The position numbers were made by a program, and so were the translations under genes. The notes beneath the pieces were generated by a model that did not search any database, was not told the origin of the DNA, and was given only the letters and a program-made list of their open reading frames with translations. A DNA stretch of 64,000 nucleotides from an uncultured delta proteobacterium (GTDB lineage: Bacteria; Desulfobacterota; Binatia; Binatales; Binataceae), in the NCBI GenBank assembly GCA_963794325.1, contig CAWCDG010000006.1, positions 64,001 to 128,000 on the forward strand, written 5' to 3'. Each line of letters begins with the position of its first letter. Position 1 is the first letter of the stretch. Shown here piece after piece: positions 1 to 64,000 of this stretch.

Positions 1-1
1 G

Positions 2-268
2 CTTTCGAAAGTCGCGGACCGCCTCAACGATATCCTACGCCGGGTTTCCGGCACCGAGAAATCCAGCGAGTTGCGTTTCATCATCTACACCAACGATGTA
101 GGCCAAATACTGCTGTCGCCTGAAATCGGCGTCCCGTTGCACGAGGCGTGGCTGTACAAAAACCCCGAAGCATTGGCCAGCGTTCGCAAAGGACTCCAGG
201 ATGCGGCTGAAGGGAAGGTTCACAGTCTGGGATCGTTTGCTGAATTTGCCGACGACGAAATCGACTAG
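2..268 (+). CDS. Putative antitoxin (AbrB-like/small TA partner), 5'-truncated by window edge
   Basis: Frame is open from base 2. C-terminal EAWLYKNPEALASVRKGLQDAAEGKV motif is typical of small antitoxins, and it lies directly upstream of a RelE-like gene. Confidence 0.65.
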   Translation, partial: LSKVADRLNDILRRVSGTEKSSELRFIIYTNDVGQILLSPEIGVPLHEAWLYKNPEALASVRKGLQDAAEGKVHSLGSFAEFADDEID

Positions 269-280
269 CAGGCGAAAATT

Positions 281-580
281 TTGGCTTCGTATAAGTTGGA
301 GTTCTCGGATGAAGCCAAAGGTCAACTCGAACGGCTCTATGCGGAACCTGCTTTATCGAAACGTCTTAAGTCAGTTCGAAAGGCTCTCGGTTGTCTCGAA
401 ATCAATCCTCGGCATCCGAGTCTTCAAACCCACAAGTTCCAGAGTCTGAAAGGACCACACCACGAGGAAGTGTTTGAGGCCTACGCTGAAAACCGGGTGC
501 CTGCCGCGTATCGAATTTTTTGGTACTACGGTCCCACGCAAGGCAAGATTACCGTTGTTGCGATCACGCCACATCCATAG
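281..580 (+). CDS. RelE/ParE-superfamily toxin
   Basis: 99 aa: YKLEFSDEA...NPRHPSLQTHK...AYRIFWYYGP...ITVVAITPHP. Confidence 0.7.
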   Translation: MASYKLEFSDEAKGQLERLYAEPALSKRLKSVRKALGCLEINPRHPSLQTHKFQSLKGPHHEEVFEAYAENRVPAAYRIFWYYGPTQGKITVVAITPHP

Positions 581-616
581 ATACGAATTGCGATTGGTGT
601 TCGCTTGCGAGCTTCC

Positions 617-1069
617 ATGAAAGCAAAGATCTCAGTGCTGATGCTCGTGGCAACGCTCGCTGCCTGCAAAACCGCGCCGCTTTGCCCTGCCGGCACCAAG
701 CAGATGGGCGAGGGACCGCCTAACGGCTCCGAAGTCGCATGCGTCAAGACCGTCAACGGCCAGGACATCAAAGAAGGACCCTACGTACTCTACCGCGACG
801 ACGGTTCGAAAATGATGGTCGGCGAATATCACGACGGCAAGCAGAGCGGCGAATGGACCATGTGGTACGACAACGGCCAGAAGAAATCGATCGACCATTA
901 CAAGGAAGGCGTGCAGGACGGCGAGCACACCGGCTGGTACACCAACGGCAAAATCGCCGCGATCGGCATGTACAAGAACGGCAAGCGCGAAGGCGTCTGG
1001 AAGCGATGGGACCCCGAAGGATTCAAGAACTGGGAAGAGACCTATAAGGACGATCAGAAAGTCTCATGA
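617..1069 (+). CDS. MORN-variant repeat lipoprotein (YwqK-like)
   Basis: Lipobox LAAC and repeated G.W..WY.NG.K...G.YK.G units. Confidence 0.8.
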   Translation: MKAKISVLMLVATLAACKTAPLCPAGTKQMGEGPPNGSEVACVKTVNGQDIKEGPYVLYRDDGSKMMVGEYHDGKQSGEWTMWYDNGQKKSIDHYKEGVQDGEHTGWYTNGKIAAIGMYKNGKREGVWKRWDPEGFKNWEETYKDDQKVS

Positions 1070-1566
1070 CGGCTGACCGGCCGACCAACGTGAACATCCT
1101 CGACGCGGACCTGTCCCGCGCCGATCATCAGGAGGCGCTCGTCACGATGCTCGACGCCTACATGCGCGATCCTATGGAAGGCGGCGAGCCACCGTCCGAG
1201 CGCGTCAAACGTGACCTGGTGCCGGGCCTGCGCGCGCATCCGGCGTGCTACGTATTCCTCGCCTGGCGCGACGGTACTCCGGTCGGGTTCACGATCTGCT
1301 TCCTGGGATTTTCGACCTTCCTCGCGCACCCGCTCATCAACATCCACGATATCTTCGTCGATTCTTCAGTGCGCGGCCGCGGTATCGGCGCGATGCTGCT
1401 CGAACGAATCGAGGCCAAAGCGCGCGAGCTGAATTGCTGCCGGATCACGCTCGAAGTGCGCGAGGACAATCGCGTCGCACGCGGTCTCTATCGCAAAGTC
1501 GGTTTCGATCGCGTCATGGTGGGCGAGACGCGCATCCCGCTCGAGTTCTGGCACAAACCGCTATGA
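1066..1566 (+). CDS. GNAT family N-acetyltransferase
   Basis: NIHDIFV...RGRGIG acetyl-CoA motif and LEVREDN..ARGLY..VGF. Confidence 0.9.
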   Translation: MTADRPTNVNILDADLSRADHQEALVTMLDAYMRDPMEGGEPPSERVKRDLVPGLRAHPACYVFLAWRDGTPVGFTICFLGFSTFLAHPLINIHDIFVDSSVRGRGIGAMLLERIEAKARELNCCRITLEVREDNRVARGLYRKVGFDRVMVGETRIPLEFWHKPL

Positions 1567-1571
1567 GTCAG

Positions 1572-1685
1572 TCAGGCTGAACGTCGCCGCACAACATTTT
1601 CGATCGTCTCGAGCAGCGTCTCTGGCTCAACCGGCTTGCGCGAAAGTTTATCGGCCTTGATTGGCTTGCTGATTTCACCGACCAC
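1572..1685 (-). pseudogene. C-terminal remnant of a response-regulator receiver domain
   Basis: Minus strand reads VVGEISKPIKADKLSRKPVEPETLLETIENVVRRRSA*, matching the receiver KP-alpha5 end. No N-terminal part is present. Confidence 0.45.
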
Positions 1686-1687
1686 CG

Positions 1688-1722
1688 AAAAATGCGAGGG
1701 ATCCCTAAACGGAATCCCTCGC
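1688..1722 (-). terminator. Rho-independent terminator of the VOC gene
   Basis: GCGAGGGATTCC-loop-GGGATCCCTCGC followed by ATTTTT on the minus strand. Confidence 0.7.
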
Positions 1723-1734
1723 TTCGATTTCAGA

Positions 1735-2178
1735 TTATTGCTTCATGGCTGCGGCCATCCGCTTCTGCATCTCGTCGGGAGTCGGATCCTCTTTGTGCGT
1801 GGCCAGCGACCAGGTATTTCCGAACGAGTCCTGCACAGTCGCCATCCGGTCGCCCCAGAACTGATCGGTCGGTTGACTCACCGATTTGGCGCCCGCGCCG
1901 GTCGCGCGCTTGTACATCGAGTCCACGTCACTGACGTACACGTAAAATGAACTGGTCGTAGGACTGCCCTGCGTGTGCTCACTGAGCATCAACCGCGAAT
2001 TGCCGATGCTCACCTCGGCATGCATCACGGTGCCGTCCGGACCCGGCATTCGCATGACCTCCTCGGCGCCCAACGCCGATTTAAGGAAATCGATCATCTT
2101 CGCGACACCCTTCACGTTAATGAACGGAGTGACGGTATGGTACCCGTCGGGAATCGGTTTGACTGCTTTGCTCGCCAT
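1735..2178 (-). CDS. VOC/glyoxalase (PhnB-like) protein
   Basis: KPIPDGYHTVTP...MHAEV.IG.S.LML...DQFWGDR...D.FGN.W. Confidence 0.9.
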   Translation of the reverse strand: MASKAVKPIPDGYHTVTPFINVKGVAKMIDFLKSALGAEEVMRMPGPDGTVMHAEVSIGNSRLMLSEHTQGSPTTSSFYVYVSDVDSMYKRATGAGAKSVSQPTDQFWGDRMATVQDSFGNTWSLATHKEDPTPDEMQKRMAAAMKQ

Positions 2179-2301
2179 GACGATTACTCCTCTCGCGATT
2201 TTGAGTTAGAGAAAATTGCTCAGCACCTCGAGCGAGGATCGATCCTCAAATATCGCTGATGCATTTCGAGCGCAACCGGAGCGCAGAGTGTGTTTTATCT
2301 T

Positions 2302-2338
2302 GTTCCCCTTCCCGCTCGGGAAGGGGTTGGGGTTAGGT
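2302..2338 (-). repeat. Repeat family A copy (reverse orientation)
   Basis: GTTCCCCTTCCCGCTCGGGAAGGGGTTGGGGTTAGGT. Confidence 0.85.
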
Positions 2339-2355
2339 ATTCTGACTCAACCGCC

Positions 2356-2498
2356 ATGCCTGTTACACCAAGTCGCAAAGTTACTCGTGGCGGGCGGGGG
2401 TTCGGGTCCTCAGAATTCCGAACGACGGGATGCTCGATGTTGAAGCAGCAGTCGATTACATCAGGGAGGCGCTGGGACGAAAGCAACCTAACCCCTAA
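2356..2498 (+). pseudogene. Internally deleted DUF559 (Vsr-like endonuclease) remnant
   Basis: ATG at 2356 gives MPVTPSRKVTR. A second frame (2391-2498) reads RAGVRVLRIPNDGMLDVEAAVDYIREALGRKQPNP*, resembling the DUF559 C-terminus G.RVLRF.N...E.V...I..AL. Confidence 0.55.
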
Positions 2499-2528
2499 CC
2501 CCTTCCCATAGTGGGAAGGGGAACCGGA
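2485..2528 (+). repeat. Repeat family A copy
   Basis: AACCTAACCCCTAACCCCTTCCCATAGTGGGAAGGGGAACCGG. Confidence 0.9.
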
Positions 2529-2545
2529 TAGATCGCACCGCCAAT

Positions 2546-3566
2546 TTACAGCGTTCGGCCGACCGCTTCCGCAAGCGGCTTCAGCGTCTTCATCAGATCG
2601 GCGAAGCGCGATGGCTTCAACTGCTGGGGGCCGTCGGATAGCGCGGTCTCCGGCTTCGGATGCACTTCGATGAGCAGGCCGTCGGCGCCCGCTGCGATCG
2701 CCGCCAAGCGCCATCGGGGCAACCATCTTGTAGATTCCCGTGCCGTGGCTCGGATCGACCAGCACCGGCAGATGGGTCCATTCCTTGAGCAGCGGCACCG
2801 CGTTCAGATCGAGCGTGTTGCGCGTCGCCGTTTCGAAGGTGCGAATCCCGCGCTCGCACAGCACGACGTTGGGATTGCCCTCCGACAGAATGTACTCCGC
2901 CGCCATCATGAACTCTTCGAGCTTCATCGACATGCCACGCTTGAGCAGCACCGGCTTCTTGATTCTTCCGAGCCGCCGTAGCAACGAGAAGTTCTGCGCA
3001 TTGCGCGCGCCGACTTGCAGCATGTCGGAATGCTCGGCGACCGCGTCGATATCGTGCGGATCCATGATTTCGGTGACCACCGGCAATCCGACGCGACGGC
3101 CGGCATGTTCGAGCAATACGAGCCCCTCGTTTTCCATTCCCTGGAATGAGTACGGCGACGTGCGCGGCTTGAACGCCCCACCGCGCAGCGCATGAGCGCC
3201 CGCTGCTTTGACCGCGTCGGCCGCAGCCTCGATTTGCGCCTCGCTTTCGATCGCGCACGGTCCCGCGATCACCGCGATTCGCTTGCCACCGATTTCCATG
3301 CCGCCAACTTTGATCCGCGATCCTTCGGGCCGCACTTCGCGCGACGCCAGCTTGAACGACCGCACCACCGGCATCACGCGCTCGACACCCGCCACCGATT
3401 CGAGATGCGTCAGTTGATGCTTCTCGCCGCGCTCGTCGCCCACGCAGGCGACCACGGTGCGCTCGACGCCGCGGATAATGTGCGCGTTGTAATCGAGATC
3501 CTCGACCATTTTAGCTACGGCCTGAATCTCGGCTTCGGTGGCATGCGCTTTCATTACGACGATCAA
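2546..3566 (-). CDS. aroF: DAHP synthase class I-beta with N-terminal regulatory domain; +1 frameshift near 2706
   Basis: IAGPCAIE, GGAFKPRTSPYSFQG, LLKRG, LCERGIRTFE and DPSHGTG motifs. The true C-terminus AAIAAGADGLLIEVHP..ALSDGPQQL continues in another frame to TAA at 2546. Confidence 0.9.
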
Positions 3567-3693
3567 TTTAAGAAAACCTCCAGTAGGCTGCTCTGCTCCT
3601 TGCGATGGAATGGGTGAGCGAAGTCTAGTAATCCTTGACTCTACAGCATGTCTTCATCGACCGGAATCGACTGCATACGAGAGGGATCAGGCT

Positions 3694-4044
3694 TTGATTG
3701 AGTCGTCATGCACCTGCGGAGCGGTTCGCCTTCAGATCGCCAGTCCCCCGACCGAGCTGACGGATTGCAACTGCTCTATCTGCCGGCGCTACCATGCGCT
3801 CTGGGCGTACTACTCGCTCAAGGATGTGACCGTTCCAAGCGGACTGACCGATACGTATATGCGAGACCCGAAAAAGCTCGAATTCCACCGCTGCAAAATT
3901 TGCGGATGCGTCACTCATTGGGCGCCGTTGGACAAGACGCGGGACCGCATGGGAGTGAATGCGCGTCTCATGTTGCCGGAGATTCTATTCCAGGTTCGGG
4001 TGCGCCATCTCGACGGCGCGGACACCTGGAAGTTTCTAGACTAG
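3694..4044 (+). CDS. GFA/CENP-V family zinc-binding protein
   Basis: CTCGAV, CNCSICRR, FHRCKICG, MGVNAR. TTG start chosen after GAGGG. Confidence 0.85.
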   Translation: MIESSCTCGAVRLQIASPPTELTDCNCSICRRYHALWAYYSLKDVTVPSGLTDTYMRDPKKLEFHRCKICGCVTHWAPLDKTRDRMGVNARLMLPEILFQVRVRHLDGADTWKFLD

Positions 4045-4047
4045 TGA

Positions 4048-4827
4048 TTGAAGGACGTAATTTTGCCAGCTAAGCTGCCTCATCGCCCCCTCAGGCTCAT
4101 TCATACTTCCGACGTTCATCTCGAGACCGACACGTTCGGATCCGGCGAACGCGGCATCGAGTTGCGCGACAAGGTCCGCACTGCCTTCAGCCGCGTCATC
4201 GATATAGCCAACGAGCGCGCGGCCGACATGCTGCTGATAGTGGGCGACCTCTTCGATTCGGCGCGCGTCACTGAAGAGGGCCTCGCCTTCGCGATGGGCG
4301 CGATAGCGCGGGCGCAGATGCCGGTCGTGATGATTCCCGGAAACCATGACGCGCACGACGAGCGATCGATCTACGCAGGCCTCGCGCCCGGCGTGTTACC
4401 CAGGAATCTGCACCTGATTCTCGAGCCCGAGGGTCGAACGATCGCTTTTCCCGATCTGGCGGCTCGTGTATGGGGCCGCGCGCTGGTCGAGCACACTCCG
4501 GACTACCGCCCGATGAGCGGCGTGCCGGAGCCTGAGGAAGGTCGCTGGAACATCGCGCTCGCCCACGGATTTTTCATGGAGGAAGGCGAGATCGAGCGAT
4601 CGTCGCCGATCACGCCCGCCGATATCGAGCGCTCGCGGTACGACTACGTCGCGCTGGGCCACGTGCACGTGCTGAGCGACGTGTCGCAAGGCGCGACGCG
4701 CGCATTTTATTGCGGCACCCCGGCGCCGCTCTATTCGAGCGAAAATTCGGGATGGGTGCTCTGGGTGAATTGCGTACCCGGCCAGCCCCTCTTAATCGAA
4801 CGCCTGATGGTTGCGCAGGAACGTTAA
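4048..4827 (+). CDS. Calcineurin-like metallophosphoesterase (SbcD/Mre11-like)
   Basis: HTSDVH, GDLFD, PGNHD, AHG and LGHVH motifs. Confidence 0.85.
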   Translation: MKDVILPAKLPHRPLRLIHTSDVHLETDTFGSGERGIELRDKVRTAFSRVIDIANERAADMLLIVGDLFDSARVTEEGLAFAMGAIARAQMPVVMIPGNHDAHDERSIYAGLAPGVLPRNLHLILEPEGRTIAFPDLAARVWGRALVEHTPDYRPMSGVPEPEEGRWNIALAHGFFMEEGEIERSSPITPADIERSRYDYVALGHVHVLSDVSQGATRAFYCGTPAPLYSSENSGWVLWVNCVPGQPLLIERLMVAQER

Positions 4828-4849
4828 ATAAAATGGCCGGTTACTTATT

Positions 4850-5266
4850 TCAGCGCCCGGAAGCCGCCTCGTCGCGACGCCTGAGCTCAGGATACAACTC
4901 CGACAGCCGTCGCCACATCCGCTCCAGCCCGTAGCTGTCGAAAGGCTCGACAATACATTCGAGCGCACCCTCTTTCAGATAAACTCGATTGTCTTCGGGC
5001 GCCTGCGACGCGCTGACGATCACAACCGACGTCTCCGGCGACTCGCGACGAATCATCCGGAACAGCGACAACGCGTCGAGCCCGCTCGCACTGCGCAACC
5101 CGGCGTCGAGCGTGATCACGTCGGGACTGCAAGTTCGGAACAGGTCGATTGTTTGCGTAACCGTCTCGGTTTCCGCCACCACCTGACATCCCCCGCATTC
5201 GAGATGATTGCGCATGATGTCGCGGGAAATCCCCGAGCTATCCGCAATGAGCACTCGTACTGCCAT
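4850..5266 (-). CDS. Stand-alone atypical response-regulator receiver
   Basis: VRVLIADSS...PDVITLD...VVIVS...EGALECIVEPF. Confidence 0.8.
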   Translation of the reverse strand: MAVRVLIADSSGISRDIMRNHLECGGCQVVAETETVTQTIDLFRTCSPDVITLDAGLRSASGLDALSLFRMIRRESPETSVVIVSASQAPEDNRVYLKEGALECIVEPFDSYGLERMWRRLSELYPELRRRDEAASGR

Positions 5267-5343
5267 CAGCGGCTCCTCCATGGACGAGCACTGCGCCAGC
5301 CCAGTCCCCAAGGCGTCACAGCTGCAATCCGGTTGACCTATTT

Positions 5344-5360
5344 AGCAAGGGCGGGGCCAA
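5344..5360 (-). promoter_or_regulatory. Sigma54 -24/-12 promoter for the receiver gene
   Basis: Minus strand TTGGCCCCGCCCTTGCT (GG-N10-GC), about 80 nt upstream of the start. Confidence 0.55.
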
Positions 5361-5600
5361 GCGATGTGGGCGTCGAGCGCGTGCGTCCGACTCTGGGCGG
5401 ACTAGCCAAATGCGGTTCGCGGTCACTTATTTGACTATTTGGGCGCGATCCGATCCGCCGCCTTCTGATCGCTATTCACGATCACCGTTGCACGCAAGTG
5501 ATTTGTAGCATCGCGGTGACATCGTTCAGCGCTCTAATCCCTCGCCCGCTACTTCACTGAAGAGGTTGGGTGCGAGTTCTGGCTTCGGTCACGAACCGCC

Positions 5601-5636
5601 AAAAAACAGCGGCGGAGCCTCGATGGCCCCGCCGCT
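5601..5636 (-). terminator. groEL terminator
   Basis: AGCGGCGGGGCC-loop-GGCTCCGCCGCT followed by GTTTTTT. Confidence 0.8.
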
Positions 5637-5664
5637 ACTATCAGTCTCAGATTTGTTCCTCAGG

Positions 5665-7332
<1,668 letters not shown>

Positions 7333-7375
7333 TCAGTGATTGAAGCTTGAACTTGTGATGAGCCAGCGCGAATGG

Positions 7376-7666
7376 CTACTCGATGATTCCCAGGATGTCG
7401 TCCTCGCGCAGGATCAACAGGTCTTCGCCCTCGAGCTTGAACTCGCTGCCCGAATATTTGCCGAATAGAATTTTGTCCCCAGCCTTAACTTCGACCGGGA
7501 TGAGCTTGCCGTGGTCGTCGTACTTGCCTTTGCCGACGGCGACGATTTTACCTTCCTGCGGCTTTTCCTTGGCGGTATCCGGGATGATGATCCCACCTTT
7601 GGTCCGCTCTTCTTCCTTGACGCGCTTGACGAGAATTCGATCTCCCAGTGGCCTTAATCCTTTCAT
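7376..7666 (-). CDS. groES: Co-chaperonin GroES
   Basis: [11 protein letters not shown]...[18 protein letters not shown]. Confidence 0.99.
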
Positions 7667-7732
7667 TGGGAACCAGCAGCCTCCTTGGCTTACGAAAAAT
7701 TGTTGCTAGACGGGACGATTCCCGCCGTCGGA

Positions 7733-7760
7733 AAGCTAATTACTATCCGGGTTTTGTCAA
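7733..7760 (-). promoter_or_regulatory. Sigma70-type groESL promoter
   Basis: Minus strand TTGACA-N16-TAGCTT. Confidence 0.6.
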
Positions 7761-7787
7761 TTGGCACTCGGAACGTCTGAGTGCTAA
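7761..7787. promoter_or_regulatory. CIRCE element (HrcA operator)
   Basis: TTGGCACTC-N9-GAGTGCTAA, one mismatch to consensus, abutting the -35 of groESL. Confidence 0.92.
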
Positions 7788-7878
7788 CGACATCTTAGCG
7801 GGAAATTGAAGAATTGCAAGTCCTGTGGATAAGGCTGTGGATGGGCTCTGATCGCGGATCAAAGAATCAAACATTTTT

Positions 7879-7911
7879 GGTTCCCCTTCCCATAGTGGGA
7901 AGGGGGACCGG
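7879..7911. repeat. Repeat family A, hairpin-only copy
   Basis: GGTTCCCCTTCCCATAGTGGGAAGGGGGACCGG. Confidence 0.8.
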
Positions 7912-7917
7912 AAAAAA

Positions 7918-9076
7918 TTAAGGCAGCGAGCCGCGCTCGGTTGCTCGAATTCCATACGGGCCGAATACCGACTGTCGGTATTCGTCGTCGCGCGAGGCTC
8001 GTAGCAACGCGTCGCGGTCGCGCAGGATTCGCAGTTGCGCGCGGACGTAGTCGACCTGGCGATCGACCTCATGCCTGCGGCCTTCCACGTACAGCGAGAA
8101 TGCGCTCGCGGACAAGTCACCGCTGCGCAAAGCGTTGTCGGCAGCGACGGCTGCGAGGCGCCCGGTCCGGAGCGCGAATTCGTTGCCCTGACCGGTTATC
8201 GGCGAGAGATATCCCGCCGCGTCTCCCACCAGCAGGATACGGTCGCGTGCGACGGCGCTGACGCGATATCCCAGCGGCGCCATCGACCATTGCCGGCCGA
8301 CTCGCGGCTCGCGCATGACGCGCTCGTAGAGCCATCGATCATGATTCTTTGCGACTGATTCGTAAAATTCGATCGCGCCCAGACGGTCGCTCTGTTTCTC
8401 CGCGAGATCCGCTTCGAGAATGTACCGATAGAGCCCCGAGTCGAATCCGCGAGCCGCTGATCATCGCGCCGCGCTCGCCGTAGAGATGACGATCCCAGGT
8501 ATGAAGCGGCGTGCCGTCGAAGGACTTGAAGAAAACTGCTACGCCGATCTGCGAGAACTCAGGATCCTCGGACTTGAGATTCAGCGCGCGCAGCGACGGC
8601 GCGTAGCGGCCGCCCGCATCGATCAACATGCGTGCCGAGTACCGCTTGAAGTCGGCCGTGATTGCGATTGCAGCGTCAGCTCGAAACTCCAGAGCGGTGA
8701 CTCGAGCGTTCCAGACGAGGCGCCCGCCAACTTCGACCAGCTTGCGGCGCAATGCGGCGTTGAATCCGCCGCGATCCACCTGCACGGGACTGACCGGCGT
8801 CGCAATCGGATGATAGGTCCACGACAGATCGGGATAGACATTACGAAAGCCGGTGATGCGGTCGAGGACCCAGTCACCTTCGAACTTGACGCCGAGCTGC
8901 GCGCATTCGTTCTGCGTCGGCACGACCATCACTTCGCCCGACGTGATATCCTCGCCGTCTTCGCGCTCCTTGCGCTCGAGCGCGAGCACGTCGTATCCGG
9001 CAGCGCTCAGCCTGATCGCAGAAGCACACCCGGCCGGTCCGGCTCCAATTACGATTACGTCAGCGTCGAGATGCAT
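7918..9076 (-). CDS. FAD-dependent oxidoreductase (geranylgeranyl reductase/halogenase-like); +1 frameshift near 8439
   Basis: GAGPAG Rossmann motif, DRGGF and IDAGG in the 5' frame; LLVGDAAG...PITGQG in the 3' frame. Removing one base joins them as ..RIRPGLYRYILE.. Confidence 0.85.
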
Positions 9077-9138
9077 GATGGTTCACCGGCTGGGATCAAG
9101 AGCACGGTGCGGGACAAGGCACAAGCGCCGCGTGGTTA

Positions 9139-9459
9139 CTAAAAAGAAATCGGATGCCCGAGTTGCTCGGATATCGTCTCCGCCAGCCGCGGGAATAATT
9201 CGTGGCCGTCCTTGTCGTCGATCCAGAGACCGCGCGCCGGGTCCCAAGTGTAATGGAATCCGTGCGAGCCGGCGGCGAGCCACATCTGTTTCATCTGCGA
9301 TTGGCGCGACAGGATAAACTTCGCGCCGTCTGCGAACTCGATCGTCACGACGCCGTCGGCGGTGGTGTAATCCACTTCGTCAGGATCGAGGTCCTCGAGC
9401 CACTTCGCGACCTTGCTCAAGGCGGCATCGGAGCGTTCGCGAAATTCGTTATCGTCCAT
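9139..9459 (-). CDS. cyaY: Frataxin-like iron donor CyaY
   Basis: Acidic N-terminal helix, DGVVTIEF.DG.KFILSRQ...QMWLAA..GFHY.W. Confidence 0.88.
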   Translation of the reverse strand: MDDNEFRERSDAALSKVAKWLEDLDPDEVDYTTADGVVTIEFADGAKFILSRQSQMKQMWLAAGSHGFHYTWDPARGLWIDDKDGHELFPRLAETISEQLGHPISF

Positions 9460-9484
9460 GGACGGGGATTGTATCAACGCGAGG

Positions 9485-9592
9485 AACCTAACCCCTAACC
9501 CCTTCCCGCGCGGGAAGGGGAACCAGAAGGGTTTCGTTGGAAGCGCGCCGTCCTATCCCCCTCGCCCCCTTTCCGATGCGGAAAGGGGGAAC
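9485..9592 (+). repeat. Two tandem family A copies (9485-9524 canonical, 9552-9592 variant)
   Basis: AACCTAACCCCTAACCCCTTCCCGCGCGGGAAGGGGAACC and CCTATCCCCCTCGCCCCCTTTCCGATGCGGAAAGGGGGAAC. Confidence 0.85.
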
Positions 9593-9686
9593 AGATCAGA
9601 AAATTCACAGGAGTGTCATCACACCCTGTCCCCCTCAAGAACCTCAGAGCGAAAGGTCGTCCTCGACATTTCGCGATTTCTTATCA

Positions 9687-9712
9687 CTGGGTGCAGGGGT
9701 CACCCCTGCCGC
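9687..9712 (+). repeat. Repeat family B copy
   Basis: CTGGGTGCAGGGGTCACCCCTGCCGC; the same sequence occurs at 19286 and at 31945 (reverse). Confidence 0.85.
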
Positions 9713-9770
9713 GGAAGCGTGAAACCCGCGGAGGGTTTCACATTTAATAAAGTGATTTACCCTTCCCGAT

Positions 9771-10049
9771 TCACCGCTGCGGGCCTTTCTTTCTCATCTC
9801 TTCGTCGCGGTAGCGTTTGTACAGAAGCGTCCATTCGTTGGAGCCTTCGACGATGCCGCGTTTGATCGAATTGATCTTGCGCCGCACGATCGCGTCGATC
9901 TCATCGCCCTGCTCGTTGAATTGGGCGACGATTTCGCGCGCCTGCCGGAGTGCGAGCGGGAAGTTTGAGATCTCGGCGAGTCCCTCATCGCGCAATTTTG
10001 CCAGCGACTCGCGCGCCAGGAACAGGACTCGTGCTTCGGTGAGCTTCAT
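9771..10049 (-). CDS. DUF507 family protein
   Basis: IDAIVRRKI.S.KR.IVEGS.EW..LY..Y..EE motif. Confidence 0.8.
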   Translation of the reverse strand: MKLTEARVLFLARESLAKLRDEGLAEISNFPLALRQAREIVAQFNEQGDEIDAIVRRKINSIKRGIVEGSNEWTLLYKRYRDEEMRKKGPQR

Positions 10050-10052
10050 TTT

Positions 10053-10328
10053 TTAGAGCGTGAAGTTTTTCTTCTCAGCCAGGCGTTGGCGAATCAAGTT
10101 CCGGAGGCGCGTGACGTCGAGGCGTGTGTCGCGGCGCGCTTCTGCCTCCGCCATTTTGTCGGCCTCTTCGTCAATTTGCGCTTCGGTCTCGAAATTCTCC
10201 GACATCAGCTCAGTCACGCACGCGACCAGTTCCTTGACGTCGGCCTTGGGCTTGATAACGCCGCGATCGATCAGCCCGTTCACGAGATGCGTCGCGAGCG
10301 CGTCGATCTGAGCTTCTCGAATCGCCAT
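10053..10328 (-). CDS. DUF507 family protein (paralog)
   Basis: E..IDEEA.KM...IRQRLAEKKNFTL; tandem with the preceding gene. Confidence 0.75.
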   Translation of the reverse strand: MAIREAQIDALATHLVNGLIDRGVIKPKADVKELVACVTELMSENFETEAQIDEEADKMAEAEARRDTRLDVTRLRNLIRQRLAEKKNFTL

Positions 10329-10422
10329 ACGATTACAGCTTGACGGGATCGAGTGTGTTTTGTCAAAAGCGTTTCTGCGATCAGGCGAGGAATATCCGGT
10401 GTGTGTCGAATGAAAGCCGCCG

Positions 10423-10537
10423 ACCTAACCCCTAACCCCTTCCCATAGTGGGAAGGGGAACCGGAATGAAAAAATCGCTCGCTCCCATAACGCGATTGCT
10501 CCCCCTTTCCTCGAGGGAAGGGGCCGGGGGTTAGGTT
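10423..10537. repeat. Inverted pair of family A copies (10423-10464 +, 10500-10537 -)
   Basis: ACCTAACCCCTAACCCCTTCCCATAGTGGGAAGGGGAACCGG ... CCCCCTTTCCTCGAGGGAAGGGGCCGGGGGTTAGGTT. Confidence 0.85.
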
Positions 10538-10564
10538 GCTCGAATCCAGCGCCTCCCCGGCAGC

Positions 10565-11359
10565 TCAATGCGGGGGCTTCTTGGCGTTCTGCTTGTCCTG
10601 CTCTTCCTTGTAGACCTCGTCCATTTTTGGCTCGAGGGTCTCGTAGAATTCCTTGATATGGCCGATACTCGATCCGAGATCGCCGGGGAAGTAGCGCAGC
10701 AGCGAGGTCTGATCCGGGCGCGCCATGCCGGAGCGCGCGCATACTTCGATCTCGCCTGACGGATCGATCGAGATCCGGATGTCGTCCTCGAATTTGAAAA
10801 TCCGCGAGGTGTAGACGCATTCGAGGGTGTAGTTGCTCGGGCTGGATTTGACGATTCTCCATCCGCCGAGAGAATTGACGACGTCGGTGGAGAGTTGAAA
10901 CAGCTTCTCGCGCGAGATTCCCGGAAAGCTGCGGCGAATCAATTCAGGAAAGACGTCGTCGATCGGCGCGGGCTCCGCCTTCGACAGATCATTTCGCGTG
11001 TCTTGAATCCCGTCGGACGGTTCTTTCTTGACGCGCTTGTGCGGTGCGGCCGCGGCAGCAGTCGGCGGTGGCGCCGGCGGATTTTCCATCACGCAGGTCA
11101 CCGAGCCCGAGCCGGTCGCGCTGGCAGCGGCGGAGTTCTTGGTCAGGAACCGTTCGACCCGTTGCCCGAAGCCGGGCCGCTCGAAAATTGTTTCGTTGTT
11201 CAGGATCATCGTGATTCCCGCCGCGGCAATCCCCACCGCGATGAAAAAAACGGCGAGCCGGATGATCAGCCCGAGCAAGCGGCGCAGGATCGGAATGAAG
11301 ATGAATGCCGCGAGAACGACAACCGCAACGATGACTTCAACCGGCGTTAACCCCATCAT
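10565..11359 (-). CDS. Membrane protein with DUF1499-like C-terminal domain
   Basis: Two N-terminal TM helices; C-terminal SRIFKFEDDIRI...RSG...GDLG motif. Confidence 0.65.
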   Translation of the reverse strand: MMGLTPVEVIVAVVVLAAFIFIPILRRLLGLIIRLAVFFIAVGIAAAGITMILNNETIFERPGFGQRVERFLTKNSAAASATGSGSVTCVMENPPAPPPTAAAAAPHKRVKKEPSDGIQDTRNDLSKAEPAPIDDVFPELIRRSFPGISREKLFQLSTDVVNSLGGWRIVKSSPSNYTLECVYTSRIFKFEDDIRISIDPSGEIEVCARSGMARPDQTSLLRYFPGDLGSSIGHIKEFYETLEPKMDEVYKEEQDKQNAKKPPH

Positions 11360-11443
11360 AAATTCCCGAGGGGAATCGTTAGCTGTTTATATGGCGGTGG
11401 CGCAAGTGGGTCGCGGATCGATCTGCGCCGATGGAGCCCAAAG

Positions 11444-11525
11444 AACCTAACCCCTAACCCCTTCCCGAGCGGGAAGGGGGACCGGATTGTTGGGGGTAAC
11501 CTCTTCCCGAGCGGGAAGGGGAACC
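11444..11525 (+). repeat. Two tandem family A copies
   Basis: AACCTAACCCCTAACCCCTTCCCGAGCGGGAAGGGGGACCGG, then TAACCTCTTCCCGAGCGGGAAGGGGAACC. Confidence 0.85.
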
Positions 11526-11603
11526 AGTAAGAAAACCGGCGCGAACCTGATTCGGATCGCGCCGGTCATTCAGCAAGTTGTGAGATTTTTCGTTTTTCGT
11601 TGT

Positions 11604-13475
11604 TTACGCGGGGGCGCCGGCGAATCCCTCGGCGCCGTCGCCGCGGAGGATTGCGTCGAAGCGCTTGCCGCCGAGATAGAAGCGGCGCGCTTCGTCGTCG
11701 GTGACTGCGGCGCGGCGGACGTCGCGGCGGCGAATCGGCCAGATTCCGCCGACCATCGGATGCCGTCCCTGGCGATAGCTGAAGAAATAGTACGTGAACT
11801 GCCGGAGCACGCCCTTGCGCGCTTCCGCGTCGAGCCCTCGGCCGGCGCATACGGTGAACATCGTGTGCAGGAAGCGCGGGATCGAATAGAAGCCCGTGTA
11901 TGCGTCGCGATACGCGCCGAGCCAGCTCTCCTTGTCGAGCTTGTCATGCTTCAGCGTGACGTGCTGCGAGTCGAGCTGGTTGAAATCCCAATCGATGATG
12001 GCGCCTTCCTTGGTGAAGCGCACCTGGTCCTCGGTGCCCGGCAGCGGCGTCATGATGAAGAACGACACAATGTCGAAGCCGATTTTTTTCAGGGTCGCCG
12101 CGGCGACGCGTCCGCAATCGGGACCGTCGAACGGAAATCCCAGCATGTAGCCCGCATGCACCGAGACGCCGACCTTGTGCCAGTTCTCGACGACCCGCCG
12201 GTACTTGTCGATCACGTGCGCGCGCACCGCTTCGAGCTTGCCCTTGCCCTGGCGATCGTCGGTGTTCTGATACTTGGTCGCAAAGTTCAGGTTGTCGGGA
12301 TTGAGCGACTCGATCCCGACGAATGCCTGGTAGCATCCCGCGGCCGCGGCGAGCTCGGTGAAGCGCTTGCTCCGCCGATGCTTGGCGGTTTCGGTCTCGC
12401 CCTCGGCGACGTTCGCGTAGCATGACGCGTCGACGTCCACCTGCATCATGAAGGAGAGCTTCGGATACTCCTTCTTCACTTCGACCAGCCCGGTGAGAAT
12501 TTCTTCCCATCGCGGCGATCGGAAAAAGTCGTCATCAACCAGGAACAGCGACTCGATGCCGTGATGCCGGCATGCGTCGCGCACCCAGCTCACCACCGCG
12601 TCCGGCTCGCGCGAGCGCATCGTGCGGCCCATCACGTTCTTCACGCTGCAGTACGAGCATGTGAACGGGCATCCGCGCGAGGTGTCGAGCGTGGTCATGG
12701 TGTCGTTGAAAAATCGCGTGAGATAACGATCGTCGAGTACCGGCAGCAGCGACTCGGTGATCAGCGGAACGATAATGTCTTCCTGGCCGGTCTTGGCACG
12801 AATTCCCTGCGTGACCGTGTAGTGGAGGCGCAGCTCTCCACGTAGGAAGTCCTCGACGATATCGCCCCAAATATTTTCGGCCTCGCCGACCACGGTCGTG
12901 ACGCCGCATTCGTTCAGGAACTTGCACGAGTCGGGAAAGCCGCTGACGTGGAAGCCGCCCATCATCGTGGGGACGCCCTCGGCGACGAACTGAAGCGCGA
13001 GATCGCGTCCGCGCGGATACTGATTCGATTGCACGCCTGCCAGTCCAATCAGGAGCTCGACGCCGTCTTCGCGTGCCTTGTCTTTAATCGCCGTGATTGT
13101 CTCGGGGCTGACTATGCCGTCGCAGATCTCGTCCCAAATGACCGTCTCGAGCCGGACATTGCGCTCGACTGCGTAGCGCTTGTTGAAGGCCTCGTTCAGC
13201 GCCGTCATCACGGTCAAAGTGTTGTTTGGCTGGACGCCGTAGCGGAAATATTGGACAAAGCCGTCCTCGTCGTATCGGGAGGGCTTGATGAAATAGACGC
13301 GGATAGTACGACAAGGCTCGGGCTTCATCGCCGTGTCTGCGGTTGCCCCCTCGCGTGCAGTCAGCTGAAGCTTTGCGCCCGGACGGTCGCTGCCGTAGCG
13401 ATTAGTCCCCAACAACCAGTATAGGACGCTCGCCGCGAAGACGAGGAATGCGCCAAGAAATACAAGAAATACCAT
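11604..13475 (-). CDS. Radical SAM protein (B12-binding/BchE-like class) with N-terminal membrane anchor
   Basis: SRGCPFTCSYC, VVGEAE, FLVDDDF and TPLPGT motifs; the first 22 aa are hydrophobic. Confidence 0.88.
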   Translation of the reverse strand: MVFLVFLGAFLVFAASVLYWLLGTNRYGSDRPGAKLQLTAREGATADTAMKPEPCRTIRVYFIKPSRYDEDGFVQYFRYGVQPNNTLTVMTALNEAFNKRYAVERNVRLETVIWDEICDGIVSPETITAIKDKAREDGVELLIGLAGVQSNQYPRGRDLALQFVAEGVPTMMGGFHVSGFPDSCKFLNECGVTTVVGEAENIWGDIVEDFLRGELRLHYTVTQGIRAKTGQEDIIVPLITESLLPVLDDRYLTRFFNDTMTTLDTSRGCPFTCSYCSVKNVMGRTMRSREPDAVVSWVRDACRHHGIESLFLVDDDFFRSPRWEEILTGLVEVKKEYPKLSFMMQVDVDASCYANVAEGETETAKHRRSKRFTELAAAAGCYQAFVGIESLNPDNLNFATKYQNTDDRQGKGKLEAVRAHVIDKYRRVVENWHKVGVSVHAGYMLGFPFDGPDCGRVAAATLKKIGFDIVSFFIMTPLPGTEDQVRFTKEGAIIDWDFNQLDSQHVTLKHDKLDKESWLGAYRDAYTGFYSIPRFLHTMFTVCAGRGLDAEARKGVLRQFTYYFFSYRQGRHPMVGGIWPIRRRDVRRAAVTDDEARRFYLGGKRFDAILRGDGAEGFAGAPA

Positions 13476-13673
13476 AACTAGATCCTCTGCTTTTGGTTCC
13501 TAACCCCTGCAACCCAACCTGCCCATTATACCCGAACGTGGGGGGAAGTATCTAACCGCTCGGTCAGACACCAGTAAACAAATCCCAAACAGGAAAGTCA
13601 ACCCGTCATGATTGGACCACGCTTATAGCTCGAATGTCCAGAAATTAGTCGAGATAATCGGTACTGGGGGTAC

Positions 13674-13733
13674 CTAGCGGTACATTTCGACTAGATTGAT
13701 TAAGCCGAGGTCGCGGTAGCGCTCCTACCAGGT
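13674..13733 (-). repeat. Duplicate of the ptsP 3' end (att-like direct repeat of 14016-14074)
   Basis: Encodes ERYRDLGLINLVEMYR*, identical to the ptsP end but with synonymous changes; one indel at the junction. Confidence 0.9.
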
Positions 13734-13798
13734 TAGCTGACGATGCGATCATATTGGCTGTGATCGCCGATCCAGAACGGAGATGCGAAGTGCCTCAA
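13733..13798 (-). pseudogene. Internally deleted ParE/RelE-like toxin
   Basis: TTG start overlaps the antitoxin stop. Reads MRHFASPFWIGDHSQYDRIVS*, a toxin N-terminus (HFASP.FW) fused to its C-terminus (FWIG.H..YD). Confidence 0.75.
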
Positions 13799-13995
13799 AA
13801 CTCAGTGAATTTGCCCACCGCATGGGCGCGAAGGGCTTCATCGGCAAGTGAGTCGAGTTTCCCCTCTTTTGCGTCCCGCTCGATCTGGCGATCCCATGCA
13901 GCTGCATCAAACTCAGCGAACCACTGCCGAAACTTTGTAAGTTCCTCCGCGGAGAGACCGGAGACTTTCTTCTCGATGGCTTCGAGTTTACTCAT
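13795..13995 (-). CDS. Putative antitoxin (addiction-module type)
   Basis: 66 aa: IEKKVSGLS.EEL..FRQWF.EFD...WDRQIERD.K.GKLD.LA.EAL. Confidence 0.75.
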   Translation of the reverse strand: MSKLEAIEKKVSGLSAEELTKFRQWFAEFDAAAWDRQIERDAKEGKLDSLADEALRAHAVGKFTEF

Positions 13996-14015
13996 TGAAG
14001 AGACGATACCACCTT

Positions 14016-16391
14016 CTAGCGGTACATTTCGACGAGGTTGATCAGGCCGAGGTCGCGATAGCGCTCGACCAGGTACCCCTTGATTTCCTGTACGCTGGCC
14101 ATCTGGAGGGTCTCGCGTGCTATCAGGCGGGCGGTCTGGTAATCGACCTCGCGAATGACCTTGCGCACGACCGGGATGAACAGCGGGCTCAAGCTCAGCT
14201 CGTCGAGGCCCATACCGACCAACAGGAGCGTCGCGAGCGGGTCGCTGGCCATCTCACCGCAGAGGCAAACCTCCTTGTCGGCGGCGCGCGCGACGTTGAC
14301 GACCTCGGCGATCGCGGAAATCACCGCAGGATGGAGCGCCTCGTACAGGTGCGCGACCTTGGGATTGTTACGGTCGGCAGCAAGCAGGTACTGGATGAGA
14401 TCGTTGGTGCCGACCGAGAAGAAATCGACCTCGCGCGCGAGCCGCGGTGCGAGCCACACCGCCGACGGTACCTCGACCATGATTCCGACTTCGATGTTGG
14501 GGTTGTGCTCGAGGCCTTCCTTGAACAGCTCGGCCTGCGACTCGGCCAGCAATTCCTTGGCGCGGCGCAATTCCTCGAGGCTCGAGATCATCGGGAACAT
14601 GATGCGCACGTTGTGCTTGGCGGCGGCGCGAAGAATCGCGCGGAGCTGAACCTTGAACAGCCCCGACATTTCCAACGAAATACGGATCGAACGCCAGCCG
14701 AGGAATGGGTTGTCCTCGCGCGGGACTCGCATGTACGGCGGATACTTGTCGGCGCCGATATCGAGCGTGCGAATCGTGACCGGGCGCTTGCCGAGCGTCT
14801 CGAGCATCTTGCTGTAGAGCGCGAGCTGCTGCGTCTCGTCGGGGAAGTCCTCGTAGGTCAGGAACGAAAATTCCGATCGCAGCAGGCCGACGCCCTCGGC
14901 CCCGTAGCGTAGTGCGAGGTGGATATCGGCGAGCAGCGCGATGTTGGCGAGCATCATCACGCGATGGCCGTCGCGGGTCGCGGTGGGGGCGTTGCCCTCC
15001 TCGATGAGTTCCTTCTTGAAGGCCTCGTAACGGCGCGACAGGCTGACGTAGTCGCGCTCGATCTCCGTGCCTGGATTGACGTAAACGACACCGGCGTTGC
15101 CGTCGAGCACCAGCTGATCGCCCTCGACCACCGATTCCATCAGATGCTCGACGCCGACTACGGTCGGGATTTCGAATGCTCGCGCCAGGATCGCCGCATG
15201 CGAGGTGACGCCGCCGGATTGGAGCGCGATACCGGCGAGCCGGTCGTGACTGACCATCGTCAACTGCGACAGCGTGAGCTCCTCGGCCACGATAATCGTC
15301 GGCTTGCTGAAGGGCGCGCGCTTTTCCTCCTGCCGCAGATGACGCAGCACGCGATGACCGACGTCGCGGAAGTCGGTGGCGCGCTCGCGCAGGTAGTTGT
15401 CCGCGACCGCGAGCATCGAGGCGCTGAGTTCCTCGATCACGCGGAACAGCGCGCTCTCGGCAGTGTAGCCGTTGGCGATCGTGTCGCGGATGCGGCCGAC
15501 GAACTCCTCGTCCTCGAGAATCATGCGATGACCGTCGAAGATTTTCAGGTCCGACTCGGGCATCAGCGGTTCCATCCGGATGCGCAGCGTGGCCAGCTCG
15601 GACAGCGAACGCGAAAGGGCTTCCTCGAACCGCTTGCTCTCGACTTTGGGGTCGCGCGACTTCTGATGCCGATCGACACTGCTCAGAAATGTCCCGACGA
15701 CGTGCGCGTTGCCCTGTGCAAATCCGGGTGACGCTGACAGTCCTGCCAGCCGCGGGCGGCGAATCTTGGCCGGCGGAGCGTGACGCGTCTTGCCGCCGAC
15801 CTTCTCGTAATCCTTGAGCTGGCGGTTCGCCTCGATCATCCGGCGCTTGTACTCGAGCCGCTCTTTTTCCTTGGTGACGAGCGATTCGCGCAGCCTGAAA
15901 TGAGAAAGAATTTGCGCGACCTGATTGGCGGCGGTGCTCAGCAGACGGATTTCGCTCTTGTTGAACTTGCGCCGCTCGAGCGTCTGCGCGACCAGCACCC
16001 CGAGCGGCTTCTTGCGCCCGTCATGAACCGGCACGCCGAGAAAAGTATGATAGCGTTCCTCGCCGGTCTCCGGAAAATACTTGTAGCGCTGATGGCTGAT
16101 GGCGTCCGGCACGTAAACCGGTTCGTCTTTTTCCAGCACCAAGCCGACCAGGCCCTCGTTCAGGCGCATCGAAACCTTGCCGACCGATTCGCGATCGAGC
16201 CCGACGGTGGCGCGCAGCACGATTCGCTCGCGCTGCGGATCGAAGAGGTAGAGCGAACAGACCTCGGCCTCCATCCCGCCGGCAATCGCGAAGGCAACGC
16301 GGTCGAGCGTCTCGCGCAGGTCGTCAGAATGCTCGCCGCCAATAGACGAAAGATGCTCGATTAGAGCGAGGCGATCCTTGTTAGCACTCAT
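14016..16391 (-). CDS. ptsP: GAF-domain PEP-protein phosphotransferase (EI-Ntr)
   Basis: N-terminal GAF domain; GGVTSHAAILAR phospho-His motif; GVGLLRSE, DNPFLGWR, SVGTNDLIQY and CGEMA. Confidence 0.95.
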   Translation of the reverse strand: MSANKDRLALIEHLSSIGGEHSDDLRETLDRVAFAIAGGMEAEVCSLYLFDPQRERIVLRATVGLDRESVGKVSMRLNEGLVGLVLEKDEPVYVPDAISHQRYKYFPETGEERYHTFLGVPVHDGRKKPLGVLVAQTLERRKFNKSEIRLLSTAANQVAQILSHFRLRESLVTKEKERLEYKRRMIEANRQLKDYEKVGGKTRHAPPAKIRRPRLAGLSASPGFAQGNAHVVGTFLSSVDRHQKSRDPKVESKRFEEALSRSLSELATLRIRMEPLMPESDLKIFDGHRMILEDEEFVGRIRDTIANGYTAESALFRVIEELSASMLAVADNYLRERATDFRDVGHRVLRHLRQEEKRAPFSKPTIIVAEELTLSQLTMVSHDRLAGIALQSGGVTSHAAILARAFEIPTVVGVEHLMESVVEGDQLVLDGNAGVVYVNPGTEIERDYVSLSRRYEAFKKELIEEGNAPTATRDGHRVMMLANIALLADIHLALRYGAEGVGLLRSEFSFLTYEDFPDETQQLALYSKMLETLGKRPVTIRTLDIGADKYPPYMRVPREDNPFLGWRSIRISLEMSGLFKVQLRAILRAAAKHNVRIMFPMISSLEELRRAKELLAESQAELFKEGLEHNPNIEVGIMVEVPSAVWLAPRLAREVDFFSVGTNDLIQYLLAADRNNPKVAHLYEALHPAVISAIAEVVNVARAADKEVCLCGEMASDPLATLLLVGMGLDELSLSPLFIPVVRKVIREVDYQTARLIARETLQMASVQEIKGYLVERYRDLGLINLVEMYR

Positions 16392-16514
16392 TGATAAGGT
16401 CTCAGCAGCGGCGCAGAAATTTTATCGGATCGAGAGCGTCGCGGACAATGCCGCGGGTTGAATATCTCAGAGACTAACGAGTTGAGTTGCCGTTGGATGG
16501 TCCTTCGTGTGGTT

Positions 16515-16662
16515 CCCTCGCCCACGCGGGGAGAGGGTTAGGGTGAGGGACATCTGTGCGGCGCGAATGTCTGGTGCGCCGCGCATTTGGGAACTTCGGA
16601 AAATTCGGTCCCTCACCCGCCGCCCGAAGACGAGCGGCGACCTCTCCCCTCGTAGGGCGAGA
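16515..16662. repeat. Outward-facing pair of BoxC-like purine/pyrimidine palindromes
   Basis: CCCTCGCCCACGCGGGGAGAGGGTTAGGGTGAGGG ... CCCTCACCCG..GACCTCTCCCCTCGTAGGGCGAGA. Confidence 0.7.
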
Positions 16663-16803
16663 CAACGCAAAAGGATATCGCTTGATCCGCATCGCGAACG
16701 AGAAACCACGACGCTATGTATTTGCCGCGGGGCTCATTTCCTTTCAAAATTCAACGTGGGCGAAATGAAAGGAAACCGCTTTTATTTCGTGGGCTTCTGT
16801 GTG

Positions 16804-17544
16804 TCAATTGGCGGGCTGTGTCAGCTCGAATGGCACGAGCGCGCTCTTCAGCAGGCCACGGCCGGCGCGACATCGGCGCAATCGAATCGCATCGATCAGG
16901 CCGCGCTCATCCTTGATTGGGCCGTCGAGCAGCGTCGTCACGCATCCTACTGAGCCTGCGGAATGCGAGTCCGAACCAGCGACCTCGGCAATCCCGAGAT
17001 GCCGCGCGACCTTCAGCGCGAAGACGTTCTCATCCTCGCCGCATGCGCCGTTCAGCACTTCGATGGCGTCGACCAGTTCGAAGATTCTGAGCTTGGCCGC
17101 GCGATCGGGATACGTCGGATCGATCGGTTCCGAATCCGGGTTGATGAACGAAAAACGCGGGTCGAGCTTGTAGCGGAACGGATGATTTGCGATCAGGATT
17201 CCGCCTTCGAGATCGATCACGCGCCGCAGCTCGGCCAGCTTGTAGATTCCGCCGACGTACCGCTCCAGCCCGAACGCGCCGACGTGTCCCATGTCGGTCG
17301 TCACTTCCATCCCGCGCAGAAAGATCACGCCCGAGTCGCCGGCCATCGCGGCGATCTCACGCGAGTCCCACATATTGTCGTGCTCGGTGATGCAGACCGC
17401 GCCGATTCCGATCGCACGCGCGCGCTCGACGAGGTCCTTCGGCGCCAGGTTCGAATCCGAGCTGCCACGATTGGTATGGAGATGCAGGTCTACGCTGAAG
17501 TAGGGCCCCGCCAGCTGCGGGTGCCCGCTTCGTGAATCCGCCAT
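16804..17544 (-). CDS. PHP domain phosphoesterase
   Basis: DLHLHT, ITEHD, NHPFR, AIEVLNG and GSDSH motifs. Confidence 0.9.
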   Translation of the reverse strand: MADSRSGHPQLAGPYFSVDLHLHTNRGSSDSNLAPKDLVERARAIGIGAVCITEHDNMWDSREIAAMAGDSGVIFLRGMEVTTDMGHVGAFGLERYVGGIYKLAELRRVIDLEGGILIANHPFRYKLDPRFSFINPDSEPIDPTYPDRAAKLRIFELVDAIEVLNGACGEDENVFALKVARHLGIAEVAGSDSHSAGSVGCVTTLLDGPIKDERGLIDAIRLRRCRAGRGLLKSALVPFELTQPAN

Positions 17545-17560
17545 TTGCGACGCGCCGCGA

Positions 17561-18115
17561 CTACTTGGGCGGCTCCTTGGCCAGCGTGATTTTCTTCATG
17601 TGGTCGCCCTTCTGAATCTGATCGACCGCGTCCATCCCCTTAATCACACCACCGAAAACGGTGTACGCGCCGTCAAGACTCGGCTGCGGCTGGAGACAGA
17701 TGTAGAACTGGCTGCCACTCGACTCGCGTTTCGGATTCACTTCGTCACCCTGGCGCGCGGTCGCGACACTGCCGCGCAGATGCTTCTCCTTGATCTCGGC
17801 AGGGACGGTGTATCCGGGGCCGCCTGCGCCGGTGCCGTCAGGATCGCCGCCCTGGATCACGAAGTCCGGCACGACGCGATGCCACGTCAGGCCGTTGTAG
17901 AAGCCCTTGTTCACCAGCGTCTCGAAATTCGCCACCGTCTTGGGCGCGGATTCGGGGTACAGCTCGATGACGATAGTACCGCGTTCGGTCTCGATAATTG
18001 CGTAATGGCCTGTGTTTCTCACTGGAAGTCCATCCGTTGCGCCTTTGCAGGCCGAAGCGAGCACGAGCATCGCCACGACGGCAAGGCACGACATTTTAAG
18101 GGAGTTGAGTTTCAT
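17561..18115 (-). CDS. Cyclophilin-type peptidyl-prolyl isomerase (lipoprotein)
   Basis: FYNGLTWHRVVPDFVIQGGDP, SGSQFYI, LDGAYTVFG; lipobox ASAC. Confidence 0.93.
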   Translation of the reverse strand: MKLNSLKMSCLAVVAMLVLASACKGATDGLPVRNTGHYAIIETERGTIVIELYPESAPKTVANFETLVNKGFYNGLTWHRVVPDFVIQGGDPDGTGAGGPGYTVPAEIKEKHLRGSVATARQGDEVNPKRESSGSQFYICLQPQPSLDGAYTVFGGVIKGMDAVDQIQKGDHMKKITLAKEPPK

Positions 18116-18283
18116 TTTATTCCACTCGCATTCGCACGAACAGTCAAAGGTCCATGCAGGTTAGTCCGACAGTCCTGTATGGAAGTATTCGAGGCGTTGC
18201 CAATCCGCAAGTGATTTCGTGATCTCCTTGAAAGCCCTCTAAGGGGCGCTGCGCGGTCTCAAAAACCGGAACCGGCTTCGCGT

Positions 18284-18408
18284 GCGCGAAGCTGTCCGAG
18301 GCCCTTCCTCCCGTCGCTAACGCTCCCGTCGTCAGGGTGACACAAAGCGCGAAGTTGTCCGGAAATCTCCTTCCTGCCGCTCGCGTTGCTCGCTTCGTCA
18401 GGATGACA
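18284..18408 (-). repeat. Two tandem TGTCA(T/C)CCTGAC-type repeat units (family C)
   Basis: Minus strand TGTCATCCTGACGAAGCGAGC..GAAGG..GGACAACTTCGCGC, then TGTCACCCTGACGACGGGAGC..GAAGG..GGACAGCTTCGCGC. Confidence 0.7.
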
Positions 18409-19186
18409 CAATGAACTTCGCGACTGACGCCGCGAGCTTCGCGGGCTCCTCCAGCGGCATCATGTGCGCTCCCCCTTCGACGAGATGGATCTTGGCGCCG
18501 GGAATCCCTTTGCGGAATTCGTCGGCATAAACCGCCGGCAGGAGCTTGTCGTCCTTGCCCCACACGATCAGCGTCGGCGCTGCGATTCGATGCAGCCGTT
18601 TGCGCAATCCCTTGTCCGGTATCGGCCACATGAACTTGCCGGTGCATCCGAGCGCCCACGTGATTCGAATGAAACCCTGCTGATCCTCGGGGTTCAGCGT
18701 GATCCGTTTCAATGACGGATGATGCTGATCCTTGAACAACAGCGCCGGCAGATCGGTCTGCGGCGTCACGATGTAATTGCGAATCGGCGAGTCGTCGCGC
18801 CACAGCCCGAGCGGACTTATCAGCACCAGCTTGCCGACGCGCGTCGGATCGGTCGCCGCAATTTCACCCGCGATCATCCCGCCGAACGAATGCCCGACCA
18901 CCGCCGGCGACTTGAGCCCGAGCTTGTCGAACAAGTCGTAGTAGTAGAGGACGAGATCCCACATATCGTCGAGCGCCTTGTAGGAGTCCTCGTCGCCCGC
19001 CGTGATCCCGGGATGCTCGGGCGCATACACGGTGAAGCTCTTCGCCAGCTCGTCGAGCAGCTCAGTCTCGATCGGCCCATAACCGCCGTGCAGATAGACC
19101 ACCGGCGGCCCATTGCCAAGAATCCTGACCTTGGGATGAACCTTGTCGCCCCACACGCTAACCGTCTTATCTTTTGCAGTCGCCAT
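18398..19186 (-). CDS. Alpha/beta hydrolase
   Basis: YLHGG, GHSFGG nucleophile elbow, WGKDD and GAHM motifs. Confidence 0.9.
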   Translation of the reverse strand: MATAKDKTVSVWGDKVHPKVRILGNGPPVVYLHGGYGPIETELLDELAKSFTVYAPEHPGITAGDEDSYKALDDMWDLVLYYYDLFDKLGLKSPAVVGHSFGGMIAGEIAATDPTRVGKLVLISPLGLWRDDSPIRNYIVTPQTDLPALLFKDQHHPSLKRITLNPEDQQGFIRITWALGCTGKFMWPIPDKGLRKRLHRIAAPTLIVWGKDDKLLPAVYADEFRKGIPGAKIHLVEGGAHMMPLEEPAKLAASVAKFIVSS

Positions 19187-19211
19187 ATCAGTCCTCTGGT
19201 CGATCCGTACG

Positions 19212-19324
19212 ACCTAACCCCTAGCCCCTTCCCATAGTGGGAAGGGGAACCGGATTTGGGAGAGTCGAGCCACCGCCGTCCTCATTGGGTGCAGGGGTCA
19301 CCCCTGCCGCCCGCCGCGCAGGCG
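19212..19324 (+). repeat. Family A copy (19212-19253) plus family B copy (19286-19324)
   Basis: ACCTAACCCCTAGCCCCTTCCCATAGTGGGAAGGGGAACCGG and TGGGTGCAGGGGTCACCCCTGCCGCCCGCCGCGCAGGCG. Confidence 0.88.
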
Positions 19325-19334
19325 ATTATTCTCC

Positions 19335-20597
19335 CTATCGCGCCGCCGCGTGCACTCCGTTCGACGCGATCTTTGTGCGCGGGCCCTTTAGCGACTCGGG
19401 CCACCATTTGTTGTCCCATTCGCCGTCCCACACGCCGCGGAAATGCGGCAGCACTTCGCTGCAGAACAGATCGATATTCTTCATCGTCAACTCGTGCGGC
19501 ATCGATCCGATATGCAGCAGCACCATCAGGTTGCCGACGCGAAGTTTCTTGACCGCTTCCATCAACTGCTGACGCACGGTGGCCGGCGAGCCCGCGATCA
19601 CGAACTGGTTATCGACGAAGTCCTTGTACTTCCACGTCGGGATCTTGTTCATCAGATCGAACAACTGCGGATTCAGCTTGGTCACGCTGTTGACCAGGCT
19701 CTTGTAGTCCTGGTTGCCGGCGACGGGAAAATACTCGGGCAGGATATGCAGGCATTTGTCGTAAAAGTATCGGATGTGCTTGTAGTAGTCCTTTTCGGCC
19801 TGCGCGTCGGTCTCCGACACCGCGACCAGTTGCAAAAATCCCGCGCGATACGGATTGGGATCGTGATTGCCCTTGGCGACGAAATCCCAGAAGCCGTCCA
19901 TCACGCGCTTGCCGAAATTATTTCCCCAGTACGACAGGAAGCAGTAGCAATGGTTGTGCTTGGCCGAAAAATCCCAGGTCGAGAGACTGCCGCTGCCGGG
20001 AATCCACACCGGCGGATGCGGCTTCTGAATCGGCCGCGGCCAGATATTCACCATCGGCAGTTTGAAGTACTTGCCGTTCCACGCGAAAATCTCCGGCGAC
20101 GTCCACGACTTGATAATCAGGTCGTGCGCCTCGTAGTAACGCTCGCGCTGCTCGATCGGCGGAATTCCGTAGCACAGGTTCACGTCCTGCGAGGTGCCGA
20201 GCGGCATGCCGGCGACCATTCGGCCGCCGCTGATACAATCGATCATCGAATATTCTTCGGCGATTCGTATCGGCGGATTCGAGGTCGGCAGCGTCGCGCC
20301 CATCTGCACCACGGCGACGTCGGTGCCGTTGGTCGCGCGCGCGAGAATCGATCCCATCAGGTCCGGATTCGGCATGAAGCCGTAGGCGTTCTGATGATGC
20401 TCGTTGACGCAGATGCCGTCGATGCCCTTGTCGGCGGCGTGAATCAACTCGTCGAGCGTCCAGTTGTAGTACTGCCCGACCTTCACCGAATCGGCCAGCT
20501 CGCAATACGGCGGATCGACCCACACCGAATGATACTTCTGCGCGAAGTCCTCCGGCAGATCGCGATACGGCATCAGATGGAACATCGAGATTTTCAT
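19335..20597 (-). CDS. LLM-class flavin-dependent monooxygenase
   Basis: NEHH, PIRIAEEYSMID.ISGGR, WPRPIQKPHPP and FCSEVLP motifs. Confidence 0.9.
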   Translation of the reverse strand: MKISMFHLMPYRDLPEDFAQKYHSVWVDPPYCELADSVKVGQYYNWTLDELIHAADKGIDGICVNEHHQNAYGFMPNPDLMGSILARATNGTDVAVVQMGATLPTSNPPIRIAEEYSMIDCISGGRMVAGMPLGTSQDVNLCYGIPPIEQRERYYEAHDLIIKSWTSPEIFAWNGKYFKLPMVNIWPRPIQKPHPPVWIPGSGSLSTWDFSAKHNHCYCFLSYWGNNFGKRVMDGFWDFVAKGNHDPNPYRAGFLQLVAVSETDAQAEKDYYKHIRYFYDKCLHILPEYFPVAGNQDYKSLVNSVTKLNPQLFDLMNKIPTWKYKDFVDNQFVIAGSPATVRQQLMEAVKKLRVGNLMVLLHIGSMPHELTMKNIDLFCSEVLPHFRGVWDGEWDNKWWPESLKGPRTKIASNGVHAAAR

Positions 20598-20709
20598 CGT
20601 ATGGGCCTCCGGACGCGTCAGCTTTCGATTTTTCCATACCACGCGGCGGTGTCATCCCCCAAGCGCGCAGCGTTGCGGATGCTATCGCCGTGCGGTTCTA
20701 TGTCCCACA

Positions 20710-21567
20710 GTGAAACTGCTCGTCGCATTCGGCATCGCATTGATATTCAGCGTCGGTACGGCGCGCGCGGATCCTCCCTCGCGATCGTTCGTCGGCAACT
20801 TCATCGGCAATGACGCGACGGTGGAAAACTATCTCTCAGTTTCGGGCGGCGTCGATCGCACGCAGGACTTCGAATCGCTGTATCTCGAAAAAACTCTCTC
20901 GCCGAAGTCCAGCTTCTCGCTGTTCGTCGGCTACCAGCGCCTCGAGCAGGAAGGCGAGTTCACCAGCGCCAGCGGATTCACCAACCTGGGCCTCGCCTAC
21001 AAACGCGTGCTCGTCACGATTCCGGACCACGAATTCGTGTTCACGATCAGTCCGACGCTCGAGCTGCCGGTCGGCGACCGCAGTGTTGGTTCTGAATCTC
21101 ATCCACGCGCCGGCGGCGATTTGCTTTTTCAGAAGGGCTTCGGCGATCTGCCAGACTGGCTGCACATGCTGCGGCCGTTCGGCGTCGAGGGCGAGGCAGG
21201 ATGGGAAAGCAAGGTAACGGGCGGGCGAGACGATCTTCTGTCCGCCAACCTCGAACTCGAGTATTCGCTGGACTATCTGGACGCTAACATCGCCGGCGGT
21301 TCCGTACCTTACGCGCTGCGCGATCTCACGCCGCATCTCGATTTCGATTACGCGCAGTACCTGAGCGCGCATCGAAACTCATCGCAGCCCGACTTCGAGC
21401 TGACGCCAGCCATCGCGTGGATGAATTCCATCTTCGAGGTAAATCTCGGCGTCCAGGTAGGCGTCAATCGCGCATCGCGAGGCACCGGCGCAGTCGCCTT
21501 CGTCTGGCTGCTCGGAGTTTCCTACGATCAACTCGCGCCCGCCCTCGGATGGAATCTGTTTCATTAG
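20710..21567 (+). CDS. Exported protein, probable outer-membrane beta-barrel
   Basis: Signal peptide ending ARA; alternating amphipathic beta-strand pattern. Confidence 0.55.
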   Translation: MKLLVAFGIALIFSVGTARADPPSRSFVGNFIGNDATVENYLSVSGGVDRTQDFESLYLEKTLSPKSSFSLFVGYQRLEQEGEFTSASGFTNLGLAYKRVLVTIPDHEFVFTISPTLELPVGDRSVGSESHPRAGGDLLFQKGFGDLPDWLHMLRPFGVEGEAGWESKVTGGRDDLLSANLELEYSLDYLDANIAGGSVPYALRDLTPHLDFDYAQYLSAHRNSSQPDFELTPAIAWMNSIFEVNLGVQVGVNRASRGTGAVAFVWLLGVSYDQLAPALGWNLFH

Positions 21568-21613
21568 TCGGCGGTATGGACAAGCTCCTTCGATGAAGTG
21601 ACAATGCGCGCCT

Positions 21614-22858
21614 ATGGAATCGTGGTTTAACAAAGCAAGATTCGGGATGTTCATTCATTGGGGACATTGCAGCCAGCGCGGGCTTGAGCTGTCGTGGCCG
21701 CTGGTCGGGGGCGTCGGCGCGCTGCCGAATGGCCCGAGTGTTGGGGTCGAGGAGTACCACTCGACCGCCAAAACATTCGAGCCGATTAATTGGGATGCGA
21801 AGAGACTGGCTAAATTGGCCAGGCGCGCCGGTATGCAGTACGCCGTTCTGACTAGTAAACATCACGACGGCTACTCACTATTCCATACCAAGCATTCTGA
21901 CTATTCGATTGAGTATTCACCGTTCAAGCGGGATATAGTTGGTGAATACACAGATGCGTTCCGTGCGGAAGGTCTCAAGGTCGGACTGTACTACTCACTT
22001 ATCGACTGGCATCATCCTGACTATCCGACGTTTCTCGAGTCGGACAAGCCGTACAAGTGGGGCGCGTGGCGCCGTTCGACTCCCGAGCAATGGAATCGGT
22101 TCATCGAATTCATGTTCGCCCAGATGCGCGAGCTGCTGACCAACTACGGCAAGATCGATCTGCTGTGGTTCGACGGCGGATGGGAACGGACGCCCGAGGA
22201 ATGGAAGTCGCGCGAGTTCGTCGAGATGATCCATTCGCTGCAGCCCGAGGTCGTCATCAACGATCGCCTTCCGGGTTACGGAGACTACCAGACGCCCGAG
22301 CAGGCGGTGCCGCCTAAGCCGCCTGAGGGACCGTGGGAGACCTGCCTGACGATCAACAATAGCTGGGGCTACAATCCTTCCGACAAGGACCTCAAATCCA
22401 CGCGCGCGCTGATTCATACGCTGTGCGAGGTGGCCGGCAAGGGCGGAAATCTGCTGCTCAATGTGAGCCCGATGGGCGACGGCGCGCTTCCGCCCGAGCA
22501 AGTCGAGCGGCTCGAGGCGATCGGCGACTGGATGGACCGCAACAATGAGGCGATTGTCGGCAGCGACCCCGGACTCGAGCCATGGCAGTTCTACGGACCG
22601 TCAACCCGCCGCGGCAATCGCGTCTATCTGCACTTGCTGGCAAAGCCGTATGAGTCGGTCTCGGTGCGCGGCGTGAAAGTGAAACACGTCGGCGACGTGC
22701 GTCCGCTGGCGAGCACGATGTCGCTGAAGGTCCGCAGGCGAGTCTCCGCAAGCGACTCGCTATTCAATCACGATCCGATTGGCGAGCTGGTGATTGCGAC
22801 GCCCGATAGCGCGCTCGATTCGATGGCGACGATCATCGCCGTCGATTTCCAGAGATAG
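21614..22858 (+). CDS. Alpha-L-fucosidase (GH29)
   Basis: RFGMFIHWG, TSKHHDG, YYSLIDWHH, LWFDG and GGNLLLNVSP motifs. Confidence 0.93.
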   Translation: MESWFNKARFGMFIHWGHCSQRGLELSWPLVGGVGALPNGPSVGVEEYHSTAKTFEPINWDAKRLAKLARRAGMQYAVLTSKHHDGYSLFHTKHSDYSIEYSPFKRDIVGEYTDAFRAEGLKVGLYYSLIDWHHPDYPTFLESDKPYKWGAWRRSTPEQWNRFIEFMFAQMRELLTNYGKIDLLWFDGGWERTPEEWKSREFVEMIHSLQPEVVINDRLPGYGDYQTPEQAVPPKPPEGPWETCLTINNSWGYNPSDKDLKSTRALIHTLCEVAGKGGNLLLNVSPMGDGALPPEQVERLEAIGDWMDRNNEAIVGSDPGLEPWQFYGPSTRRGNRVYLHLLAKPYESVSVRGVKVKHVGDVRPLASTMSLKVRRRVSASDSLFNHDPIGELVIATPDSALDSMATIIAVDFQR

Positions 22859-22868
22859 TCAGTCGAGG

Positions 22869-25370
22869 TTACGGAGCCGCGGTGAAGCTCCACGAATACG
22901 GTTTGCCGTTGACTGTCATCGCGGCGCGATACGTCTCTCCGCCGGCGAACGGATCACGCACCATCATTACTACTTCGCCGAACGAGCTGAGTACCTCGCG
23001 GCCCCGCGCCTGCGCGCCCGCGTCAGGATTGGTGTAGCCGTTGGAGTCGTAGGCGCAGGTCGGGACTTTGGTACCCGCCGCCGTGCCGGTGGTTTGAGTC
23101 AGAGACGCGTCGGTTATCTTCGCCGGCACATGCATTCCGAGTTGAATCGTGATCGCCGGCGCCGTTGGCGGGTAGCCCGGACACGACGACACCGGACTCG
23201 GCCATTCACCACCGAATCGCGGCGCTTTGACGGTTGCCCCATCCGGAGGAATCTTGATTGGCTCGGCGAGCGGTTGGCCACCGGGAAGCGCCAGCGCCGA
23301 ATCGCTGACAACATTCACCGCCGATACGCATCCCACTCCCTCGCAATACTGGCCGAACCCTACTCGCATCAGATCGGGACTCAGCAGTTCCGGACGATGG
23401 AACGGCCCTGAAATCCACCACTCGATCGCCTGCGCCATCAGTTGATCCTCGGTCATTTTGGCCCGCGGCTGGTACACGACGTCGCTGGCTTGCGCGGCTT
23501 TCAGTCCTTCGACTGAATACCCCGGTTTCGACTTATCCTCCTGATGGAACAGGACGCCGATTTGCCCCCCGTGCGCCAGCATCTGCTCATAGTTTGTCAT
23601 CAGATACTTCGCGTGGGCGACGCAGCCCGCACTCAGCGCCGGATCCTGATCCACCGGCGGCACATTGAGTCGCGTGCGGTATCCATTGAGAACAGTCAGC
23701 CAGTTCGTGCTTGTGCTGACGCCGCCGTGCGCCTCTTCGATGGTCGGCGACGACGCGGGGCTCGCGAGCGCGACCTCTGAAGACATCGCAGCCGACTCGG
23801 CGCGATGCGCCGCGCGTGCGCGATGAGGACGCGTCGCCACCGCCGCACTGCTGGTTGGCTCTGACGCGGGCGGCGGAGTCGCGGGGAACTTCGCGATCTC
23901 TGCAAACGTCGTGGCCTGCGCATCCGCGGCTTTGAAGCTCCATGCGTAGGTCTGGTCGTTCGCGGTAATCGAGACCGCGTAGCGCGCGCCCGGCCGCAAC
24001 GGCTCGCGCGGGATGATTACTACCGCGCTCGCGTTGCGCAGGTTCCACCGGCCGTATTCCTGCTCGCTACGATTGCCATTTCGATAGCTGGGCGCGTCGA
24101 AGGCGCAGTACTCGATCGGCTTGCCGTCTTCCGTCAACGAGTGCGCCGAGAGTTTCGTGTTCATCAGCCGTCCGATTTGCAGTGTGATAGGAAGTCCGAC
24201 GGGCCGTTCGTAACCCGAACAGCTCGCGAGCGGGTCGGGCGACTCGACTCCGATCCAATCGAGCGCAACGGCCGCACCGTCGGGTGGAAACTCGACCGCG
24301 CGCGCGTACGCCTTGACCTCCGAAGGCGGTGGCGGCAATCGAAGCGTGGCCACCCAACATCCGTCGCCCGAGGCCTCGCCGAAACCGGCCGCCTTTATGA
24401 AGGGATCGAGCATCGCGAGGCGATGGAATGGTCCCTCGATCCAATGATCGATCTGCTGTCCCGCGTCGTACGAGCTGCAGCCCCATGCGAGCTGGAGGTT
24501 CTGCGCCACCCTTGCCCCGATTGTCGAATAGCCGCTCCTGCCGGGCTTCTCTTCGTAAGCCGCCGCACTCATCGGCTTTGCGCTGCGGATGTCGTCGGCG
24601 AAATTGAGCAGCAGATAACGCGCATGCGCTGCGGCGCCGGCACTCAACTGTGGATCGTCGCGAATCGGATCGAGACCCAGGCCGGCCCGGTAAAAGTTGA
24701 TCCGATCCCGCCACGTCGTGGGCGAGGACGATACATTGGTAGTCGATGATGACGAGGATGACTTCGGCAAAGGCGATGGCGCTTTCATTGCAACCGCCGC
24801 GATCGACGGGGCGGCCGCCGGCGTACTCATCGCGCGCGCAATGGAAGGCTCATGAGCCGGCGCGTGCGCAACTTCCGCCATCGATGTTTCGGCATGGCTC
24901 GACGACACGTGCGAATCCACCCACCCGACGACCGCGGAGAGCGACGCCCGAGAGAACAGTCCCCAATTCTCGACATGGTCCGCGAATGCGATCGCGACCA
25001 GCGCCGCGACAACCGGAATCATCCGCAGGATCCTTCGCCATCGTCGCCGCTTCAGGGCGTCGGGATCGATAAATCGGTACGGAGGCGCGCCGCCAAACCG
25101 CAGGAGGTCGCCGTGCTTGAGCTCCTGTTTGCGCCGGATACGCCGCCCGTTGACGAACACTCCCTGGGCCGACTTGAGATCGACCACGTAGTAGCGGCCG
25201 CGCGCATACCTGACGATTGCATGACGATCCGCGACGCCGGCATCCGCGAGGTGCAGCGCCGAAGCGTCCGCACTTCCTATCTCAGCTTCATCGCGCCCGA
25301 GCAGCAGCAGACGCGTGCCGACTGCCTCGCGATCGACAGCGAGCAGCCGTGCGGCCTGCGGTCTCAACAC
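22869..25370 (-). CDS. FHA + TM + tandem CAP(SCP)/Ig-like domain protein
   Basis: N-terminal FHA-like domain, RRRWRR-TM segment, then two units of N.YR...L.P....LS.G..AH..Y ... W..GPFHR...L. Confidence 0.8.
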   Translation of the reverse strand: MLRPQAARLLAVDREAVGTRLLLLGRDEAEIGSADASALHLADAGVADRHAIVRYARGRYYVVDLKSAQGVFVNGRRIRRKQELKHGDLLRFGGAPPYRFIDPDALKRRRWRRILRMIPVVAALVAIAFADHVENWGLFSRASLSAVVGWVDSHVSSSHAETSMAEVAHAPAHEPSIARAMSTPAAAPSIAAVAMKAPSPLPKSSSSSSTTNVSSSPTTWRDRINFYRAGLGLDPIRDDPQLSAGAAAHARYLLLNFADDIRSAKPMSAAAYEEKPGRSGYSTIGARVAQNLQLAWGCSSYDAGQQIDHWIEGPFHRLAMLDPFIKAAGFGEASGDGCWVATLRLPPPPSEVKAYARAVEFPPDGAAVALDWIGVESPDPLASCSGYERPVGLPITLQIGRLMNTKLSAHSLTEDGKPIEYCAFDAPSYRNGNRSEQEYGRWNLRNASAVVIIPREPLRPGARYAVSITANDQTYAWSFKAADAQATTFAEIAKFPATPPPASEPTSSAAVATRPHRARAAHRAESAAMSSEVALASPASSPTIEEAHGGVSTSTNWLTVLNGYRTRLNVPPVDQDPALSAGCVAHAKYLMTNYEQMLAHGGQIGVLFHQEDKSKPGYSVEGLKAAQASDVVYQPRAKMTEDQLMAQAIEWWISGPFHRPELLSPDLMRVGFGQYCEGVGCVSAVNVVSDSALALPGGQPLAEPIKIPPDGATVKAPRFGGEWPSPVSSCPGYPPTAPAITIQLGMHVPAKITDASLTQTTGTAAGTKVPTCAYDSNGYTNPDAGAQARGREVLSSFGEVVMMVRDPFAGGETYRAAMTVNGKPYSWSFTAAP

Positions 25371-25405
25371 TTGCGACTACGCTCCCAAGGCCATCTCATA
25401 TCGCG

Positions 25406-25837
25406 TCAGAATACGAACGCGTTGCCTTTCGCCGGCGGCGCCGTCGGCGTTTCCGTGCAATACGGCGGGTCGCCGCTCGCGTTGGGCGCCCGGACAGCCA
25501 GCAGCCTCGCCAGGTCTTGCTGGCAGTTATTGTGATCGGTTGCGTAATAGCGGTAGCGGGTAGTTTTGATCGATTGGTCCGGCGGCAGGACCAGAACTGG
25601 CCCGCTTACTTTCGAGGCTTCCTCGGGCGTCATCCCCATGTCGGTAAGTTTGATCGGGGCGGGCGGCGTTTTGGATTTCCAGAGCGGCACCCCCGGCAGG
25701 CCGGCGGAGGTCAGCTTGCCGTTCTGATCCTCGGTCCACGAAACACATCCGGCGAGCGCGCACAGGCAGATCGCCACCACTACTAATACGGCGCGTTTCA
25801 AAACAACCGTCCCCTTCCTTTCACTCTCAGCTAACAC
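25406..25837 (-). CDS. Hypothetical lipoprotein
   Basis: Lipobox LAGC; the true start is probably about 10 codons downstream of the ORF start. Confidence 0.7.
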   Translation of the reverse strand: MLAESERKGTVVLKRAVLVVVAICLCALAGCVSWTEDQNGKLTSAGLPGVPLWKSKTPPAPIKLTDMGMTPEEASKVSGPVLVLPPDQSIKTTRYRYYATDHNNCQQDLARLLAVRAPNASGDPPYCTETPTAPPAKGNAFVF

Positions 25838-25875
25838 GATCCTGCGACAACCGCAGGTTAACGGGCGGAACTAAA

Positions 25876-27273
25876 TCATGGACTTATGGAGAATGTCCAG
25901 TCGTACTGCTTTCCGTTCGCGTTTATCGACACCGCGTACTTCGCGCCCTTGTCAAGCGGCTCGCGCGGAATCACCACGACCGTGCCATACGACTTCAACA
26001 CGTTGCGCCCGAGGTCTTGTGAGTATGCGTCGGGATTCGAGTAGCTAGTCGAATCTATACCGCAAGCTTCGACTGAGGAGTGACCGCCATCGGGGTTTAC
26101 TCGGGCGAGTGAGTATTGACTGAGATGCGTATCTATCCAATTGCCGAGCTGAAGTGTAATAGCCAGTCCGCTCGGCGGATCGTAGTGGGGGCAACTTGTC
26201 AGCGGATTGGGCCATTCGTTCTCGAACGATCTTATCGCGACACTGCCGCCGTCGGGCGGAAATTCGATCGGCAGACTCCTCGCCGCGCCGGGCGGCATCT
26301 TTCCTTGCGAGCCCTTCAGCAGATTGAGCCCTGCGGCGCACGCCTCGGATTCGCAGTAGAGCCCGAAGCCGGCGCTGGTCAGGCGCGGGTTGAGAATCGG
26401 CATGCGATGGAACGGCAGCGACATCCATCCATCGATCGACCATTCGGGCGAACCCCATCCGCCCGGGGATTTGGATACTCTATGCATCGACCACACGTCC
26501 ATGTCGCTGGACTTGGCGGCTTCGAGTCCTTGGGACGTGAAGCCCGGTTTTCCCGAATTTTCGTCATGCATTTCGGCGCCAAGGCCGTCGTGCTCGATTG
26601 AATCGTGGAAGTTGCGGACGATGTACGTAGTATGCGCCTGGTCGCCCTTGCTCGATTCCGGATCTTCGACGACCGGCGGCAGCTTCACCATCGCGCGGTA
26701 ATAGTTCACTCGCGCTAACCATGCCGGCTCGGCGGACGCGGGATTCACTGATGACGCAGGAGATGAGCCCGCGGCTGATCCCGGTTCAGCGGATGCAGAT
26801 TGAGTATTAGCCGCCGAGGGCTCGGAAGCGGACTTGATCGGCGAAGTCTCTGCCACGGGTTGCGGGGTGGCCGGTCTGATTTCGCGTCGATAGCGGGCTA
26901 CGGCGAATCCTGCGATGAACATCGCGGTCAGAATCACGAATCCCCATAGCAACCGCTTCGGCACTGCCTGCGGGTCGAAAGCAAAGCGCACAGCGCCAAA
27001 CTTGATCTCGTCGCCTGGCTTCAACGCGGTTGGACTACCTATTCGGCGGCCATTCACGAAGGTACCGTTGGTAGATCCGAGGTCCGTCAGCTCGAAGCTC
27101 CCGGACTTGCGCGCAATCGTGGCATGACGGCGCGATACCGTAGTGTCGTCGAGTACTACGTCGTTTGACGGATGACTGCCAATAGCTATTGCCGGCTTGT
27201 CGAGTGAGTATTCGCGCAGAGGAGAACTGCCTATTGAAACCAGACGATTGTTGGCGGCAGTCTGCTCCGGCAT
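25876..27273 (-). CDS. FHA + TM + CAP/Ig-like domain protein
   Basis: VSRRHA and DLGSTNGTFVNG; TM LLWGFVILTAMFIAGFAV; CAP motifs VNYYR and WMSLPFHRMPIL. Confidence 0.85.
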   Translation of the reverse strand: MPEQTAANNRLVSIGSSPLREYSLDKPAIAIGSHPSNDVVLDDTTVSRRHATIARKSGSFELTDLGSTNGTFVNGRRIGSPTALKPGDEIKFGAVRFAFDPQAVPKRLLWGFVILTAMFIAGFAVARYRREIRPATPQPVAETSPIKSASEPSAANTQSASAEPGSAAGSSPASSVNPASAEPAWLARVNYYRAMVKLPPVVEDPESSKGDQAHTTYIVRNFHDSIEHDGLGAEMHDENSGKPGFTSQGLEAAKSSDMDVWSMHRVSKSPGGWGSPEWSIDGWMSLPFHRMPILNPRLTSAGFGLYCESEACAAGLNLLKGSQGKMPPGAARSLPIEFPPDGGSVAIRSFENEWPNPLTSCPHYDPPSGLAITLQLGNWIDTHLSQYSLARVNPDGGHSSVEACGIDSTSYSNPDAYSQDLGRNVLKSYGTVVVIPREPLDKGAKYAVSINANGKQYDWTFSISP

Positions 27274-27281
27274 CTATCTAA

Positions 27282-28325
27282 CTAGCCCAGGTTCCAGAAG
27301 CGGCCGACGTTCTGCGCCGCGCGCTCGATCATCGGCATCACGCGATCGCCGCCATCGTCAGGGCGAATCGGCTCGTCGGCGTCGCGTCCGAACTCGTCGA
27401 TCACGGCGCGTCCCGATTCCGCGATTGCCTCGAGGTCGTAGCCGCCTTCGAGCGCCGCGACCATCTTGCCGCCGCAGCATTCCGCGGCCAGCCGCTTCAC
27501 CCGCCGCGCCATTGCCCCGAATCCCGCGCCGGTCACGCGCATCTGCGCGAGCGGATCGCGAAAGTGTCCGTCGAAGCCGCATGAGACCAGGATGAACTCG
27601 GGTTTGAAATGGCGTCCGATCGGCATTACCAATCGATCGAACACCCTTAGATATTCGGCGTCGCCAAATTCCGCCGGCATCGGCAAATTGACCGTGAACC
27701 CCATGCCCGCGCCGTATCCGATCTCGTGGAGCGAGCCGGTACCGGGGTAATGCGGAAACTGATGGGTCGATACGTAGAGCACCTCGGGCGATTCGTAAAA
27801 GATATCCTGCAAACCATTGCCATGATGGACGTCCCAATCGACGATCATCACGCGCTTGAGCCCGCGCGATTCGATTAGCCACTTCGCCGCGATCGCCACG
27901 TTGTTGAAGAAGCAAAATCCCATCGCACGATTAGGTAGTGCGTGATGCCCCGGCGGCCGGACAATAGCAAATCCATTAGCTACTGCGCCGTCCATCACCG
28001 CCTCGACCGCGGTCAACACGCCGCCGGCGGAAAGCAGCGCGGTCTGGTAGGTATCGCGCGAACTATGCGTATCAGGATCGAAGTCGAACCGATCGAGCGA
28101 CGCCGTCCGCACCATCGTGGCGATATACTCGGGAGTATGGCAGCTCTCGATTTCCTCTTGCGTCGCCTCGCGCGGCGCCAAGAATCTCAGATCCGGCCGC
28201 TTGAGCGACTCCGCCATCTCGATCATCGTCTCGATTCGCTCGGGACGCTCCGGATGCGAGCGGCCGGCGAAGTGTTTCAGGTAGCGGCGATCCGCGACGA
28301 TCCCGGTTTTAAGCATCGTTGACAC
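27282..28325 (-). CDS. Histone deacetylase family protein
   Basis: HPERPER, RPPGHHA, GFCFFNN, DWDVHHGNG and LEGGY motifs. Confidence 0.95.
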   Translation of the reverse strand: MSTMLKTGIVADRRYLKHFAGRSHPERPERIETMIEMAESLKRPDLRFLAPREATQEEIESCHTPEYIATMVRTASLDRFDFDPDTHSSRDTYQTALLSAGGVLTAVEAVMDGAVANGFAIVRPPGHHALPNRAMGFCFFNNVAIAAKWLIESRGLKRVMIVDWDVHHGNGLQDIFYESPEVLYVSTHQFPHYPGTGSLHEIGYGAGMGFTVNLPMPAEFGDAEYLRVFDRLVMPIGRHFKPEFILVSCGFDGHFRDPLAQMRVTGAGFGAMARRVKRLAAECCGGKMVAALEGGYDLEAIAESGRAVIDEFGRDADEPIRPDDGGDRVMPMIERAAQNVGRFWNLG

Positions 28326-28425
28326 CCCAGTCGGGTATGATGATTAACTGGCATGGAGCGGTAGCGCGGAATTTTTCCGCGCCTCGCGAAGTCATTGAAT
28401 TGCATTGGTCGGCGGTCATTGAAGC

Positions 28426-28686
28426 TTGCCTGATCTTTTTGAAATAGCTCTCATCCTCGCGATCGCGCTGATCGTGGTCGGCCCCGAACGGCTGCCCGAA
28501 GTGATGCGCACGGTCGGAAAGCTCCTGCGCGAACTGCGGCTGGCGAGTAATACCGTCCTCCATGAACTTACCGACGTGCTCGAAGAGACGAACGCAAATA
28601 TACCTCCGCCACCCAAGTCCTCGCCGGAGGCTGTGAAGCCACCCGGGCCGCCGGCTACAACTACACAGCCGACTGAGAATAAATAG
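28426..28686 (+). CDS. tatB: Tat translocase subunit TatB (TatA/B family)
   Basis: EIALILAIALIVVGPERLP; directly upstream of tatC. Confidence 0.85.
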   Translation: MPDLFEIALILAIALIVVGPERLPEVMRTVGKLLRELRLASNTVLHELTDVLEETNANIPPPPKSSPEAVKPPGPPATTTQPTENK

Positions 28687-28702
28687 CTGGTCATCCCGCA
28701 CT

Positions 28703-29515
28703 GTGCCTAGCGAGGATATCACACCGCCGGCAGTCATCGAGGCGACGCCCGAACAGGCGCGGATGTCGCTCATCGAGCATTTGAATGAACTCCGCACGGC
28801 GCTGATTCGCGCCTTCATCGCCATCGGCGTCGGCTTCATTATCGCGTACGCAATCGCCGATCCGCTCTTTCACATGCTGACCTGGCCGATTCGCGAGGTG
28901 TCCGGCGGCAAGGTGCTGTTGATTGGCACGGGCGTCGGCGAGGCGTTCTACACGAAGATCAAAGTCGCGCTTATCGCCGGTTTGTTCATCGCCAGTCCGG
29001 CGGTATTTTACGAGGTCTGGAAATTCATCGCGCCGGGTTTGTACGAGACCGAGCGCAGGATGGCGAAGCCGTTCGTTTTCTTCGCGACGGTCTTTTTCGT
29101 TCTCGGTGGATATTTCTGCTGGGCGGTCGTTTTCAAAGTCGGCTACGCGTTCTTCCTTGGCCAGTACGCGAGCATCGGCGTGACTCCGACGATTCGCATC
29201 AGCGAGTATCTCGCGTTCTCGTCGAAGCTACTGCTGGCGTTCGCGCTGACGTTCGAGATGCCGATTTTCGCGTTCTTCTTCACCAAGCTCGGGATGATCG
29301 ACTACAAGATGATGCTGGGGTACTGGCGCTACGCGATCCTCGCCATCTTCATCGTGTCCGCGGCGCTGACTCCGCCCGACATGGTCTCGCAATTCCTGCT
29401 CGCGATTCCGCTGCTGGCGCTCTACGTTGTCAGCGTCGGCGTCGCGTGGATGTTTCGTTTGAAGCCTTCGGAAAAATCCGCCGCGACAACTCCGCAGCAA
29501 CCCGAGACTGTCTGA
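28703..29515 (+). CDS. tatC: Tat translocase subunit TatC
   Basis: HLNELR, WKFIAPGLY..E, FEMP and TPPD..SQ motifs. Confidence 0.96.
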   Translation: MPSEDITPPAVIEATPEQARMSLIEHLNELRTALIRAFIAIGVGFIIAYAIADPLFHMLTWPIREVSGGKVLLIGTGVGEAFYTKIKVALIAGLFIASPAVFYEVWKFIAPGLYETERRMAKPFVFFATVFFVLGGYFCWAVVFKVGYAFFLGQYASIGVTPTIRISEYLAFSSKLLLAFALTFEMPIFAFFFTKLGMIDYKMMLGYWRYAILAIFIVSAALTPPDMVSQFLLAIPLLALYVVSVGVAWMFRLKPSEKSAATTPQQPETV

Positions 29516-29522
29516 GGGTCCT

Positions 29523-31931
29523 ATGGCAAGAATTGTGACATCTCCAGTCGCCAGCGGCGCACCCGGCATCCCGCCGCGATGGACCCGCAGCGCCAAAGAC
29601 GCGGTCTGCACTGCCTATTCTTCGGTGAGCCGCATATGGTTCACCACCTCGGCCGGTGTCCTCGACGAGATTTATTTTCCGACTATCGATCAGCCGCAGG
29701 TCCGCGATCTCCAGTTCTTGATCACCGACGGCCAGAGCTTCTTTCACGAGGAACGCCGCCACCTCCATTCCGTGACCGAGTATCTCGACGCCACCGGACT
29801 CGCGGTTCGAATCGTCAACCATTCACCCGACGGCCGCTATCATCTTCACAAGGAGGTCATCACCGATCCTCATCAGCCCACCCTGCTCATCAACGCTCGC
29901 CTGGAAGGCGATCCTGAGCTGCTGAAGAAACTCCACCTCTACGTTCTGCTCGCGCCGCATTTGTGCGTCGGCGGATGGGGTAACAGCGGCTACCTGACCA
30001 GAATCGTCGGCCACGAATTTCTGACCGCGAACAAGAACGGCGTGTGGCTGGCTCTGGGAGCCATGACGCCATTTCTAAGGACCTCATGCGGATACGTCGG
30101 CAATACTGACGGATGGCAGGACCTCAGCGCCAATTTCAAGATGGACTATCAGTTCCCCGCCGCGATCGACGGCAATATCGCACTCACTGCCGAGATCGAT
30201 TTGCGCAAGGGCTACTCGTTCACGCTTGGCCTGGGATTCGGCCGCGAGCTCAATCGCGCCGTGACGACATTGTATCAGTCGCTCGCCGAGCCGTTCCCGA
30301 TGCATCGCACCCGCTTCCTCGAGCAATGGAATCGCGCGTGCAGCCATATCGTTCCGCTCGATAAATTCTCCGGCGACGGTGGCGCTCTCTATCGCCGCGG
30401 AACGCAGCTGCTTCTCGCCCACGAGGACAAAACCTATCCGGGCGCGCTGATCGCGTCGCTCAGCATCCCGTGGGGCGAGGCCAAGAGCGACGAAGACCTT
30501 GGCGGTTACCATCTGGTCTGGACCCGCGACATGGTCAACAGTGTTGTTGGCTTGGCCGCCACCGGCGACTATGCCACTGCGCTGCGCGCTCTCATTTACC
30601 TCGCGTGTGCGCAGCGCGCCGACGGCGGTTTTCCGCAGAATTTCTGGATCGACGGCCAGCCATACTGGAACGGCATTCAGCTCGACGAAGTCTCGTTTCC
30701 GATAGTGCTGGCGTGGCGGCTGCACAAGTACTCGGGGCTTAAGGATTTCGATCCTTATCCAATGGTGTTGCAGGCGGCTCACTTCCTGGTCGACAACGGG
30801 CCGCCTACGCCACAGGAGCGATGGGAGGAGAACGCCGGCTACTCGCCTTCGACGCTCGCCGCCAATATCAGCGGGTTGATTTGTGCGGCCTGCTTCGCGC
30901 GCGATCGCGGCGACCTGGTAACCGCGCAATTTCTCGAGGAGTACGCCGACTTCCTCGAGGCGAACATCGAAACCTGGACGGTCACCAACCACGGCTTTCT
31001 GGCCCCGGGCATCAAGCGCCATTACGTTCGCATCAATCCGATCGACGTCGCCGATCCCGACGCCGACGAGAGCCTCGAGGGCAAGCTCGTGCCGATTCGC
31101 AATCGTCCGCCCGGCGCGCAAACCGATTTCCCGGTCGCGGAAATTGTCGATGGCGGATTCCTCGAGCTGGTGCGTTATGGGATTCGCAAAGCCGGGGACC
31201 CGCTGATGGAGGATTCGCTGCGCGTCATCGACGCCGCGCTCAAAACCGACTTTCCTGCCGGCCCATGCTGGCGGCGCTATACGCACGACGGCTACGGGCA
31301 GCGCGACGACGGCGGGCCATTCCTCACCTGGGGACGCGGGCGCCCGTGGCCGCTGCTGACCGGCGAGCGCGGGCATTACGAGCTTGCCGCGGGCCGCGAT
31401 CCGACACCTTATCTGCAGGCGATGGAACGATTTGCGAATTCCACGCAGCTGCTGCCTGAACAAATCTGGGACCAACCCGACCTGCCGCGGCGATTGCTGA
31501 AATACGGCGGCCAGACCGGCAGCGCGACGCCACTCATGTGGGCGCATGCCGAGTATATCAAGCTGCTGCGATCGGCTTCGGACGGCCGCGTGTTCGACAC
31601 GATCGACGAAGTGAGAGACCGCTACATGAAGCCCGGACGAAAGCCGAGCCGCCTGATGGTCTGGAAATCCAATCGCCGCGTGCGATCGATTTCACCCGGC
31701 GATCGCTTGCGCGTTCAAGCGACCGCGCCGTTCGCACTGCATTGGTCCAACGACGAGTGGCAGCACGTCAATGACACCGGATCGACTTCAACGCCGATCG
31801 GCTTCGAGTACGTCGACATCGAGGCCGCTGTGAGCGCCAAGGCACCGATCCGCTTCACGTTCAAATGGCGCGACACGGGCAACTGGGAAGGCCGCGACTA
31901 CGCCGTCGCGATCGCGGAACCTAACCCCTAA
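29523..31931 (+). CDS. Glucoamylase/glucodextranase (GH15)
   Basis: IASLSIPWG, GYHLVWTRD, QLDE, QERWEE, LPEQIWD and LMWAHAEY motifs. Confidence 0.93.
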   Translation: MARIVTSPVASGAPGIPPRWTRSAKDAVCTAYSSVSRIWFTTSAGVLDEIYFPTIDQPQVRDLQFLITDGQSFFHEERRHLHSVTEYLDATGLAVRIVNHSPDGRYHLHKEVITDPHQPTLLINARLEGDPELLKKLHLYVLLAPHLCVGGWGNSGYLTRIVGHEFLTANKNGVWLALGAMTPFLRTSCGYVGNTDGWQDLSANFKMDYQFPAAIDGNIALTAEIDLRKGYSFTLGLGFGRELNRAVTTLYQSLAEPFPMHRTRFLEQWNRACSHIVPLDKFSGDGGALYRRGTQLLLAHEDKTYPGALIASLSIPWGEAKSDEDLGGYHLVWTRDMVNSVVGLAATGDYATALRALIYLACAQRADGGFPQNFWIDGQPYWNGIQLDEVSFPIVLAWRLHKYSGLKDFDPYPMVLQAAHFLVDNGPPTPQERWEENAGYSPSTLAANISGLICAACFARDRGDLVTAQFLEEYADFLEANIETWTVTNHGFLAPGIKRHYVRINPIDVADPDADESLEGKLVPIRNRPPGAQTDFPVAEIVDGGFLELVRYGIRKAGDPLMEDSLRVIDAALKTDFPAGPCWRRYTHDGYGQRDDGGPFLTWGRGRPWPLLTGERGHYELAAGRDPTPYLQAMERFANSTQLLPEQIWDQPDLPRRLLKYGGQTGSATPLMWAHAEYIKLLRSASDGRVFDTIDEVRDRYMKPGRKPSRLMVWKSNRRVRSISPGDRLRVQATAPFALHWSNDEWQHVNDTGSTSTPIGFEYVDIEAAVSAKAPIRFTFKWRDTGNWEGRDYAVAIAEPNP

Positions 31932-32126
31932 CAAGAAAGTTAAGCGCCTGCGCGGCGGGCGGCAGGGGTGACCCCTGCACCCAGTATTAAGAAAAAGATG
32001 CGGGACGGAGTTTACCCTGAGTACTCGTAGGGTCCCTGTTAGAAGTTTTTCGAGGTCGAGGATCACAACCTCCCCTTGTCCGAGGGGAGGTCGGCGCACG
32101 CCGAAGGAGTGCGACGGGAGAGGTGC
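31918..32126. repeat. Repeat cluster: truncated family A (31918-31932), family B reverse (31945-31984) and further palindromes (about 32008-32035 and 32068-32126)
   Basis: AACCTAACCCCTAAC; CGCCTGCGCGGCGGGCGGCAGGGGTGACCCCTGCACCCAG; ACCTCCCCTTGTCCGAGGGGAGGT. Confidence 0.75.
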
Positions 32127-32258
32127 AGCGCTGGCTGTCGCAACAACACCCGTTGTGCTGCAGTCGAGCGGCGACTCGCACTCTCTCCCGAGCAGCGGCT
32201 TACGAATCGTTAATAACCAAATCCGCGCGCGTTCGTACTGCTGCGTGGAGGGATAGCG

Positions 32259-32366
32259 ATGAGTGTCAAAGATCCTATCGTACGCGACGCGGTTGAGATG
32301 CGGCTGGTGTTCGCATTGCTCGTGCTGATGGCTCTCCTGATTGTCGAGAGTTGCACCGGATTCTAA
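32259..32366 (+). CDS. Putative 35-aa membrane small protein
   Basis: GGAGG RBS 7 nt before ATG; MSVKDPIVRDAVEMRLVFALLVLMALLIVESCTGF*. Confidence 0.45.
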   Translation: MSVKDPIVRDAVEMRLVFALLVLMALLIVESCTGF

Positions 32367-32505
32367 TCCGTAGCTGTCGGCCGAAAATGAAATCGCCCGG
32401 CTCCATGAGGAACCGGGCGGTTTGAGCGAGGCTCGCGAGCTTCCTAGTGCGTGTGCAACGCCGGGCGAGCGGTCCAATGCTCGCTCGACCGAACCCGCGT
32501 CCCGC

Positions 32506-33006
32506 TTACTCGTACAGTGCCGACTCGGCCGCGGTCAGAGTCGTTGGAAAGCTTATTCCCAGCAGAGTGTGGCTTGGCAAAAAAATCTTGTTGGTGGCAT
32601 CATATCTCAGACTGATCTTTACCTGGTCCTGGGTCGGAACTATCGTGCCGTTCTCTACGGTCACACCGTCGCTCTCATAGGATGCGATAGTGACCGTCAG
32701 GTTGCCGTCGTTGATGGATGGAGACAATAGCGCCGCCGCCGCAGAAGGCACTGCAGCTGGCCCATTTTGGCCCAAGCTCCCGGGATTCACAGCGGCATAG
32801 CGCGCAAGGGCGGCTGACCCTTGGCTGACTGCCAATGCGACCTGACCGATCAGCGCGAATTGGATGCCAATCAGCATCACGGCTAACGCCAGGACCGAGA
32901 TCATCGCGAATTCAACAGCCGACTGGCCGCGGCTCATTCGGCTTACGCACCGACGCCGATCGCCGCCCACTCTCGCATGGTTCCTCACGTCAATTCGACC
33001 AATCAT
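32506..33006 (-). CDS. TadE-like minor pilin
   Basis: RG|QSAVEFA prepilin motif, hydrophobic helix and ARYAAV; GGAGG RBS. Confidence 0.85.
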   Translation of the reverse strand: MIGRIDVRNHARVGGDRRRCVSRMSRGQSAVEFAMISVLALAVMLIGIQFALIGQVALAVSQGSAALARYAAVNPGSLGQNGPAAVPSAAAALLSPSINDGNLTVTIASYESDGVTVENGTIVPTQDQVKISLRYDATNKIFLPSHTLLGISFPTTLTAAESALYE

Positions 33007-33023
33007 ATAATCCTCCAACTCTC

Positions 33024-34073
33024 TCACTTGATCAGAACGTCAGCGACCAGTGCCCCAAAATCCGGCGCCGTCGAACTTGAGATCGTGTCCTGGGTGATCT
33101 CTTTCACGAAACATCCGTTAATGCTGGTACTGGTGGTCGTAGTTGGGTCCAAATGCACGAGCGCAAAGCCATAGATCGTTAATGCGGTGCTTTTCCCGTG
33201 AAGTCCGGTGAAGTCCACGGTCGGAACGATCACCATGCACGGATCGTTGAGCGGGATGTCAGTTGGGTTCGTGCCACTGCAGGCGTCGGGTATGGTCGGG
33301 CACTTAGCCATCCGGTCCGACACAGTCTTTTTTACGTTCGCATTTTGACCGACGTTACCTGTTTCCGTGTAAATCTGGTTGTTAGGGGGGTAGATGGAGA
33401 ACGTGGCCGACGCGCCATTTGAGATAGCGTCCTCCAATACTGGAACGCCGCCACCCTTTCCTCCACTAACATCCAGCCATTGCCAATTGCCCGTTGCGAG
33501 ACCGCCGACAAACTTCGAGCCAAAGTGGACCGATTCGCCACCGACCAGGGATCCCTCGGGACAGGGTGCGGCGCATTGAAGCCCGACCGGGAACAGACCC
33601 GTGCCTCCCGCCAGAACGGTTCCGACAACTCCGGGCGCGTTCGCGGTGCCGCTGGCGGTCACCTGGTAGGTATTCATCGATACGCCGGGGATGATATTGA
33701 GCGCCTTCGCGAAGAAGTAGGGATCGGTTTCCGTCGCCACCACCAGGAGACTGTTCGGGTTTGGCTCGCTGACCGTAACGCCATTCCCAGTGTTAGCTAG
33801 CGCTGGATCGTTGGTCATCGCGTAGGTACATGCGGCTTCCTCGGCGTTGTCGCCCGTACAGCCGGCGGCAATAGTGCCGCCATAGGACATCCCCGAACTT
33901 AAGAAGTTCGCACCGGCGACCGCGGCGGCGTCAGCAGTCTTCTGGACGCGCTCCCAGTTCGCGTACATCAGTGCGACATCGGATCCAAGGGCGACAGCGC
34001 CGAGCAGGATCGCAATGACACCGGCATAGAGCACTGCTATCTGACCACGGGATTTATCGCGTGTCTTGTTCAT
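33024..34073 (-). CDS. TadG-like pilus tip protein (Tad N-terminal domain)
   Basis: RG|QIAVL...LGSDV...QKTADAAAVAGA; Cys-rich C-terminus. Confidence 0.85.
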   Translation of the reverse strand: MNKTRDKSRGQIAVLYAGVIAILLGAVALGSDVALMYANWERVQKTADAAAVAGANFLSSGMSYGGTIAAGCTGDNAEEAACTYAMTNDPALANTGNGVTVSEPNPNSLLVVATETDPYFFAKALNIIPGVSMNTYQVTASGTANAPGVVGTVLAGGTGLFPVGLQCAAPCPEGSLVGGESVHFGSKFVGGLATGNWQWLDVSGGKGGGVPVLEDAISNGASATFSIYPPNNQIYTETGNVGQNANVKKTVSDRMAKCPTIPDACSGTNPTDIPLNDPCMVIVPTVDFTGLHGKSTALTIYGFALVHLDPTTTTSTSINGCFVKEITQDTISSSTAPDFGALVADVLIK

Positions 34074-34187
34074 AGACCAGTCTCCCTCTGTTCGTTCAGC
34101 AAGATTGCCGAAACCGTACCCTGATTAATCGAGTCTCAGACCTTCCCGCCCCTCCGGTACTAAAAAGCCGGATTGGCCCACCAAGCA

Positions 34188-34204
34188 AGCAACCTGAATG
34201 CCAA
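34188..34204 (-). promoter_or_regulatory. Sigma54 promoter of Tad cassette 2
   Basis: Minus strand TTGGCATTCAGGTTGCT. Confidence 0.75.
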
Positions 34205-34515
34205 TAAGGGCAGTTGCGGCATAACCCGTCTATTTGAGCACTTTTTCTTCATATCGTAGGTAAATCATACAACAGGAGTAGCGAGAATGCCACTACTTGT
34301 ATCACAGAGGCAGCGTTAATTTGACCGAAACGTGACAGAAACGCCGAATTAGATGAAGTTTCGTGTCAAAATTCGTCGAGCTACGTTTTAGATTAACCCC
34401 GCCAGGCTAGAAGGAATGACCTCCAGGTTCACTGGAATTCCTGTCTTCCCGGTCCGAAGTGCACCAGACTTGATTGTGCGCGAACCCACAGGTCGCGGGC
34501 GCTGCTATTCTCTGA

Positions 34516-35949
34516 CTATTTCGACAGCCGCAGAAGGATCTTCGCCGCGATCTCCTGGAACACCTCGTTCAGGTGTGTAGAGTCGGATGCAAATACTGCC
34601 TCTCCCACCGGCAGGCTCGAATCGAAGGTGCTGGCGGCAGGATCGTTGGCGACCTCTCTCAGGAATTCCTGGGCCGCAGGTTGACCAGTGATCGCCGTTC
34701 CCATGCCAATCGCGTAAACGTAGGTGTCCTGGTGCAGCATGCCGACCTGAGCGGTTCCCCCATTCCACTGTGCGGAGTAAGGGTTCGCGTTTGAGTTGGT
34801 GGAGATCAGAACTGAGCGATACATCGCGTCGCTGTTCGGGGTTAGGCCCGACGGTCCACCGCACCAGTTGACGTTCGTGAGCTCTTCAGTCGATCCGGTC
34901 TGCAGATCGGGAAAATTCTGTGGATTGTTCGCGGCCGATAACGACCCACAGCCGCTAGAGGGTGCATTGCAGGTATTGTTTGCGGTGCAACTGCTGGGAT
35001 TAAAAAACACGATATTGCCGGAGCCGCACAGACCCGCAAGCGACTCATCGCCCGGATCGCAACCGCAATACAGCAGGTTGGCGGTTGAGACACTTTTCGT
35101 GCCCGGCTGACAGGTCAGAGTGTCCTGTTGTATGTTCGGCCAGCCGTCGGTGAAAAATACCACCACTCGCAACAGATTCGACGTTTTGGGAACCAAAAGG
35201 ATCTCTTTCTGTCCGGCCGCCAGCCCCGCTTGTGAATTGGTGTAGTTGATAGCTCCGCCCGCCCAGAAATTTGTAGCCATCGCAGTGCTAATTTTGCTCT
35301 GGAAAGGCGAGGCGTTGGGAACCGTCACGGTTGCGTATGTTCCAAAAGTGATCACTGAAACCGTATCGATAGTGTCGCTATCGGTCGAAGTGCCGTTGAA
35401 GTCCGCGATGAAGTTGTTGACCGCGGATGAGAGCGCCCCCGAGCCGCCATTCTTCGTCATGGAGTACGACACATCCAGGACCACCGACATAACCATCGGG
35501 TTGCGTTGAGCCGTGGCAGATGCGCTAACATTCAAGGTGTTGTAGGCAGCGCCGAGAATGCGGATGAAGTAAGTGCTGATCGTGGCCGTGGCGCTGACGG
35601 TGACCAGCGTGTTGTTATTGGCGTCCAAAGAGAAGCATACGCTGGGCGTCGGTATAGTACCAAGGTTCGGTACCGACTGATAGTTGATATTGAACTCCTT
35701 ATCCGCGGCCAGTCCAGCCACACTGGTTATATTGCAAGTATATCCGCCCGTTCCCTGACTGACGTTCTTCATCGCGACCAGCGCGGCAGCGTCCACCGCT
35801 TTGCCGAGGGTCGTCTTGGTGACGTAGGCAAGGCCGAGGTCAATCGCCACACCGACGAAAACGAAGAGTACGACCACGGACATGATAAAATACACCCCAA
35901 TTTGCCCGCGCCCGCTTTTTTCTTTTTTCGCTCGATGCGAGAATTTCAT
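34516..35949 (-). CDS. TadG-like protein with vWA domain
   Basis: RG|QIGV...AIDLG...AVDAAAL; MIDAS motifs VLDVSYSM and FFTDG; VYAIGMG. Confidence 0.9.
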   Translation of the reverse strand: MKFSHRAKKEKSGRGQIGVYFIMSVVVLFVFVGVAIDLGLAYVTKTTLGKAVDAAALVAMKNVSQGTGGYTCNITSVAGLAADKEFNINYQSVPNLGTIPTPSVCFSLDANNNTLVTVSATATISTYFIRILGAAYNTLNVSASATAQRNPMVMSVVLDVSYSMTKNGGSGALSSAVNNFIADFNGTSTDSDTIDTVSVITFGTYATVTVPNASPFQSKISTAMATNFWAGGAINYTNSQAGLAAGQKEILLVPKTSNLLRVVVFFTDGWPNIQQDTLTCQPGTKSVSTANLLYCGCDPGDESLAGLCGSGNIVFFNPSSCTANNTCNAPSSGCGSLSAANNPQNFPDLQTGSTEELTNVNWCGGPSGLTPNSDAMYRSVLISTNSNANPYSAQWNGGTAQVGMLHQDTYVYAIGMGTAITGQPAAQEFLREVANDPAASTFDSSLPVGEAVFASDSTHLNEVFQEIAAKILLRLSK

Positions 35950-35965
35950 TTGGTCTCGGCCCCCC

Positions 35966-36529
35966 TCAAAAATACGCGATGTTGTACAATTGCGTAGGGA
36001 AGCCAATGGCGTTGTTCGTCATGGCTCCGATACCCGTGGCTGGCGAGAATGAGTAGAATATCTCGGTGGTGTACAGTTTCTGGCCGGTCTGGAGCGCCGG
36101 CGCTCCGGCTATAACGACGCTACCGCCGCCGCTCGGCGCGACCCTGCTGGTTGCGGAAATACCCGTCGCCGATTTCTGTTGTTCGAGCACTTTATAATTA
36201 CCGCCAGCTACGGGTGTGGTTTGGCTGAATTCCGTAACGATTACTCGACCATTGGTCGACAGACCCAAACCGGAGTCTCCCGCCAAGAGGTCTGCGGCGG
36301 ACGTGCACAAATTGTCGCACGATGGACTACCCGCCACGCGCGATGCCAGATTTGATCCTTGCCGGCTCAGTTCGGAGATGACCTGGAGGTCATGCATCGC
36401 GCGACCAAAATCGATCGCTGAGCACATAAACAAGAGGAGGAAGGTCGCCACAAACGCCAACTCCACCATCGCCTGACCGCTGTCCTTGGCGGTGAGATGT
36501 GCGCGGACTGAGCTATAACGCAGTGACAT
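35966..36529 (-). CDS. TadE/TadF-like minor pilin
   Basis: SG|QAMVELA...IDFG...SRQG. Confidence 0.85.
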   Translation of the reverse strand: MSLRYSSVRAHLTAKDSGQAMVELAFVATFLLLFMCSAIDFGRAMHDLQVISELSRQGSNLASRVAGSPSCDNLCTSAADLLAGDSGLGLSTNGRVIVTEFSQTTPVAGGNYKVLEQQKSATGISATSRVAPSGGGSVVIAGAPALQTGQKLYTTEIFYSFSPATGIGAMTNNAIGFPTQLYNIAYF

Positions 36530-36542
36530 TTTCCCTCGCTCC

Positions 36543-37100
36543 TTATTTGGTCTGCGATGGATCAAAGGGTTCATTCTGGAAGGTTGTGCTGGATGTGAAG
36601 GTGTAACCGGCGGGAAATAATCGTCCAACCAGCGGGGTCAGCAACGGTAAGGTCGTGACGAGCTTGAGCGTTACGGTGAATTGCGGGCCGCCCGCCGCAC
36701 CGGCCGTGCCCGAAGGATTCGTGGAGTCGTAGCATGCGGCGGTCGTCCCCCCCGGCGGAACGCTGCAAATTGAAAGTTTCGAAACATCTACACCAGGTAC
36801 GCTCACCTCGCTCTGGATGTTGGAAATAATCGATGATATTCGGGTCCCGCTCCCTCCCGATTCCTGTCCGGTGGAGGCATATCGCCCGCCATCGTCGATG
36901 GCCTGCTGCACGTTCATTTGCGCGAACATCAGCCACCCATAGTCAATCACCGCGAAGAGCATGAAAAAGAAGAGTAAGCTGACCATGGCAAATTCGACCG
37001 TGCTCTGACCCTTCGCCGATCCTGGTAGCAAAGGCTGGGATTTAAGATTGGACGGGATAGAGCCGGCCCGGTCCGATCCGCGACACTCAAACCAGTCCAT
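36543..37100 (-). CDS. TadE-like minor pilin
   Basis: KG|QSTVEFA...IDYG...GGRYA and C-terminal FQNEPF. Confidence 0.87.
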   Translation of the reverse strand: MDWFECRGSDRAGSIPSNLKSQPLLPGSAKGQSTVEFAMVSLLFFFMLFAVIDYGWLMFAQMNVQQAIDDGGRYASTGQESGGSGTRISSIISNIQSEVSVPGVDVSKLSICSVPPGGTTAACYDSTNPSGTAGAAGGPQFTVTLKLVTTLPLLTPLVGRLFPAGYTFTSSTTFQNEPFDPSQTK

Positions 37101-37125
37101 GCGGTTTCCCCCAAGAATCAGACTG

Positions 37126-37142
37126 AGCAACCAGAGTGCCAA
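37126..37142 (-). promoter_or_regulatory. Sigma54 promoter of Tad cassette 1
   Basis: Minus strand TTGGCACTCTGGTTGCT, near consensus. Confidence 0.8.
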
Positions 37143-37773
37143 GGGGCGGGTCCGGCAGTTCCGGCCTATTTTTGGGCGTTTCTTCTTCAAATTGTAGGAC
37201 AATCATACAACAAGAGTGGCGGGAGTGCCACTACTTGTAGCGCAGAAGCATCACGAATTCCCTGCGCTATTTGCCCGCCTCGCCTCTTTCGGGTTGTCTT
37301 CATGTGACTGTGGCACCCCTTATTGTTGGCGACATCTGCTTCGAGATCGCGGTGGTCAGCGTATTTGCTGGTGAGGGGTGCCGGACACTGCTAAACTCCT
37401 TGATGCCTAGCCTTGATATCACGTGTCCTTCTGTATAGCTGGTCTGCAATAGATGACCGGCTGAAGGACAGCTCGCGATGTAAAAAGATGCTTAAATCTA
37501 ACATACTGATAATTAATGTAGTAAGACTGACGAATTAGGTCAAGAACCGATGGTAGCAGCTATGCTACTTTTTGTAGAAGAAACTATCGATTTGCAGGCA
37601 TTAGGGGAGGGCCGATCGAAGTAACCAATCTAATACTAGAGCAGTGTCAATAACGAATAGACATAAATTCAGTCTCTTCGTAGGGTCATCGGGCCAAAGC
37701 ATAGCATTAACAGGCGTTTAGCCTTCGTAACCGGCAAATATCCGCGTCCGTATTCAAGGCAGGAGAGACGCTT

Positions 37774-37989
37774 ATGAAAATCTACACAACCGTAATTGCC
37801 GCGATGTTTGGGCTCCTGATGATGGCGATGCCGAATATCGCCTCCGCCGAGGTGTTCGTTCGACCCGTGCATCCTGTCGTAGTTCAACGGGTGGTGGAGC
37901 AGGCTCCGTTCACGACTATCGAGTACTACCGGCCGTGGGCATGCGCGAATCCGCGGTACCGCCATCATCATTGGTGGAGATGCCACTAA
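37774..37989 (+). CDS. Small secreted protein (71 aa)
   Basis: AGGAG RBS; signal peptide ending ASA; C-terminal WAC.NPRYRHHHWWRCH. Confidence 0.75.
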   Translation: MKIYTTVIAAMFGLLMMAMPNIASAEVFVRPVHPVVVQRVVEQAPFTTIEYYRPWACANPRYRHHHWWRCH

Positions 37990-38020
37990 ACTGACTACGC
38001 TCCGTCGTAGTCAATCAAAC

Positions 38021-38058
38021 GGAGACGCGGGCGGAAAAGGCACCGCCCGCTCTCTCTC
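38021..38058. terminator. Hairpin between convergent genes
   Basis: GCGGGCGG-loop-CCGCCCGC with GAGA/TCTC flanks. Confidence 0.55.
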
Positions 38059-38064
38059 CAGAAT

Positions 38065-38301
38065 CTACCGCTCCCGTAGCCTTTCGATTTGGAACTGGTG
38101 CGACAGCGATGTCATCATCGCCTCGATTTCGTCGCGCGAGTCCGCCGAGAAGTAGATCCTCAAATGGTGACGCACGGGATCTTCGGTCCGGAGCGTCGCG
38201 AGATTGTCGTAGGACTCGACGATCGACTTGAAGAGCACGATCTGCTCGGGGGGTATCGCGATCAGCATCGAGGCTATCGTCGGCGTCGTTTTCTGGCTCA
38301 T
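38065..38301 (-). CDS. DUF4911-like small protein
   Basis: I.LFKSIVESYDNLATLRT.D motif. Confidence 0.7.
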   Translation of the reverse strand: MSQKTTPTIASMLIAIPPEQIVLFKSIVESYDNLATLRTEDPVRHHLRIYFSADSRDEIEAMMTSLSHQFQIERLRER

Positions 38302-38339
38302 GGTTTACTGCGTGCTCCGCGAGCCCTACATTCTAGCCG

Positions 38340-39224
38340 ATGACGCTGCCGCGGGTCTTGTTCGTAACCGGCAAAGGCGGAACCGGCAAGAGTACGGTTG
38401 CCGCCGCGCTCGCACTTGCCCTGTCGCGGCGGCGTCCAACCACGCTGGCCGACCTGGATTGGAGGCTGTCGGCGGCCGCGGCGCTTGGCGCGATTCCACA
38501 GAACTCGACCGCGGTCAAAGTTACTGATTCGCTCGACGTGATCGCACTGGCGGCCAGCGCCGAGCTCGAGGCGTTCATCGAGCGTATCGTGCCGATTCGC
38601 GCCATCTCCCGCCGGATGCTCGGCAGCCGCACCTTCGGCTACGTCACGGCGGCGCTGCCGGGGCTCGAGGCTTTCCTGCTTCTGGAACGGCTCCGGATAA
38701 TGGCGGGAGACGCGGCGCTCGAGGATCGCTATCTAGTGATCGACGCGCCCGCGTCGGGCAGCGCGGTCGAGCTGCTCTCGGTCTCGTCGGGCGTCAGGAA
38801 CATCGCGCCGGTCGGCACGCTGAACCGGCTGGCGGACTCGATCGACAGCTTTTTGAGAGACGTGACGCGCTTCGGGGTCGTGATCACTACGACGCCGGAA
38901 GATCTTGCGGTGCGCGAGGCGCTCGAGACCGCTGCGACGATTCGCGATCGGCTGGGAGTTGCAACCGTCGCGGCGATAATGAACTGCGTTCCCGATTTGC
39001 TCTTCGACACTTCGGAACTCGCTGCGATGAGTCCGCTGCCAGGCCACGCCCGCCTGGCGGTGCGCCGAAACTGCGCGCATGAGAATGCGGCGCTGGTCGC
39101 GCCTCGGTTCGCCGACGCGGGTATCCCGACCGTCAATCTACCGATGATGTTCACGCCAGCGATTGGCCATCGCGAGCTCGAGAAGCTCGGCCGCGTGCTC
39201 GACGCGAAGCTGCTCGACCGATGA
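38340..39224 (+). CDS. ArsA/Get3-like ATPase (subunit 1)
   Basis: VTGKGGTGKST, ALPGLE, VIDAPASG and TTPEDLAVRE motifs. Confidence 0.88.
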   Translation: MTLPRVLFVTGKGGTGKSTVAAALALALSRRRPTTLADLDWRLSAAAALGAIPQNSTAVKVTDSLDVIALAASAELEAFIERIVPIRAISRRMLGSRTFGYVTAALPGLEAFLLLERLRIMAGDAALEDRYLVIDAPASGSAVELLSVSSGVRNIAPVGTLNRLADSIDSFLRDVTRFGVVITTTPEDLAVREALETAATIRDRLGVATVAAIMNCVPDLLFDTSELAAMSPLPGHARLAVRRNCAHENAALVAPRFADAGIPTVNLPMMFTPAIGHRELEKLGRVLDAKLLDR

Positions 39225-40312
39225 AGGGGCTGGACCTGCATGCGCAGAGCCTCGTGATCTGCCTGGGACCCGGCGGTGTCGGCAAGACCACTATCAGCGC
39301 CGCGCTCGCCGTCCGCGCCGCGGTTCTCGGATCCGCTGTCGATGTGATGACAGTAGATCCCGCGCCGCGCCTGCTCGACGCGCTCGGACTCGACGCGGAT
39401 TCATCCGAACCGGTCGACGTCCATCTCGACGGCATGCGCCACCGGTCCAGGCGCGCGCGCCTCCGCGCGTTGCGGCTGGATCCGAAACGCACCTTCGATT
39501 CGATCATCACGCGCTACGCGCTGTCGGACGGGGCGCGCGACACGATTCTCGAGAATCGAATCTATCGCAATCTCTCGGGCGCGTTGGCCGGCGTTGCGGA
39601 TTACATGGCGATGGAGAAATTGCTCGAACTGGCGGCCAATCCCGCGACCGACCTGATTGTGGTCGACACACCTCCGGCGACGGAGGCTATCGACTTTCTC
39701 GGCGCACCGCGGCGACTGCTCGACTTGCTCAACTCGCGCGCCGTAAACCTGCTCGGCGCGCCCGCAGGCCTGTTCAAGAGCCAACTTCGCATCGTGGATA
39801 TCGCGGCGCGCGCGGTGCTCGCAGCATTCGATCGCGTGACGGGGTTGAACTTGCTGAAGGATGTGCAGTCGTTCGTCCGCAGTTTCGACGGGATGTACGA
39901 AGGCTTTTCGGCGCGCGCCACGCGCGCCCAGGAAAAGCTGCGCGACAAAGACACCGCTATCGTGGTCGTCACGACTGCGGAATCGAGCCGAATCGAGCAA
40001 GCGCGCGAATTTGTCGCCGAGCTGGAGCATGCGGGTTTGCGCGTGTCTGCGATGGTCGTGAATCGGGTGCTCGCAGAGCTGCCCGACGCCGCCGAACTCG
40101 CATCGGCGCATATCGCGCCGTCGCTCAAGAAAAAGTTGAAGCGCAATCTCGCTGACTATTCCGCGCTCAAGAAACGCGAGGAAGTTTCGCTTGCCGCACT
40201 GCGCGAATCACTTCCCGCCGGCAGTGTGCTCATGGTTGCGCCGGACCTCGGCCGCGAACCGCGCACCATTGCTGACCTGGCCGAAATCGGCCGCAGCATC
40301 CGGGCGGCGTAG
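39221..40312 (+). CDS. ArsA/Get3-like ATPase (subunit 2)
   Basis: GPGGVGKTT, TVDPA, YMAMEKL, VDTPP and VVNRV motifs. Confidence 0.9.
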   Translation: MKGLDLHAQSLVICLGPGGVGKTTISAALAVRAAVLGSAVDVMTVDPAPRLLDALGLDADSSEPVDVHLDGMRHRSRRARLRALRLDPKRTFDSIITRYALSDGARDTILENRIYRNLSGALAGVADYMAMEKLLELAANPATDLIVVDTPPATEAIDFLGAPRRLLDLLNSRAVNLLGAPAGLFKSQLRIVDIAARAVLAAFDRVTGLNLLKDVQSFVRSFDGMYEGFSARATRAQEKLRDKDTAIVVVTTAESSRIEQAREFVAELEHAGLRVSAMVVNRVLAELPDAAELASAHIAPSLKKKLKRNLADYSALKKREEVSLAALRESLPAGSVLMVAPDLGREPRTIADLAEIGRSIRAA

Positions 40313-40666
40313 TCAGCTCGGCTTCTTCGCGCGACGGACTGCTTTCGTGGGTTTCGCGTTCGCGGGTACGTCCTGATCGAGAACGCGATCGAGTTTGATG
40401 CTGAGGTTCAGCAGTTGCGAGCTCAGGTGATCGAGGCGCGCCTTCAGGTCGCGCACGTCCCGCTTGGACGGAATGTTGACGAAGTCGAGCATCTGCTCGA
40501 CGTTGCGATCGAACGACTGCTTGTTCGCCATGAAACGTTCACCGGCCTTGCCAAAACTCGAGCGCATCCTGTCGTTCGACATGATCTCGTTGAAAAAGCC
40601 GGTGATGCCTTCTTCGCTCATCTGGCGGAGACGGTCCATCAGGTTGTCATTGTCGCCGCGTGCCAT
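40313..40666 (-). CDS. Phasin-like coiled-coil protein
   Basis: NIPSKRDV.DL..RLD.L motif with a Lys/Ala-rich tail. Confidence 0.6.
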   Translation of the reverse strand: MARGDNDNLMDRLRQMSEEGITGFFNEIMSNDRMRSSFGKAGERFMANKQSFDRNVEQMLDFVNIPSKRDVRDLKARLDHLSSQLLNLSIKLDRVLDQDVPANAKPTKAVRRAKKPS

Positions 40667-40706
40667 CGATTTCAACTATATATAGAGGGTCGCGCCGCGC
40701 ATACCA

Positions 40707-41000
40707 ATGACCACCATCGCCAGCATTCTCGGTATCGCGTCAGGATTCGCGCTGATGGGGTACCATGAGCCGCCCGCGAACCTGATCGCGACGTCGATCA
40801 TTATAAACGTCGCGCTGACTCCACTGACTGGGATCGTCGCGTCACGTCGCGGACGCTCGGCACTTCGATGGATGATTGCGGGACTTTTGCTGGGGGCATG
40901 GGCGCTCGCCGCGGTGATGATTATCCCGGCGCCGAATCGCCCCGCTCCGCCGCCACGTCCCGAGGCTCCGCAGTATCCTCCTACTTCTCATGCTGCTTGA
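40707..41000 (+). CDS. Small membrane protein
   Basis: Three hydrophobic segments, A.RRGRS..W motif and Pro-rich tail. Confidence 0.6.
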   Translation: MTTIASILGIASGFALMGYHEPPANLIATSIIINVALTPLTGIVASRRGRSALRWMIAGLLLGAWALAAVMIIPAPNRPAPPPRPEAPQYPPTSHAA

Positions 41001-42117
41001 GCCACGCCAGTGTCGGCGCGAAAACCTGACTCTCCGACTTGGTCCCCGCCAACACGTCGAGATGACCCCAGTTGTCGAGCTTGGTGAATGACGGATCGGG
41101 CGCGCCCGTCGATTTCGCCGACTCCTCTACCTGAGTGGGCCAATTCGCGCCGAAGTTGGTGCTGGCGAATGCAATGACGGGAATCTTCGACAGTTTGAGC
41201 GACGCGATCAGTTCAGGCGTGAACGGATTCTCGGTGTCCTGAACGGCAGGCCAGTAGCGGTCGAAGGCAATTAGCAGTTTCGCGAGCACGACCGCGTCGG
41301 AATAGCCGCCCGGCATATTCGCGAACGCGCCGTTGCCGGGGGGCGCATCGTACATTACGTGTTCCAGGTTTTCGCGCGCAGTCTTGTACTTGGGAATCGG
41401 CGCTGGCTGATCGGGATTGTCGATCACCATCTGCATCAGCGTGTGCCGCTTGTCGTAGGTCAGGTGTTTGCCACCGACGTCGACGGCATATTGGCCGGGT
41501 GTTCCCGGTTCCACGCGCATCGGATGAGTCGGGATGAATCCGTCGAGCGCGATAATTCCCGCGACGCGTTCGGGATAATGCTTCGCGGCAAATAGGTACG
41601 CGAACTCGACGCCGCGGCTGAAGCCGGCGACAAAGATTCGACCGCGGCCGGATTTTTCGCTGACGAACTTCGCGGCGGCGTCGATGTCCGATTCGAAAAG
41701 ATCGTTGGTCCAGGTTGCGAGCTCGGAAAGATCGCTTTGCGGCGTCTCGGGAGGAATGAAATGGGTGCGATAATCCATCGACCACACGTCGATGCCGTGC
41801 TCGGCAAGGTAAACCTGGAACGAGTAGCGCGGATCATCGAGGGCCGCTTCGCCGTTCATATTGGTGCCGGGCAGATAAAGCACGACCGCCTCGGGATGCG
41901 CGGGAAGGTTCGGGCCCTTGGCTACGCGATGCAACCCGATTTTGTCGAATGGCGATTTGCCGACAGTCGCCTGGAATGTCCATTGGTAGATTCCGGGTGC
42001 GCCTTTGAGTTCGCGGGCCGCGCCCACTGCTTGAAAGTCAGCCGCCGATGCGACCGTCGCAATGAGAAGAAGCAGTGCTGCGGATAGGTGGAAGGAGATG
42101 CGTCGTCGAATCTTCAT
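40981..42117 (-). CDS. Secreted alpha/beta hydrolase
   Basis: Signal peptide; YLPG, GFSRG elbow and WGHLDVL. Confidence 0.85.
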   Translation of the reverse strand: MKIRRRISFHLSAALLLLIATVASAADFQAVGAARELKGAPGIYQWTFQATVGKSPFDKIGLHRVAKGPNLPAHPEAVVLYLPGTNMNGEAALDDPRYSFQVYLAEHGIDVWSMDYRTHFIPPETPQSDLSELATWTNDLFESDIDAAAKFVSEKSGRGRIFVAGFSRGVEFAYLFAAKHYPERVAGIIALDGFIPTHPMRVEPGTPGQYAVDVGGKHLTYDKRHTLMQMVIDNPDQPAPIPKYKTARENLEHVMYDAPPGNGAFANMPGGYSDAVVLAKLLIAFDRYWPAVQDTENPFTPELIASLKLSKIPVIAFASTNFGANWPTQVEESAKSTGAPDPSFTKLDNWGHLDVLAGTKSESQVFAPTLAWLKQHEK

Positions 42118-42175
42118 AGAGCTAATCCTGTCCACGAATTTGCATCGCCGCACAAGTGCGCGGGTGGATGCGTGC

Positions 42176-42214
42176 AACCTAACCCCTAACCCCTTCCCTC
42201 GAGGGAAGGGGAAC
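42176..42214 (+). repeat. Repeat family A copy
   Basis: AACCTAACCCCTAACCCCTTCCCTCGAGGGAAGGGGAAC. Confidence 0.9.
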
Positions 42215-42344
42215 AATCGCGGGAAATGAGTCGCTCAATTCTGGTTCGCGGAGGAAACCACTGCGAGGTTGACCCTTTGCGGGTTAGCATGCGAAACAGA
42301 AGCGTCAGGTTCACTCGTCAATCACGTACGGGAGATAGATTTCG

Positions 42345-43265
42345 ATGAGCAAGAAAATCCAATTCGCTTTGTTCTCTCCGCAGGCCGGACAGTCGTGGCA
42401 TCAGCTCGAAGAACGGGCGCATCGATGCGAGAAACTTGGGTTCCATTCGATGTGGCTGGTCGATCATATGTGGACGCGCGGGATGCCCGATCTCGACCAT
42501 CATGAATGCATGGCGCTAATGGCGGGGCTGTCGGCCAAGACCGACAAACTTCGCATCGGCACGATGGTCATCTGCAACAACTACCGCAATCCTGCGCTGC
42601 TGGCGAAATCGCTCGCGACCATCGATCACATCAGCAACGGCCGTCTCGAGATCGGCTACGGCGCCGGATGGATGGACGAGGAGTACAAGGCGTACGGCTA
42701 CGAGTTTCCGTCGATGGGCACGCGGCTCAAGATGTTCGAGGAAGGCCTCCATATAATGAAACTGATGTTCACCGAGAAGCGCGCGACGTTTGAGGGGCGC
42801 CATTACTCGATCAAGGAGGCGATCTGCAATCCGAAGCCGGTGCAGCAGCCGCATCCACCGATTACGATTGGCGGCAGCGGCGAAAAGATCATGCTGAAGC
42901 TGGTCGCGCGATTCGCCGACCGATGGAATTGTCCGGCCGGCTACGAAAGTTTCGAGCACAAGTTCAACGTGCTCAAGGCGCATTGCAAGGACGTCGGGCG
43001 CGACGTGAACACGATCGACATCTCGGAGCAGTTGCTGGTTTGCATCGGGCAGAACGACGCCGAGGTCGAGGCGAAGTGGAAATCGGCGCAGATGCTCAAG
43101 CCGTTCGTAAGCACCGGAATCAAAGGCACGCCGGAGCAGCTGATCGAGCAGCTCAAACAGCGGGTGGCGATGGGAATCACGACGTTCGTGATCTTCTTCA
43201 GCGACTTCGCGCCGCCGCCGACGCTCGAATTGTTCGCGAAGGAAGTGATGCCGGCATTTGCGTAA
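42345..43265 (+). CDS. LLM-class (F420-type) oxidoreductase
   Basis: WLVDH, YRNPALLAK..ATIDHISNGRL..G.GAGW and PKPVQ.PHPPI.IGG.GE. Confidence 0.9.
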   Translation: MSKKIQFALFSPQAGQSWHQLEERAHRCEKLGFHSMWLVDHMWTRGMPDLDHHECMALMAGLSAKTDKLRIGTMVICNNYRNPALLAKSLATIDHISNGRLEIGYGAGWMDEEYKAYGYEFPSMGTRLKMFEEGLHIMKLMFTEKRATFEGRHYSIKEAICNPKPVQQPHPPITIGGSGEKIMLKLVARFADRWNCPAGYESFEHKFNVLKAHCKDVGRDVNTIDISEQLLVCIGQNDAEVEAKWKSAQMLKPFVSTGIKGTPEQLIEQLKQRVAMGITTFVIFFSDFAPPPTLELFAKEVMPAFA

Positions 43266-43298
43266 GAAGTTTGTATCGCGAAATGGACCGGCACTAGA

Positions 43299-44303
43299 TT
43301 GGATCAACAGAGACTCACCGAATATCTGAAGCGGCGGATGCCGCATGCGCGCGAGCATCGGGTGGCCGGCCTCAAGCGGATCTCCGGCGGATCGTCGCGC
43401 GAGACCTACGCGTTCGACCTGGAATGGAGCGAAGGCGGCGAGACGCGCACCCGCCCGATGATTGGGAGGCGCGATCCGACTGGAGGGTTGCTCAAGTCGG
43501 ATCGCGAGCGGGAGTTCAAAGTGATCGAGGCGGTGCATCGCGCGGGCCTCAAGGTTCCGGAGCCGCTGTTCCTGGAGCTCGATGCGAGCGTGATGGACCG
43601 GCCGTTCTTCATCATGCATCGCGCGGCGGGCCGTACTGGAATGGGAGCGTTTGCCGCCACCGAGCCCGAATCTCTCCGCGCGAAGGTCGCAGACGACTTC
43701 CTCAGCGAGTTGGCGCGACTGCAATCGCTCGACTACCGGGAATGCGGTCTCGAGATTCTTGGAGCTCCGACAAGTCTCGACGCACCGGCCCGCATCCAGG
43801 CCGCGCATTGGAACGACATTTATGAGCGCGATCGGATGGGCGAGCACTATCCGATTCTCGACGCGGCGTTCGCGTGGCTGAAGGCCAATCCCGTCGTGAG
43901 CGACCGCATCGTGATCGTGCATGGCGACTATCGCTCGGGGAACTATTTGTACGACGAGAACGGAATCATCGCGACGCTCGATTGGGAGATGGCCCATCTC
44001 GGCGACCCGATGGAGGATCTCGGGTGGGCGTCGATGACGTTCTGGGGACGCGAGGAGTTGGCGGGCGGACTGACGGAGCGCGAGGCGTTCTACCGGCTGT
44101 ACGAACATAAGTCCGGCCATGCAGTGGACCGCGCGCGCCTGTTCTTTTACCAGGTGCTCGGCAACGCGAAGATGGCCGTGATCTGCCTGACTGGAATCCG
44201 CGACTTCGTCGAGCAACGCACATCGGACGCGGTGATGCCGTTTCTCGAACTGCTGCTGCCGGCATTGTTCGAGGACCTGGCCAACCAACTCCGATTGGTC
44301 TGA
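43299..44303 (+). CDS. APH/phosphotransferase family protein (ACAD10/11 kinase-like)
   Basis: GGSSRET, VHGDYRSGN and LDWEMAHLGDP.EDL motifs. Confidence 0.9.
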   Translation: MDQQRLTEYLKRRMPHAREHRVAGLKRISGGSSRETYAFDLEWSEGGETRTRPMIGRRDPTGGLLKSDREREFKVIEAVHRAGLKVPEPLFLELDASVMDRPFFIMHRAAGRTGMGAFAATEPESLRAKVADDFLSELARLQSLDYRECGLEILGAPTSLDAPARIQAAHWNDIYERDRMGEHYPILDAAFAWLKANPVVSDRIVIVHGDYRSGNYLYDENGIIATLDWEMAHLGDPMEDLGWASMTFWGREELAGGLTEREAFYRLYEHKSGHAVDRARLFFYQVLGNAKMAVICLTGIRDFVEQRTSDAVMPFLELLLPALFEDLANQLRLV

Positions 44304-44312
44304 GGTGATGAG

Positions 44313-44765
44313 ATGTTCCGGCCGACGTTGAATGAACTCATCAGCGGAATGCAGCGCACGATCATGGAGGCGCTGATGCCTGAGCTCACCTCGCCATATG
44401 CGCAGGGGCAGGCGATGTCGGCGATCGGGATGCTCGCGCATGCGGCGGCGGTGCTCGATTCGGCGCCCGCCTACGACGCTGCCGAGATAAAGGATCTGCG
44501 TGCGACATTCGCGGCGCTGAAACGGATCGGCGACAAGCACATCTCGAAAAAAGGCGGCCTTCGCGGCGCGCTCGCACGCGCAACTCGCGCCGCTGCGAAG
44601 AGTCCGCCGGATCGCCGCGAGATGGAAGCTGCGATGTCCGTGTTCGCGACGGTCGTCGCTCTCGGCAACGCCGACGACAGAGTCGCGCGACAGGTCCGCG
44701 GCTACCTCAAGCGCCACCTCGAGCGCTCGCGCAACCTGCTCGGCAATTTCTTGCCGAACGCCTGA
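44313..44765 (+). CDS. Hypothetical helical protein co-transcribed with the phosphotransferase
   Basis: GAGG RBS; RPT..ELI N-terminus typical of such partners. Confidence 0.65.
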   Translation: MFRPTLNELISGMQRTIMEALMPELTSPYAQGQAMSAIGMLAHAAAVLDSAPAYDAAEIKDLRATFAALKRIGDKHISKKGGLRGALARATRAAAKSPPDRREMEAAMSVFATVVALGNADDRVARQVRGYLKRHLERSRNLLGNFLPNA

Positions 44766-45081
44766 CGCATTAGATACGCAGCAATCCTGAGCAAGCCTCG
44801 AGGCCTGCTCTATCTTGCGCAATAAGACGCTATCTCTAGCCATCATTGGCAGCTTTCAAGTCAGCCTGCTCGTGCCAAGGCTTCTTGCGCACGAAAATCA
44901 ATGAGAGTAGATTGCGTAAAGTTAATTAGGGTTGCGATACGGTTCATTAGCTAAGAGTATAAAAGGACCACTAACTGTATGTGGCGGTCTTGCTACAAAT
45001 AGTTAGAAGCTCTAATGTGGACCGTAGGCGCGAGGTTGGGCAATTCAGAGTTGCCGCAGAAAAGACTGCGAGGATAAAACC

Positions 45082-45360
45082 ATGAGCGTCGTTATCATTC
45101 CCACACCCGGAACGACCGGCGGCCCATGCCGCGGATCCTGCGATCATGCCAAGTGTCACACGCTGCGCGCGATGGCGGACGAGCGATGCCATCACTGTGG
45201 CGTCCGGTTTGGTTTCGGCACCAGGATAACCGGCGAGCCGTCGCTGCATCTGCGATGCGCTCAGTCTGTCGCGGCGCGCGATGGCGCACCGGCCACTCAT
45301 CCCATCAATGATCCGGCCGCAGCCCACAACGTCCCGAGTCATCACGGCGACAAGCACTAG
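45082..45360 (+). CDS. Small Cys/His-rich putative zinc-binding protein
   Basis: AGGA RBS; CRGSCDHAKC, CHHC and HLRC. Confidence 0.6.
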   Translation: MSVVIIPTPGTTGGPCRGSCDHAKCHTLRAMADERCHHCGVRFGFGTRITGEPSLHLRCAQSVAARDGAPATHPINDPAAAHNVPSHHGDKH

Positions 45361-45458
45361 ATCCCTTTCGATTTCATATTCGATTTGACTGTCAGCACGC
45401 CGGCGCGATCGCCGGCGCGCGCTTGACACTCTCGCCGCCTGCGCGCTACCGCTCTGAC

Positions 45459-46901
45459 GTGAACACCGAAAAGGTTTCTCAAGTGCGGGCGTTGCGCGAG
45501 CGGCTCGATCATCCTGTGATCGACGCCGACGGGCACCTCATCGAACCAGCTCCGCTGTTCAACGAATATCTTCAGAAGGTCGGCGGCGCCGATATGCTCG
45601 AGCGCTACAATCGTGAGCTTCGCGAGCATCCGACTGGTTCGCGCGGAAATCGGGACGCGGGCGATATGCGCGGTGCATGGTGGGGCGTCGTCAACGACGC
45701 GTATGACCTCGCGACCGTCATGGCGCCGCGGCTTTTGTACAGCAGACTGAACGAGCTCGGGGTCGATTTTTCGATCTTGTATCCGACGCTCGGACTCGCG
45801 CTGCCGACGATTCATGACGGCGAAGTGCGGCGGATCGCTTGTCGCGCCTTGAATACGATGAACGCGGAAATTTGTGGACAGTTCCGCGACCGGATCGCGT
45901 CGGCCGCGGCAATCCCGATGCACACGCCCGACGAAGCGATCGCCGAGCTCGAATACGCGTCGCGGCTTGGCCTGAAAGTCGCGATGGTCCCGCCGGGGGT
46001 GGCGCGTCCGATTCCCGAGCTCGAACGCGAACATCCGGATGCATTCCCCAACGCGGCGTATTTCGATTGTTATGGGCTGGATAGTTTCTTCGACTACGAC
46101 CCGGTGTGGCGCAAATTTGTCGAGCTGAAAATCGCGGTCACTTCGCACGGCGGCGTCGGTCTGCGCTATCTGCCGCTCGGACGGCGATCGCCCACCAACT
46201 ACATGTTCAATCATATCGGCGCGCATGCGTATCAGCAGGGCGAGCTGTGCCGATCGATCGTGATGGGCGGAGTGGCGACGCGGTTTCCGGATTTGGCGTT
46301 CGGATTTCTGGAGTGCGGTGCGGGATGGGCCTGCGACCTGCTCCATTCGCTCGAAGAGCATTGGGAAAAGCGCAACGTGGCGGGCCTGGTGAATTACGAT
46401 CCGGCGCGACTCGATCGCCCGCGACTGCATCAACTGCTCGCGGAATACGGCGGTCGGGGATTCATCGCGAAGAACTCGGCGCGCGCCGTGCGGGCATACG
46501 ACGAAGGACTCGAGCGTCACGATCGCGCGGCGGATCGCGATGAATGGGCGCTGACTGGAGTGCGCGACGAGCACGACTTCGCGCGAATCTTCGGCAACTT
46601 CTATTTCGGCTGCGAGGCCGATGACTTGAGCGTCCATCGCGCGCTCGACGCTAGCGCCAATCCGATGCGGACGCGGCTTCAGCCGATCTTCTCGTCCGAC
46701 ATCGGGCACTGGGACGTGCCGGATATTTCGACTGTGCTGCTCGAAAGCCATAAGCTGGTGGACAAGGGACTCTTGAGCGATGCTGATTATCGCGACTTCG
46801 TTTTCACGTATCCGGCGCAGCTTCATCTGAAGGCCGACCCCGAATTCTTCGCAGGCACCGCAATCGAAGGGGCCGTCGCCAAGCTCAACGCCCAACGCTA
46901 G
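45459..46901 (+). CDS. Amidohydrolase family protein
   Basis: VIDADGH, LYPT, FLECGAGW and FSSDIGHWD; TTGACA promoter just upstream. Confidence 0.88.
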   Translation: MNTEKVSQVRALRERLDHPVIDADGHLIEPAPLFNEYLQKVGGADMLERYNRELREHPTGSRGNRDAGDMRGAWWGVVNDAYDLATVMAPRLLYSRLNELGVDFSILYPTLGLALPTIHDGEVRRIACRALNTMNAEICGQFRDRIASAAAIPMHTPDEAIAELEYASRLGLKVAMVPPGVARPIPELEREHPDAFPNAAYFDCYGLDSFFDYDPVWRKFVELKIAVTSHGGVGLRYLPLGRRSPTNYMFNHIGAHAYQQGELCRSIVMGGVATRFPDLAFGFLECGAGWACDLLHSLEEHWEKRNVAGLVNYDPARLDRPRLHQLLAEYGGRGFIAKNSARAVRAYDEGLERHDRAADRDEWALTGVRDEHDFARIFGNFYFGCEADDLSVHRALDASANPMRTRLQPIFSSDIGHWDVPDISTVLLESHKLVDKGLLSDADYRDFVFTYPAQLHLKADPEFFAGTAIEGAVAKLNAQR

Positions 46902-46910
46902 AGGCGCTCG

Positions 46911-47690
46911 ATGCTTTCGATTGAACAAAAGCGCGATTGGGACGAGAAGGGGTTTTTCATCATCCGCGGCTTCGCGCCGATCGAGGACTGCCGCGCGATG
47001 CATGAGCGAGTTGTCGAGATTTGCCGTCTGAACGCAGCGGGGCAAAGCGTTGCGAATGTTTTCGTATTGCCCGAAAAGAAACCGAACCCGCTTGCGCGAA
47101 ACCCCGAGGACAATGTCGGGAAGGTTTTCCGGCTCCATCGCGATCCGATTTTCAAAAAGCTCGCCGAGGATTCCGCGGTGGTCGGCATGGTGAGCGAATT
47201 GATCGGACCGGAACTCGACTGCTTCGTCAGCCAATTCATTTTCAAAAATCACGGCGCGCTGGGGCAGCCTTGGCATCAGGATTCGTATTACTTCGCGTTC
47301 AGCACGCGCCCGCAGGTCGGAGTCTGGTTGGCGGTCACCGAAGCGACGCTCGATAACGGATGCCTGCACGTGATGCCGGGATCTCACCTCGAACCGGTAC
47401 ACCAGCACGTGCCGGACCGGCGTCCGCATGCGCAATACGGCTACACGGAGATCGTCGATTACGACATGTCGAAGTCGGTGCCGGTCCTGATGCAAGCCGG
47501 CGACCTGCTGGTGTTTCACAGTCACCTGATGCATCGATCGACCGACAACATGTCCGGCAGCATTCGCGCCGCGATGGTGTGGCACTACACGAAGTCGGGG
47601 ACGATCGATCAAACCAGGGAAAGGTTCGGACATCAAAACCCTTCGCACGATTTTATGAAGATCGAGCGGCGCCCCGCTGTTGAGGATTGA
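46911..47690 (+). CDS. Phytanoyl-CoA dioxygenase family Fe(II)/2OG enzyme
   Basis: WHQD, NGCL...PGSH and FHSHLMHRS..N motifs. Confidence 0.92.
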   Translation: MLSIEQKRDWDEKGFFIIRGFAPIEDCRAMHERVVEICRLNAAGQSVANVFVLPEKKPNPLARNPEDNVGKVFRLHRDPIFKKLAEDSAVVGMVSELIGPELDCFVSQFIFKNHGALGQPWHQDSYYFAFSTRPQVGVWLAVTEATLDNGCLHVMPGSHLEPVHQHVPDRRPHAQYGYTEIVDYDMSKSVPVLMQAGDLLVFHSHLMHRSTDNMSGSIRAAMVWHYTKSGTIDQTRERFGHQNPSHDFMKIERRPAVED

Positions 47691-47693
47691 AGC

Positions 47694-49238
47694 ATGAATG
47701 GAGCTGAGAGCCTGATTCGGACCGCGATCGCGGCCGGTGTGGAAGTCTGTTTCGCAAATCCGGGCACGACCGAGATGCCGATTGTGGCGGCGCTCGACTC
47801 GGCCGACGGGCTGCGAGCGATTCTCGGATTGTTCGAAGGCGTTTGCACAGGAGCCGCCGACGGTTACGGACGGATGGCGGAGAAGCCGGCGTTGACGCTG
47901 CTGCATCTTGGGCCCGGCTTCGCCAACGGCATTGCGAATCTTCATAACGCGCGGCGCGCGCGATCGCCGATTGTGAATCTGATCGGCGACCATGCGACAT
48001 GGCACGTCGGCGCCGACGCACCACTGACGTCGGACATCCTTTCGCTGGCGAGGCCGGTTTCAGGATGGGTGCGCAGCGCCCGCAATGCGGCATCGCTTGC
48101 GGGTGAAACGGCGGAGGCGATCGCGGCGGCAGGCCGCGCACCGGGGCAAGTGGCAACGTTGATCATCCCATCGGATTGCCAGTGGGATCCGGCGGAACGC
48201 GAGGCCGGAGCAATCGAGCCGACCGCGCCGCTACAAGTGTCTTCGGAAGCGATCAAGCGTGCCGCCGAATCGACGCGCAAGGGCAAGAAAGTCGCACTCT
48301 TGCTGGGTGGCATGGCGCTTCGAGCGCGCGGACTGAAGGCGGCTGTGCGCATCGCCGCAAAATCCGGATGTCATCTGATCTGCGAAACGTTCCCCGCTCG
48401 CCTGGAGCGCGGCGCCGGGATGCCGGTGCTCGACCGCTTGCCCTACTTTCCTGAACAGGCGATCGACATGCTGAAGGCGTTCGATACAATCGTCCTCGCG
48501 GGCGCAAAGAGGCCGGTCGCTTTCTTCGGCTATCCCAATTTCCCGAGCCAGTTGATCCCCGAAGGCCTTGATGTCGCGATGCTGGCAGAGCCGACTGATG
48601 ATGTCCCTGCCGCGCTGGAAGCACTCGCGAGCGAAATCGGCGCGCCGGTTTCAGTTGCGACCCCGTCGAAGATTGCACGTCCCGAACGTCCTGTCGGAAA
48701 ACTCAATGCGATGACCGCGGGCGCCGCGATTGCGGCATCGATGCCCGAGGGCGCGATCGTGATGGACGAGGCTGCCACCACCGGGCTGCCATTCCTGGCC
48801 GCGTCGGCAGCGGCACCGCCGCATACCTATCTCTCGCTCACCGGCGGCGCGATCGGACAAGGACTGCCATGCGCGACTGGTGCGGCGGTCGCGTGTCCTG
48901 ATCGGCGCGTGATCGCTTATCAAGCCGACGGCAGCGCGATGTACACGATCCAATCGCTGTGGACGCAGGCGCGAGAGTCGCTCAACGTCACGACGGTGCT
49001 GTGCAACAACCGCAGTTATCGAATTCTGCAGGTTGAACTCGCGCGCGCGGGCGTGACGGAGCCCGGCCGCAAGGCGCGATCGCTCACAGAGCTTTCGAAA
49101 CCTGATATCGAGTGGACGAACCTGGCGCGCGGACTCGGTGTGCCAAGCGTACGGGTCGAGACGGCGGAGGCGCTCACGCAAGAATTGGAACGATCGCTCG
49201 CGACAGTGGGGCCGGCGCTGATCGAGATGATTCTTTAG
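47694..49238 (+). CDS. ThDP-dependent acetolactate-synthase-large-subunit-like enzyme
   Basis: CFANPGTTE, GAADGYGR, GGAIGQG and ADGSAMYT...NN motifs. Confidence 0.92.
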   Translation: MNGAESLIRTAIAAGVEVCFANPGTTEMPIVAALDSADGLRAILGLFEGVCTGAADGYGRMAEKPALTLLHLGPGFANGIANLHNARRARSPIVNLIGDHATWHVGADAPLTSDILSLARPVSGWVRSARNAASLAGETAEAIAAAGRAPGQVATLIIPSDCQWDPAEREAGAIEPTAPLQVSSEAIKRAAESTRKGKKVALLLGGMALRARGLKAAVRIAAKSGCHLICETFPARLERGAGMPVLDRLPYFPEQAIDMLKAFDTIVLAGAKRPVAFFGYPNFPSQLIPEGLDVAMLAEPTDDVPAALEALASEIGAPVSVATPSKIARPERPVGKLNAMTAGAAIAASMPEGAIVMDEAATTGLPFLAASAAAPPHTYLSLTGGAIGQGLPCATGAAVACPDRRVIAYQADGSAMYTIQSLWTQARESLNVTTVLCNNRSYRILQVELARAGVTEPGRKARSLTELSKPDIEWTNLARGLGVPSVRVETAEALTQELERSLATVGPALIEMIL

Positions 49239-49876
49239 AGTCGCGCCTTCTTCAGGCTGGCGTCCAACAGTTCGAGGGCCGTTCGCAGCTCTGCGATCGT
49301 TTCGATCAGGCTGTGATGCTCGATGCGAGTGCCGACACCGATGAAATGCATGCCTGCGGCTTCGGCGGCTTCGCGATCGATCCTACTGTCACCGACGTAC
49401 ACAGCGCGCGCAACATCGACCTTCGCGCGATCGAGGCATAGGCGCAGGATGTCGGGCGCAGGCTTGGGACGAACCTTGTCGAACGCACTGGCAACCGCGT
49501 CGAAAACGCTCTCGAGGCCCAGGTGCTCGACCAGCGCAGGCACCGTCGCCGAGCGATTGGTAGCGAGACCGAGCTTGTAGTGACGCTTGAGCTCCAGCAT
49601 GAATGGGCGCAATTCGAGCGACGGACGCAGCATCTTGAAGAACGGGGTCTGATCCATGCTGCGCGTCACGTCATGCATCGCGGCGAGCTTGGCCGCGTCG
49701 CCGCGCGCGCGGGCCGCGAACACTTCAGCGGCAGCGTATGAAATAGCGGAGATTTCCTCTTCGGGATCGAGCGGCGGCTCGCCAATCGCGGCGAAGATCC
49801 AGTTGTAATAGGCAACGTTCGATTCGGTGGAATCGAAGAGCACGCCGTCGGCGTCGAACATCACGAGTTCAATCAC
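49235..49876 (-). CDS. HAD-family hydrolase
   Basis: FDADGVL, ATN, KPAPD and YVGDS motifs. Confidence 0.9.
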   Translation of the reverse strand: MIELVMFDADGVLFDSTESNVAYYNWIFAAIGEPPLDPEEEISAISYAAAEVFAARARGDAAKLAAMHDVTRSMDQTPFFKMLRPSLELRPFMLELKRHYKLGLATNRSATVPALVEHLGLESVFDAVASAFDKVRPKPAPDILRLCLDRAKVDVARAVYVGDSRIDREAAEAAGMHFIGVGTRIEHHSLIETIAELRTALELLDASLKKARL

Positions 49877-49894
49877 GTCGAATACAAACGATGA

Positions 49895-50395
49895 TCAGCG
49901 GGCGGCGCGTTTGCGATCGGCGCGATCGGCGCGGCGCGGATGGGCGGGCGCGGGACGGCGCGGAATCGCGACGACCTCGCGGGCGGTGAGATGGTCTCCG
50001 CAATGTGAGCAGACCATGTCCGCCACGGTCTTCGCGCCGCAGACGCGATGTATCAGCGTCATCGGCGGACCCGATTCGTCGCTGAGCCACGTGTCGCCCC
50101 ATCGCATCATCGCGATCAGCACGGGATAGAGCTCGAGTCCCTTGCGGGTCAACCGATATTCGATGCGACCGCTGTCGCCTTCGCTGCGGGCGCGATCGAG
50201 GATTCCGTCGCGGACCAGGTCGCGCAGCCTCGAGCTCAGGATGTTGCGTGCGATTCCGGTGCCATTCTGAAACTCGTCGAAGCGATGGCGTCCGAGAAAC
50301 GCCTCGCGCAGGATCAGCATCGTCCAGCGCTCGCCGATTACCGACAGCGTTCGCGCCACGGAGCAATTCATATCCTTGACCGAATCCCATCGCAT
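49895..50395 (-). CDS. HxlR-family winged-helix regulator
   Basis: CSVARTLSVIGERWT.LILRE and EYRLT.KG motifs. Confidence 0.92.
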   Translation of the reverse strand: MRWDSVKDMNCSVARTLSVIGERWTMLILREAFLGRHRFDEFQNGTGIARNILSSRLRDLVRDGILDRARSEGDSGRIEYRLTRKGLELYPVLIAMMRWGDTWLSDESGPPMTLIHRVCGAKTVADMVCSHCGDHLTAREVVAIPRRPAPAHPRRADRADRKRAAR

Positions 50396-50476
50396 CGGCG
50401 CCTGTCACTCTCCTCCCCGAAACGAAATTTTCGCGAGCCGCCAGGTTCCCCAACTCAGCGGCGCGAGAGAAATATC

Positions 50477-50491
50477 GTTGCACTTTGAAAC
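50477..50491. promoter_or_regulatory. Putative HxlR-type operator
   Basis: GTTGCA-CTT-TGAAAC; related sites at 51040, 52779 and 52797. Confidence 0.55.
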
Positions 50492-50513
50492 TTGGTTTAC
50501 CAGCGGGTGTGAG

Positions 50514-50561
50514 AACCTGACCCTAAGCCCTTTTTCGGGTCCTCGAAGGAAGGGAAACCGG
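50514..50561 (+). repeat. Degenerate family A copy
   Basis: AACCTGACCCTAAGCCCTTTTT...GAAGGAAGGGAAACCGG. Confidence 0.55.
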
Positions 50562-50673
50562 GTGCAGAAAGGTGTTCCCGAGTTTGAACGGAACCGGATG
50601 GAGAGAAAGTCTTCCCGAGCAGGAAGGGCGGTCCGCCTTCTGCTTTGTCGAGCAGACTGCTAAACAAACGCGG

Positions 50674-50958
50674 ATGAGACTTCGTCGCGTTGCCGCGGTC
50701 ACGCTTGTGGGTTGGTGCCTGATAATGCCGCCGCTTACTCAAGACCGCCAACAGGTAGATAGTAAGGCTCCGCTTTCACGGTGGGATACGGTCGGGACCT
50801 ATCTGACCGCCACCGGGTGCCGGTCCGAGCTTGCCAAGCTGACGACGCTCCTCGCGGGCAATATCAACCTCTCTGTGATCCAAAGGCGTGCGCTGGCGGG
50901 GAGGTGCATGGCGGCCGATGATCCGCGCCTCCATGCGGACAATTTCGAGGTGTATTAA
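50674..50958 (+). CDS. Small secreted protein (VGWxLxxPP...C..DDPRL family)
   Basis: LVGWCLIMPP...APLSRW...C...RCMAADDPRL. Confidence 0.75.
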   Translation: MRLRRVAAVTLVGWCLIMPPLTQDRQQVDSKAPLSRWDTVGTYLTATGCRSELAKLTTLLAGNINLSVIQRRALAGRCMAADDPRLHADNFEVY

Positions 50959-51039
50959 GCGCGCGCGCCGTTCGAGGACTCGATCCTGAAACTTCGGAAT
51001 TCCGGTTGCGATTCAGTATGACGGCTGATAGCTGTATCA

Positions 51040-51054
51040 GTTGCAAATTGAAAC
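51040..51054. promoter_or_regulatory. Putative HxlR-type operator upstream of the DsbA-family gene
   Basis: GTTGCA-AAT-TGAAAC, about 20 nt before ATG. Confidence 0.55.
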
Positions 51055-51073
51055 TTAGATCGGGAGGTGTGCG

Positions 51074-51655
51074 ATGGCCACGCAGATCGAGTTTTTTTAT
51101 GACTACCTCAGTCCGTTCAGCTATCTCGCGGACACGCAACTGCCGGCGATTGCGCGGCGCACTGGCGCGGAGATCGTTTATCGGCCGATTTTGCTCGGTG
51201 CGATCATGAAGGCCACCGGGAACTCGGGGCCGATTCCGATTCAGGGCAAGGCGGGGTACAACGTTGCGGATTTTCAACGATGGGCGAGACGCTACGGCGT
51301 CGCAGCCCAATTCAGTCCGCATTTTCCATTCAACACGATTCGGGTGCTGCGCGCCGCGGTCGCTGCGCAACGTCATGGCCGATTTGCGGAGTTTCACGCG
51401 GGGGCATTTCGCGCGATTTGGGAACATGGCGAGAATCTCAGCAAGGAGGATGCGTTGCTGCGGCTGCTGAGTGAGGTGGGAATCGATCCGGCGGCAATTG
51501 ATGGGGATGAGATCAAGAATCAGCTGCGGGCGAACGCGGAAGAGGCGGTCAGGCGCGGTGCGTTCGGGGCGCCGACGTTTTTTGTCGGTGGTGAGATGTT
51601 CTGGGGGAATGACCGGCTGGAGTTCGTAGAGGAGGCGCTCATGCGCGCTGAGTGA
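51074..51655 (+). CDS. DsbA-family 2-hydroxychromene-2-carboxylate isomerase/GST kappa
   Basis: FFYDYLSPFSYL and GAFGAPTF.V..EMFWGNDRL motifs. Confidence 0.92.
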   Translation: MATQIEFFYDYLSPFSYLADTQLPAIARRTGAEIVYRPILLGAIMKATGNSGPIPIQGKAGYNVADFQRWARRYGVAAQFSPHFPFNTIRVLRAAVAAQRHGRFAEFHAGAFRAIWEHGENLSKEDALLRLLSEVGIDPAAIDGDEIKNQLRANAEEAVRRGAFGAPTFFVGGEMFWGNDRLEFVEEALMRAE

Positions 51656-51660
51656 CACGG

Positions 51661-51702
51661 AACCTAACCCCTAACCCCTTCCCTCGAGGGAAGGGGAACC
51701 GG
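51661..51702 (+). repeat. Repeat family A copy
   Basis: AACCTAACCCCTAACCCCTTCCCTCGAGGGAAGGGGAACCGG. Confidence 0.9.
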
Positions 51703-51765
51703 ACGCGCGTTATAATCAAAGCTCTCCGTTACTAGGAGGGGAACAGACTGTGCGAGGTGGTTCAT

Positions 51766-52740
51766 ATGAAAGCAATTGTAATCGACAAGATTGGCGGGCC
51801 TGAGGTGATGAAGATTGCCGAGGTTCCGAAGCCTGAGGTGAAACCTGGAACGGTCCTGATCAAGGTGCGCGCCGCGGGGATCAATTATGCCGACACGCTG
51901 TTCCGGCAGGGACAGTACGTGATGCAGCCTCAGTTTCCGGATACACCGGGGCTCGAGGCCGCGGGCGAGATCGAGGCGGTTGGATCAGGCGTGGCGAATT
52001 TCAGGCCGGGTCAGCGCGTCGCCGCGCTCGGCAGCAAGATGTACGCCGAATATGCGCTGGCGCCGGCGACGCAGGTGATTCCAATTCCGGACTCGCTCAG
52101 CTTTGAGAATGCGGCGGCGATTCCGGTGCAGGTGCTAACAGCGTGGCACCTGCTGCACACGGCGCATCAAACCAGGCCCGGACAGACGGTGCTGGTGCAT
52201 TCGGCGGCAGGCGGCGTCGGAATCGTCGCGGTGCAAATCGCGAAGGCAGCGGGCGCGCGCGTGATTGGAACTGTATCGAGCGACAGCAAAGCTGCGCTGG
52301 CGAAAGAGTATGGCGCGGACGACGTGATCAACTATGCCACTGGTGATGGTGATTTTGCGGTCGAGGCGAACCGTATCACGGGCGGACGCGGCGTCGATCT
52401 GATCCTGGATGCAGTCGGCGCGACTACGATGGACAAAGGGTTCACCTGCCTCGCGCCGTTCGGGCATCTGATTCTGTACGGACGATCGGGCGGGGCACCC
52501 GAGCCGATCAACCCGTTCAGGCTGTTCGATAAGTCGGTCAAGGTCAGCGGTTTCACGCTGTACACTGTGGCTGCGGTGCCCGACGTGATGCGAAGTGGAA
52601 TCGAGGAGTCGTTCAGGTTGATCGCGCAGGGCAAGGTCAAGTTGCTGGTGGGCAAATCGTTCCCGCTGGCGCAGGCGGCGGAGGCGCACAAGTTTATGGA
52701 ATCGCGGCAATCGACGGGAAAGCTGGTGCTGATTCCGTGA
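51766..52740 (+). CDS. NADPH:quinone oxidoreductase (MDR family)
   Basis: GINYAD, PGLEAAG, HSAAGGVG and STGKLVL motifs. Confidence 0.93.
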   Translation: MKAIVIDKIGGPEVMKIAEVPKPEVKPGTVLIKVRAAGINYADTLFRQGQYVMQPQFPDTPGLEAAGEIEAVGSGVANFRPGQRVAALGSKMYAEYALAPATQVIPIPDSLSFENAAAIPVQVLTAWHLLHTAHQTRPGQTVLVHSAAGGVGIVAVQIAKAAGARVIGTVSSDSKAALAKEYGADDVINYATGDGDFAVEANRITGGRGVDLILDAVGATTMDKGFTCLAPFGHLILYGRSGGAPEPINPFRLFDKSVKVSGFTLYTVAAVPDVMRSGIEESFRLIAQGKVKLLVGKSFPLAQAAEAHKFMESRQSTGKLVLIP

Positions 52741-52778
52741 ACCTCAGGGAGCAAGAGCCGCAATAGGATTTCGCTTCA

Positions 52779-52811
52779 GTGGCAATTTGCAACTTCGTGG
52801 CAAATTGCAAC
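52779..52811. promoter_or_regulatory. Tandem operator-like palindromes
   Basis: GTGGCAATTTGCAAC and GTGGCAAATTGCAAC, 18 nt apart. Confidence 0.55.
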
Positions 52812-53020
52812 TGCTTTTATTTTGTTGATGCCGAGGCGCAGAGCCCCTTCCGTTTCGGCGTAAACTTCAGGACTTCGTTGCGGTTTAATTCGATCGATCT
52901 TGATCGAATCTCGCGATCCCTGCCGGATAACGCGAACGCGCCTGCATAGTGCGAATAATTTTTGGCATGGCCATCAGAGTTTTCCTCGCGCCACATAAGA
53001 ATATTTTTCGCGCGGCGCGA

Positions 53021-53036
53021 TGGCACTACCGTTGCT
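53021..53036 (+). promoter_or_regulatory. Sigma54 promoter of the DUF1329 gene
   Basis: TGGCACTACCGTTGCT, about 33 nt upstream of ATG 53069 with an AGGAGG RBS. Confidence 0.7.
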
Positions 53037-53068
53037 TGCTCTTCCCCATTTCCGCCGAGGAGGAGCTC

Positions 53069-54391
53069 ATGGAACATTTGAGTAAGGATGTTCGTAGGAG
53101 TCGCGAGTTGCCCGCATCGGCCCGCATGGCGCTCGCCGTGCTGGGAGCGTTGATGGTAATCGCGATCGCTGCGGCTGCGCGCGCCGAAGTCAAGCCGGGC
53201 GATGTGATCACACCGATCAACGCGTCGAAGGTTAAGGACCTCGTCTCGCCGGGCGTCTACTACAAAGTCGAGAATGGGATGTCGATGAAGATTGTCCCGA
53301 GCGGACAGGTGGACTGGCCGCCTCCTTACAAGGACGCGACCGAAAAGTACTCGGCGCAGGTGCGGCTTAGCCGCGACAATCGCAGCCTCGTCGGCTACGT
53401 CGCGGGACAACCGTTCCCGCTGATTGATACCAACGACCCGCAGGTGGCCTCCAAGATCATGTGGAACAACGTGTTCCGGCCGCTGCTAACTGACGATTAT
53501 GACCTGCGGTTTTACGATTGCGAGAGTGTTTACGGCGGACGCAACAAGCCCAACAACGTGATCCAGTACTATCAGATCGGGCATTACGCCGGTTACGATC
53601 TGGTCGGGCGCGTCGAGGTCGAGCCGATGCCGGTCGATCCTGATTTCAAGAAAACCAACCGGCTGTGGCTGTTCGGCCTCTACCCGGTGCTATCACCCCA
53701 GGCGGAACGCGGCGAGGGATTCATCCGCTTTCGGTATGAACAACCCGACCGCGGCGACGACGATTGGAGTTGGAATCCGGGAACGCGGCGGGTTCGCCGC
53801 CTCAACGAAGCGCTGCAGAGCACGGCGACCGGCACGCAAACCTGGAACCCGGACCATTACTCGGGCTTCAACGCCAAGACTGAGGAATACAATTACAAGT
53901 TTCTCGGCGATCGCCCGATGCTCGGGGTCGCGCACGCGGAGCACTCGCCGGAATTGAAGTGCTCGACTGACGGCGGCGCCAGCGCGTGTCCCGAGGCGTG
54001 GGAGATGCGCAATATGTACATCGTCGAGGCGTCGCCGCGCCGCGAGCTGATTTCGCAAGCGCTGCAGGGCAAGACCATCATTTATATGGATTCGGAAATG
54101 TGGTTCGAGCCGTACATCGACGAATACGATCAGAAAGGCCAGCTCTGGCTGAATCATATCTGGTGGACGACGTATCGCGATCGTCCGGTGCCCGACGCGC
54201 GCGTGGCGATCTATCCGTTCAAGCGCGAGTTCGAAGTCGGGGCGGTCTCGACCGACGTGCAGAGCGGCTTCGCGACGATGTGCTATCTGCCCGGGTTGCA
54301 AACTCCGGAACGCGAGTGCTGGTACATCAACATGGGCGCAGTGGACAAGAACTTTTTCACGACCGACGCGATGGTCAAGGCTGCGCCGTAG
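53069..54391 (+). CDS. DUF1329 periplasmic protein
   Basis: Signal peptide; YVAGQPFP, W.P..RRVRR and YD..G.LW motifs. Confidence 0.85.
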   Translation: MEHLSKDVRRSRELPASARMALAVLGALMVIAIAAAARAEVKPGDVITPINASKVKDLVSPGVYYKVENGMSMKIVPSGQVDWPPPYKDATEKYSAQVRLSRDNRSLVGYVAGQPFPLIDTNDPQVASKIMWNNVFRPLLTDDYDLRFYDCESVYGGRNKPNNVIQYYQIGHYAGYDLVGRVEVEPMPVDPDFKKTNRLWLFGLYPVLSPQAERGEGFIRFRYEQPDRGDDDWSWNPGTRRVRRLNEALQSTATGTQTWNPDHYSGFNAKTEEYNYKFLGDRPMLGVAHAEHSPELKCSTDGGASACPEAWEMRNMYIVEASPRRELISQALQGKTIIYMDSEMWFEPYIDEYDQKGQLWLNHIWWTTYRDRPVPDARVAIYPFKREFEVGAVSTDVQSGFATMCYLPGLQTPERECWYINMGAVDKNFFTTDAMVKAAP

Positions 54392-54409
54392 CATTAACCT
54401 GATCCGATG

Positions 54410-54438
54410 ATGGGGCGGGCCTCGCGCCCGCCCCATTT
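54410..54438 (+). terminator. Rho-independent terminator
   Basis: ATGGGGCGGGC-loop-GCCCGCCCCAT-TT. Confidence 0.75.
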
Positions 54439-54489
54439 CGAAAACTTCCACTATCGCGCCGACGCTGTTCGCGAGCGCAGGAGGAACGC

Positions 54490-55212
54490 ATGGCGGAATC
54501 AAGTCGTCGTCCCGTTTGTGTGGTAATCGGCGTCGGGCCCGGTCTCGGCGCTGCTCTCGCGCGAAGGTTCGCCGCTGAGTACGCGGTCGCGCTGGTCGCG
54601 CGGGGCGAGGATAAACTGGCCTCGCTCGCGAAGGAGATCGAGAATGCCGGCGGCAAGGCGCTCGCGGTCCCGGCGGATGTGTCGAAGGCCGCAGATATAA
54701 CGGCGGCGTTCGAAAACATTCGGCGCGAGCTCGGCGAGGTCGATGCGCTGCTGTACAACGCCGCGATGCGGCCGTTCGGCAAATTGATGGACACCAAGCC
54801 GAGCACGTTCGAGAACACCTGGCGGGTGACTACATTCGGCGCTTTCATTGCCGCGCAGGAGGTGGTCCCGGCGATGCTGAAACGGGGTAGCGGTGTGATC
54901 ATCTTCACCGGCGCGACCGCGGGAATTAAACCGTTTGCGACTTCCGCGGCATTTGGACCGGCAAAGTTCGCGATGCGCGGGCTGGCGCAGGTGATGGCTC
55001 GGGACTTGCAGCCGCAGGGAATCCACGTCGCGTACGTCAACGTGGACGGCGCTATCGACATGCCGGCGATTCGCGAGCGCTTTCCGCAGATCACCGAAGA
55101 CGCGATGCTCAAGCCGTCGGCGATTGCAGAAACCTACTGGCATCTTGCGCATCAGGACCGCAGTGCGTGGTCGCACGACGTGGACGTCCGTCCGTTCAAG
55201 GAGAAGTGGTAG
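54490..55212 (+). CDS. Short-chain dehydrogenase/reductase
   Basis: GVGPGLG, YNA, FTGATA and F..AKFA.RGLAQ motifs. Confidence 0.92.
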   Translation: MAESSRRPVCVVIGVGPGLGAALARRFAAEYAVALVARGEDKLASLAKEIENAGGKALAVPADVSKAADITAAFENIRRELGEVDALLYNAAMRPFGKLMDTKPSTFENTWRVTTFGAFIAAQEVVPAMLKRGSGVIIFTGATAGIKPFATSAAFGPAKFAMRGLAQVMARDLQPQGIHVAYVNVDGAIDMPAIRERFPQITEDAMLKPSAIAETYWHLAHQDRSAWSHDVDVRPFKEKW

Positions 55213-55233
55213 GGAGCGCGGCTCCGCTGCCTC

Positions 55234-55290
55234 TTGACTCGCCAGCCTAATTAACTAGACAGTTAATAGCAGTATTAACTGTTCGGTTAA
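55234..55290 (+). promoter_or_regulatory. TetR promoter with two palindromic operators
   Basis: TTGACT at 55234; TTAACTAGACAGTTAA (55251-55266) and TTAACTGTTCGGTTAA (55275-55290). Confidence 0.75.
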
Positions 55291-55296
55291 CGATTG

Positions 55297-55980
55297 ATGG
55301 CTCAGCGACGCACAACTGTTCGCAATCTCAACCGCACGCGCGAGAAGATCCTCGCCGCGGCGCTGGTTGAATTTTCGGCGCGCGGATTTGCCGGGGCGAG
55401 GGTCGATGCGATTGCGCGGCGGGCGCGCGTCAACAAGCGAATGCTCTATTACTGCTTCGGGGCGAAGCAGGACCTGTATCGCGAAATACTGCGGCGCAAA
55501 ATCGCCGAGCGGAGCGAATGGCTCGAGTCGGCGCCCGACGACTTCGCCGGTGTGCTCGCGCACATCTATCTGTCCGGCGGAACGGATATCGAGTTCGTGC
55601 GCCTTATGGAATGGGAGGCGATCGACAGCGGCGGCAGAAAGTGTATCGCGGAGACTGAGCGTCGCGCGCTGTTTGAAAAGGCGGTCGCCCGGCTGCGCGT
55701 GCTGCAGCGCAGAGGATCGATTCCGCGAGGCGTCGATCTGACTCAGCTTTTTATTTCGATGCTGTCGCTGGCGCTGTTCCCGATGGTAATGCCTCAAATC
55801 ATCCGACTGATTCACGGCATGGAGCCGACCGACCCGCGGTTCATGCGTCAGCGCGCGGAATTTTTGCGCTGGCTCGGAGATCGGCTGGCTAAAGGAGATC
55901 GGCTGGCTAAACCTGTGAAGGCTTCGCGGAGCCGGCCGCGTCGCGGCGAATTATCCGCAAGGATCGATCAACTCGCATGA
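55297..55980 (+). CDS. TetR-family regulator
   Basis: ILAAA..EF...GFAGARVDAIA..A.VNKRMLYY.FG.K HTH. Confidence 0.93.
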   Translation: MAQRRTTVRNLNRTREKILAAALVEFSARGFAGARVDAIARRARVNKRMLYYCFGAKQDLYREILRRKIAERSEWLESAPDDFAGVLAHIYLSGGTDIEFVRLMEWEAIDSGGRKCIAETERRALFEKAVARLRVLQRRGSIPRGVDLTQLFISMLSLALFPMVMPQIIRLIHGMEPTDPRFMRQRAEFLRWLGDRLAKGDRLAKPVKASRSRPRRGELSARIDQLA

Positions 55981-56969
55981 ACAGACGAATCGTCATGCTG
56001 GTTGTGGTCGTGATCGTTGGGGTCGGCGCATGGGCGGGTTACTCGCATTATTTCGAAGACGGGGTCCCGACCGACAATCTACTGGTTTCCGGCAATATCG
56101 AAGCGCACGAAAGTGTCGTCAGCTTCAAGGCGGTGCAGTCGCGGGTAGTCGAATTGCCGTTCGACGAAGGGCAGTGGGTGAAGGCCGGCACGCTGTTGGC
56201 GCGGCTCGACGACAGCGATTATCGGCAGCAGGTAGCGATCAACGAAGCCGCGCTGCACGTGCAGGAACAGCAGTTGGCGTCGGCGATGCAGAAGCTCGAG
56301 GCGGCGCGATCGACGGTCACCAACGACGAGGCCGACCTCGCGCAGAAAAAGATCGACTACGCCCGTAATCAGAAGCTGTGGGTCGAAAAAATTATCTCGG
56401 GCGATCAACGCGACCATACTGACACCGCGCTGAAGGAATCGAATGCGGGGATGCAGCGCGACCTCGCGATGGCGCGCGGTGCGCAACAGGATATCGAAGT
56501 CGCCAAGGCGAGTATCCGCAACGCGAGCGAAAATCTCGAGCTGGCGAAAATCATGCTCGGCTACACCACGCTGCGCGCGCCGTTCTCGGGCGTGATCCTC
56601 ACCCGTCAGACCGAGCTCGGCGAAGTGATGCAGCCGGGGACGCCGGTGGTCACGCTCGCGGACCTGGATCACGTTTGGCTGCGCGCATACGTGGCGGAAA
56701 CCGATCTCGGGAGAATCCGATGGGGCCAGGCGGCGACGGTCCATACCGACACTTATCCCGACCGCGCGTATCCGGGGCAGATTTCATTTATCTCGTCGGA
56801 GGCGGAGTTCACGCCGAAGAGCGTCGAGACGCACAAAGAGCGCGTGACGCTGGTCTATCGAATCAAGATCGACGTTGCAAATCCGCATCACGAACTCAAG
56901 CCGGGGATGCCGGCGGACGCGACAATTCACCTCGGCGCTCCGGTGCAGAGCGGCAACAGTCGTGGATGA
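55977..56969 (+). CDS. HlyD-family membrane fusion protein (YbhG-like)
   Basis: SGNIEA, LRAPFSG, AEFTPK.VET and LKPGMPAD motifs. Confidence 0.92.
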   Translation: MNRRIVMLVVVVIVGVGAWAGYSHYFEDGVPTDNLLVSGNIEAHESVVSFKAVQSRVVELPFDEGQWVKAGTLLARLDDSDYRQQVAINEAALHVQEQQLASAMQKLEAARSTVTNDEADLAQKKIDYARNQKLWVEKIISGDQRDHTDTALKESNAGMQRDLAMARGAQQDIEVAKASIRNASENLELAKIMLGYTTLRAPFSGVILTRQTELGEVMQPGTPVVTLADLDHVWLRAYVAETDLGRIRWGQAATVHTDTYPDRAYPGQISFISSEAEFTPKSVETHKERVTLVYRIKIDVANPHHELKPGMPADATIHLGAPVQSGNSRG

Positions 56970-57903
56970 GAAGACGGTCATCGTCCGCGATCTGGTCAAG
57001 GATTTTCCGGGCGTTCGCGCGATCGACCACCTGAGCTTTGAGGTCGCACCGGGCGAAATATTTGGGATCGTCGGACCCGACGGCGCGGGCAAAACCACGA
57101 CCATGCGGATCCTTGCAGGAGTGCTGGCGCCTGACGCGGGCGCGGCGACGGTCGCGGGATGCGACGTGGTTGGCGACCCTGAAGGGGTCAAGCATCTGAT
57201 CAGCTATATGCCGCAGCGCTTCGGACTCTACGAAGATCTGACGGTGGACGAGAACATCCGATTTTACGCCGATCTGTTCGGCGTTCGCAGACGGGACCGG
57301 GAGCCGCGCGCCGCGGAACTGCTGAAAGCATGCGGCATGAGCGAGTTTCGTGCGCGTCAGGCCGGCAAGCTCTCCGGCGGAATGAAGCAGAAGCTGGGCC
57401 TGGTCTGCGCGTTGATACATACGCCGCGCGTATTGTTGCTCGACGAGCCGACCAACGGAGTCGATCCGGTATCGCGACGCGAATTCTGGGCGATGCTTTA
57501 TTCGCTGGTCGGCCAGGGCGTCACGGTGGTCAATTCGACGGCGTATCTCGACGAGGCCGAGCGATGCCATCGCGTCGCGCTGCTCCATCAGGGGCGGCTG
57601 CTTTTTTGCGATTCCCCTGCGCGTCTCAAGTCGCGGCTAAAGGGATCGGTGGTATCGATCGTGTCGTCGGAGGCGCGGCGCGTGCGCGACGAACTCGCTG
57701 CGGCCGAGGGTGTTTCGAGTTTGGTGCTGGTCGGCGATGCGGTTCATTTGTTTGTCGATGACGCCGAGCGGCGAATCCCTGATCTCAGTGCACGGTTGAA
57801 GGGGCGGGAGATTCCGTTTGATGAGATCGTCCGTGTGACACCGAGCATTGAAGATCTTTTTGTTGAGGCGGTGCGCAGAGACTCGACGTGTGTGGCGGCA
57901 TGA
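56962..57903 (+). CDS. ABC transporter ATP-binding protein
   Basis: GPDGAGKTT, LSGGMKQ and LLLDEPT motifs. Confidence 0.93.
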   Translation: MDEKTVIVRDLVKDFPGVRAIDHLSFEVAPGEIFGIVGPDGAGKTTTMRILAGVLAPDAGAATVAGCDVVGDPEGVKHLISYMPQRFGLYEDLTVDENIRFYADLFGVRRRDREPRAAELLKACGMSEFRARQAGKLSGGMKQKLGLVCALIHTPRVLLLDEPTNGVDPVSRREFWAMLYSLVGQGVTVVNSTAYLDEAERCHRVALLHQGRLLFCDSPARLKSRLKGSVVSIVSSEARRVRDELAAAEGVSSLVLVGDAVHLFVDDAERRIPDLSARLKGREIPFDEIVRVTPSIEDLFVEAVRRDSTCVAA

Positions 57904-58862
57904 TGGCTGCCAAGGGCTATTCGGTCGAGGTTGAGAACCTGGTGAAGCGGTTTGGGGATTTTACTGCAGTGGATCGGATTTCGTTTCAGACGCGGACTGG
58001 CGAAGTGTTTGGATTTCTCGGGCCCAACGGATCGGGGAAATCGACCACGATACGAATCCTGTGCGGATTGCTGCATCCGACGTCGGGACGTGCGACTGTC
58101 GCCGGCTACGATGTGGTCGAATCGCCGGAACTGATCCGCCGTAACATCGGATATATGTCGCAGAAGTTCTCGCTCTACGCCGATCTCACGGTGCTCGAGA
58201 ATTTGCGCTTCTATGCGGGGATGTACGGCGTGCCCGCGGCCGAGTCGCGCGGACGGATCGATTGGGCGCTCGAGATGGCCGGGCTGCGCGGGAGAGAGTC
58301 GAGCCTTACCGGCACTCTGGCCGGCGGTTGGAAGCAACGGCTCGCGCTCGGCTGCGCGGTTCTGCATCGGCCGCCGATCCTGTTTCTCGACGAACCAACT
58401 TCGGGCGTCGATCCGCTCTCGCGCCGGTTGTTCTGGGAGTTGATTCAGCAGATGAGCAGCGAAGGCGTCACCGTCTTCGTCACCACGCATTACATGGACG
58501 AGGCCGAATACTGCAACCGGCTGGCGCTGATGAACGGGGGGAAACTGATCGCATTAGGGACGCCCACCGAACTCAAGCTGGGATCGATAGAGGGAGCGTT
58601 GTTGTTGCTCGAATGCGATCGGCTGGGCGACGCGATCGAGCGGGTGCGGCGTATCGAGGGGGTTCGCGACGTCGCAGTGTTCGGCAACGCGCTGCATATC
58701 GTGGTAGCCGACGTGGTCAATGCGCCGGCGCTTCGCGCCGCGCTGGAAGCCGACGGAATCGCAGTAGAGAGCCTGAAAGTCATTCGTCCGAGCCTGGAAG
58801 ATGCGTTCGTCGCATTGACTACACGAGACCGCGATCGCGCCGTGCAGGAGTTGTCGCCGTGA
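57900..58862 (+). CDS. ABC transporter ATP-binding protein
   Basis: GPNGSGKST, LAGGWKQ, FLDEPT and TTHYMDEAE motifs. Confidence 0.93.
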   Translation: MMAAKGYSVEVENLVKRFGDFTAVDRISFQTRTGEVFGFLGPNGSGKSTTIRILCGLLHPTSGRATVAGYDVVESPELIRRNIGYMSQKFSLYADLTVLENLRFYAGMYGVPAAESRGRIDWALEMAGLRGRESSLTGTLAGGWKQRLALGCAVLHRPPILFLDEPTSGVDPLSRRLFWELIQQMSSEGVTVFVTTHYMDEAEYCNRLALMNGGKLIALGTPTELKLGSIEGALLLLECDRLGDAIERVRRIEGVRDVAVFGNALHIVVADVVNAPALRAALEADGIAVESLKVIRPSLEDAFVALTTRDRDRAVQELSP

Positions 58863-59992
58863 ATTTGCGCCGACTGCTCGCCATCTCGCGCAAGGAAGTA
58901 TTCCAGGTGCTGCGCGATTCACGCAGCCTGCTGATCGTTCTGCTGATGCCGCTGATGCTCATGTCGGTGCTGGGTTACGGGGTCAATCTCGACACCAAGC
59001 ACATCAGGGTGTTCGCGTTCGATCAGGAAGGGAGCCAGGCGAGCCAGGATCTCCTCAAGCGCTTTCAGTCTTCCGAGTATTTCGATCTGGCCGCCACGGT
59101 CACCGACTATCGTGCCCTTGCGAGCGCGCTCGACGATGGCCGATGTCAGCTCGCGATTGTCATTCCGTACGACTTTTCCGCGCGCCTGCATGACGGACGG
59201 CCGGTGAACATACAAGCGCTGGTTGACGGATCCGACAACAACACCGCTGAGCTCGCGATCGGATATGCGCAAGGCGTGATCGCCTCTTATGGCGCTGTCG
59301 TTCAGGCCGAGTATCTGCGCAAGTCCCACGCGCCCAGTGTGAATCCAGTACTGTCGGTCGAAACCCGCACCTGGTTCAACGAGGATCTCGAAAGCAAAAA
59401 CTTCATCGTACCGGGGGTCGCCGCGATCGTGATGGCGGTGGTCGGAGTGCTGCTCACCTCGCTGACCGTCGCGCGCGAATGGGAACGCGGCACCATGGAG
59501 CAACTGATTTCGACTCCCGTGACTTCGCTGGAGATCATCATCGGCAAGCTGCTCCCCTACTTCGCGCTCGGCATGTTCGATACGGCGGTGTGCGCGGCGA
59601 TCGCGGTCTGGTGGTTCGAGGTTCCATTTCGCGGTTCGCTGATCGCGCTGTCGGTCGGATCAGGAATTTACCTGATCGCAATTCTGGGGCTCGGATTCTG
59701 GATCTCGGTCGCCACGAAGCAACAACTCGCCGCGAGCCAGATTGGTTTAGTGACTGCCTTTCTTCCGTCATTCCTGCTGTCGGGATTCACTTTCCCGATC
59801 AACCAGATGCCTCTTGGCGTGCAGCCTTTCACCTACCTAATCGCGGCGCGTTACTACATCGTCATTCTCAAGAGTGTATTTCTGCGAGGCACCGGTCTCG
59901 GCTTTCTCGCCGGGCCTTTGATTGCACTCGTCATCTATGCGTCGGCCATGGTGTTCCTGGCAAAACGATCGTTTCACAAGTCGCTGGGGTGA
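58859..59992 (+). CDS. ABC-2 permease (YbhS-like)
   Basis: KE..Q..RD.R, REWERGTMEQL and LLSGF.FPI motifs. Confidence 0.9.
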   Translation: MNLRRLLAISRKEVFQVLRDSRSLLIVLLMPLMLMSVLGYGVNLDTKHIRVFAFDQEGSQASQDLLKRFQSSEYFDLAATVTDYRALASALDDGRCQLAIVIPYDFSARLHDGRPVNIQALVDGSDNNTAELAIGYAQGVIASYGAVVQAEYLRKSHAPSVNPVLSVETRTWFNEDLESKNFIVPGVAAIVMAVVGVLLTSLTVAREWERGTMEQLISTPVTSLEIIIGKLLPYFALGMFDTAVCAAIAVWWFEVPFRGSLIALSVGSGIYLIAILGLGFWISVATKQQLAASQIGLVTAFLPSFLLSGFTFPINQMPLGVQPFTYLIAARYYIVILKSVFLRGTGLGFLAGPLIALVIYASAMVFLAKRSFHKSLG

Positions 59993-60002
59993 GGAAACTG
60001 AC

Positions 60003-61136
60003 GTGATCGAACGGCTGCGCCAGATGCTCCTCAAGGAGTTCATTCATCTCTTTCGCGACAAGCAGGCCCGATTTTCGCTACTCGTGCCGCCGCTGTTGCA
60101 GATGCTGATATTCGGGTACGCAGCGGGCTACGAAGTGAATCGGGTTTCGACCGCGGTCCTCGACCTGGATCACAGCCAGGAGAGTCGCGAGTTTCTGGAG
60201 CGCTTCAGCGCGAGCAGCCGCTTCCAGATGCGCGATGTTCTGCAAAATGAATCGCAAATCCAATCGCTGCTTGATCATCGGCGCGTGGTACTCGTAATTC
60301 AGATTCAGCCGGGCTTCGCCGAGTTGCTGCGCAAGGGCGATACCGCACCGGTACAGGCCGTGCTCGACGGCACCGATTCGAACACGGCGTTAATCGCGGT
60401 CGGATACATCAATCAGATCGCGGCGCGATTTGCCCAGGACTATCAATTGCAACTCGCAGAACGGATGAAACCGACGCTGGCGACCTTCGCACCGAGCATC
60501 ACGATCCAGCAGCGTCCGTGGTACAACGCCAACCTCGAGAGCCGATGGTTTTTCGTGCCCGGGGTGATCGGAACCCTGGTCCTGGTGTCGGTGATGACGC
60601 TGACGTCGTTCGCCGTGGTGCGAGAGCGCGAGATCGGCACGCTCGAACAATTGATGGTCACGCCGATCAGCCCGACCGAATTGATCGTCGGCAAGACCCT
60701 GCCGTTTTTGCTGGTTGGTCTTGGCAACGTGGTGTTTGTGGGAATCCTCGGGAGCTTGTGGTTTGAGGTTCCGTTTCGCGGGAATGTTTTCGTTCTGCTG
60801 CTCGGCACGACGCTGTTCCTGTCGAGCGCGCTCGGCGTCGGCCTGCTGATTTCCACGGTCTGCCAGACCCAACAGCAGGCTTTTGCGATCTCGTTCTTTT
60901 ACATCACGCCGGCGATCATGCTGTCCGGCTTTGGCTATCCGATCAGCAGCATGCCGACGGCGCTGCAATGGTTTACCCATCTCGACGCGCTGCGCTTCTA
61001 TCTTGTCGTGCTACGCGGGACGTTCATCAAAGGGGTCGGACTGAACGTGCTATGGCCGCAGATGATTGCGATGGCGATCCTCGGAGCGGGGACCCTCACA
61101 CTCGCAACGCTAAGATTCCACAAGACCCTCGACTGA
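60003..61136 (+). CDS. ABC-2 permease (YbhR-like)
   Basis: KEF...FRD, REREIGTLEQL and MLSGF..PI motifs. Confidence 0.9.
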   Translation: MIERLRQMLLKEFIHLFRDKQARFSLLVPPLLQMLIFGYAAGYEVNRVSTAVLDLDHSQESREFLERFSASSRFQMRDVLQNESQIQSLLDHRRVVLVIQIQPGFAELLRKGDTAPVQAVLDGTDSNTALIAVGYINQIAARFAQDYQLQLAERMKPTLATFAPSITIQQRPWYNANLESRWFFVPGVIGTLVLVSVMTLTSFAVVREREIGTLEQLMVTPISPTELIVGKTLPFLLVGLGNVVFVGILGSLWFEVPFRGNVFVLLLGTTLFLSSALGVGLLISTVCQTQQQAFAISFFYITPAIMLSGFGYPISSMPTALQWFTHLDALRFYLVVLRGTFIKGVGLNVLWPQMIAMAILGAGTLTLATLRFHKTLD

Positions 61137-61139
61137 CCT

Positions 61140-63407
61140 TCACATAGGCGGTCGGGCAGGAGGCGGCTGGCCGTTGGCGACGGTCGTCTGATCGGCATTC
61201 TTAACGCCGAACTTTCTGATCACCTGCGCGAGTTTCGCGGGCGTCGCGACGGGAGTGGAGCACGCAGTTCCCGCGCATACGAAAGCAAGCGGAGCATTCT
61301 TCGCCGCGCTCGATTCGAACATCGCGCGCGCCGCCGCCGGCATCGCGCTACGATTTGATCCGATCCGCATCACGACTTTTCCTGGACGATAACTTGCGAG
61401 CGCCATTCTCCACAAAGCTGCGGCGCGCGCGTCGCCAGGGCCCCCGCCCGCAATCGCGATCGTGGCCTGGCCGTTTGCGCGATAATCCAGCGCAAGTCCC
61501 GTCGTCGCGACCACGGTGCTCAGCATCGATCCCGCCATCGCGGGCGCACTCGCCATCATTTCGTTTGCGGTCTTCGAATAATTGTCGTCGCCGGTGATCA
61601 GTGCGAGCTTCACTGCCGCAATCGCCATCGTCGCTTGCACTGACGGCGTCGGCATATCGAAGAACACCTGCGCGCTCGCCGACGATTGTCCAATCACGGT
61701 GCTCGCATCCTCGGAGTCGCGGTTGATCAACAAGTTCGAGCCGTCGGCGCGGAAATTCTTCACGATGTTCGCAGCGAGATTGCGCGCCTCGGCGAGATAT
61801 TTCTCATCGGCTGAGAATTGATAAGCGTCGACGAGCGCATTGAGCAGGTAAACCTGGTCACTGGCGAGACCGGGCACCTGCGCGCGTCCTTCGGACCAGA
61901 CGTGGAAAAAACTACCGTCGGGCGCGCGCATATGCGCGAGGATGAAATCCAGATCGTCGAGAGCGGTGCGTTGAAGACTCGAGTCATCAAGCGCTGCGGA
62001 CGCCGTCAGATACGCGTCTGCCATCAGCGCGTTCCGATCGGTCATCACTGCGTGATCGACCGGTGGTGATTTGCGACGAGCACGCACCGCGAGCATCGCG
62101 TCAGATGCTTTGGCGATTTTCTCGCGCGCCACTTCCACCGGGATCTTCAGCTTGGCGGCCAGTTGATCGGGGGTCATCGCGCGTCTCAGCACGATTCGTC
62201 CGTCGGGCGATCGCGCGGGTGCGTTTTCCATTCCGTAAAATAATATCGCGATGCGCGCGTCGTCAGGCGGCAGCGCACGCTTCACTTCCGCGACAGTCCA
62301 CGTGTAGTAGCTGCCGTCGTCGCCCTTGAACGAATCGGCGTCCTGATGCGAGTAGAAGGCGTGCGTCTTTGGGTCGAGCAGTTCGCGATTCACGTACGCG
62401 ACGAGCAATTTCGCGACCCGTGCGAAGTCCGGGTCACCACTCGCTTCGTACGCGTCGCTGTAGGCGTGCAAGGCCATCGCGTTGTCGTAGCCGAGCTTTT
62501 CGAAATGCGGGACGCGCCAATGCGGGTCCGTCGAGTAGCGATGAAATCCGCCGCCAAGTTGATCGAGCACCCCGCCGGCGGCGATTTTCTTCAGGGTGTC
62601 GAGCGCCATCGCGGTGTATTCGGGATGCTGGTAAAAGCCATGCGCGAGTGCGAGCTCGAGCGCGGGGAAATCGTAAAATCGCGGGCCGGGTCCCGATGAG
62701 AATCCGCCGGACTCGCGATCGTACGACGCCGCCAGTCCGGCGAGAATTTGTGCGCGCAGGCCTTCGAGTCCTCCTTGTACCACTGCGTTCTGACTCGACG
62801 CGGATTTGATCTTCGCCGCAGTTGCCTCCGCCTCTTTTTCGAGTCCGACACGATCTGACGCGTACACCTGCGAGATTTTTTTCAGCAGCGGAAGCATCGA
62901 CGAGTTTTCTCCGCCGCTGCCGTTCGGTCGGCTGCCGGGCCGCGGTGGCAGGTAACCCGCCGCGAAGAACAGCGCGCCATCGGGTGTGGTGAAGCAGGTC
63001 AGCGGCCATCCGCCGGCGCCGGTCAGTTGCGCGGCCGCATTCTGATAGTAGTCGTCGAGGTCGGGACGCTCGTCGGTATCGACCTTCACCGGCACGAAGT
63101 CGCCGTTCAGCGCGGCCGTAACTTCGGGGTCGGCGTAGGTTGTCGCGTCCATCACGTGGCACCAGTGACACCACACCGCGCCGATGTCGATCATGATTGG
63201 ACGATTCAGCGACCGCGCCAGCGCGAGTGTCCGGGGATTCCAGGGCTGCCATCGAATCGCACTCGACGACGCCTCGCGCAGGTACATGCTGGGCGCGGAC
63301 TTGAGTGCGCCGGCGGGAAGCGCATTCGCAGAATCAACCGCAAAACCGGCACGCGAACTCAAGATGCAAACGATCGCGATTGTTGCAAGAATTGTTCGCG
63401 TTGACAT
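61140..63407 (-). CDS. Exported thioredoxin-domain YyaL/SSP411 (DUF255) protein
   Basis: WCHWCHVM, KVD.DERPD, GGWPLT and GGGFHRYSTD..W.VPHFEK motifs; signal peptide. Confidence 0.9.
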   Translation of the reverse strand: MSTRTILATIAIVCILSSRAGFAVDSANALPAGALKSAPSMYLREASSSAIRWQPWNPRTLALARSLNRPIMIDIGAVWCHWCHVMDATTYADPEVTAALNGDFVPVKVDTDERPDLDDYYQNAAAQLTGAGGWPLTCFTTPDGALFFAAGYLPPRPGSRPNGSGGENSSMLPLLKKISQVYASDRVGLEKEAEATAAKIKSASSQNAVVQGGLEGLRAQILAGLAASYDRESGGFSSGPGPRFYDFPALELALAHGFYQHPEYTAMALDTLKKIAAGGVLDQLGGGFHRYSTDPHWRVPHFEKLGYDNAMALHAYSDAYEASGDPDFARVAKLLVAYVNRELLDPKTHAFYSHQDADSFKGDDGSYYTWTVAEVKRALPPDDARIAILFYGMENAPARSPDGRIVLRRAMTPDQLAAKLKIPVEVAREKIAKASDAMLAVRARRKSPPVDHAVMTDRNALMADAYLTASAALDDSSLQRTALDDLDFILAHMRAPDGSFFHVWSEGRAQVPGLASDQVYLLNALVDAYQFSADEKYLAEARNLAANIVKNFRADGSNLLINRDSEDASTVIGQSSASAQVFFDMPTPSVQATMAIAAVKLALITGDDNYSKTANEMMASAPAMAGSMLSTVVATTGLALDYRANGQATIAIAGGGPGDARAAALWRMALASYRPGKVVMRIGSNRSAMPAAARAMFESSAAKNAPLAFVCAGTACSTPVATPAKLAQVIRKFGVKNADQTTVANGQPPPARPPM

Positions 63408-63444
63408 CCGCCAAGTTGCGCGATAGCTGGACATTGATAAACGC

Positions 63445-64000
63445 ATGAACGCAAGACCAGCAACGCGGCGCCGTCCGCCCCGAACGCACAACCGGCCGGC
63501 GAAAGTCATCCGGATGCCAACTCCCAGAGTGGTACGCCGGCGCCGTGCGATCAAGGCGGGAATTGGATTGCTGGTAATCTCGCTGGTCGCGGCAATAATC
63601 GCGCGCTACTACTTGACGCACTCCGCGCCGCCGTCGCCCGAGAAGGTATCGGGTCTGACGGATCAGGAAACCGAAATTCTTGGGCTGGTGAACCAGCAAC
63701 GAGTACGCAGCGGATTGGCACCGCTGAAATTCTCGGCGCGCCTCGCGGTAGTCGCGCGCGGTCATAGCTACGACATGGCGATGCGCCATTATCTCGCGCA
63801 CAACAGTCCCGACGGGGTCGCGCCCGCGGAGCGAATCAGCGGCGTCGGTATCGGATATCGCGCGGTTGGCGAGAACATCTATATGGACGACGGCGCCGAT
63901 TCCGCGGACGTCCCGCAACGCGCGATGCAAGGTTGGCTGAAGAGCCCCGAGCATCTCGCCAATATTATTTCGAGCAAGTTCACCGAGACCGGCGTCGGGA
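63445..64000 (+). CDS. Membrane-anchored CAP(SCP) domain protein, 3'-truncated by window edge
   Basis: TM segment, then LVNQQR...L.PL...ARGHSYDM...H...GENI...GWLKSPEH..NI. Confidence 0.88.
   Translation, partial: MNARPATRRRPPRTHNRPAKVIRMPTPRVVRRRRAIKAGIGLLVISLVAAIIARYYLTHSAPPSPEKVSGLTDQETEILGLVNQQRVRSGLAPLKFSARLAVVARGHSYDMAMRHYLAHNSPDGVAPAERISGVGIGYRAVGENIYMDDGADSADVPQRAMQGWLKSPEHLANIISSKFTETGVG

Follow-up and report, generated by a model that had tools for sequence, protein, structure and literature searches.

What is the short element that lies between a glyoxalase/VOC gene and a DAHP synthase gene at this locus, and which enzyme spreads the repeats that frame it? The preliminary description had read the locus as two inverted copies of a repeat, family A, bracketing a core that opens with an ATG and ends in a second frame, with its stop codon inside the right-hand repeat. 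All of this is present at 2298-2528 of the window, by which we mean the whole analysed stretch of 64,000 nucleotides (Table 1). The two repeat units, each made of a 9-bp hairpin and a G-rich tail, are ~146 bp apart, the start runs for 12 codons from 2356, the second frame (2391-2498) translates to RAGVRVLRIPNDGMLDVEAAVDYIREALGRKQPNP*, 35 residues, and the stop codon TAA at 2496-2498 lies within the right tail. Similarly, the C1 gene, a DUF559 gene elsewhere in this genome, terminates QPNP* within its tail. The repeats had also been called outward-facing, which is true of the hairpin ends but not of the G-rich tails, which point inward to the core. The computed single-stranded DNA fold of the left hairpin (2305-2326) is -10.1 kcal/mol (z -3.6) and that of the right hairpin (2499-2521) is -11.7 kcal/mol (z -3.9). 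In the profile of 214 oriented family A copies, information content climbs ~7 nt ahead of the hairpin. The left tail is labelled a third block by setting its architecture against the TMECO consensus as quoted in the text of PMC4666352. An Rfam search of window positions 1-20000 at E values up to 1 gave no match at the element; the sole match in that range is a sub-threshold Antizyme_FSE at 16499-16555. On the right flank, the aroF-like gene is divided between two frames, one covering PF00793 profile positions 14-205 and the other 220-266, and its frameshift is a 1-nt insertion relative to four of four relatives.

Table 1. Element between the VOC and aroF-like genes, its flanking genes and the other family A units of the window (positions are those of the window).
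Feature	Position	Strand	Evidence or remark
Outer end, left terminal repeat	2298..2304	+	TCTTGTT; family consensus TCCGGTT; profile of 214 oriented copies
Left hairpin, CCCCTTCCC-GCTC-GGGAAGGGG	2305..2326	+	Pyrimidine block, loop, purine block
Left G-rich tail, TTGGGGTTAGGT	2327..2338	+	Consensus TTAGGGGTTAGGTT minus one base; third block of triplex-type motif
Short leader, tail to start codon	2339..2355	+	Alignment with leaders of C1, C4b, G021 and L018 cassettes
DUF559 N-terminal remnant, 12 codons, MPVTPSRKVTRG, ATG at 2356	2356..2391	+	Translation
DUF559 C-terminal remnant, other frame, ..GVRVLRIPNDGMLDVEAAVDYIREALGRKQPNP*	2392..2498	+	tblastn, protein match, DNA alignment
Right G-rich tail, ACCTAACCCCTAA (as + strand)	2486..2498	-	Contains stop TAA 2496-2498
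Right hairpin, CCCCTTCCC-ATAGT-GGGAAGGGG	2499..2521	-	Inverted copy of left unit
Outer end, right terminal repeat, AACCGGA	2522..2528	-	Sequence and family profile
Flanking gene, glyoxalase/VOC family protein	1735..2178	-	PF00903, E 1e-13
Flanking gene, DAHP synthase (aroF-like)	2546..3566	-	In two frames, one extra base near 2706
Family A hairpin without tail, outer-end motifs on both sides (TGGTT...GACCGGA)	7883..7905	.	Pattern search
Solo family A unit, tail at left	9499..9520	-	Pattern search (C6:73499)
Solo family A unit; + oriented unit 43 nt further, ~10502	10436..10458	-	Pattern search
Solo family A unit and second, degenerate hairpin (double-hairpin variant)	11458..11479	-	C6:75500
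Solo family A unit	19225..19247	-	Pattern search
Solo family A unit, TCGA-loop subfamily, outer end AACAATCGC	42190..42211	-	Pattern search
Solo family A unit	51675..51696	-	Pattern search

We interrogated the coding fragments for their origin. A DUF559-like C-terminal signature had been read in the second frame. A Pfam search of the 35-residue fragment returned no family at E up to 10, the fragment being too short, and Pfam also gave no match for the two ORFs that span the element. Using tblastn within the same genome, we found that the fragment matches the C-termini of two DUF559 genes, at C1:5795-5902 (55.6% over 36 aa, E 6e-8) and at C4:950578-950655 (61.5% over 26 aa, E 3e-5). It aligns to residues 94-129 of P0002, the C1 protein (E 9e-7), a full-length relative whose PF04480 score of 116 bits compares with a cut-off of 20.6. 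Since the fragment stays below the PF04480 gathering score but aligns to P0002, it is the remnant of a DUF559 member and not itself a member. The 12-codon start has counterparts in C1 (MTRGTKITRGQNV), in C4b (MACSRKIVRGQNV) and at the start of L018 (ATGCCCATTAACCCCGACGGAAAAATCATACGC). DNA alignment with related cassettes places the deletion junction at ~2391/2392, with ~247 nt of the gene absent. The absent part contains the VDF ... IELDG..H segment, read as the catalytic core from the alignments to 3hrl and 3r3p and retained by both the C1 and the G021 cassette. Because this whole core was lost with the ~247 nt, the window copy encodes nothing functional.

The predicted full-length DUF559 genes with the same flanking repeats exist in this very genome, intact at C1 and frameshifted at C4. 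At the VOC-aroF spacer, G021, the closest relative, carries an intact cassette in the orientation opposite to that of the window, where the genome studied here (G000) has the deleted one. Empty sites, proposed as a check on mobility, were found in this spacer in G009 and G024, which hold no repeat and no gene there and share no conserved target motif. Among the ten close relatives fetched, none has VOC/aroF synteny and all ten have a hairpin on both flanks of the gene. Together with the remnant homology, the intact copy in the closest relative and the empty sites in two others support the reading of window 2298-2528 as a broken, non-autonomous derivative of a repeat-DUF559-repeat cassette that arose by internal deletion.

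The cassette behaves as a unit, which is present or absent at orthologous sites, occupies several unrelated sites and occurs in both orientations. The C1 site, compared in 30 genomes, is empty in ten, holds the full cassette in two, a single repeat unit in seven (one of which, G024, keeps ~30 nt of the 3' end of the gene) and, in one, a tail-less hairpin carrying both outer ends. Fourteen cassettes of clade R, the DUF559 genes cognate to family A, are spread over six different sites, and opposite orientations are found at two of the four sites with at least two of these copies. As cassettes sit at conserved sites across genomes, their descent is mostly vertical. We saw no target-site duplication at the VOC-aroF, C1 or C5a/C6a sites.

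Inverted hairpin repeats flank all seven DUF559 genes of this genome. In six cases these repeats score above the highest of 200 random controls (26.3 bits); around the seventh there are only two collinear 12-mers. The repeat family follows the gene clade in this genome: C1 and C4b are framed by family A, C5a and C6a by family B, C9a by family C, C4a by a fourth family whose inverted repeat is 125 nt long, and C3a by a fifth set. C5a and C6a are 85-90% identical over ~590 bp, and the similarity stops at the repeats. Family C also forms eight uniform MITE-like doublets of ~270 bp, whose ends match the ends of the C9a gene. Among the clade-specific families are long ends of 70-125 nt, which are rare or absent as solo copies. 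Decay is frequent: besides the window copy there are three remnants and one frameshifted copy.

Family A itself is abundant. The hairpin core pattern occurs nine times in the window, against none expected from 100 shuffles, and 212 times in the 4.45 Mb of the genome. Family A counts 168 exact and 214 loose copies, the tail being present in 214 of 273 loosely matched hairpins. Units are oriented both ways (99 plus, 115 minus) and lie between genes in 201 of 214 cases by rough gene calls, with the tail toward a gene 3' end in 110 cases and toward a 5' end in 91; 64 lie in convergent and 22 in divergent spacers, for equal background space. The outer end reads TCCGGTT or GCGATTGTT. Past the tail, conservation extends for only ~5 nt and the profile is then flat, so single units are not visibly derived from cassettes. 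We considered single units as carriers of DUF559 remnants and rejected this on the flat profile, G024 at the C1 site being the only exception. Tail-less hairpins were likewise rejected as common scars or targets, as both outer ends are present in only ~2 of 59; the majority are either the leading hairpin in a double-hairpin unit or members of another family.

We also examined the association of gene and repeat beyond this genome. Among the matches listed, a clade-R gene occurs in 18 of 23 genus genomes with at least 13 repeats, in 1 of 10 with 1-11 repeats and in 0 of 14 with none, a comparison in which related genomes are not independent and every gene brings two repeats by construction. Among the same matches, G154 (92% complete, 20 contigs) lacks a clade-R gene although it carries 74 exact repeats, and G145, G013, G023 and G020 have 13-46 repeats and none either; G050, from another genus, has seven repeats and no clade-R match. 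Cyanobacterial relatives hold only 1-5 exact copies per genome, indicating that the gene does not always cause expansion. The link between DUF559 and the hairpin is seen in relatives from several phyla: a hairpin with a G-rich tail directed toward the gene lies at most 170 nt upstream of DUF559 at 27 of 36 loci versus 8 of 391 control windows, and at 17 of 26 loci outside the close relatives. In E. coli K-12, ycjD is the only PF04480 (DUF559) gene and terminates inside a BoxC-like hairpin, and 3' of it lie a remnant that duplicates the 3' end of ycjD and a canonical BoxC; the RefSeq annotation of K-12 carries no repeat feature at two BoxC sites. The passages on ycjD that were consulted gave no link to repeats, and searches of the DUF559 literature found nothing on them. 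No publication was found that joins PF04480 or Vsr-like proteins with MITEs, TIRs or selfish DNA, or RAYT/REPIN with Vsr or homing nucleases. New here are the flanking repeats of seven out of seven DUF559 genes, the clade-specific families, the family C doublets, the cross-phylum link, the placing of the repeat in the BoxC/PIT/TMECO class and the association of ycjD with BoxC.

Our best explanation, offered tentatively and at somewhat under an even chance, is that the window copy is a dead selfish cassette of ~0.5 kb whose nuclease acts on its own ends. The cassette comprises a 129-codon gene for a Vsr-like PD-(D/E)XK endonuclease (DUF559) and two inverted terminal repeats of ~48 bp, each a BoxC/PIT-type motif with a pyrimidine block, a loop, a purine block, TTA and a second G-rich block. 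The nuclease may recognise the terminal repeat of its cassette, either by structure (hairpin, cruciform or triplex) or by sequence, and nick or cut there. Repair or copying at the break could then move or copy the cassette, its deletion derivatives and single units, and the family A repeats would be the proliferated ends of the cassette. Recombination between the two inverted ends might flip the gene; the text of PMC9881135 lists DUF559 proteins as enriched, with an odds ratio of 14.3, among genes predicted to be invertible. That DUF559 itself spreads family A is plausible but unproven. The clade-family match, the co-occurrence in the genus and the MITE-like derivatives give correlative support, and the repeats of G154 and G050, with no cognate gene, are counter-examples. 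The explanation is also favoured by the behaviour of the cassette as a unit, the cross-phylum link, the ycjD locus and the homing-endonuclease relative of the fold. Against it, a 129-aa hydrolytic nuclease alone cannot carry out strand transfer, and the DUF559 activity is here a predicted one; the missing target-site duplications, the preponderance of single units, the low copy numbers in cyanobacteria, the conserved cassette sites and the published reading of Caulobacter VsrA as a mismatch-repair nuclease count against it as well.

An unlikely reading, yet the best placed of the rivals, is that BoxC-type repeats are independent and that DUF559 is a free-standing homing-type gene, which cuts repeats and enters them through copying during repair, making no new ones. 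The fold is related to that of a homing endonuclease, and the palindromic hairpin core would lead one to expect insertion in either orientation, as is observed at single sites. The C1 site, with a single unit or a tail-less hairpin in some genomes and the cassette in others, would also fit, as would a repeat-rich genome with no gene (G154) and cyanobacteria that have the gene yet few repeats. However, the VOC-aroF sites that are empty in G009 and G024 contain no repeat whatsoever, and the ~2 tail-less hairpins with both outer ends are the only possible symmetric targets in the genome. Each DUF559 clade has its own repeat family, with long ends that look more like the ends of an element than like host targets, and the family C doublets share a single internal structure, which points to the copying of a derivative.

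It is also possible, with a rather low probability, that something else moves the repeats (a RAYT, a trans-acting transposase, or side reactions of replication and repair where DNA forms a triplex or hairpin) and that DUF559 is a passenger or prone to being bracketed. Family A is distributed as REPs are, between genes and with an excess in convergent spacers, repeat-rich genomes with no cognate DUF559 gene exist, and the text of PMC4666352 reports no mobility gene near TMECO sites in E. coli. This genome has two matches to the RAYT-type domain Y1_Tnp (PF01797), at C4:286943 and C4:486520, but no hairpin of family A lies within 3 kb of either. The GTAG or CGTC tag, defined as in PMC3733652, is absent from the palindrome end of the family A consensus profile. 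Y1_Tnp is found in only 13 of 47 genus genomes and in four of the ten most repeat-rich; it is missing from the other six, among them G148 (147 copies, 3 contigs) and G124. Inward-facing family A pairs within 3 kb number only 11 among the 214 oriented units, two of them being DUF559, and eight of the nine others, examined by eye and not by Pfam, contain long ORFs and no evident transposase. If DUF559 were a passenger, it would be hard to see why its clades match the repeat families and why this match persists across phyla. The preliminary proposal that DUF559 rather than a RAYT spreads family A therefore stands in its negative half, RAYT not being the agent; its positive half has the strength given above. 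That DUF559 is instead a domesticated structure- or mismatch-specific nuclease, flanked by cis-regulatory or insulating repeats (mRNA-end hairpins, operator) and with neither now mobile, is improbable: the upkeep of cassettes at conserved sites, the in-vivo DNA-damage phenotype described in the text on the DUF559 protein VsrA of Caulobacter (PMC12907096) and the tail that, by inspection, gives a GGAG-type ribosome-binding site a few bases 5' of the ATG in cyanobacterial and Chloroflexota relatives would suit it, but seven paralogs with five end families in one genome, duplication at unrelated loci, presence or absence as a unit, frequent decay and amplified gene-less doublets are marks of selfish DNA.

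Returning to the selfish cassette, a wider claim would be that Vsr-like nucleases of the DUF559/YcjD type supply the missing enzyme for the BoxC/PIT/TMECO repeats, forming a new class of nuclease-driven mini-elements of which these repeats, including the BoxC next to ycjD, are the proliferated ends. We consider this conceivable, though on the doubtful side. BoxC dates from the early 1990s, when it was first noticed in E. coli, and was later re-described as PIT and TMECO, and such triplex-motif repeats occur in hundreds of bacterial genomes. DUF559 is a very common domain of unknown function. The framing of DUF559 genes by BoxC-type motifs (seven of seven here, in several phyla and at ycjD in K-12) provides a concrete candidate enzyme for this old repeat class and may explain its source, and the ycjD locus of E. 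coli K-12 offers a laboratory system for examining the link. The link would also give DUF559 a biological role and may explain its enrichment among predicted invertible genes. If it is true, repeat-host relationships of the REP/RAYT type would gain a second enzyme class, unrelated to the first, in a mini-element analogous to RAYT/REPIN but based on the PD-(D/E)XK fold and a DNA structure of three blocks. In annotation, short ORFs crossing such repeats, and fragments like that of the window, are best named cassette remnants.

Among known systems, family A most resembles the intrastrand triplex-motif class published as BoxC/PIT/TMECO, to which, by comparison with the text of Holder et al. 2015 (PMC4666352), it appears to belong. 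This membership was missed in the preliminary description. The 214 copies have the layout of triplex repeats, namely a pyrimidine block, a loop, a complementary purine block, a 3-nt loop and a purine-rich block. The TMECO consensus quoted there, CCCTCNCCC-N3-6-GGGNGAGGG-N3-GGGNGAGGG, compares with CCCCTTCCC-N4-5-GGGAAGGGG-TTA-GGGGTTAGG for family A, the second loop of TMECO type A being TTA as well. By inspection, eight of nine positions of the third block fit purine-motif pairing (G.G:C or T.A:T) with the mirror of block 2. Family A shares the features described there for TMECO: both are intergenic, free of strand bias and found singly or as inverted tandem pairs, with strongly conserved stems, variable loops and sites that overlap variable regions. 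They differ in stem sequence and in number, E. coli MG1655 having 23 copies and this genome 168 exact or 214 loose ones, and in that family A forms the terminal repeats of DUF559 cassettes; the triplex of family A is a prediction from its letters. Holder et al. left the origin and spreading mechanism of TMECO unanswered, and their main text, as distinct from the supplements that list the TMECO loci, contains no mention of 'endonuclease' or 'ycjD'. Beyond that paper, the triplex and BoxC literature yielded nothing relevant.

The REP/REPIN-RAYT system shares with the cassettes a low-copy, mostly vertically inherited nuclease gene at fixed loci between two inverted hairpin repeats, and a repeat in tens to hundreds of intergenic copies whose population size differs widely among related genomes. 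Here, in contrast, the enzyme is a PD-(D/E)XK hydrolase and not a Y1 HUH tyrosine transposase, family A has a third G-rich block in place of any GTAG/CGTC tag and stands mostly as single units rather than REPIN doublets, and one genome holds several paralogous gene/repeat pairs. Like IS elements, MITEs and mobile insertion cassettes, the cassettes have terminal inverted repeats (48-125 bp) around one small gene, internally deleted copies, such as that of the window, and amplified uniform gene-less doublets (family C, n=8). Unlike them, they have DUF559 as sole gene, with no DDE, serine or tyrosine transposase and no target-site duplication seen, and single ends of family A far outnumber paired ends.

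The EDxHD/Vsr-like homing endonucleases (I-Bth0305I, PDB 3r3p), as described in the text of PMC3239194 and PMC2677866, belong to the same fold family and are likewise small selfish nuclease genes. DUF559 matches the 3r3p 'Mobile intron protein' (E 8.5e-5) and the PADLOC 'HEase' (E 1.9e-7), and Table 1 of PMC3424549 places VSR, DUF559 and DUF2726 in one clade. The cassette differs from homing endonuclease genes in lying outside any intron, intein or split gene, in an intergenic spacer and with inverted repeats of its own. E. coli Vsr and Caulobacter VsrA share the PD-(D/E)XK Vsr-like domain, and VsrA contains DUF559; in the text of PMC12907096, VsrA damages DNA in vivo with a phenotype linked to cytosine methylation, and is read as a mismatch-repair nuclease. 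The genes described here differ in being repeat-framed paralogs accompanied by decaying copies, which is unexpected for a repair gene.

The element at window 2298-2528 has the structure that the preliminary description gave it, a repeat pair around a DUF559-like core (Table). The tails of its two family A units (each a hairpin with a G-rich tail) point to the core, and "outward-facing" is therefore true of the hairpin ends only. The stop codon lies within the right-hand tail. A Pfam search found no family in the 35-residue piece, but tblastn supported its assignment to DUF559: among the PF04480 loci of the source genome (six intact genes, one frameshifted and two weak fragments), it matches the C-termini of exactly two, on contigs C1 and C4. 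Both are full-length genes between family A units in inverted orientation, tails towards the gene, as the proposed repeat-DUF559-repeat element would have them; the ATG follows ~20 nt after the tail, and the stop or final codons fall within the 3' tail. In DNA alignment, the window copy retains the leader, 36 nt of the gene's 5' end and ~107 nt of its 3' end; ~247 nt are absent, with the entire nuclease core lost and the frame shifted. This alignment, the flanked full-length homologues and a cassette at the same site in the closest relative bear out the idea of a deletion derivative. There is good support for reading the feature as a defunct DUF559 cassette, shortened by internal deletion, with BoxC-type repeat ends.

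Coordinates of the element, DUF559 genes and repeats (C numbers, contigs of the source genome)
Feature	Location	Description
Left family A unit	window, from 2298	TCTTGTT-CCCCTTCCC-GCTC-GGGAAGGGG-TTGGGGTTAGGT
Right family A unit	window 2486-2528	inverted copy of left unit
Core, 5' part	window, ATG at 2356	12 codons, MPVTPSRKVTRG
Core, 3' part		different frame, reads ..GVRVLRIPNDGMLDVEAAVDYIREALGRKQPNP, then stop
Stop codon	window 2496-2498	
C1 gene	C1:5795-6181	P0002, 129 aa; 116 bits on PF04480; fragment match E 6e-8
Frameshifted DUF559 gene	C4:950566-950938	fragment match E 3e-5
Fourth DUF559 remnant	C4:1027514-1027596	adjoins family A unit
Genes C5a, C6a		family B, CCTCTCCCG-TCG-GGAGAGG-ATTTAA-GGAGAGGGAC and second GC hairpin; arms 72-78 nt
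Gene C9a	C9:156498-157101	family C, ends ~70 nt
Gene C4a		125-nt inverted repeat
Gene C3a		two collinear 12-mers only; under control maximum
Family C doublets	C2:160188-160411, C2:178757, C2:287656, C4:788028, C4:1075999, C4:1941430, C7:90173, C9:51995	
Double family A units	C2:638306-638421, C5:71667-71744, others	
Region downstream of ycjD	L110:16200-16470 = E. coli K-12 NC_000913.3 1351199-1351469	remnant, then canonical BoxC

Beside the element, the aroF-like DAHP synthase gene (minus strand) has one extra base at window 2700-2710 (GCCGCCAAGCGCC vs GCCGCCA-GCGCC in 4/4 relatives) that puts it in two frames; it is either a true pseudogene or an assembly error. Elsewhere in the window, an Rfam Antizyme_FSE match at 16499-16555 (minus strand; 32.8 bits, under the gathering score of 40) is most likely due to chance.

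We searched the VOC-aroF region, whose spacer between a VOC (glyoxalase) gene and the DAHP synthase gene holds the window element, in 41 related genomes and read 20 loci. The closest relative, G021, with flanks 88-92% identical to the window's, contains in this spacer an intact 0.5-kb cassette between family A units; its gene is oppositely oriented, and the coding part shares only 78% identity with the window remnant. Empty sites were found in G009 and in G024, with VOC directly beside aroF and neither repeat nor gene between them; the result depends in part on G024, an unpublished genome. VOC is missing at this place in most other genomes, and no target-site duplication is visible at the VOC-aroF site. 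At the site of the C1 cassette, 30 genomes of the genus were classified: 10 are empty, 2 hold the full cassette, 7 a single tailed unit, 1 (G003) a tail-less palindromic hairpin with both outer ends, 1 a 470-bp insert with three hairpins, and 9 other inserts. Degeneration is evident in several of the seven single units, and the one in the unpublished G024 retains ~30 nt from the 3' end of the gene. Clustered by their outside flanks, 14 cassettes fall into 6 distinct sites; at least two of the 14 share each of four sites, two of which show both orientations. Given these states at orthologous sites, gain and loss involve the whole cassette, and its decay takes several routes. The C1 site in G145, G159 and G009 (L087, L090, L094) carries a different 150-190 bp repeat, including CTAACAAGTTCTAACAGGGACGAAGTCCCGC and GGGTGCAGGGGTCACCCCTGC, in the same convergent spacer, which is a hot spot for several repeat families.

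Inverted flanking repeats are a rule for DUF559 genes that extends beyond family A. The remaining five DUF559 genes of the source genome are ~40% identical to P0002; no family A unit was found near them, and each is flanked by inverted hairpin repeats of its own. For six of the seven genes the flanking repeats score higher than any of 200 random 380-bp segments (top score 26.3 bits). One cassette is present twice at unrelated loci, as C5a and C6a; the copies are 85-90% identical over ~590 bp, and the similarity stops at the repeats. Family C forms eight doublets of uniform structure (~270 bp each) at eight loci, plus single ends; the ~70-nt doublet ends match the inverted repeats round C9a, and the doublets look like an amplified, MITE-like non-autonomous derivative.

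Inverted repeats that score above the control maximum flank 20 of 36 loci encoding P0002 relatives (10/10 close relatives, 10/26 others). The ten close relatives, from public MAGs titled 'uncultured delta proteobacterium', show 69-88% protein identity, and in all of them the gene has the hairpin on either side; a protein of 71% identity is attributed to Candidatus Binatus. A pyrimidine-arm hairpin with a G-rich tail lies at most 170 nt upstream, in hairpin-tail-gene orientation, at 27 of the 36 loci, and at 17 of 26 from Cyanobacteria, Chloroflexota, Armatimonadota, Fibrobacter, Spirochaetota and Proteobacteria, compared with 8 of 391 control windows of the same loci. Stem sequences vary between lineages. 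The motif is rare in five cyanobacterial genomes (1-5 exact copies each), four of which have two copies in opposite orientations 1.8-1.9 kb apart. In a Xenococcus MAG (L023:128-1381), hairpin, tail and DUF559 gene directly follow a gene for a reverse transcriptase (RVT_1, E 5e-12); the available part of a preprint (10.1101/2021.12.02.470933) describes UG26 reverse transcriptases co-located with YcjD-like proteins.

The family A hairpin core occurs nine times in the window (0 expected) and 212 times in the 4.45-Mb, 85% complete genome. Allowing one mismatch per arm gives 273 hairpins, 214 of them tailed (99 one way, 115 the other); the exact hairpin-plus-tail pattern has 168 copies and its reversed control none. 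With genes called approximately from ORFs and GC3, 201 of the 214 units are intergenic, against a 21% intergenic share of the genome, and convergent spacers hold 64 units and divergent spacers 22 in equal background space, a placement similar to that of REPs. Double units are common, with a tail-less first hairpin, a linker (TTACTCC..AATCCGGTT) and a tailed second hairpin. Another hairpin-and-tail family (CCCCTTTCC-loop-GGAAAGGGG, then GTGAGGGGGATAGGAC) is found at window 9566-9588 and ~20 other genome sites (e.g. C2:205227); no cognate DUF559 gene for it was identified in the 85%-complete genome.

As to what spreads the repeats, we tentatively infer as the likeliest mechanism that the DUF559 nuclease would act on its own terminal repeats, and that repair would then copy or move cassettes, derivatives and single ends. 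An enrichment of 'DUF559 domain-containing protein' among genes predicted to be invertible (odds ratio 14.3; PMC9881135, part available) fits the inverted ends and flipped cassette copies seen here. P0002 matches PDB 3hrl (E 1e-14), PDB 3r3p 'Mobile intron protein' (E 8.5e-5), PADLOC 'HEase' and, under that model's cut-off, NF007294 (YcjD family), and an excerpt of PMC3424549 groups VSR, DUF559, DUF2726 and a group I intron homing endonuclease in a single clade. Homing into pre-existing repeats is a less likely account.

The preliminary description favored the nuclease over a RAYT transposase. Exact family A copies number 0 to 168 per genome in 47 genomes of the genus. Counting genes at least 64% identical to P0002 (clade R) among the 150 matches listed, 18 of 23 genomes with at least 13 exact repeats have one, as do 1 of 10 with 1-11 repeats and 0 of 14 with none; related genomes are non-independent, and two repeats come with each gene by construction. 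RAYT-like Y1_Tnp genes occur in 13 of the 47 genomes and 4 of the 10 most repeat-rich, and neither copy in the source genome adjoins family A. Against simple dependence on the nuclease stand G154 (92% complete, 74 copies), G145, G013, G023 and G020, all without a clade-R gene among the matches listed, and G050 of another genus (7 copies, no match). Spread of the repeats by an unrelated process is unlikely. In the available text of PMC12907096, Caulobacter VsrA, a DUF559 protein, provokes the SOS response when a cytosine methyltransferase is absent and is interpreted by its authors as a repair nuclease; a domesticated host function is improbable here, and action of the nuclease on its own ends remains our preferred reading.

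In sequence, family A has the three-block architecture of the BoxC/PIT/TMECO intrastrand triplex motifs. The TMECO consensus is CCCTCNCCC-N3-6-GGGNGAGGG-N3-GGGNGAGGG; the available portion of PMC4666352 describes the motif as forming a triplex in vitro, intergenic in all cases and a marker of variable regions, with no transposase or integrase remnant found nearby and its origin and mechanism still unanswered. 'Endonuclease' and 'ycjD' are absent from that paper's main text, and its reference 46, the envM paper, is the first BoxC report. In the literature searched we found no report linking DUF559 to BoxC/PIT/TMECO repeats.

In E. coli K-12, ycjD, the single PF04480 gene, lies between sapF and fabI (also named envM). 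The last codons and stop of ycjD fall within a BoxC-like hairpin; a duplicated 3'-end remnant of the gene lies ~60 nt downstream (>20 identical bases, then a diverged continuation), and a canonical BoxC follows ~100 nt beyond. The K-12 chromosome has 26 occurrences of the motif's two-purine-block part (reversed control, 1). The fabI-ycjD-sapF stretch (query L110:15900-17000) is present in one piece in 3346 of 5426 E. coli genomes. In many others the match from fabI ends at query position 264, ~40 nt before BoxC, and a strain-variable region therefore starts beside the repeat.
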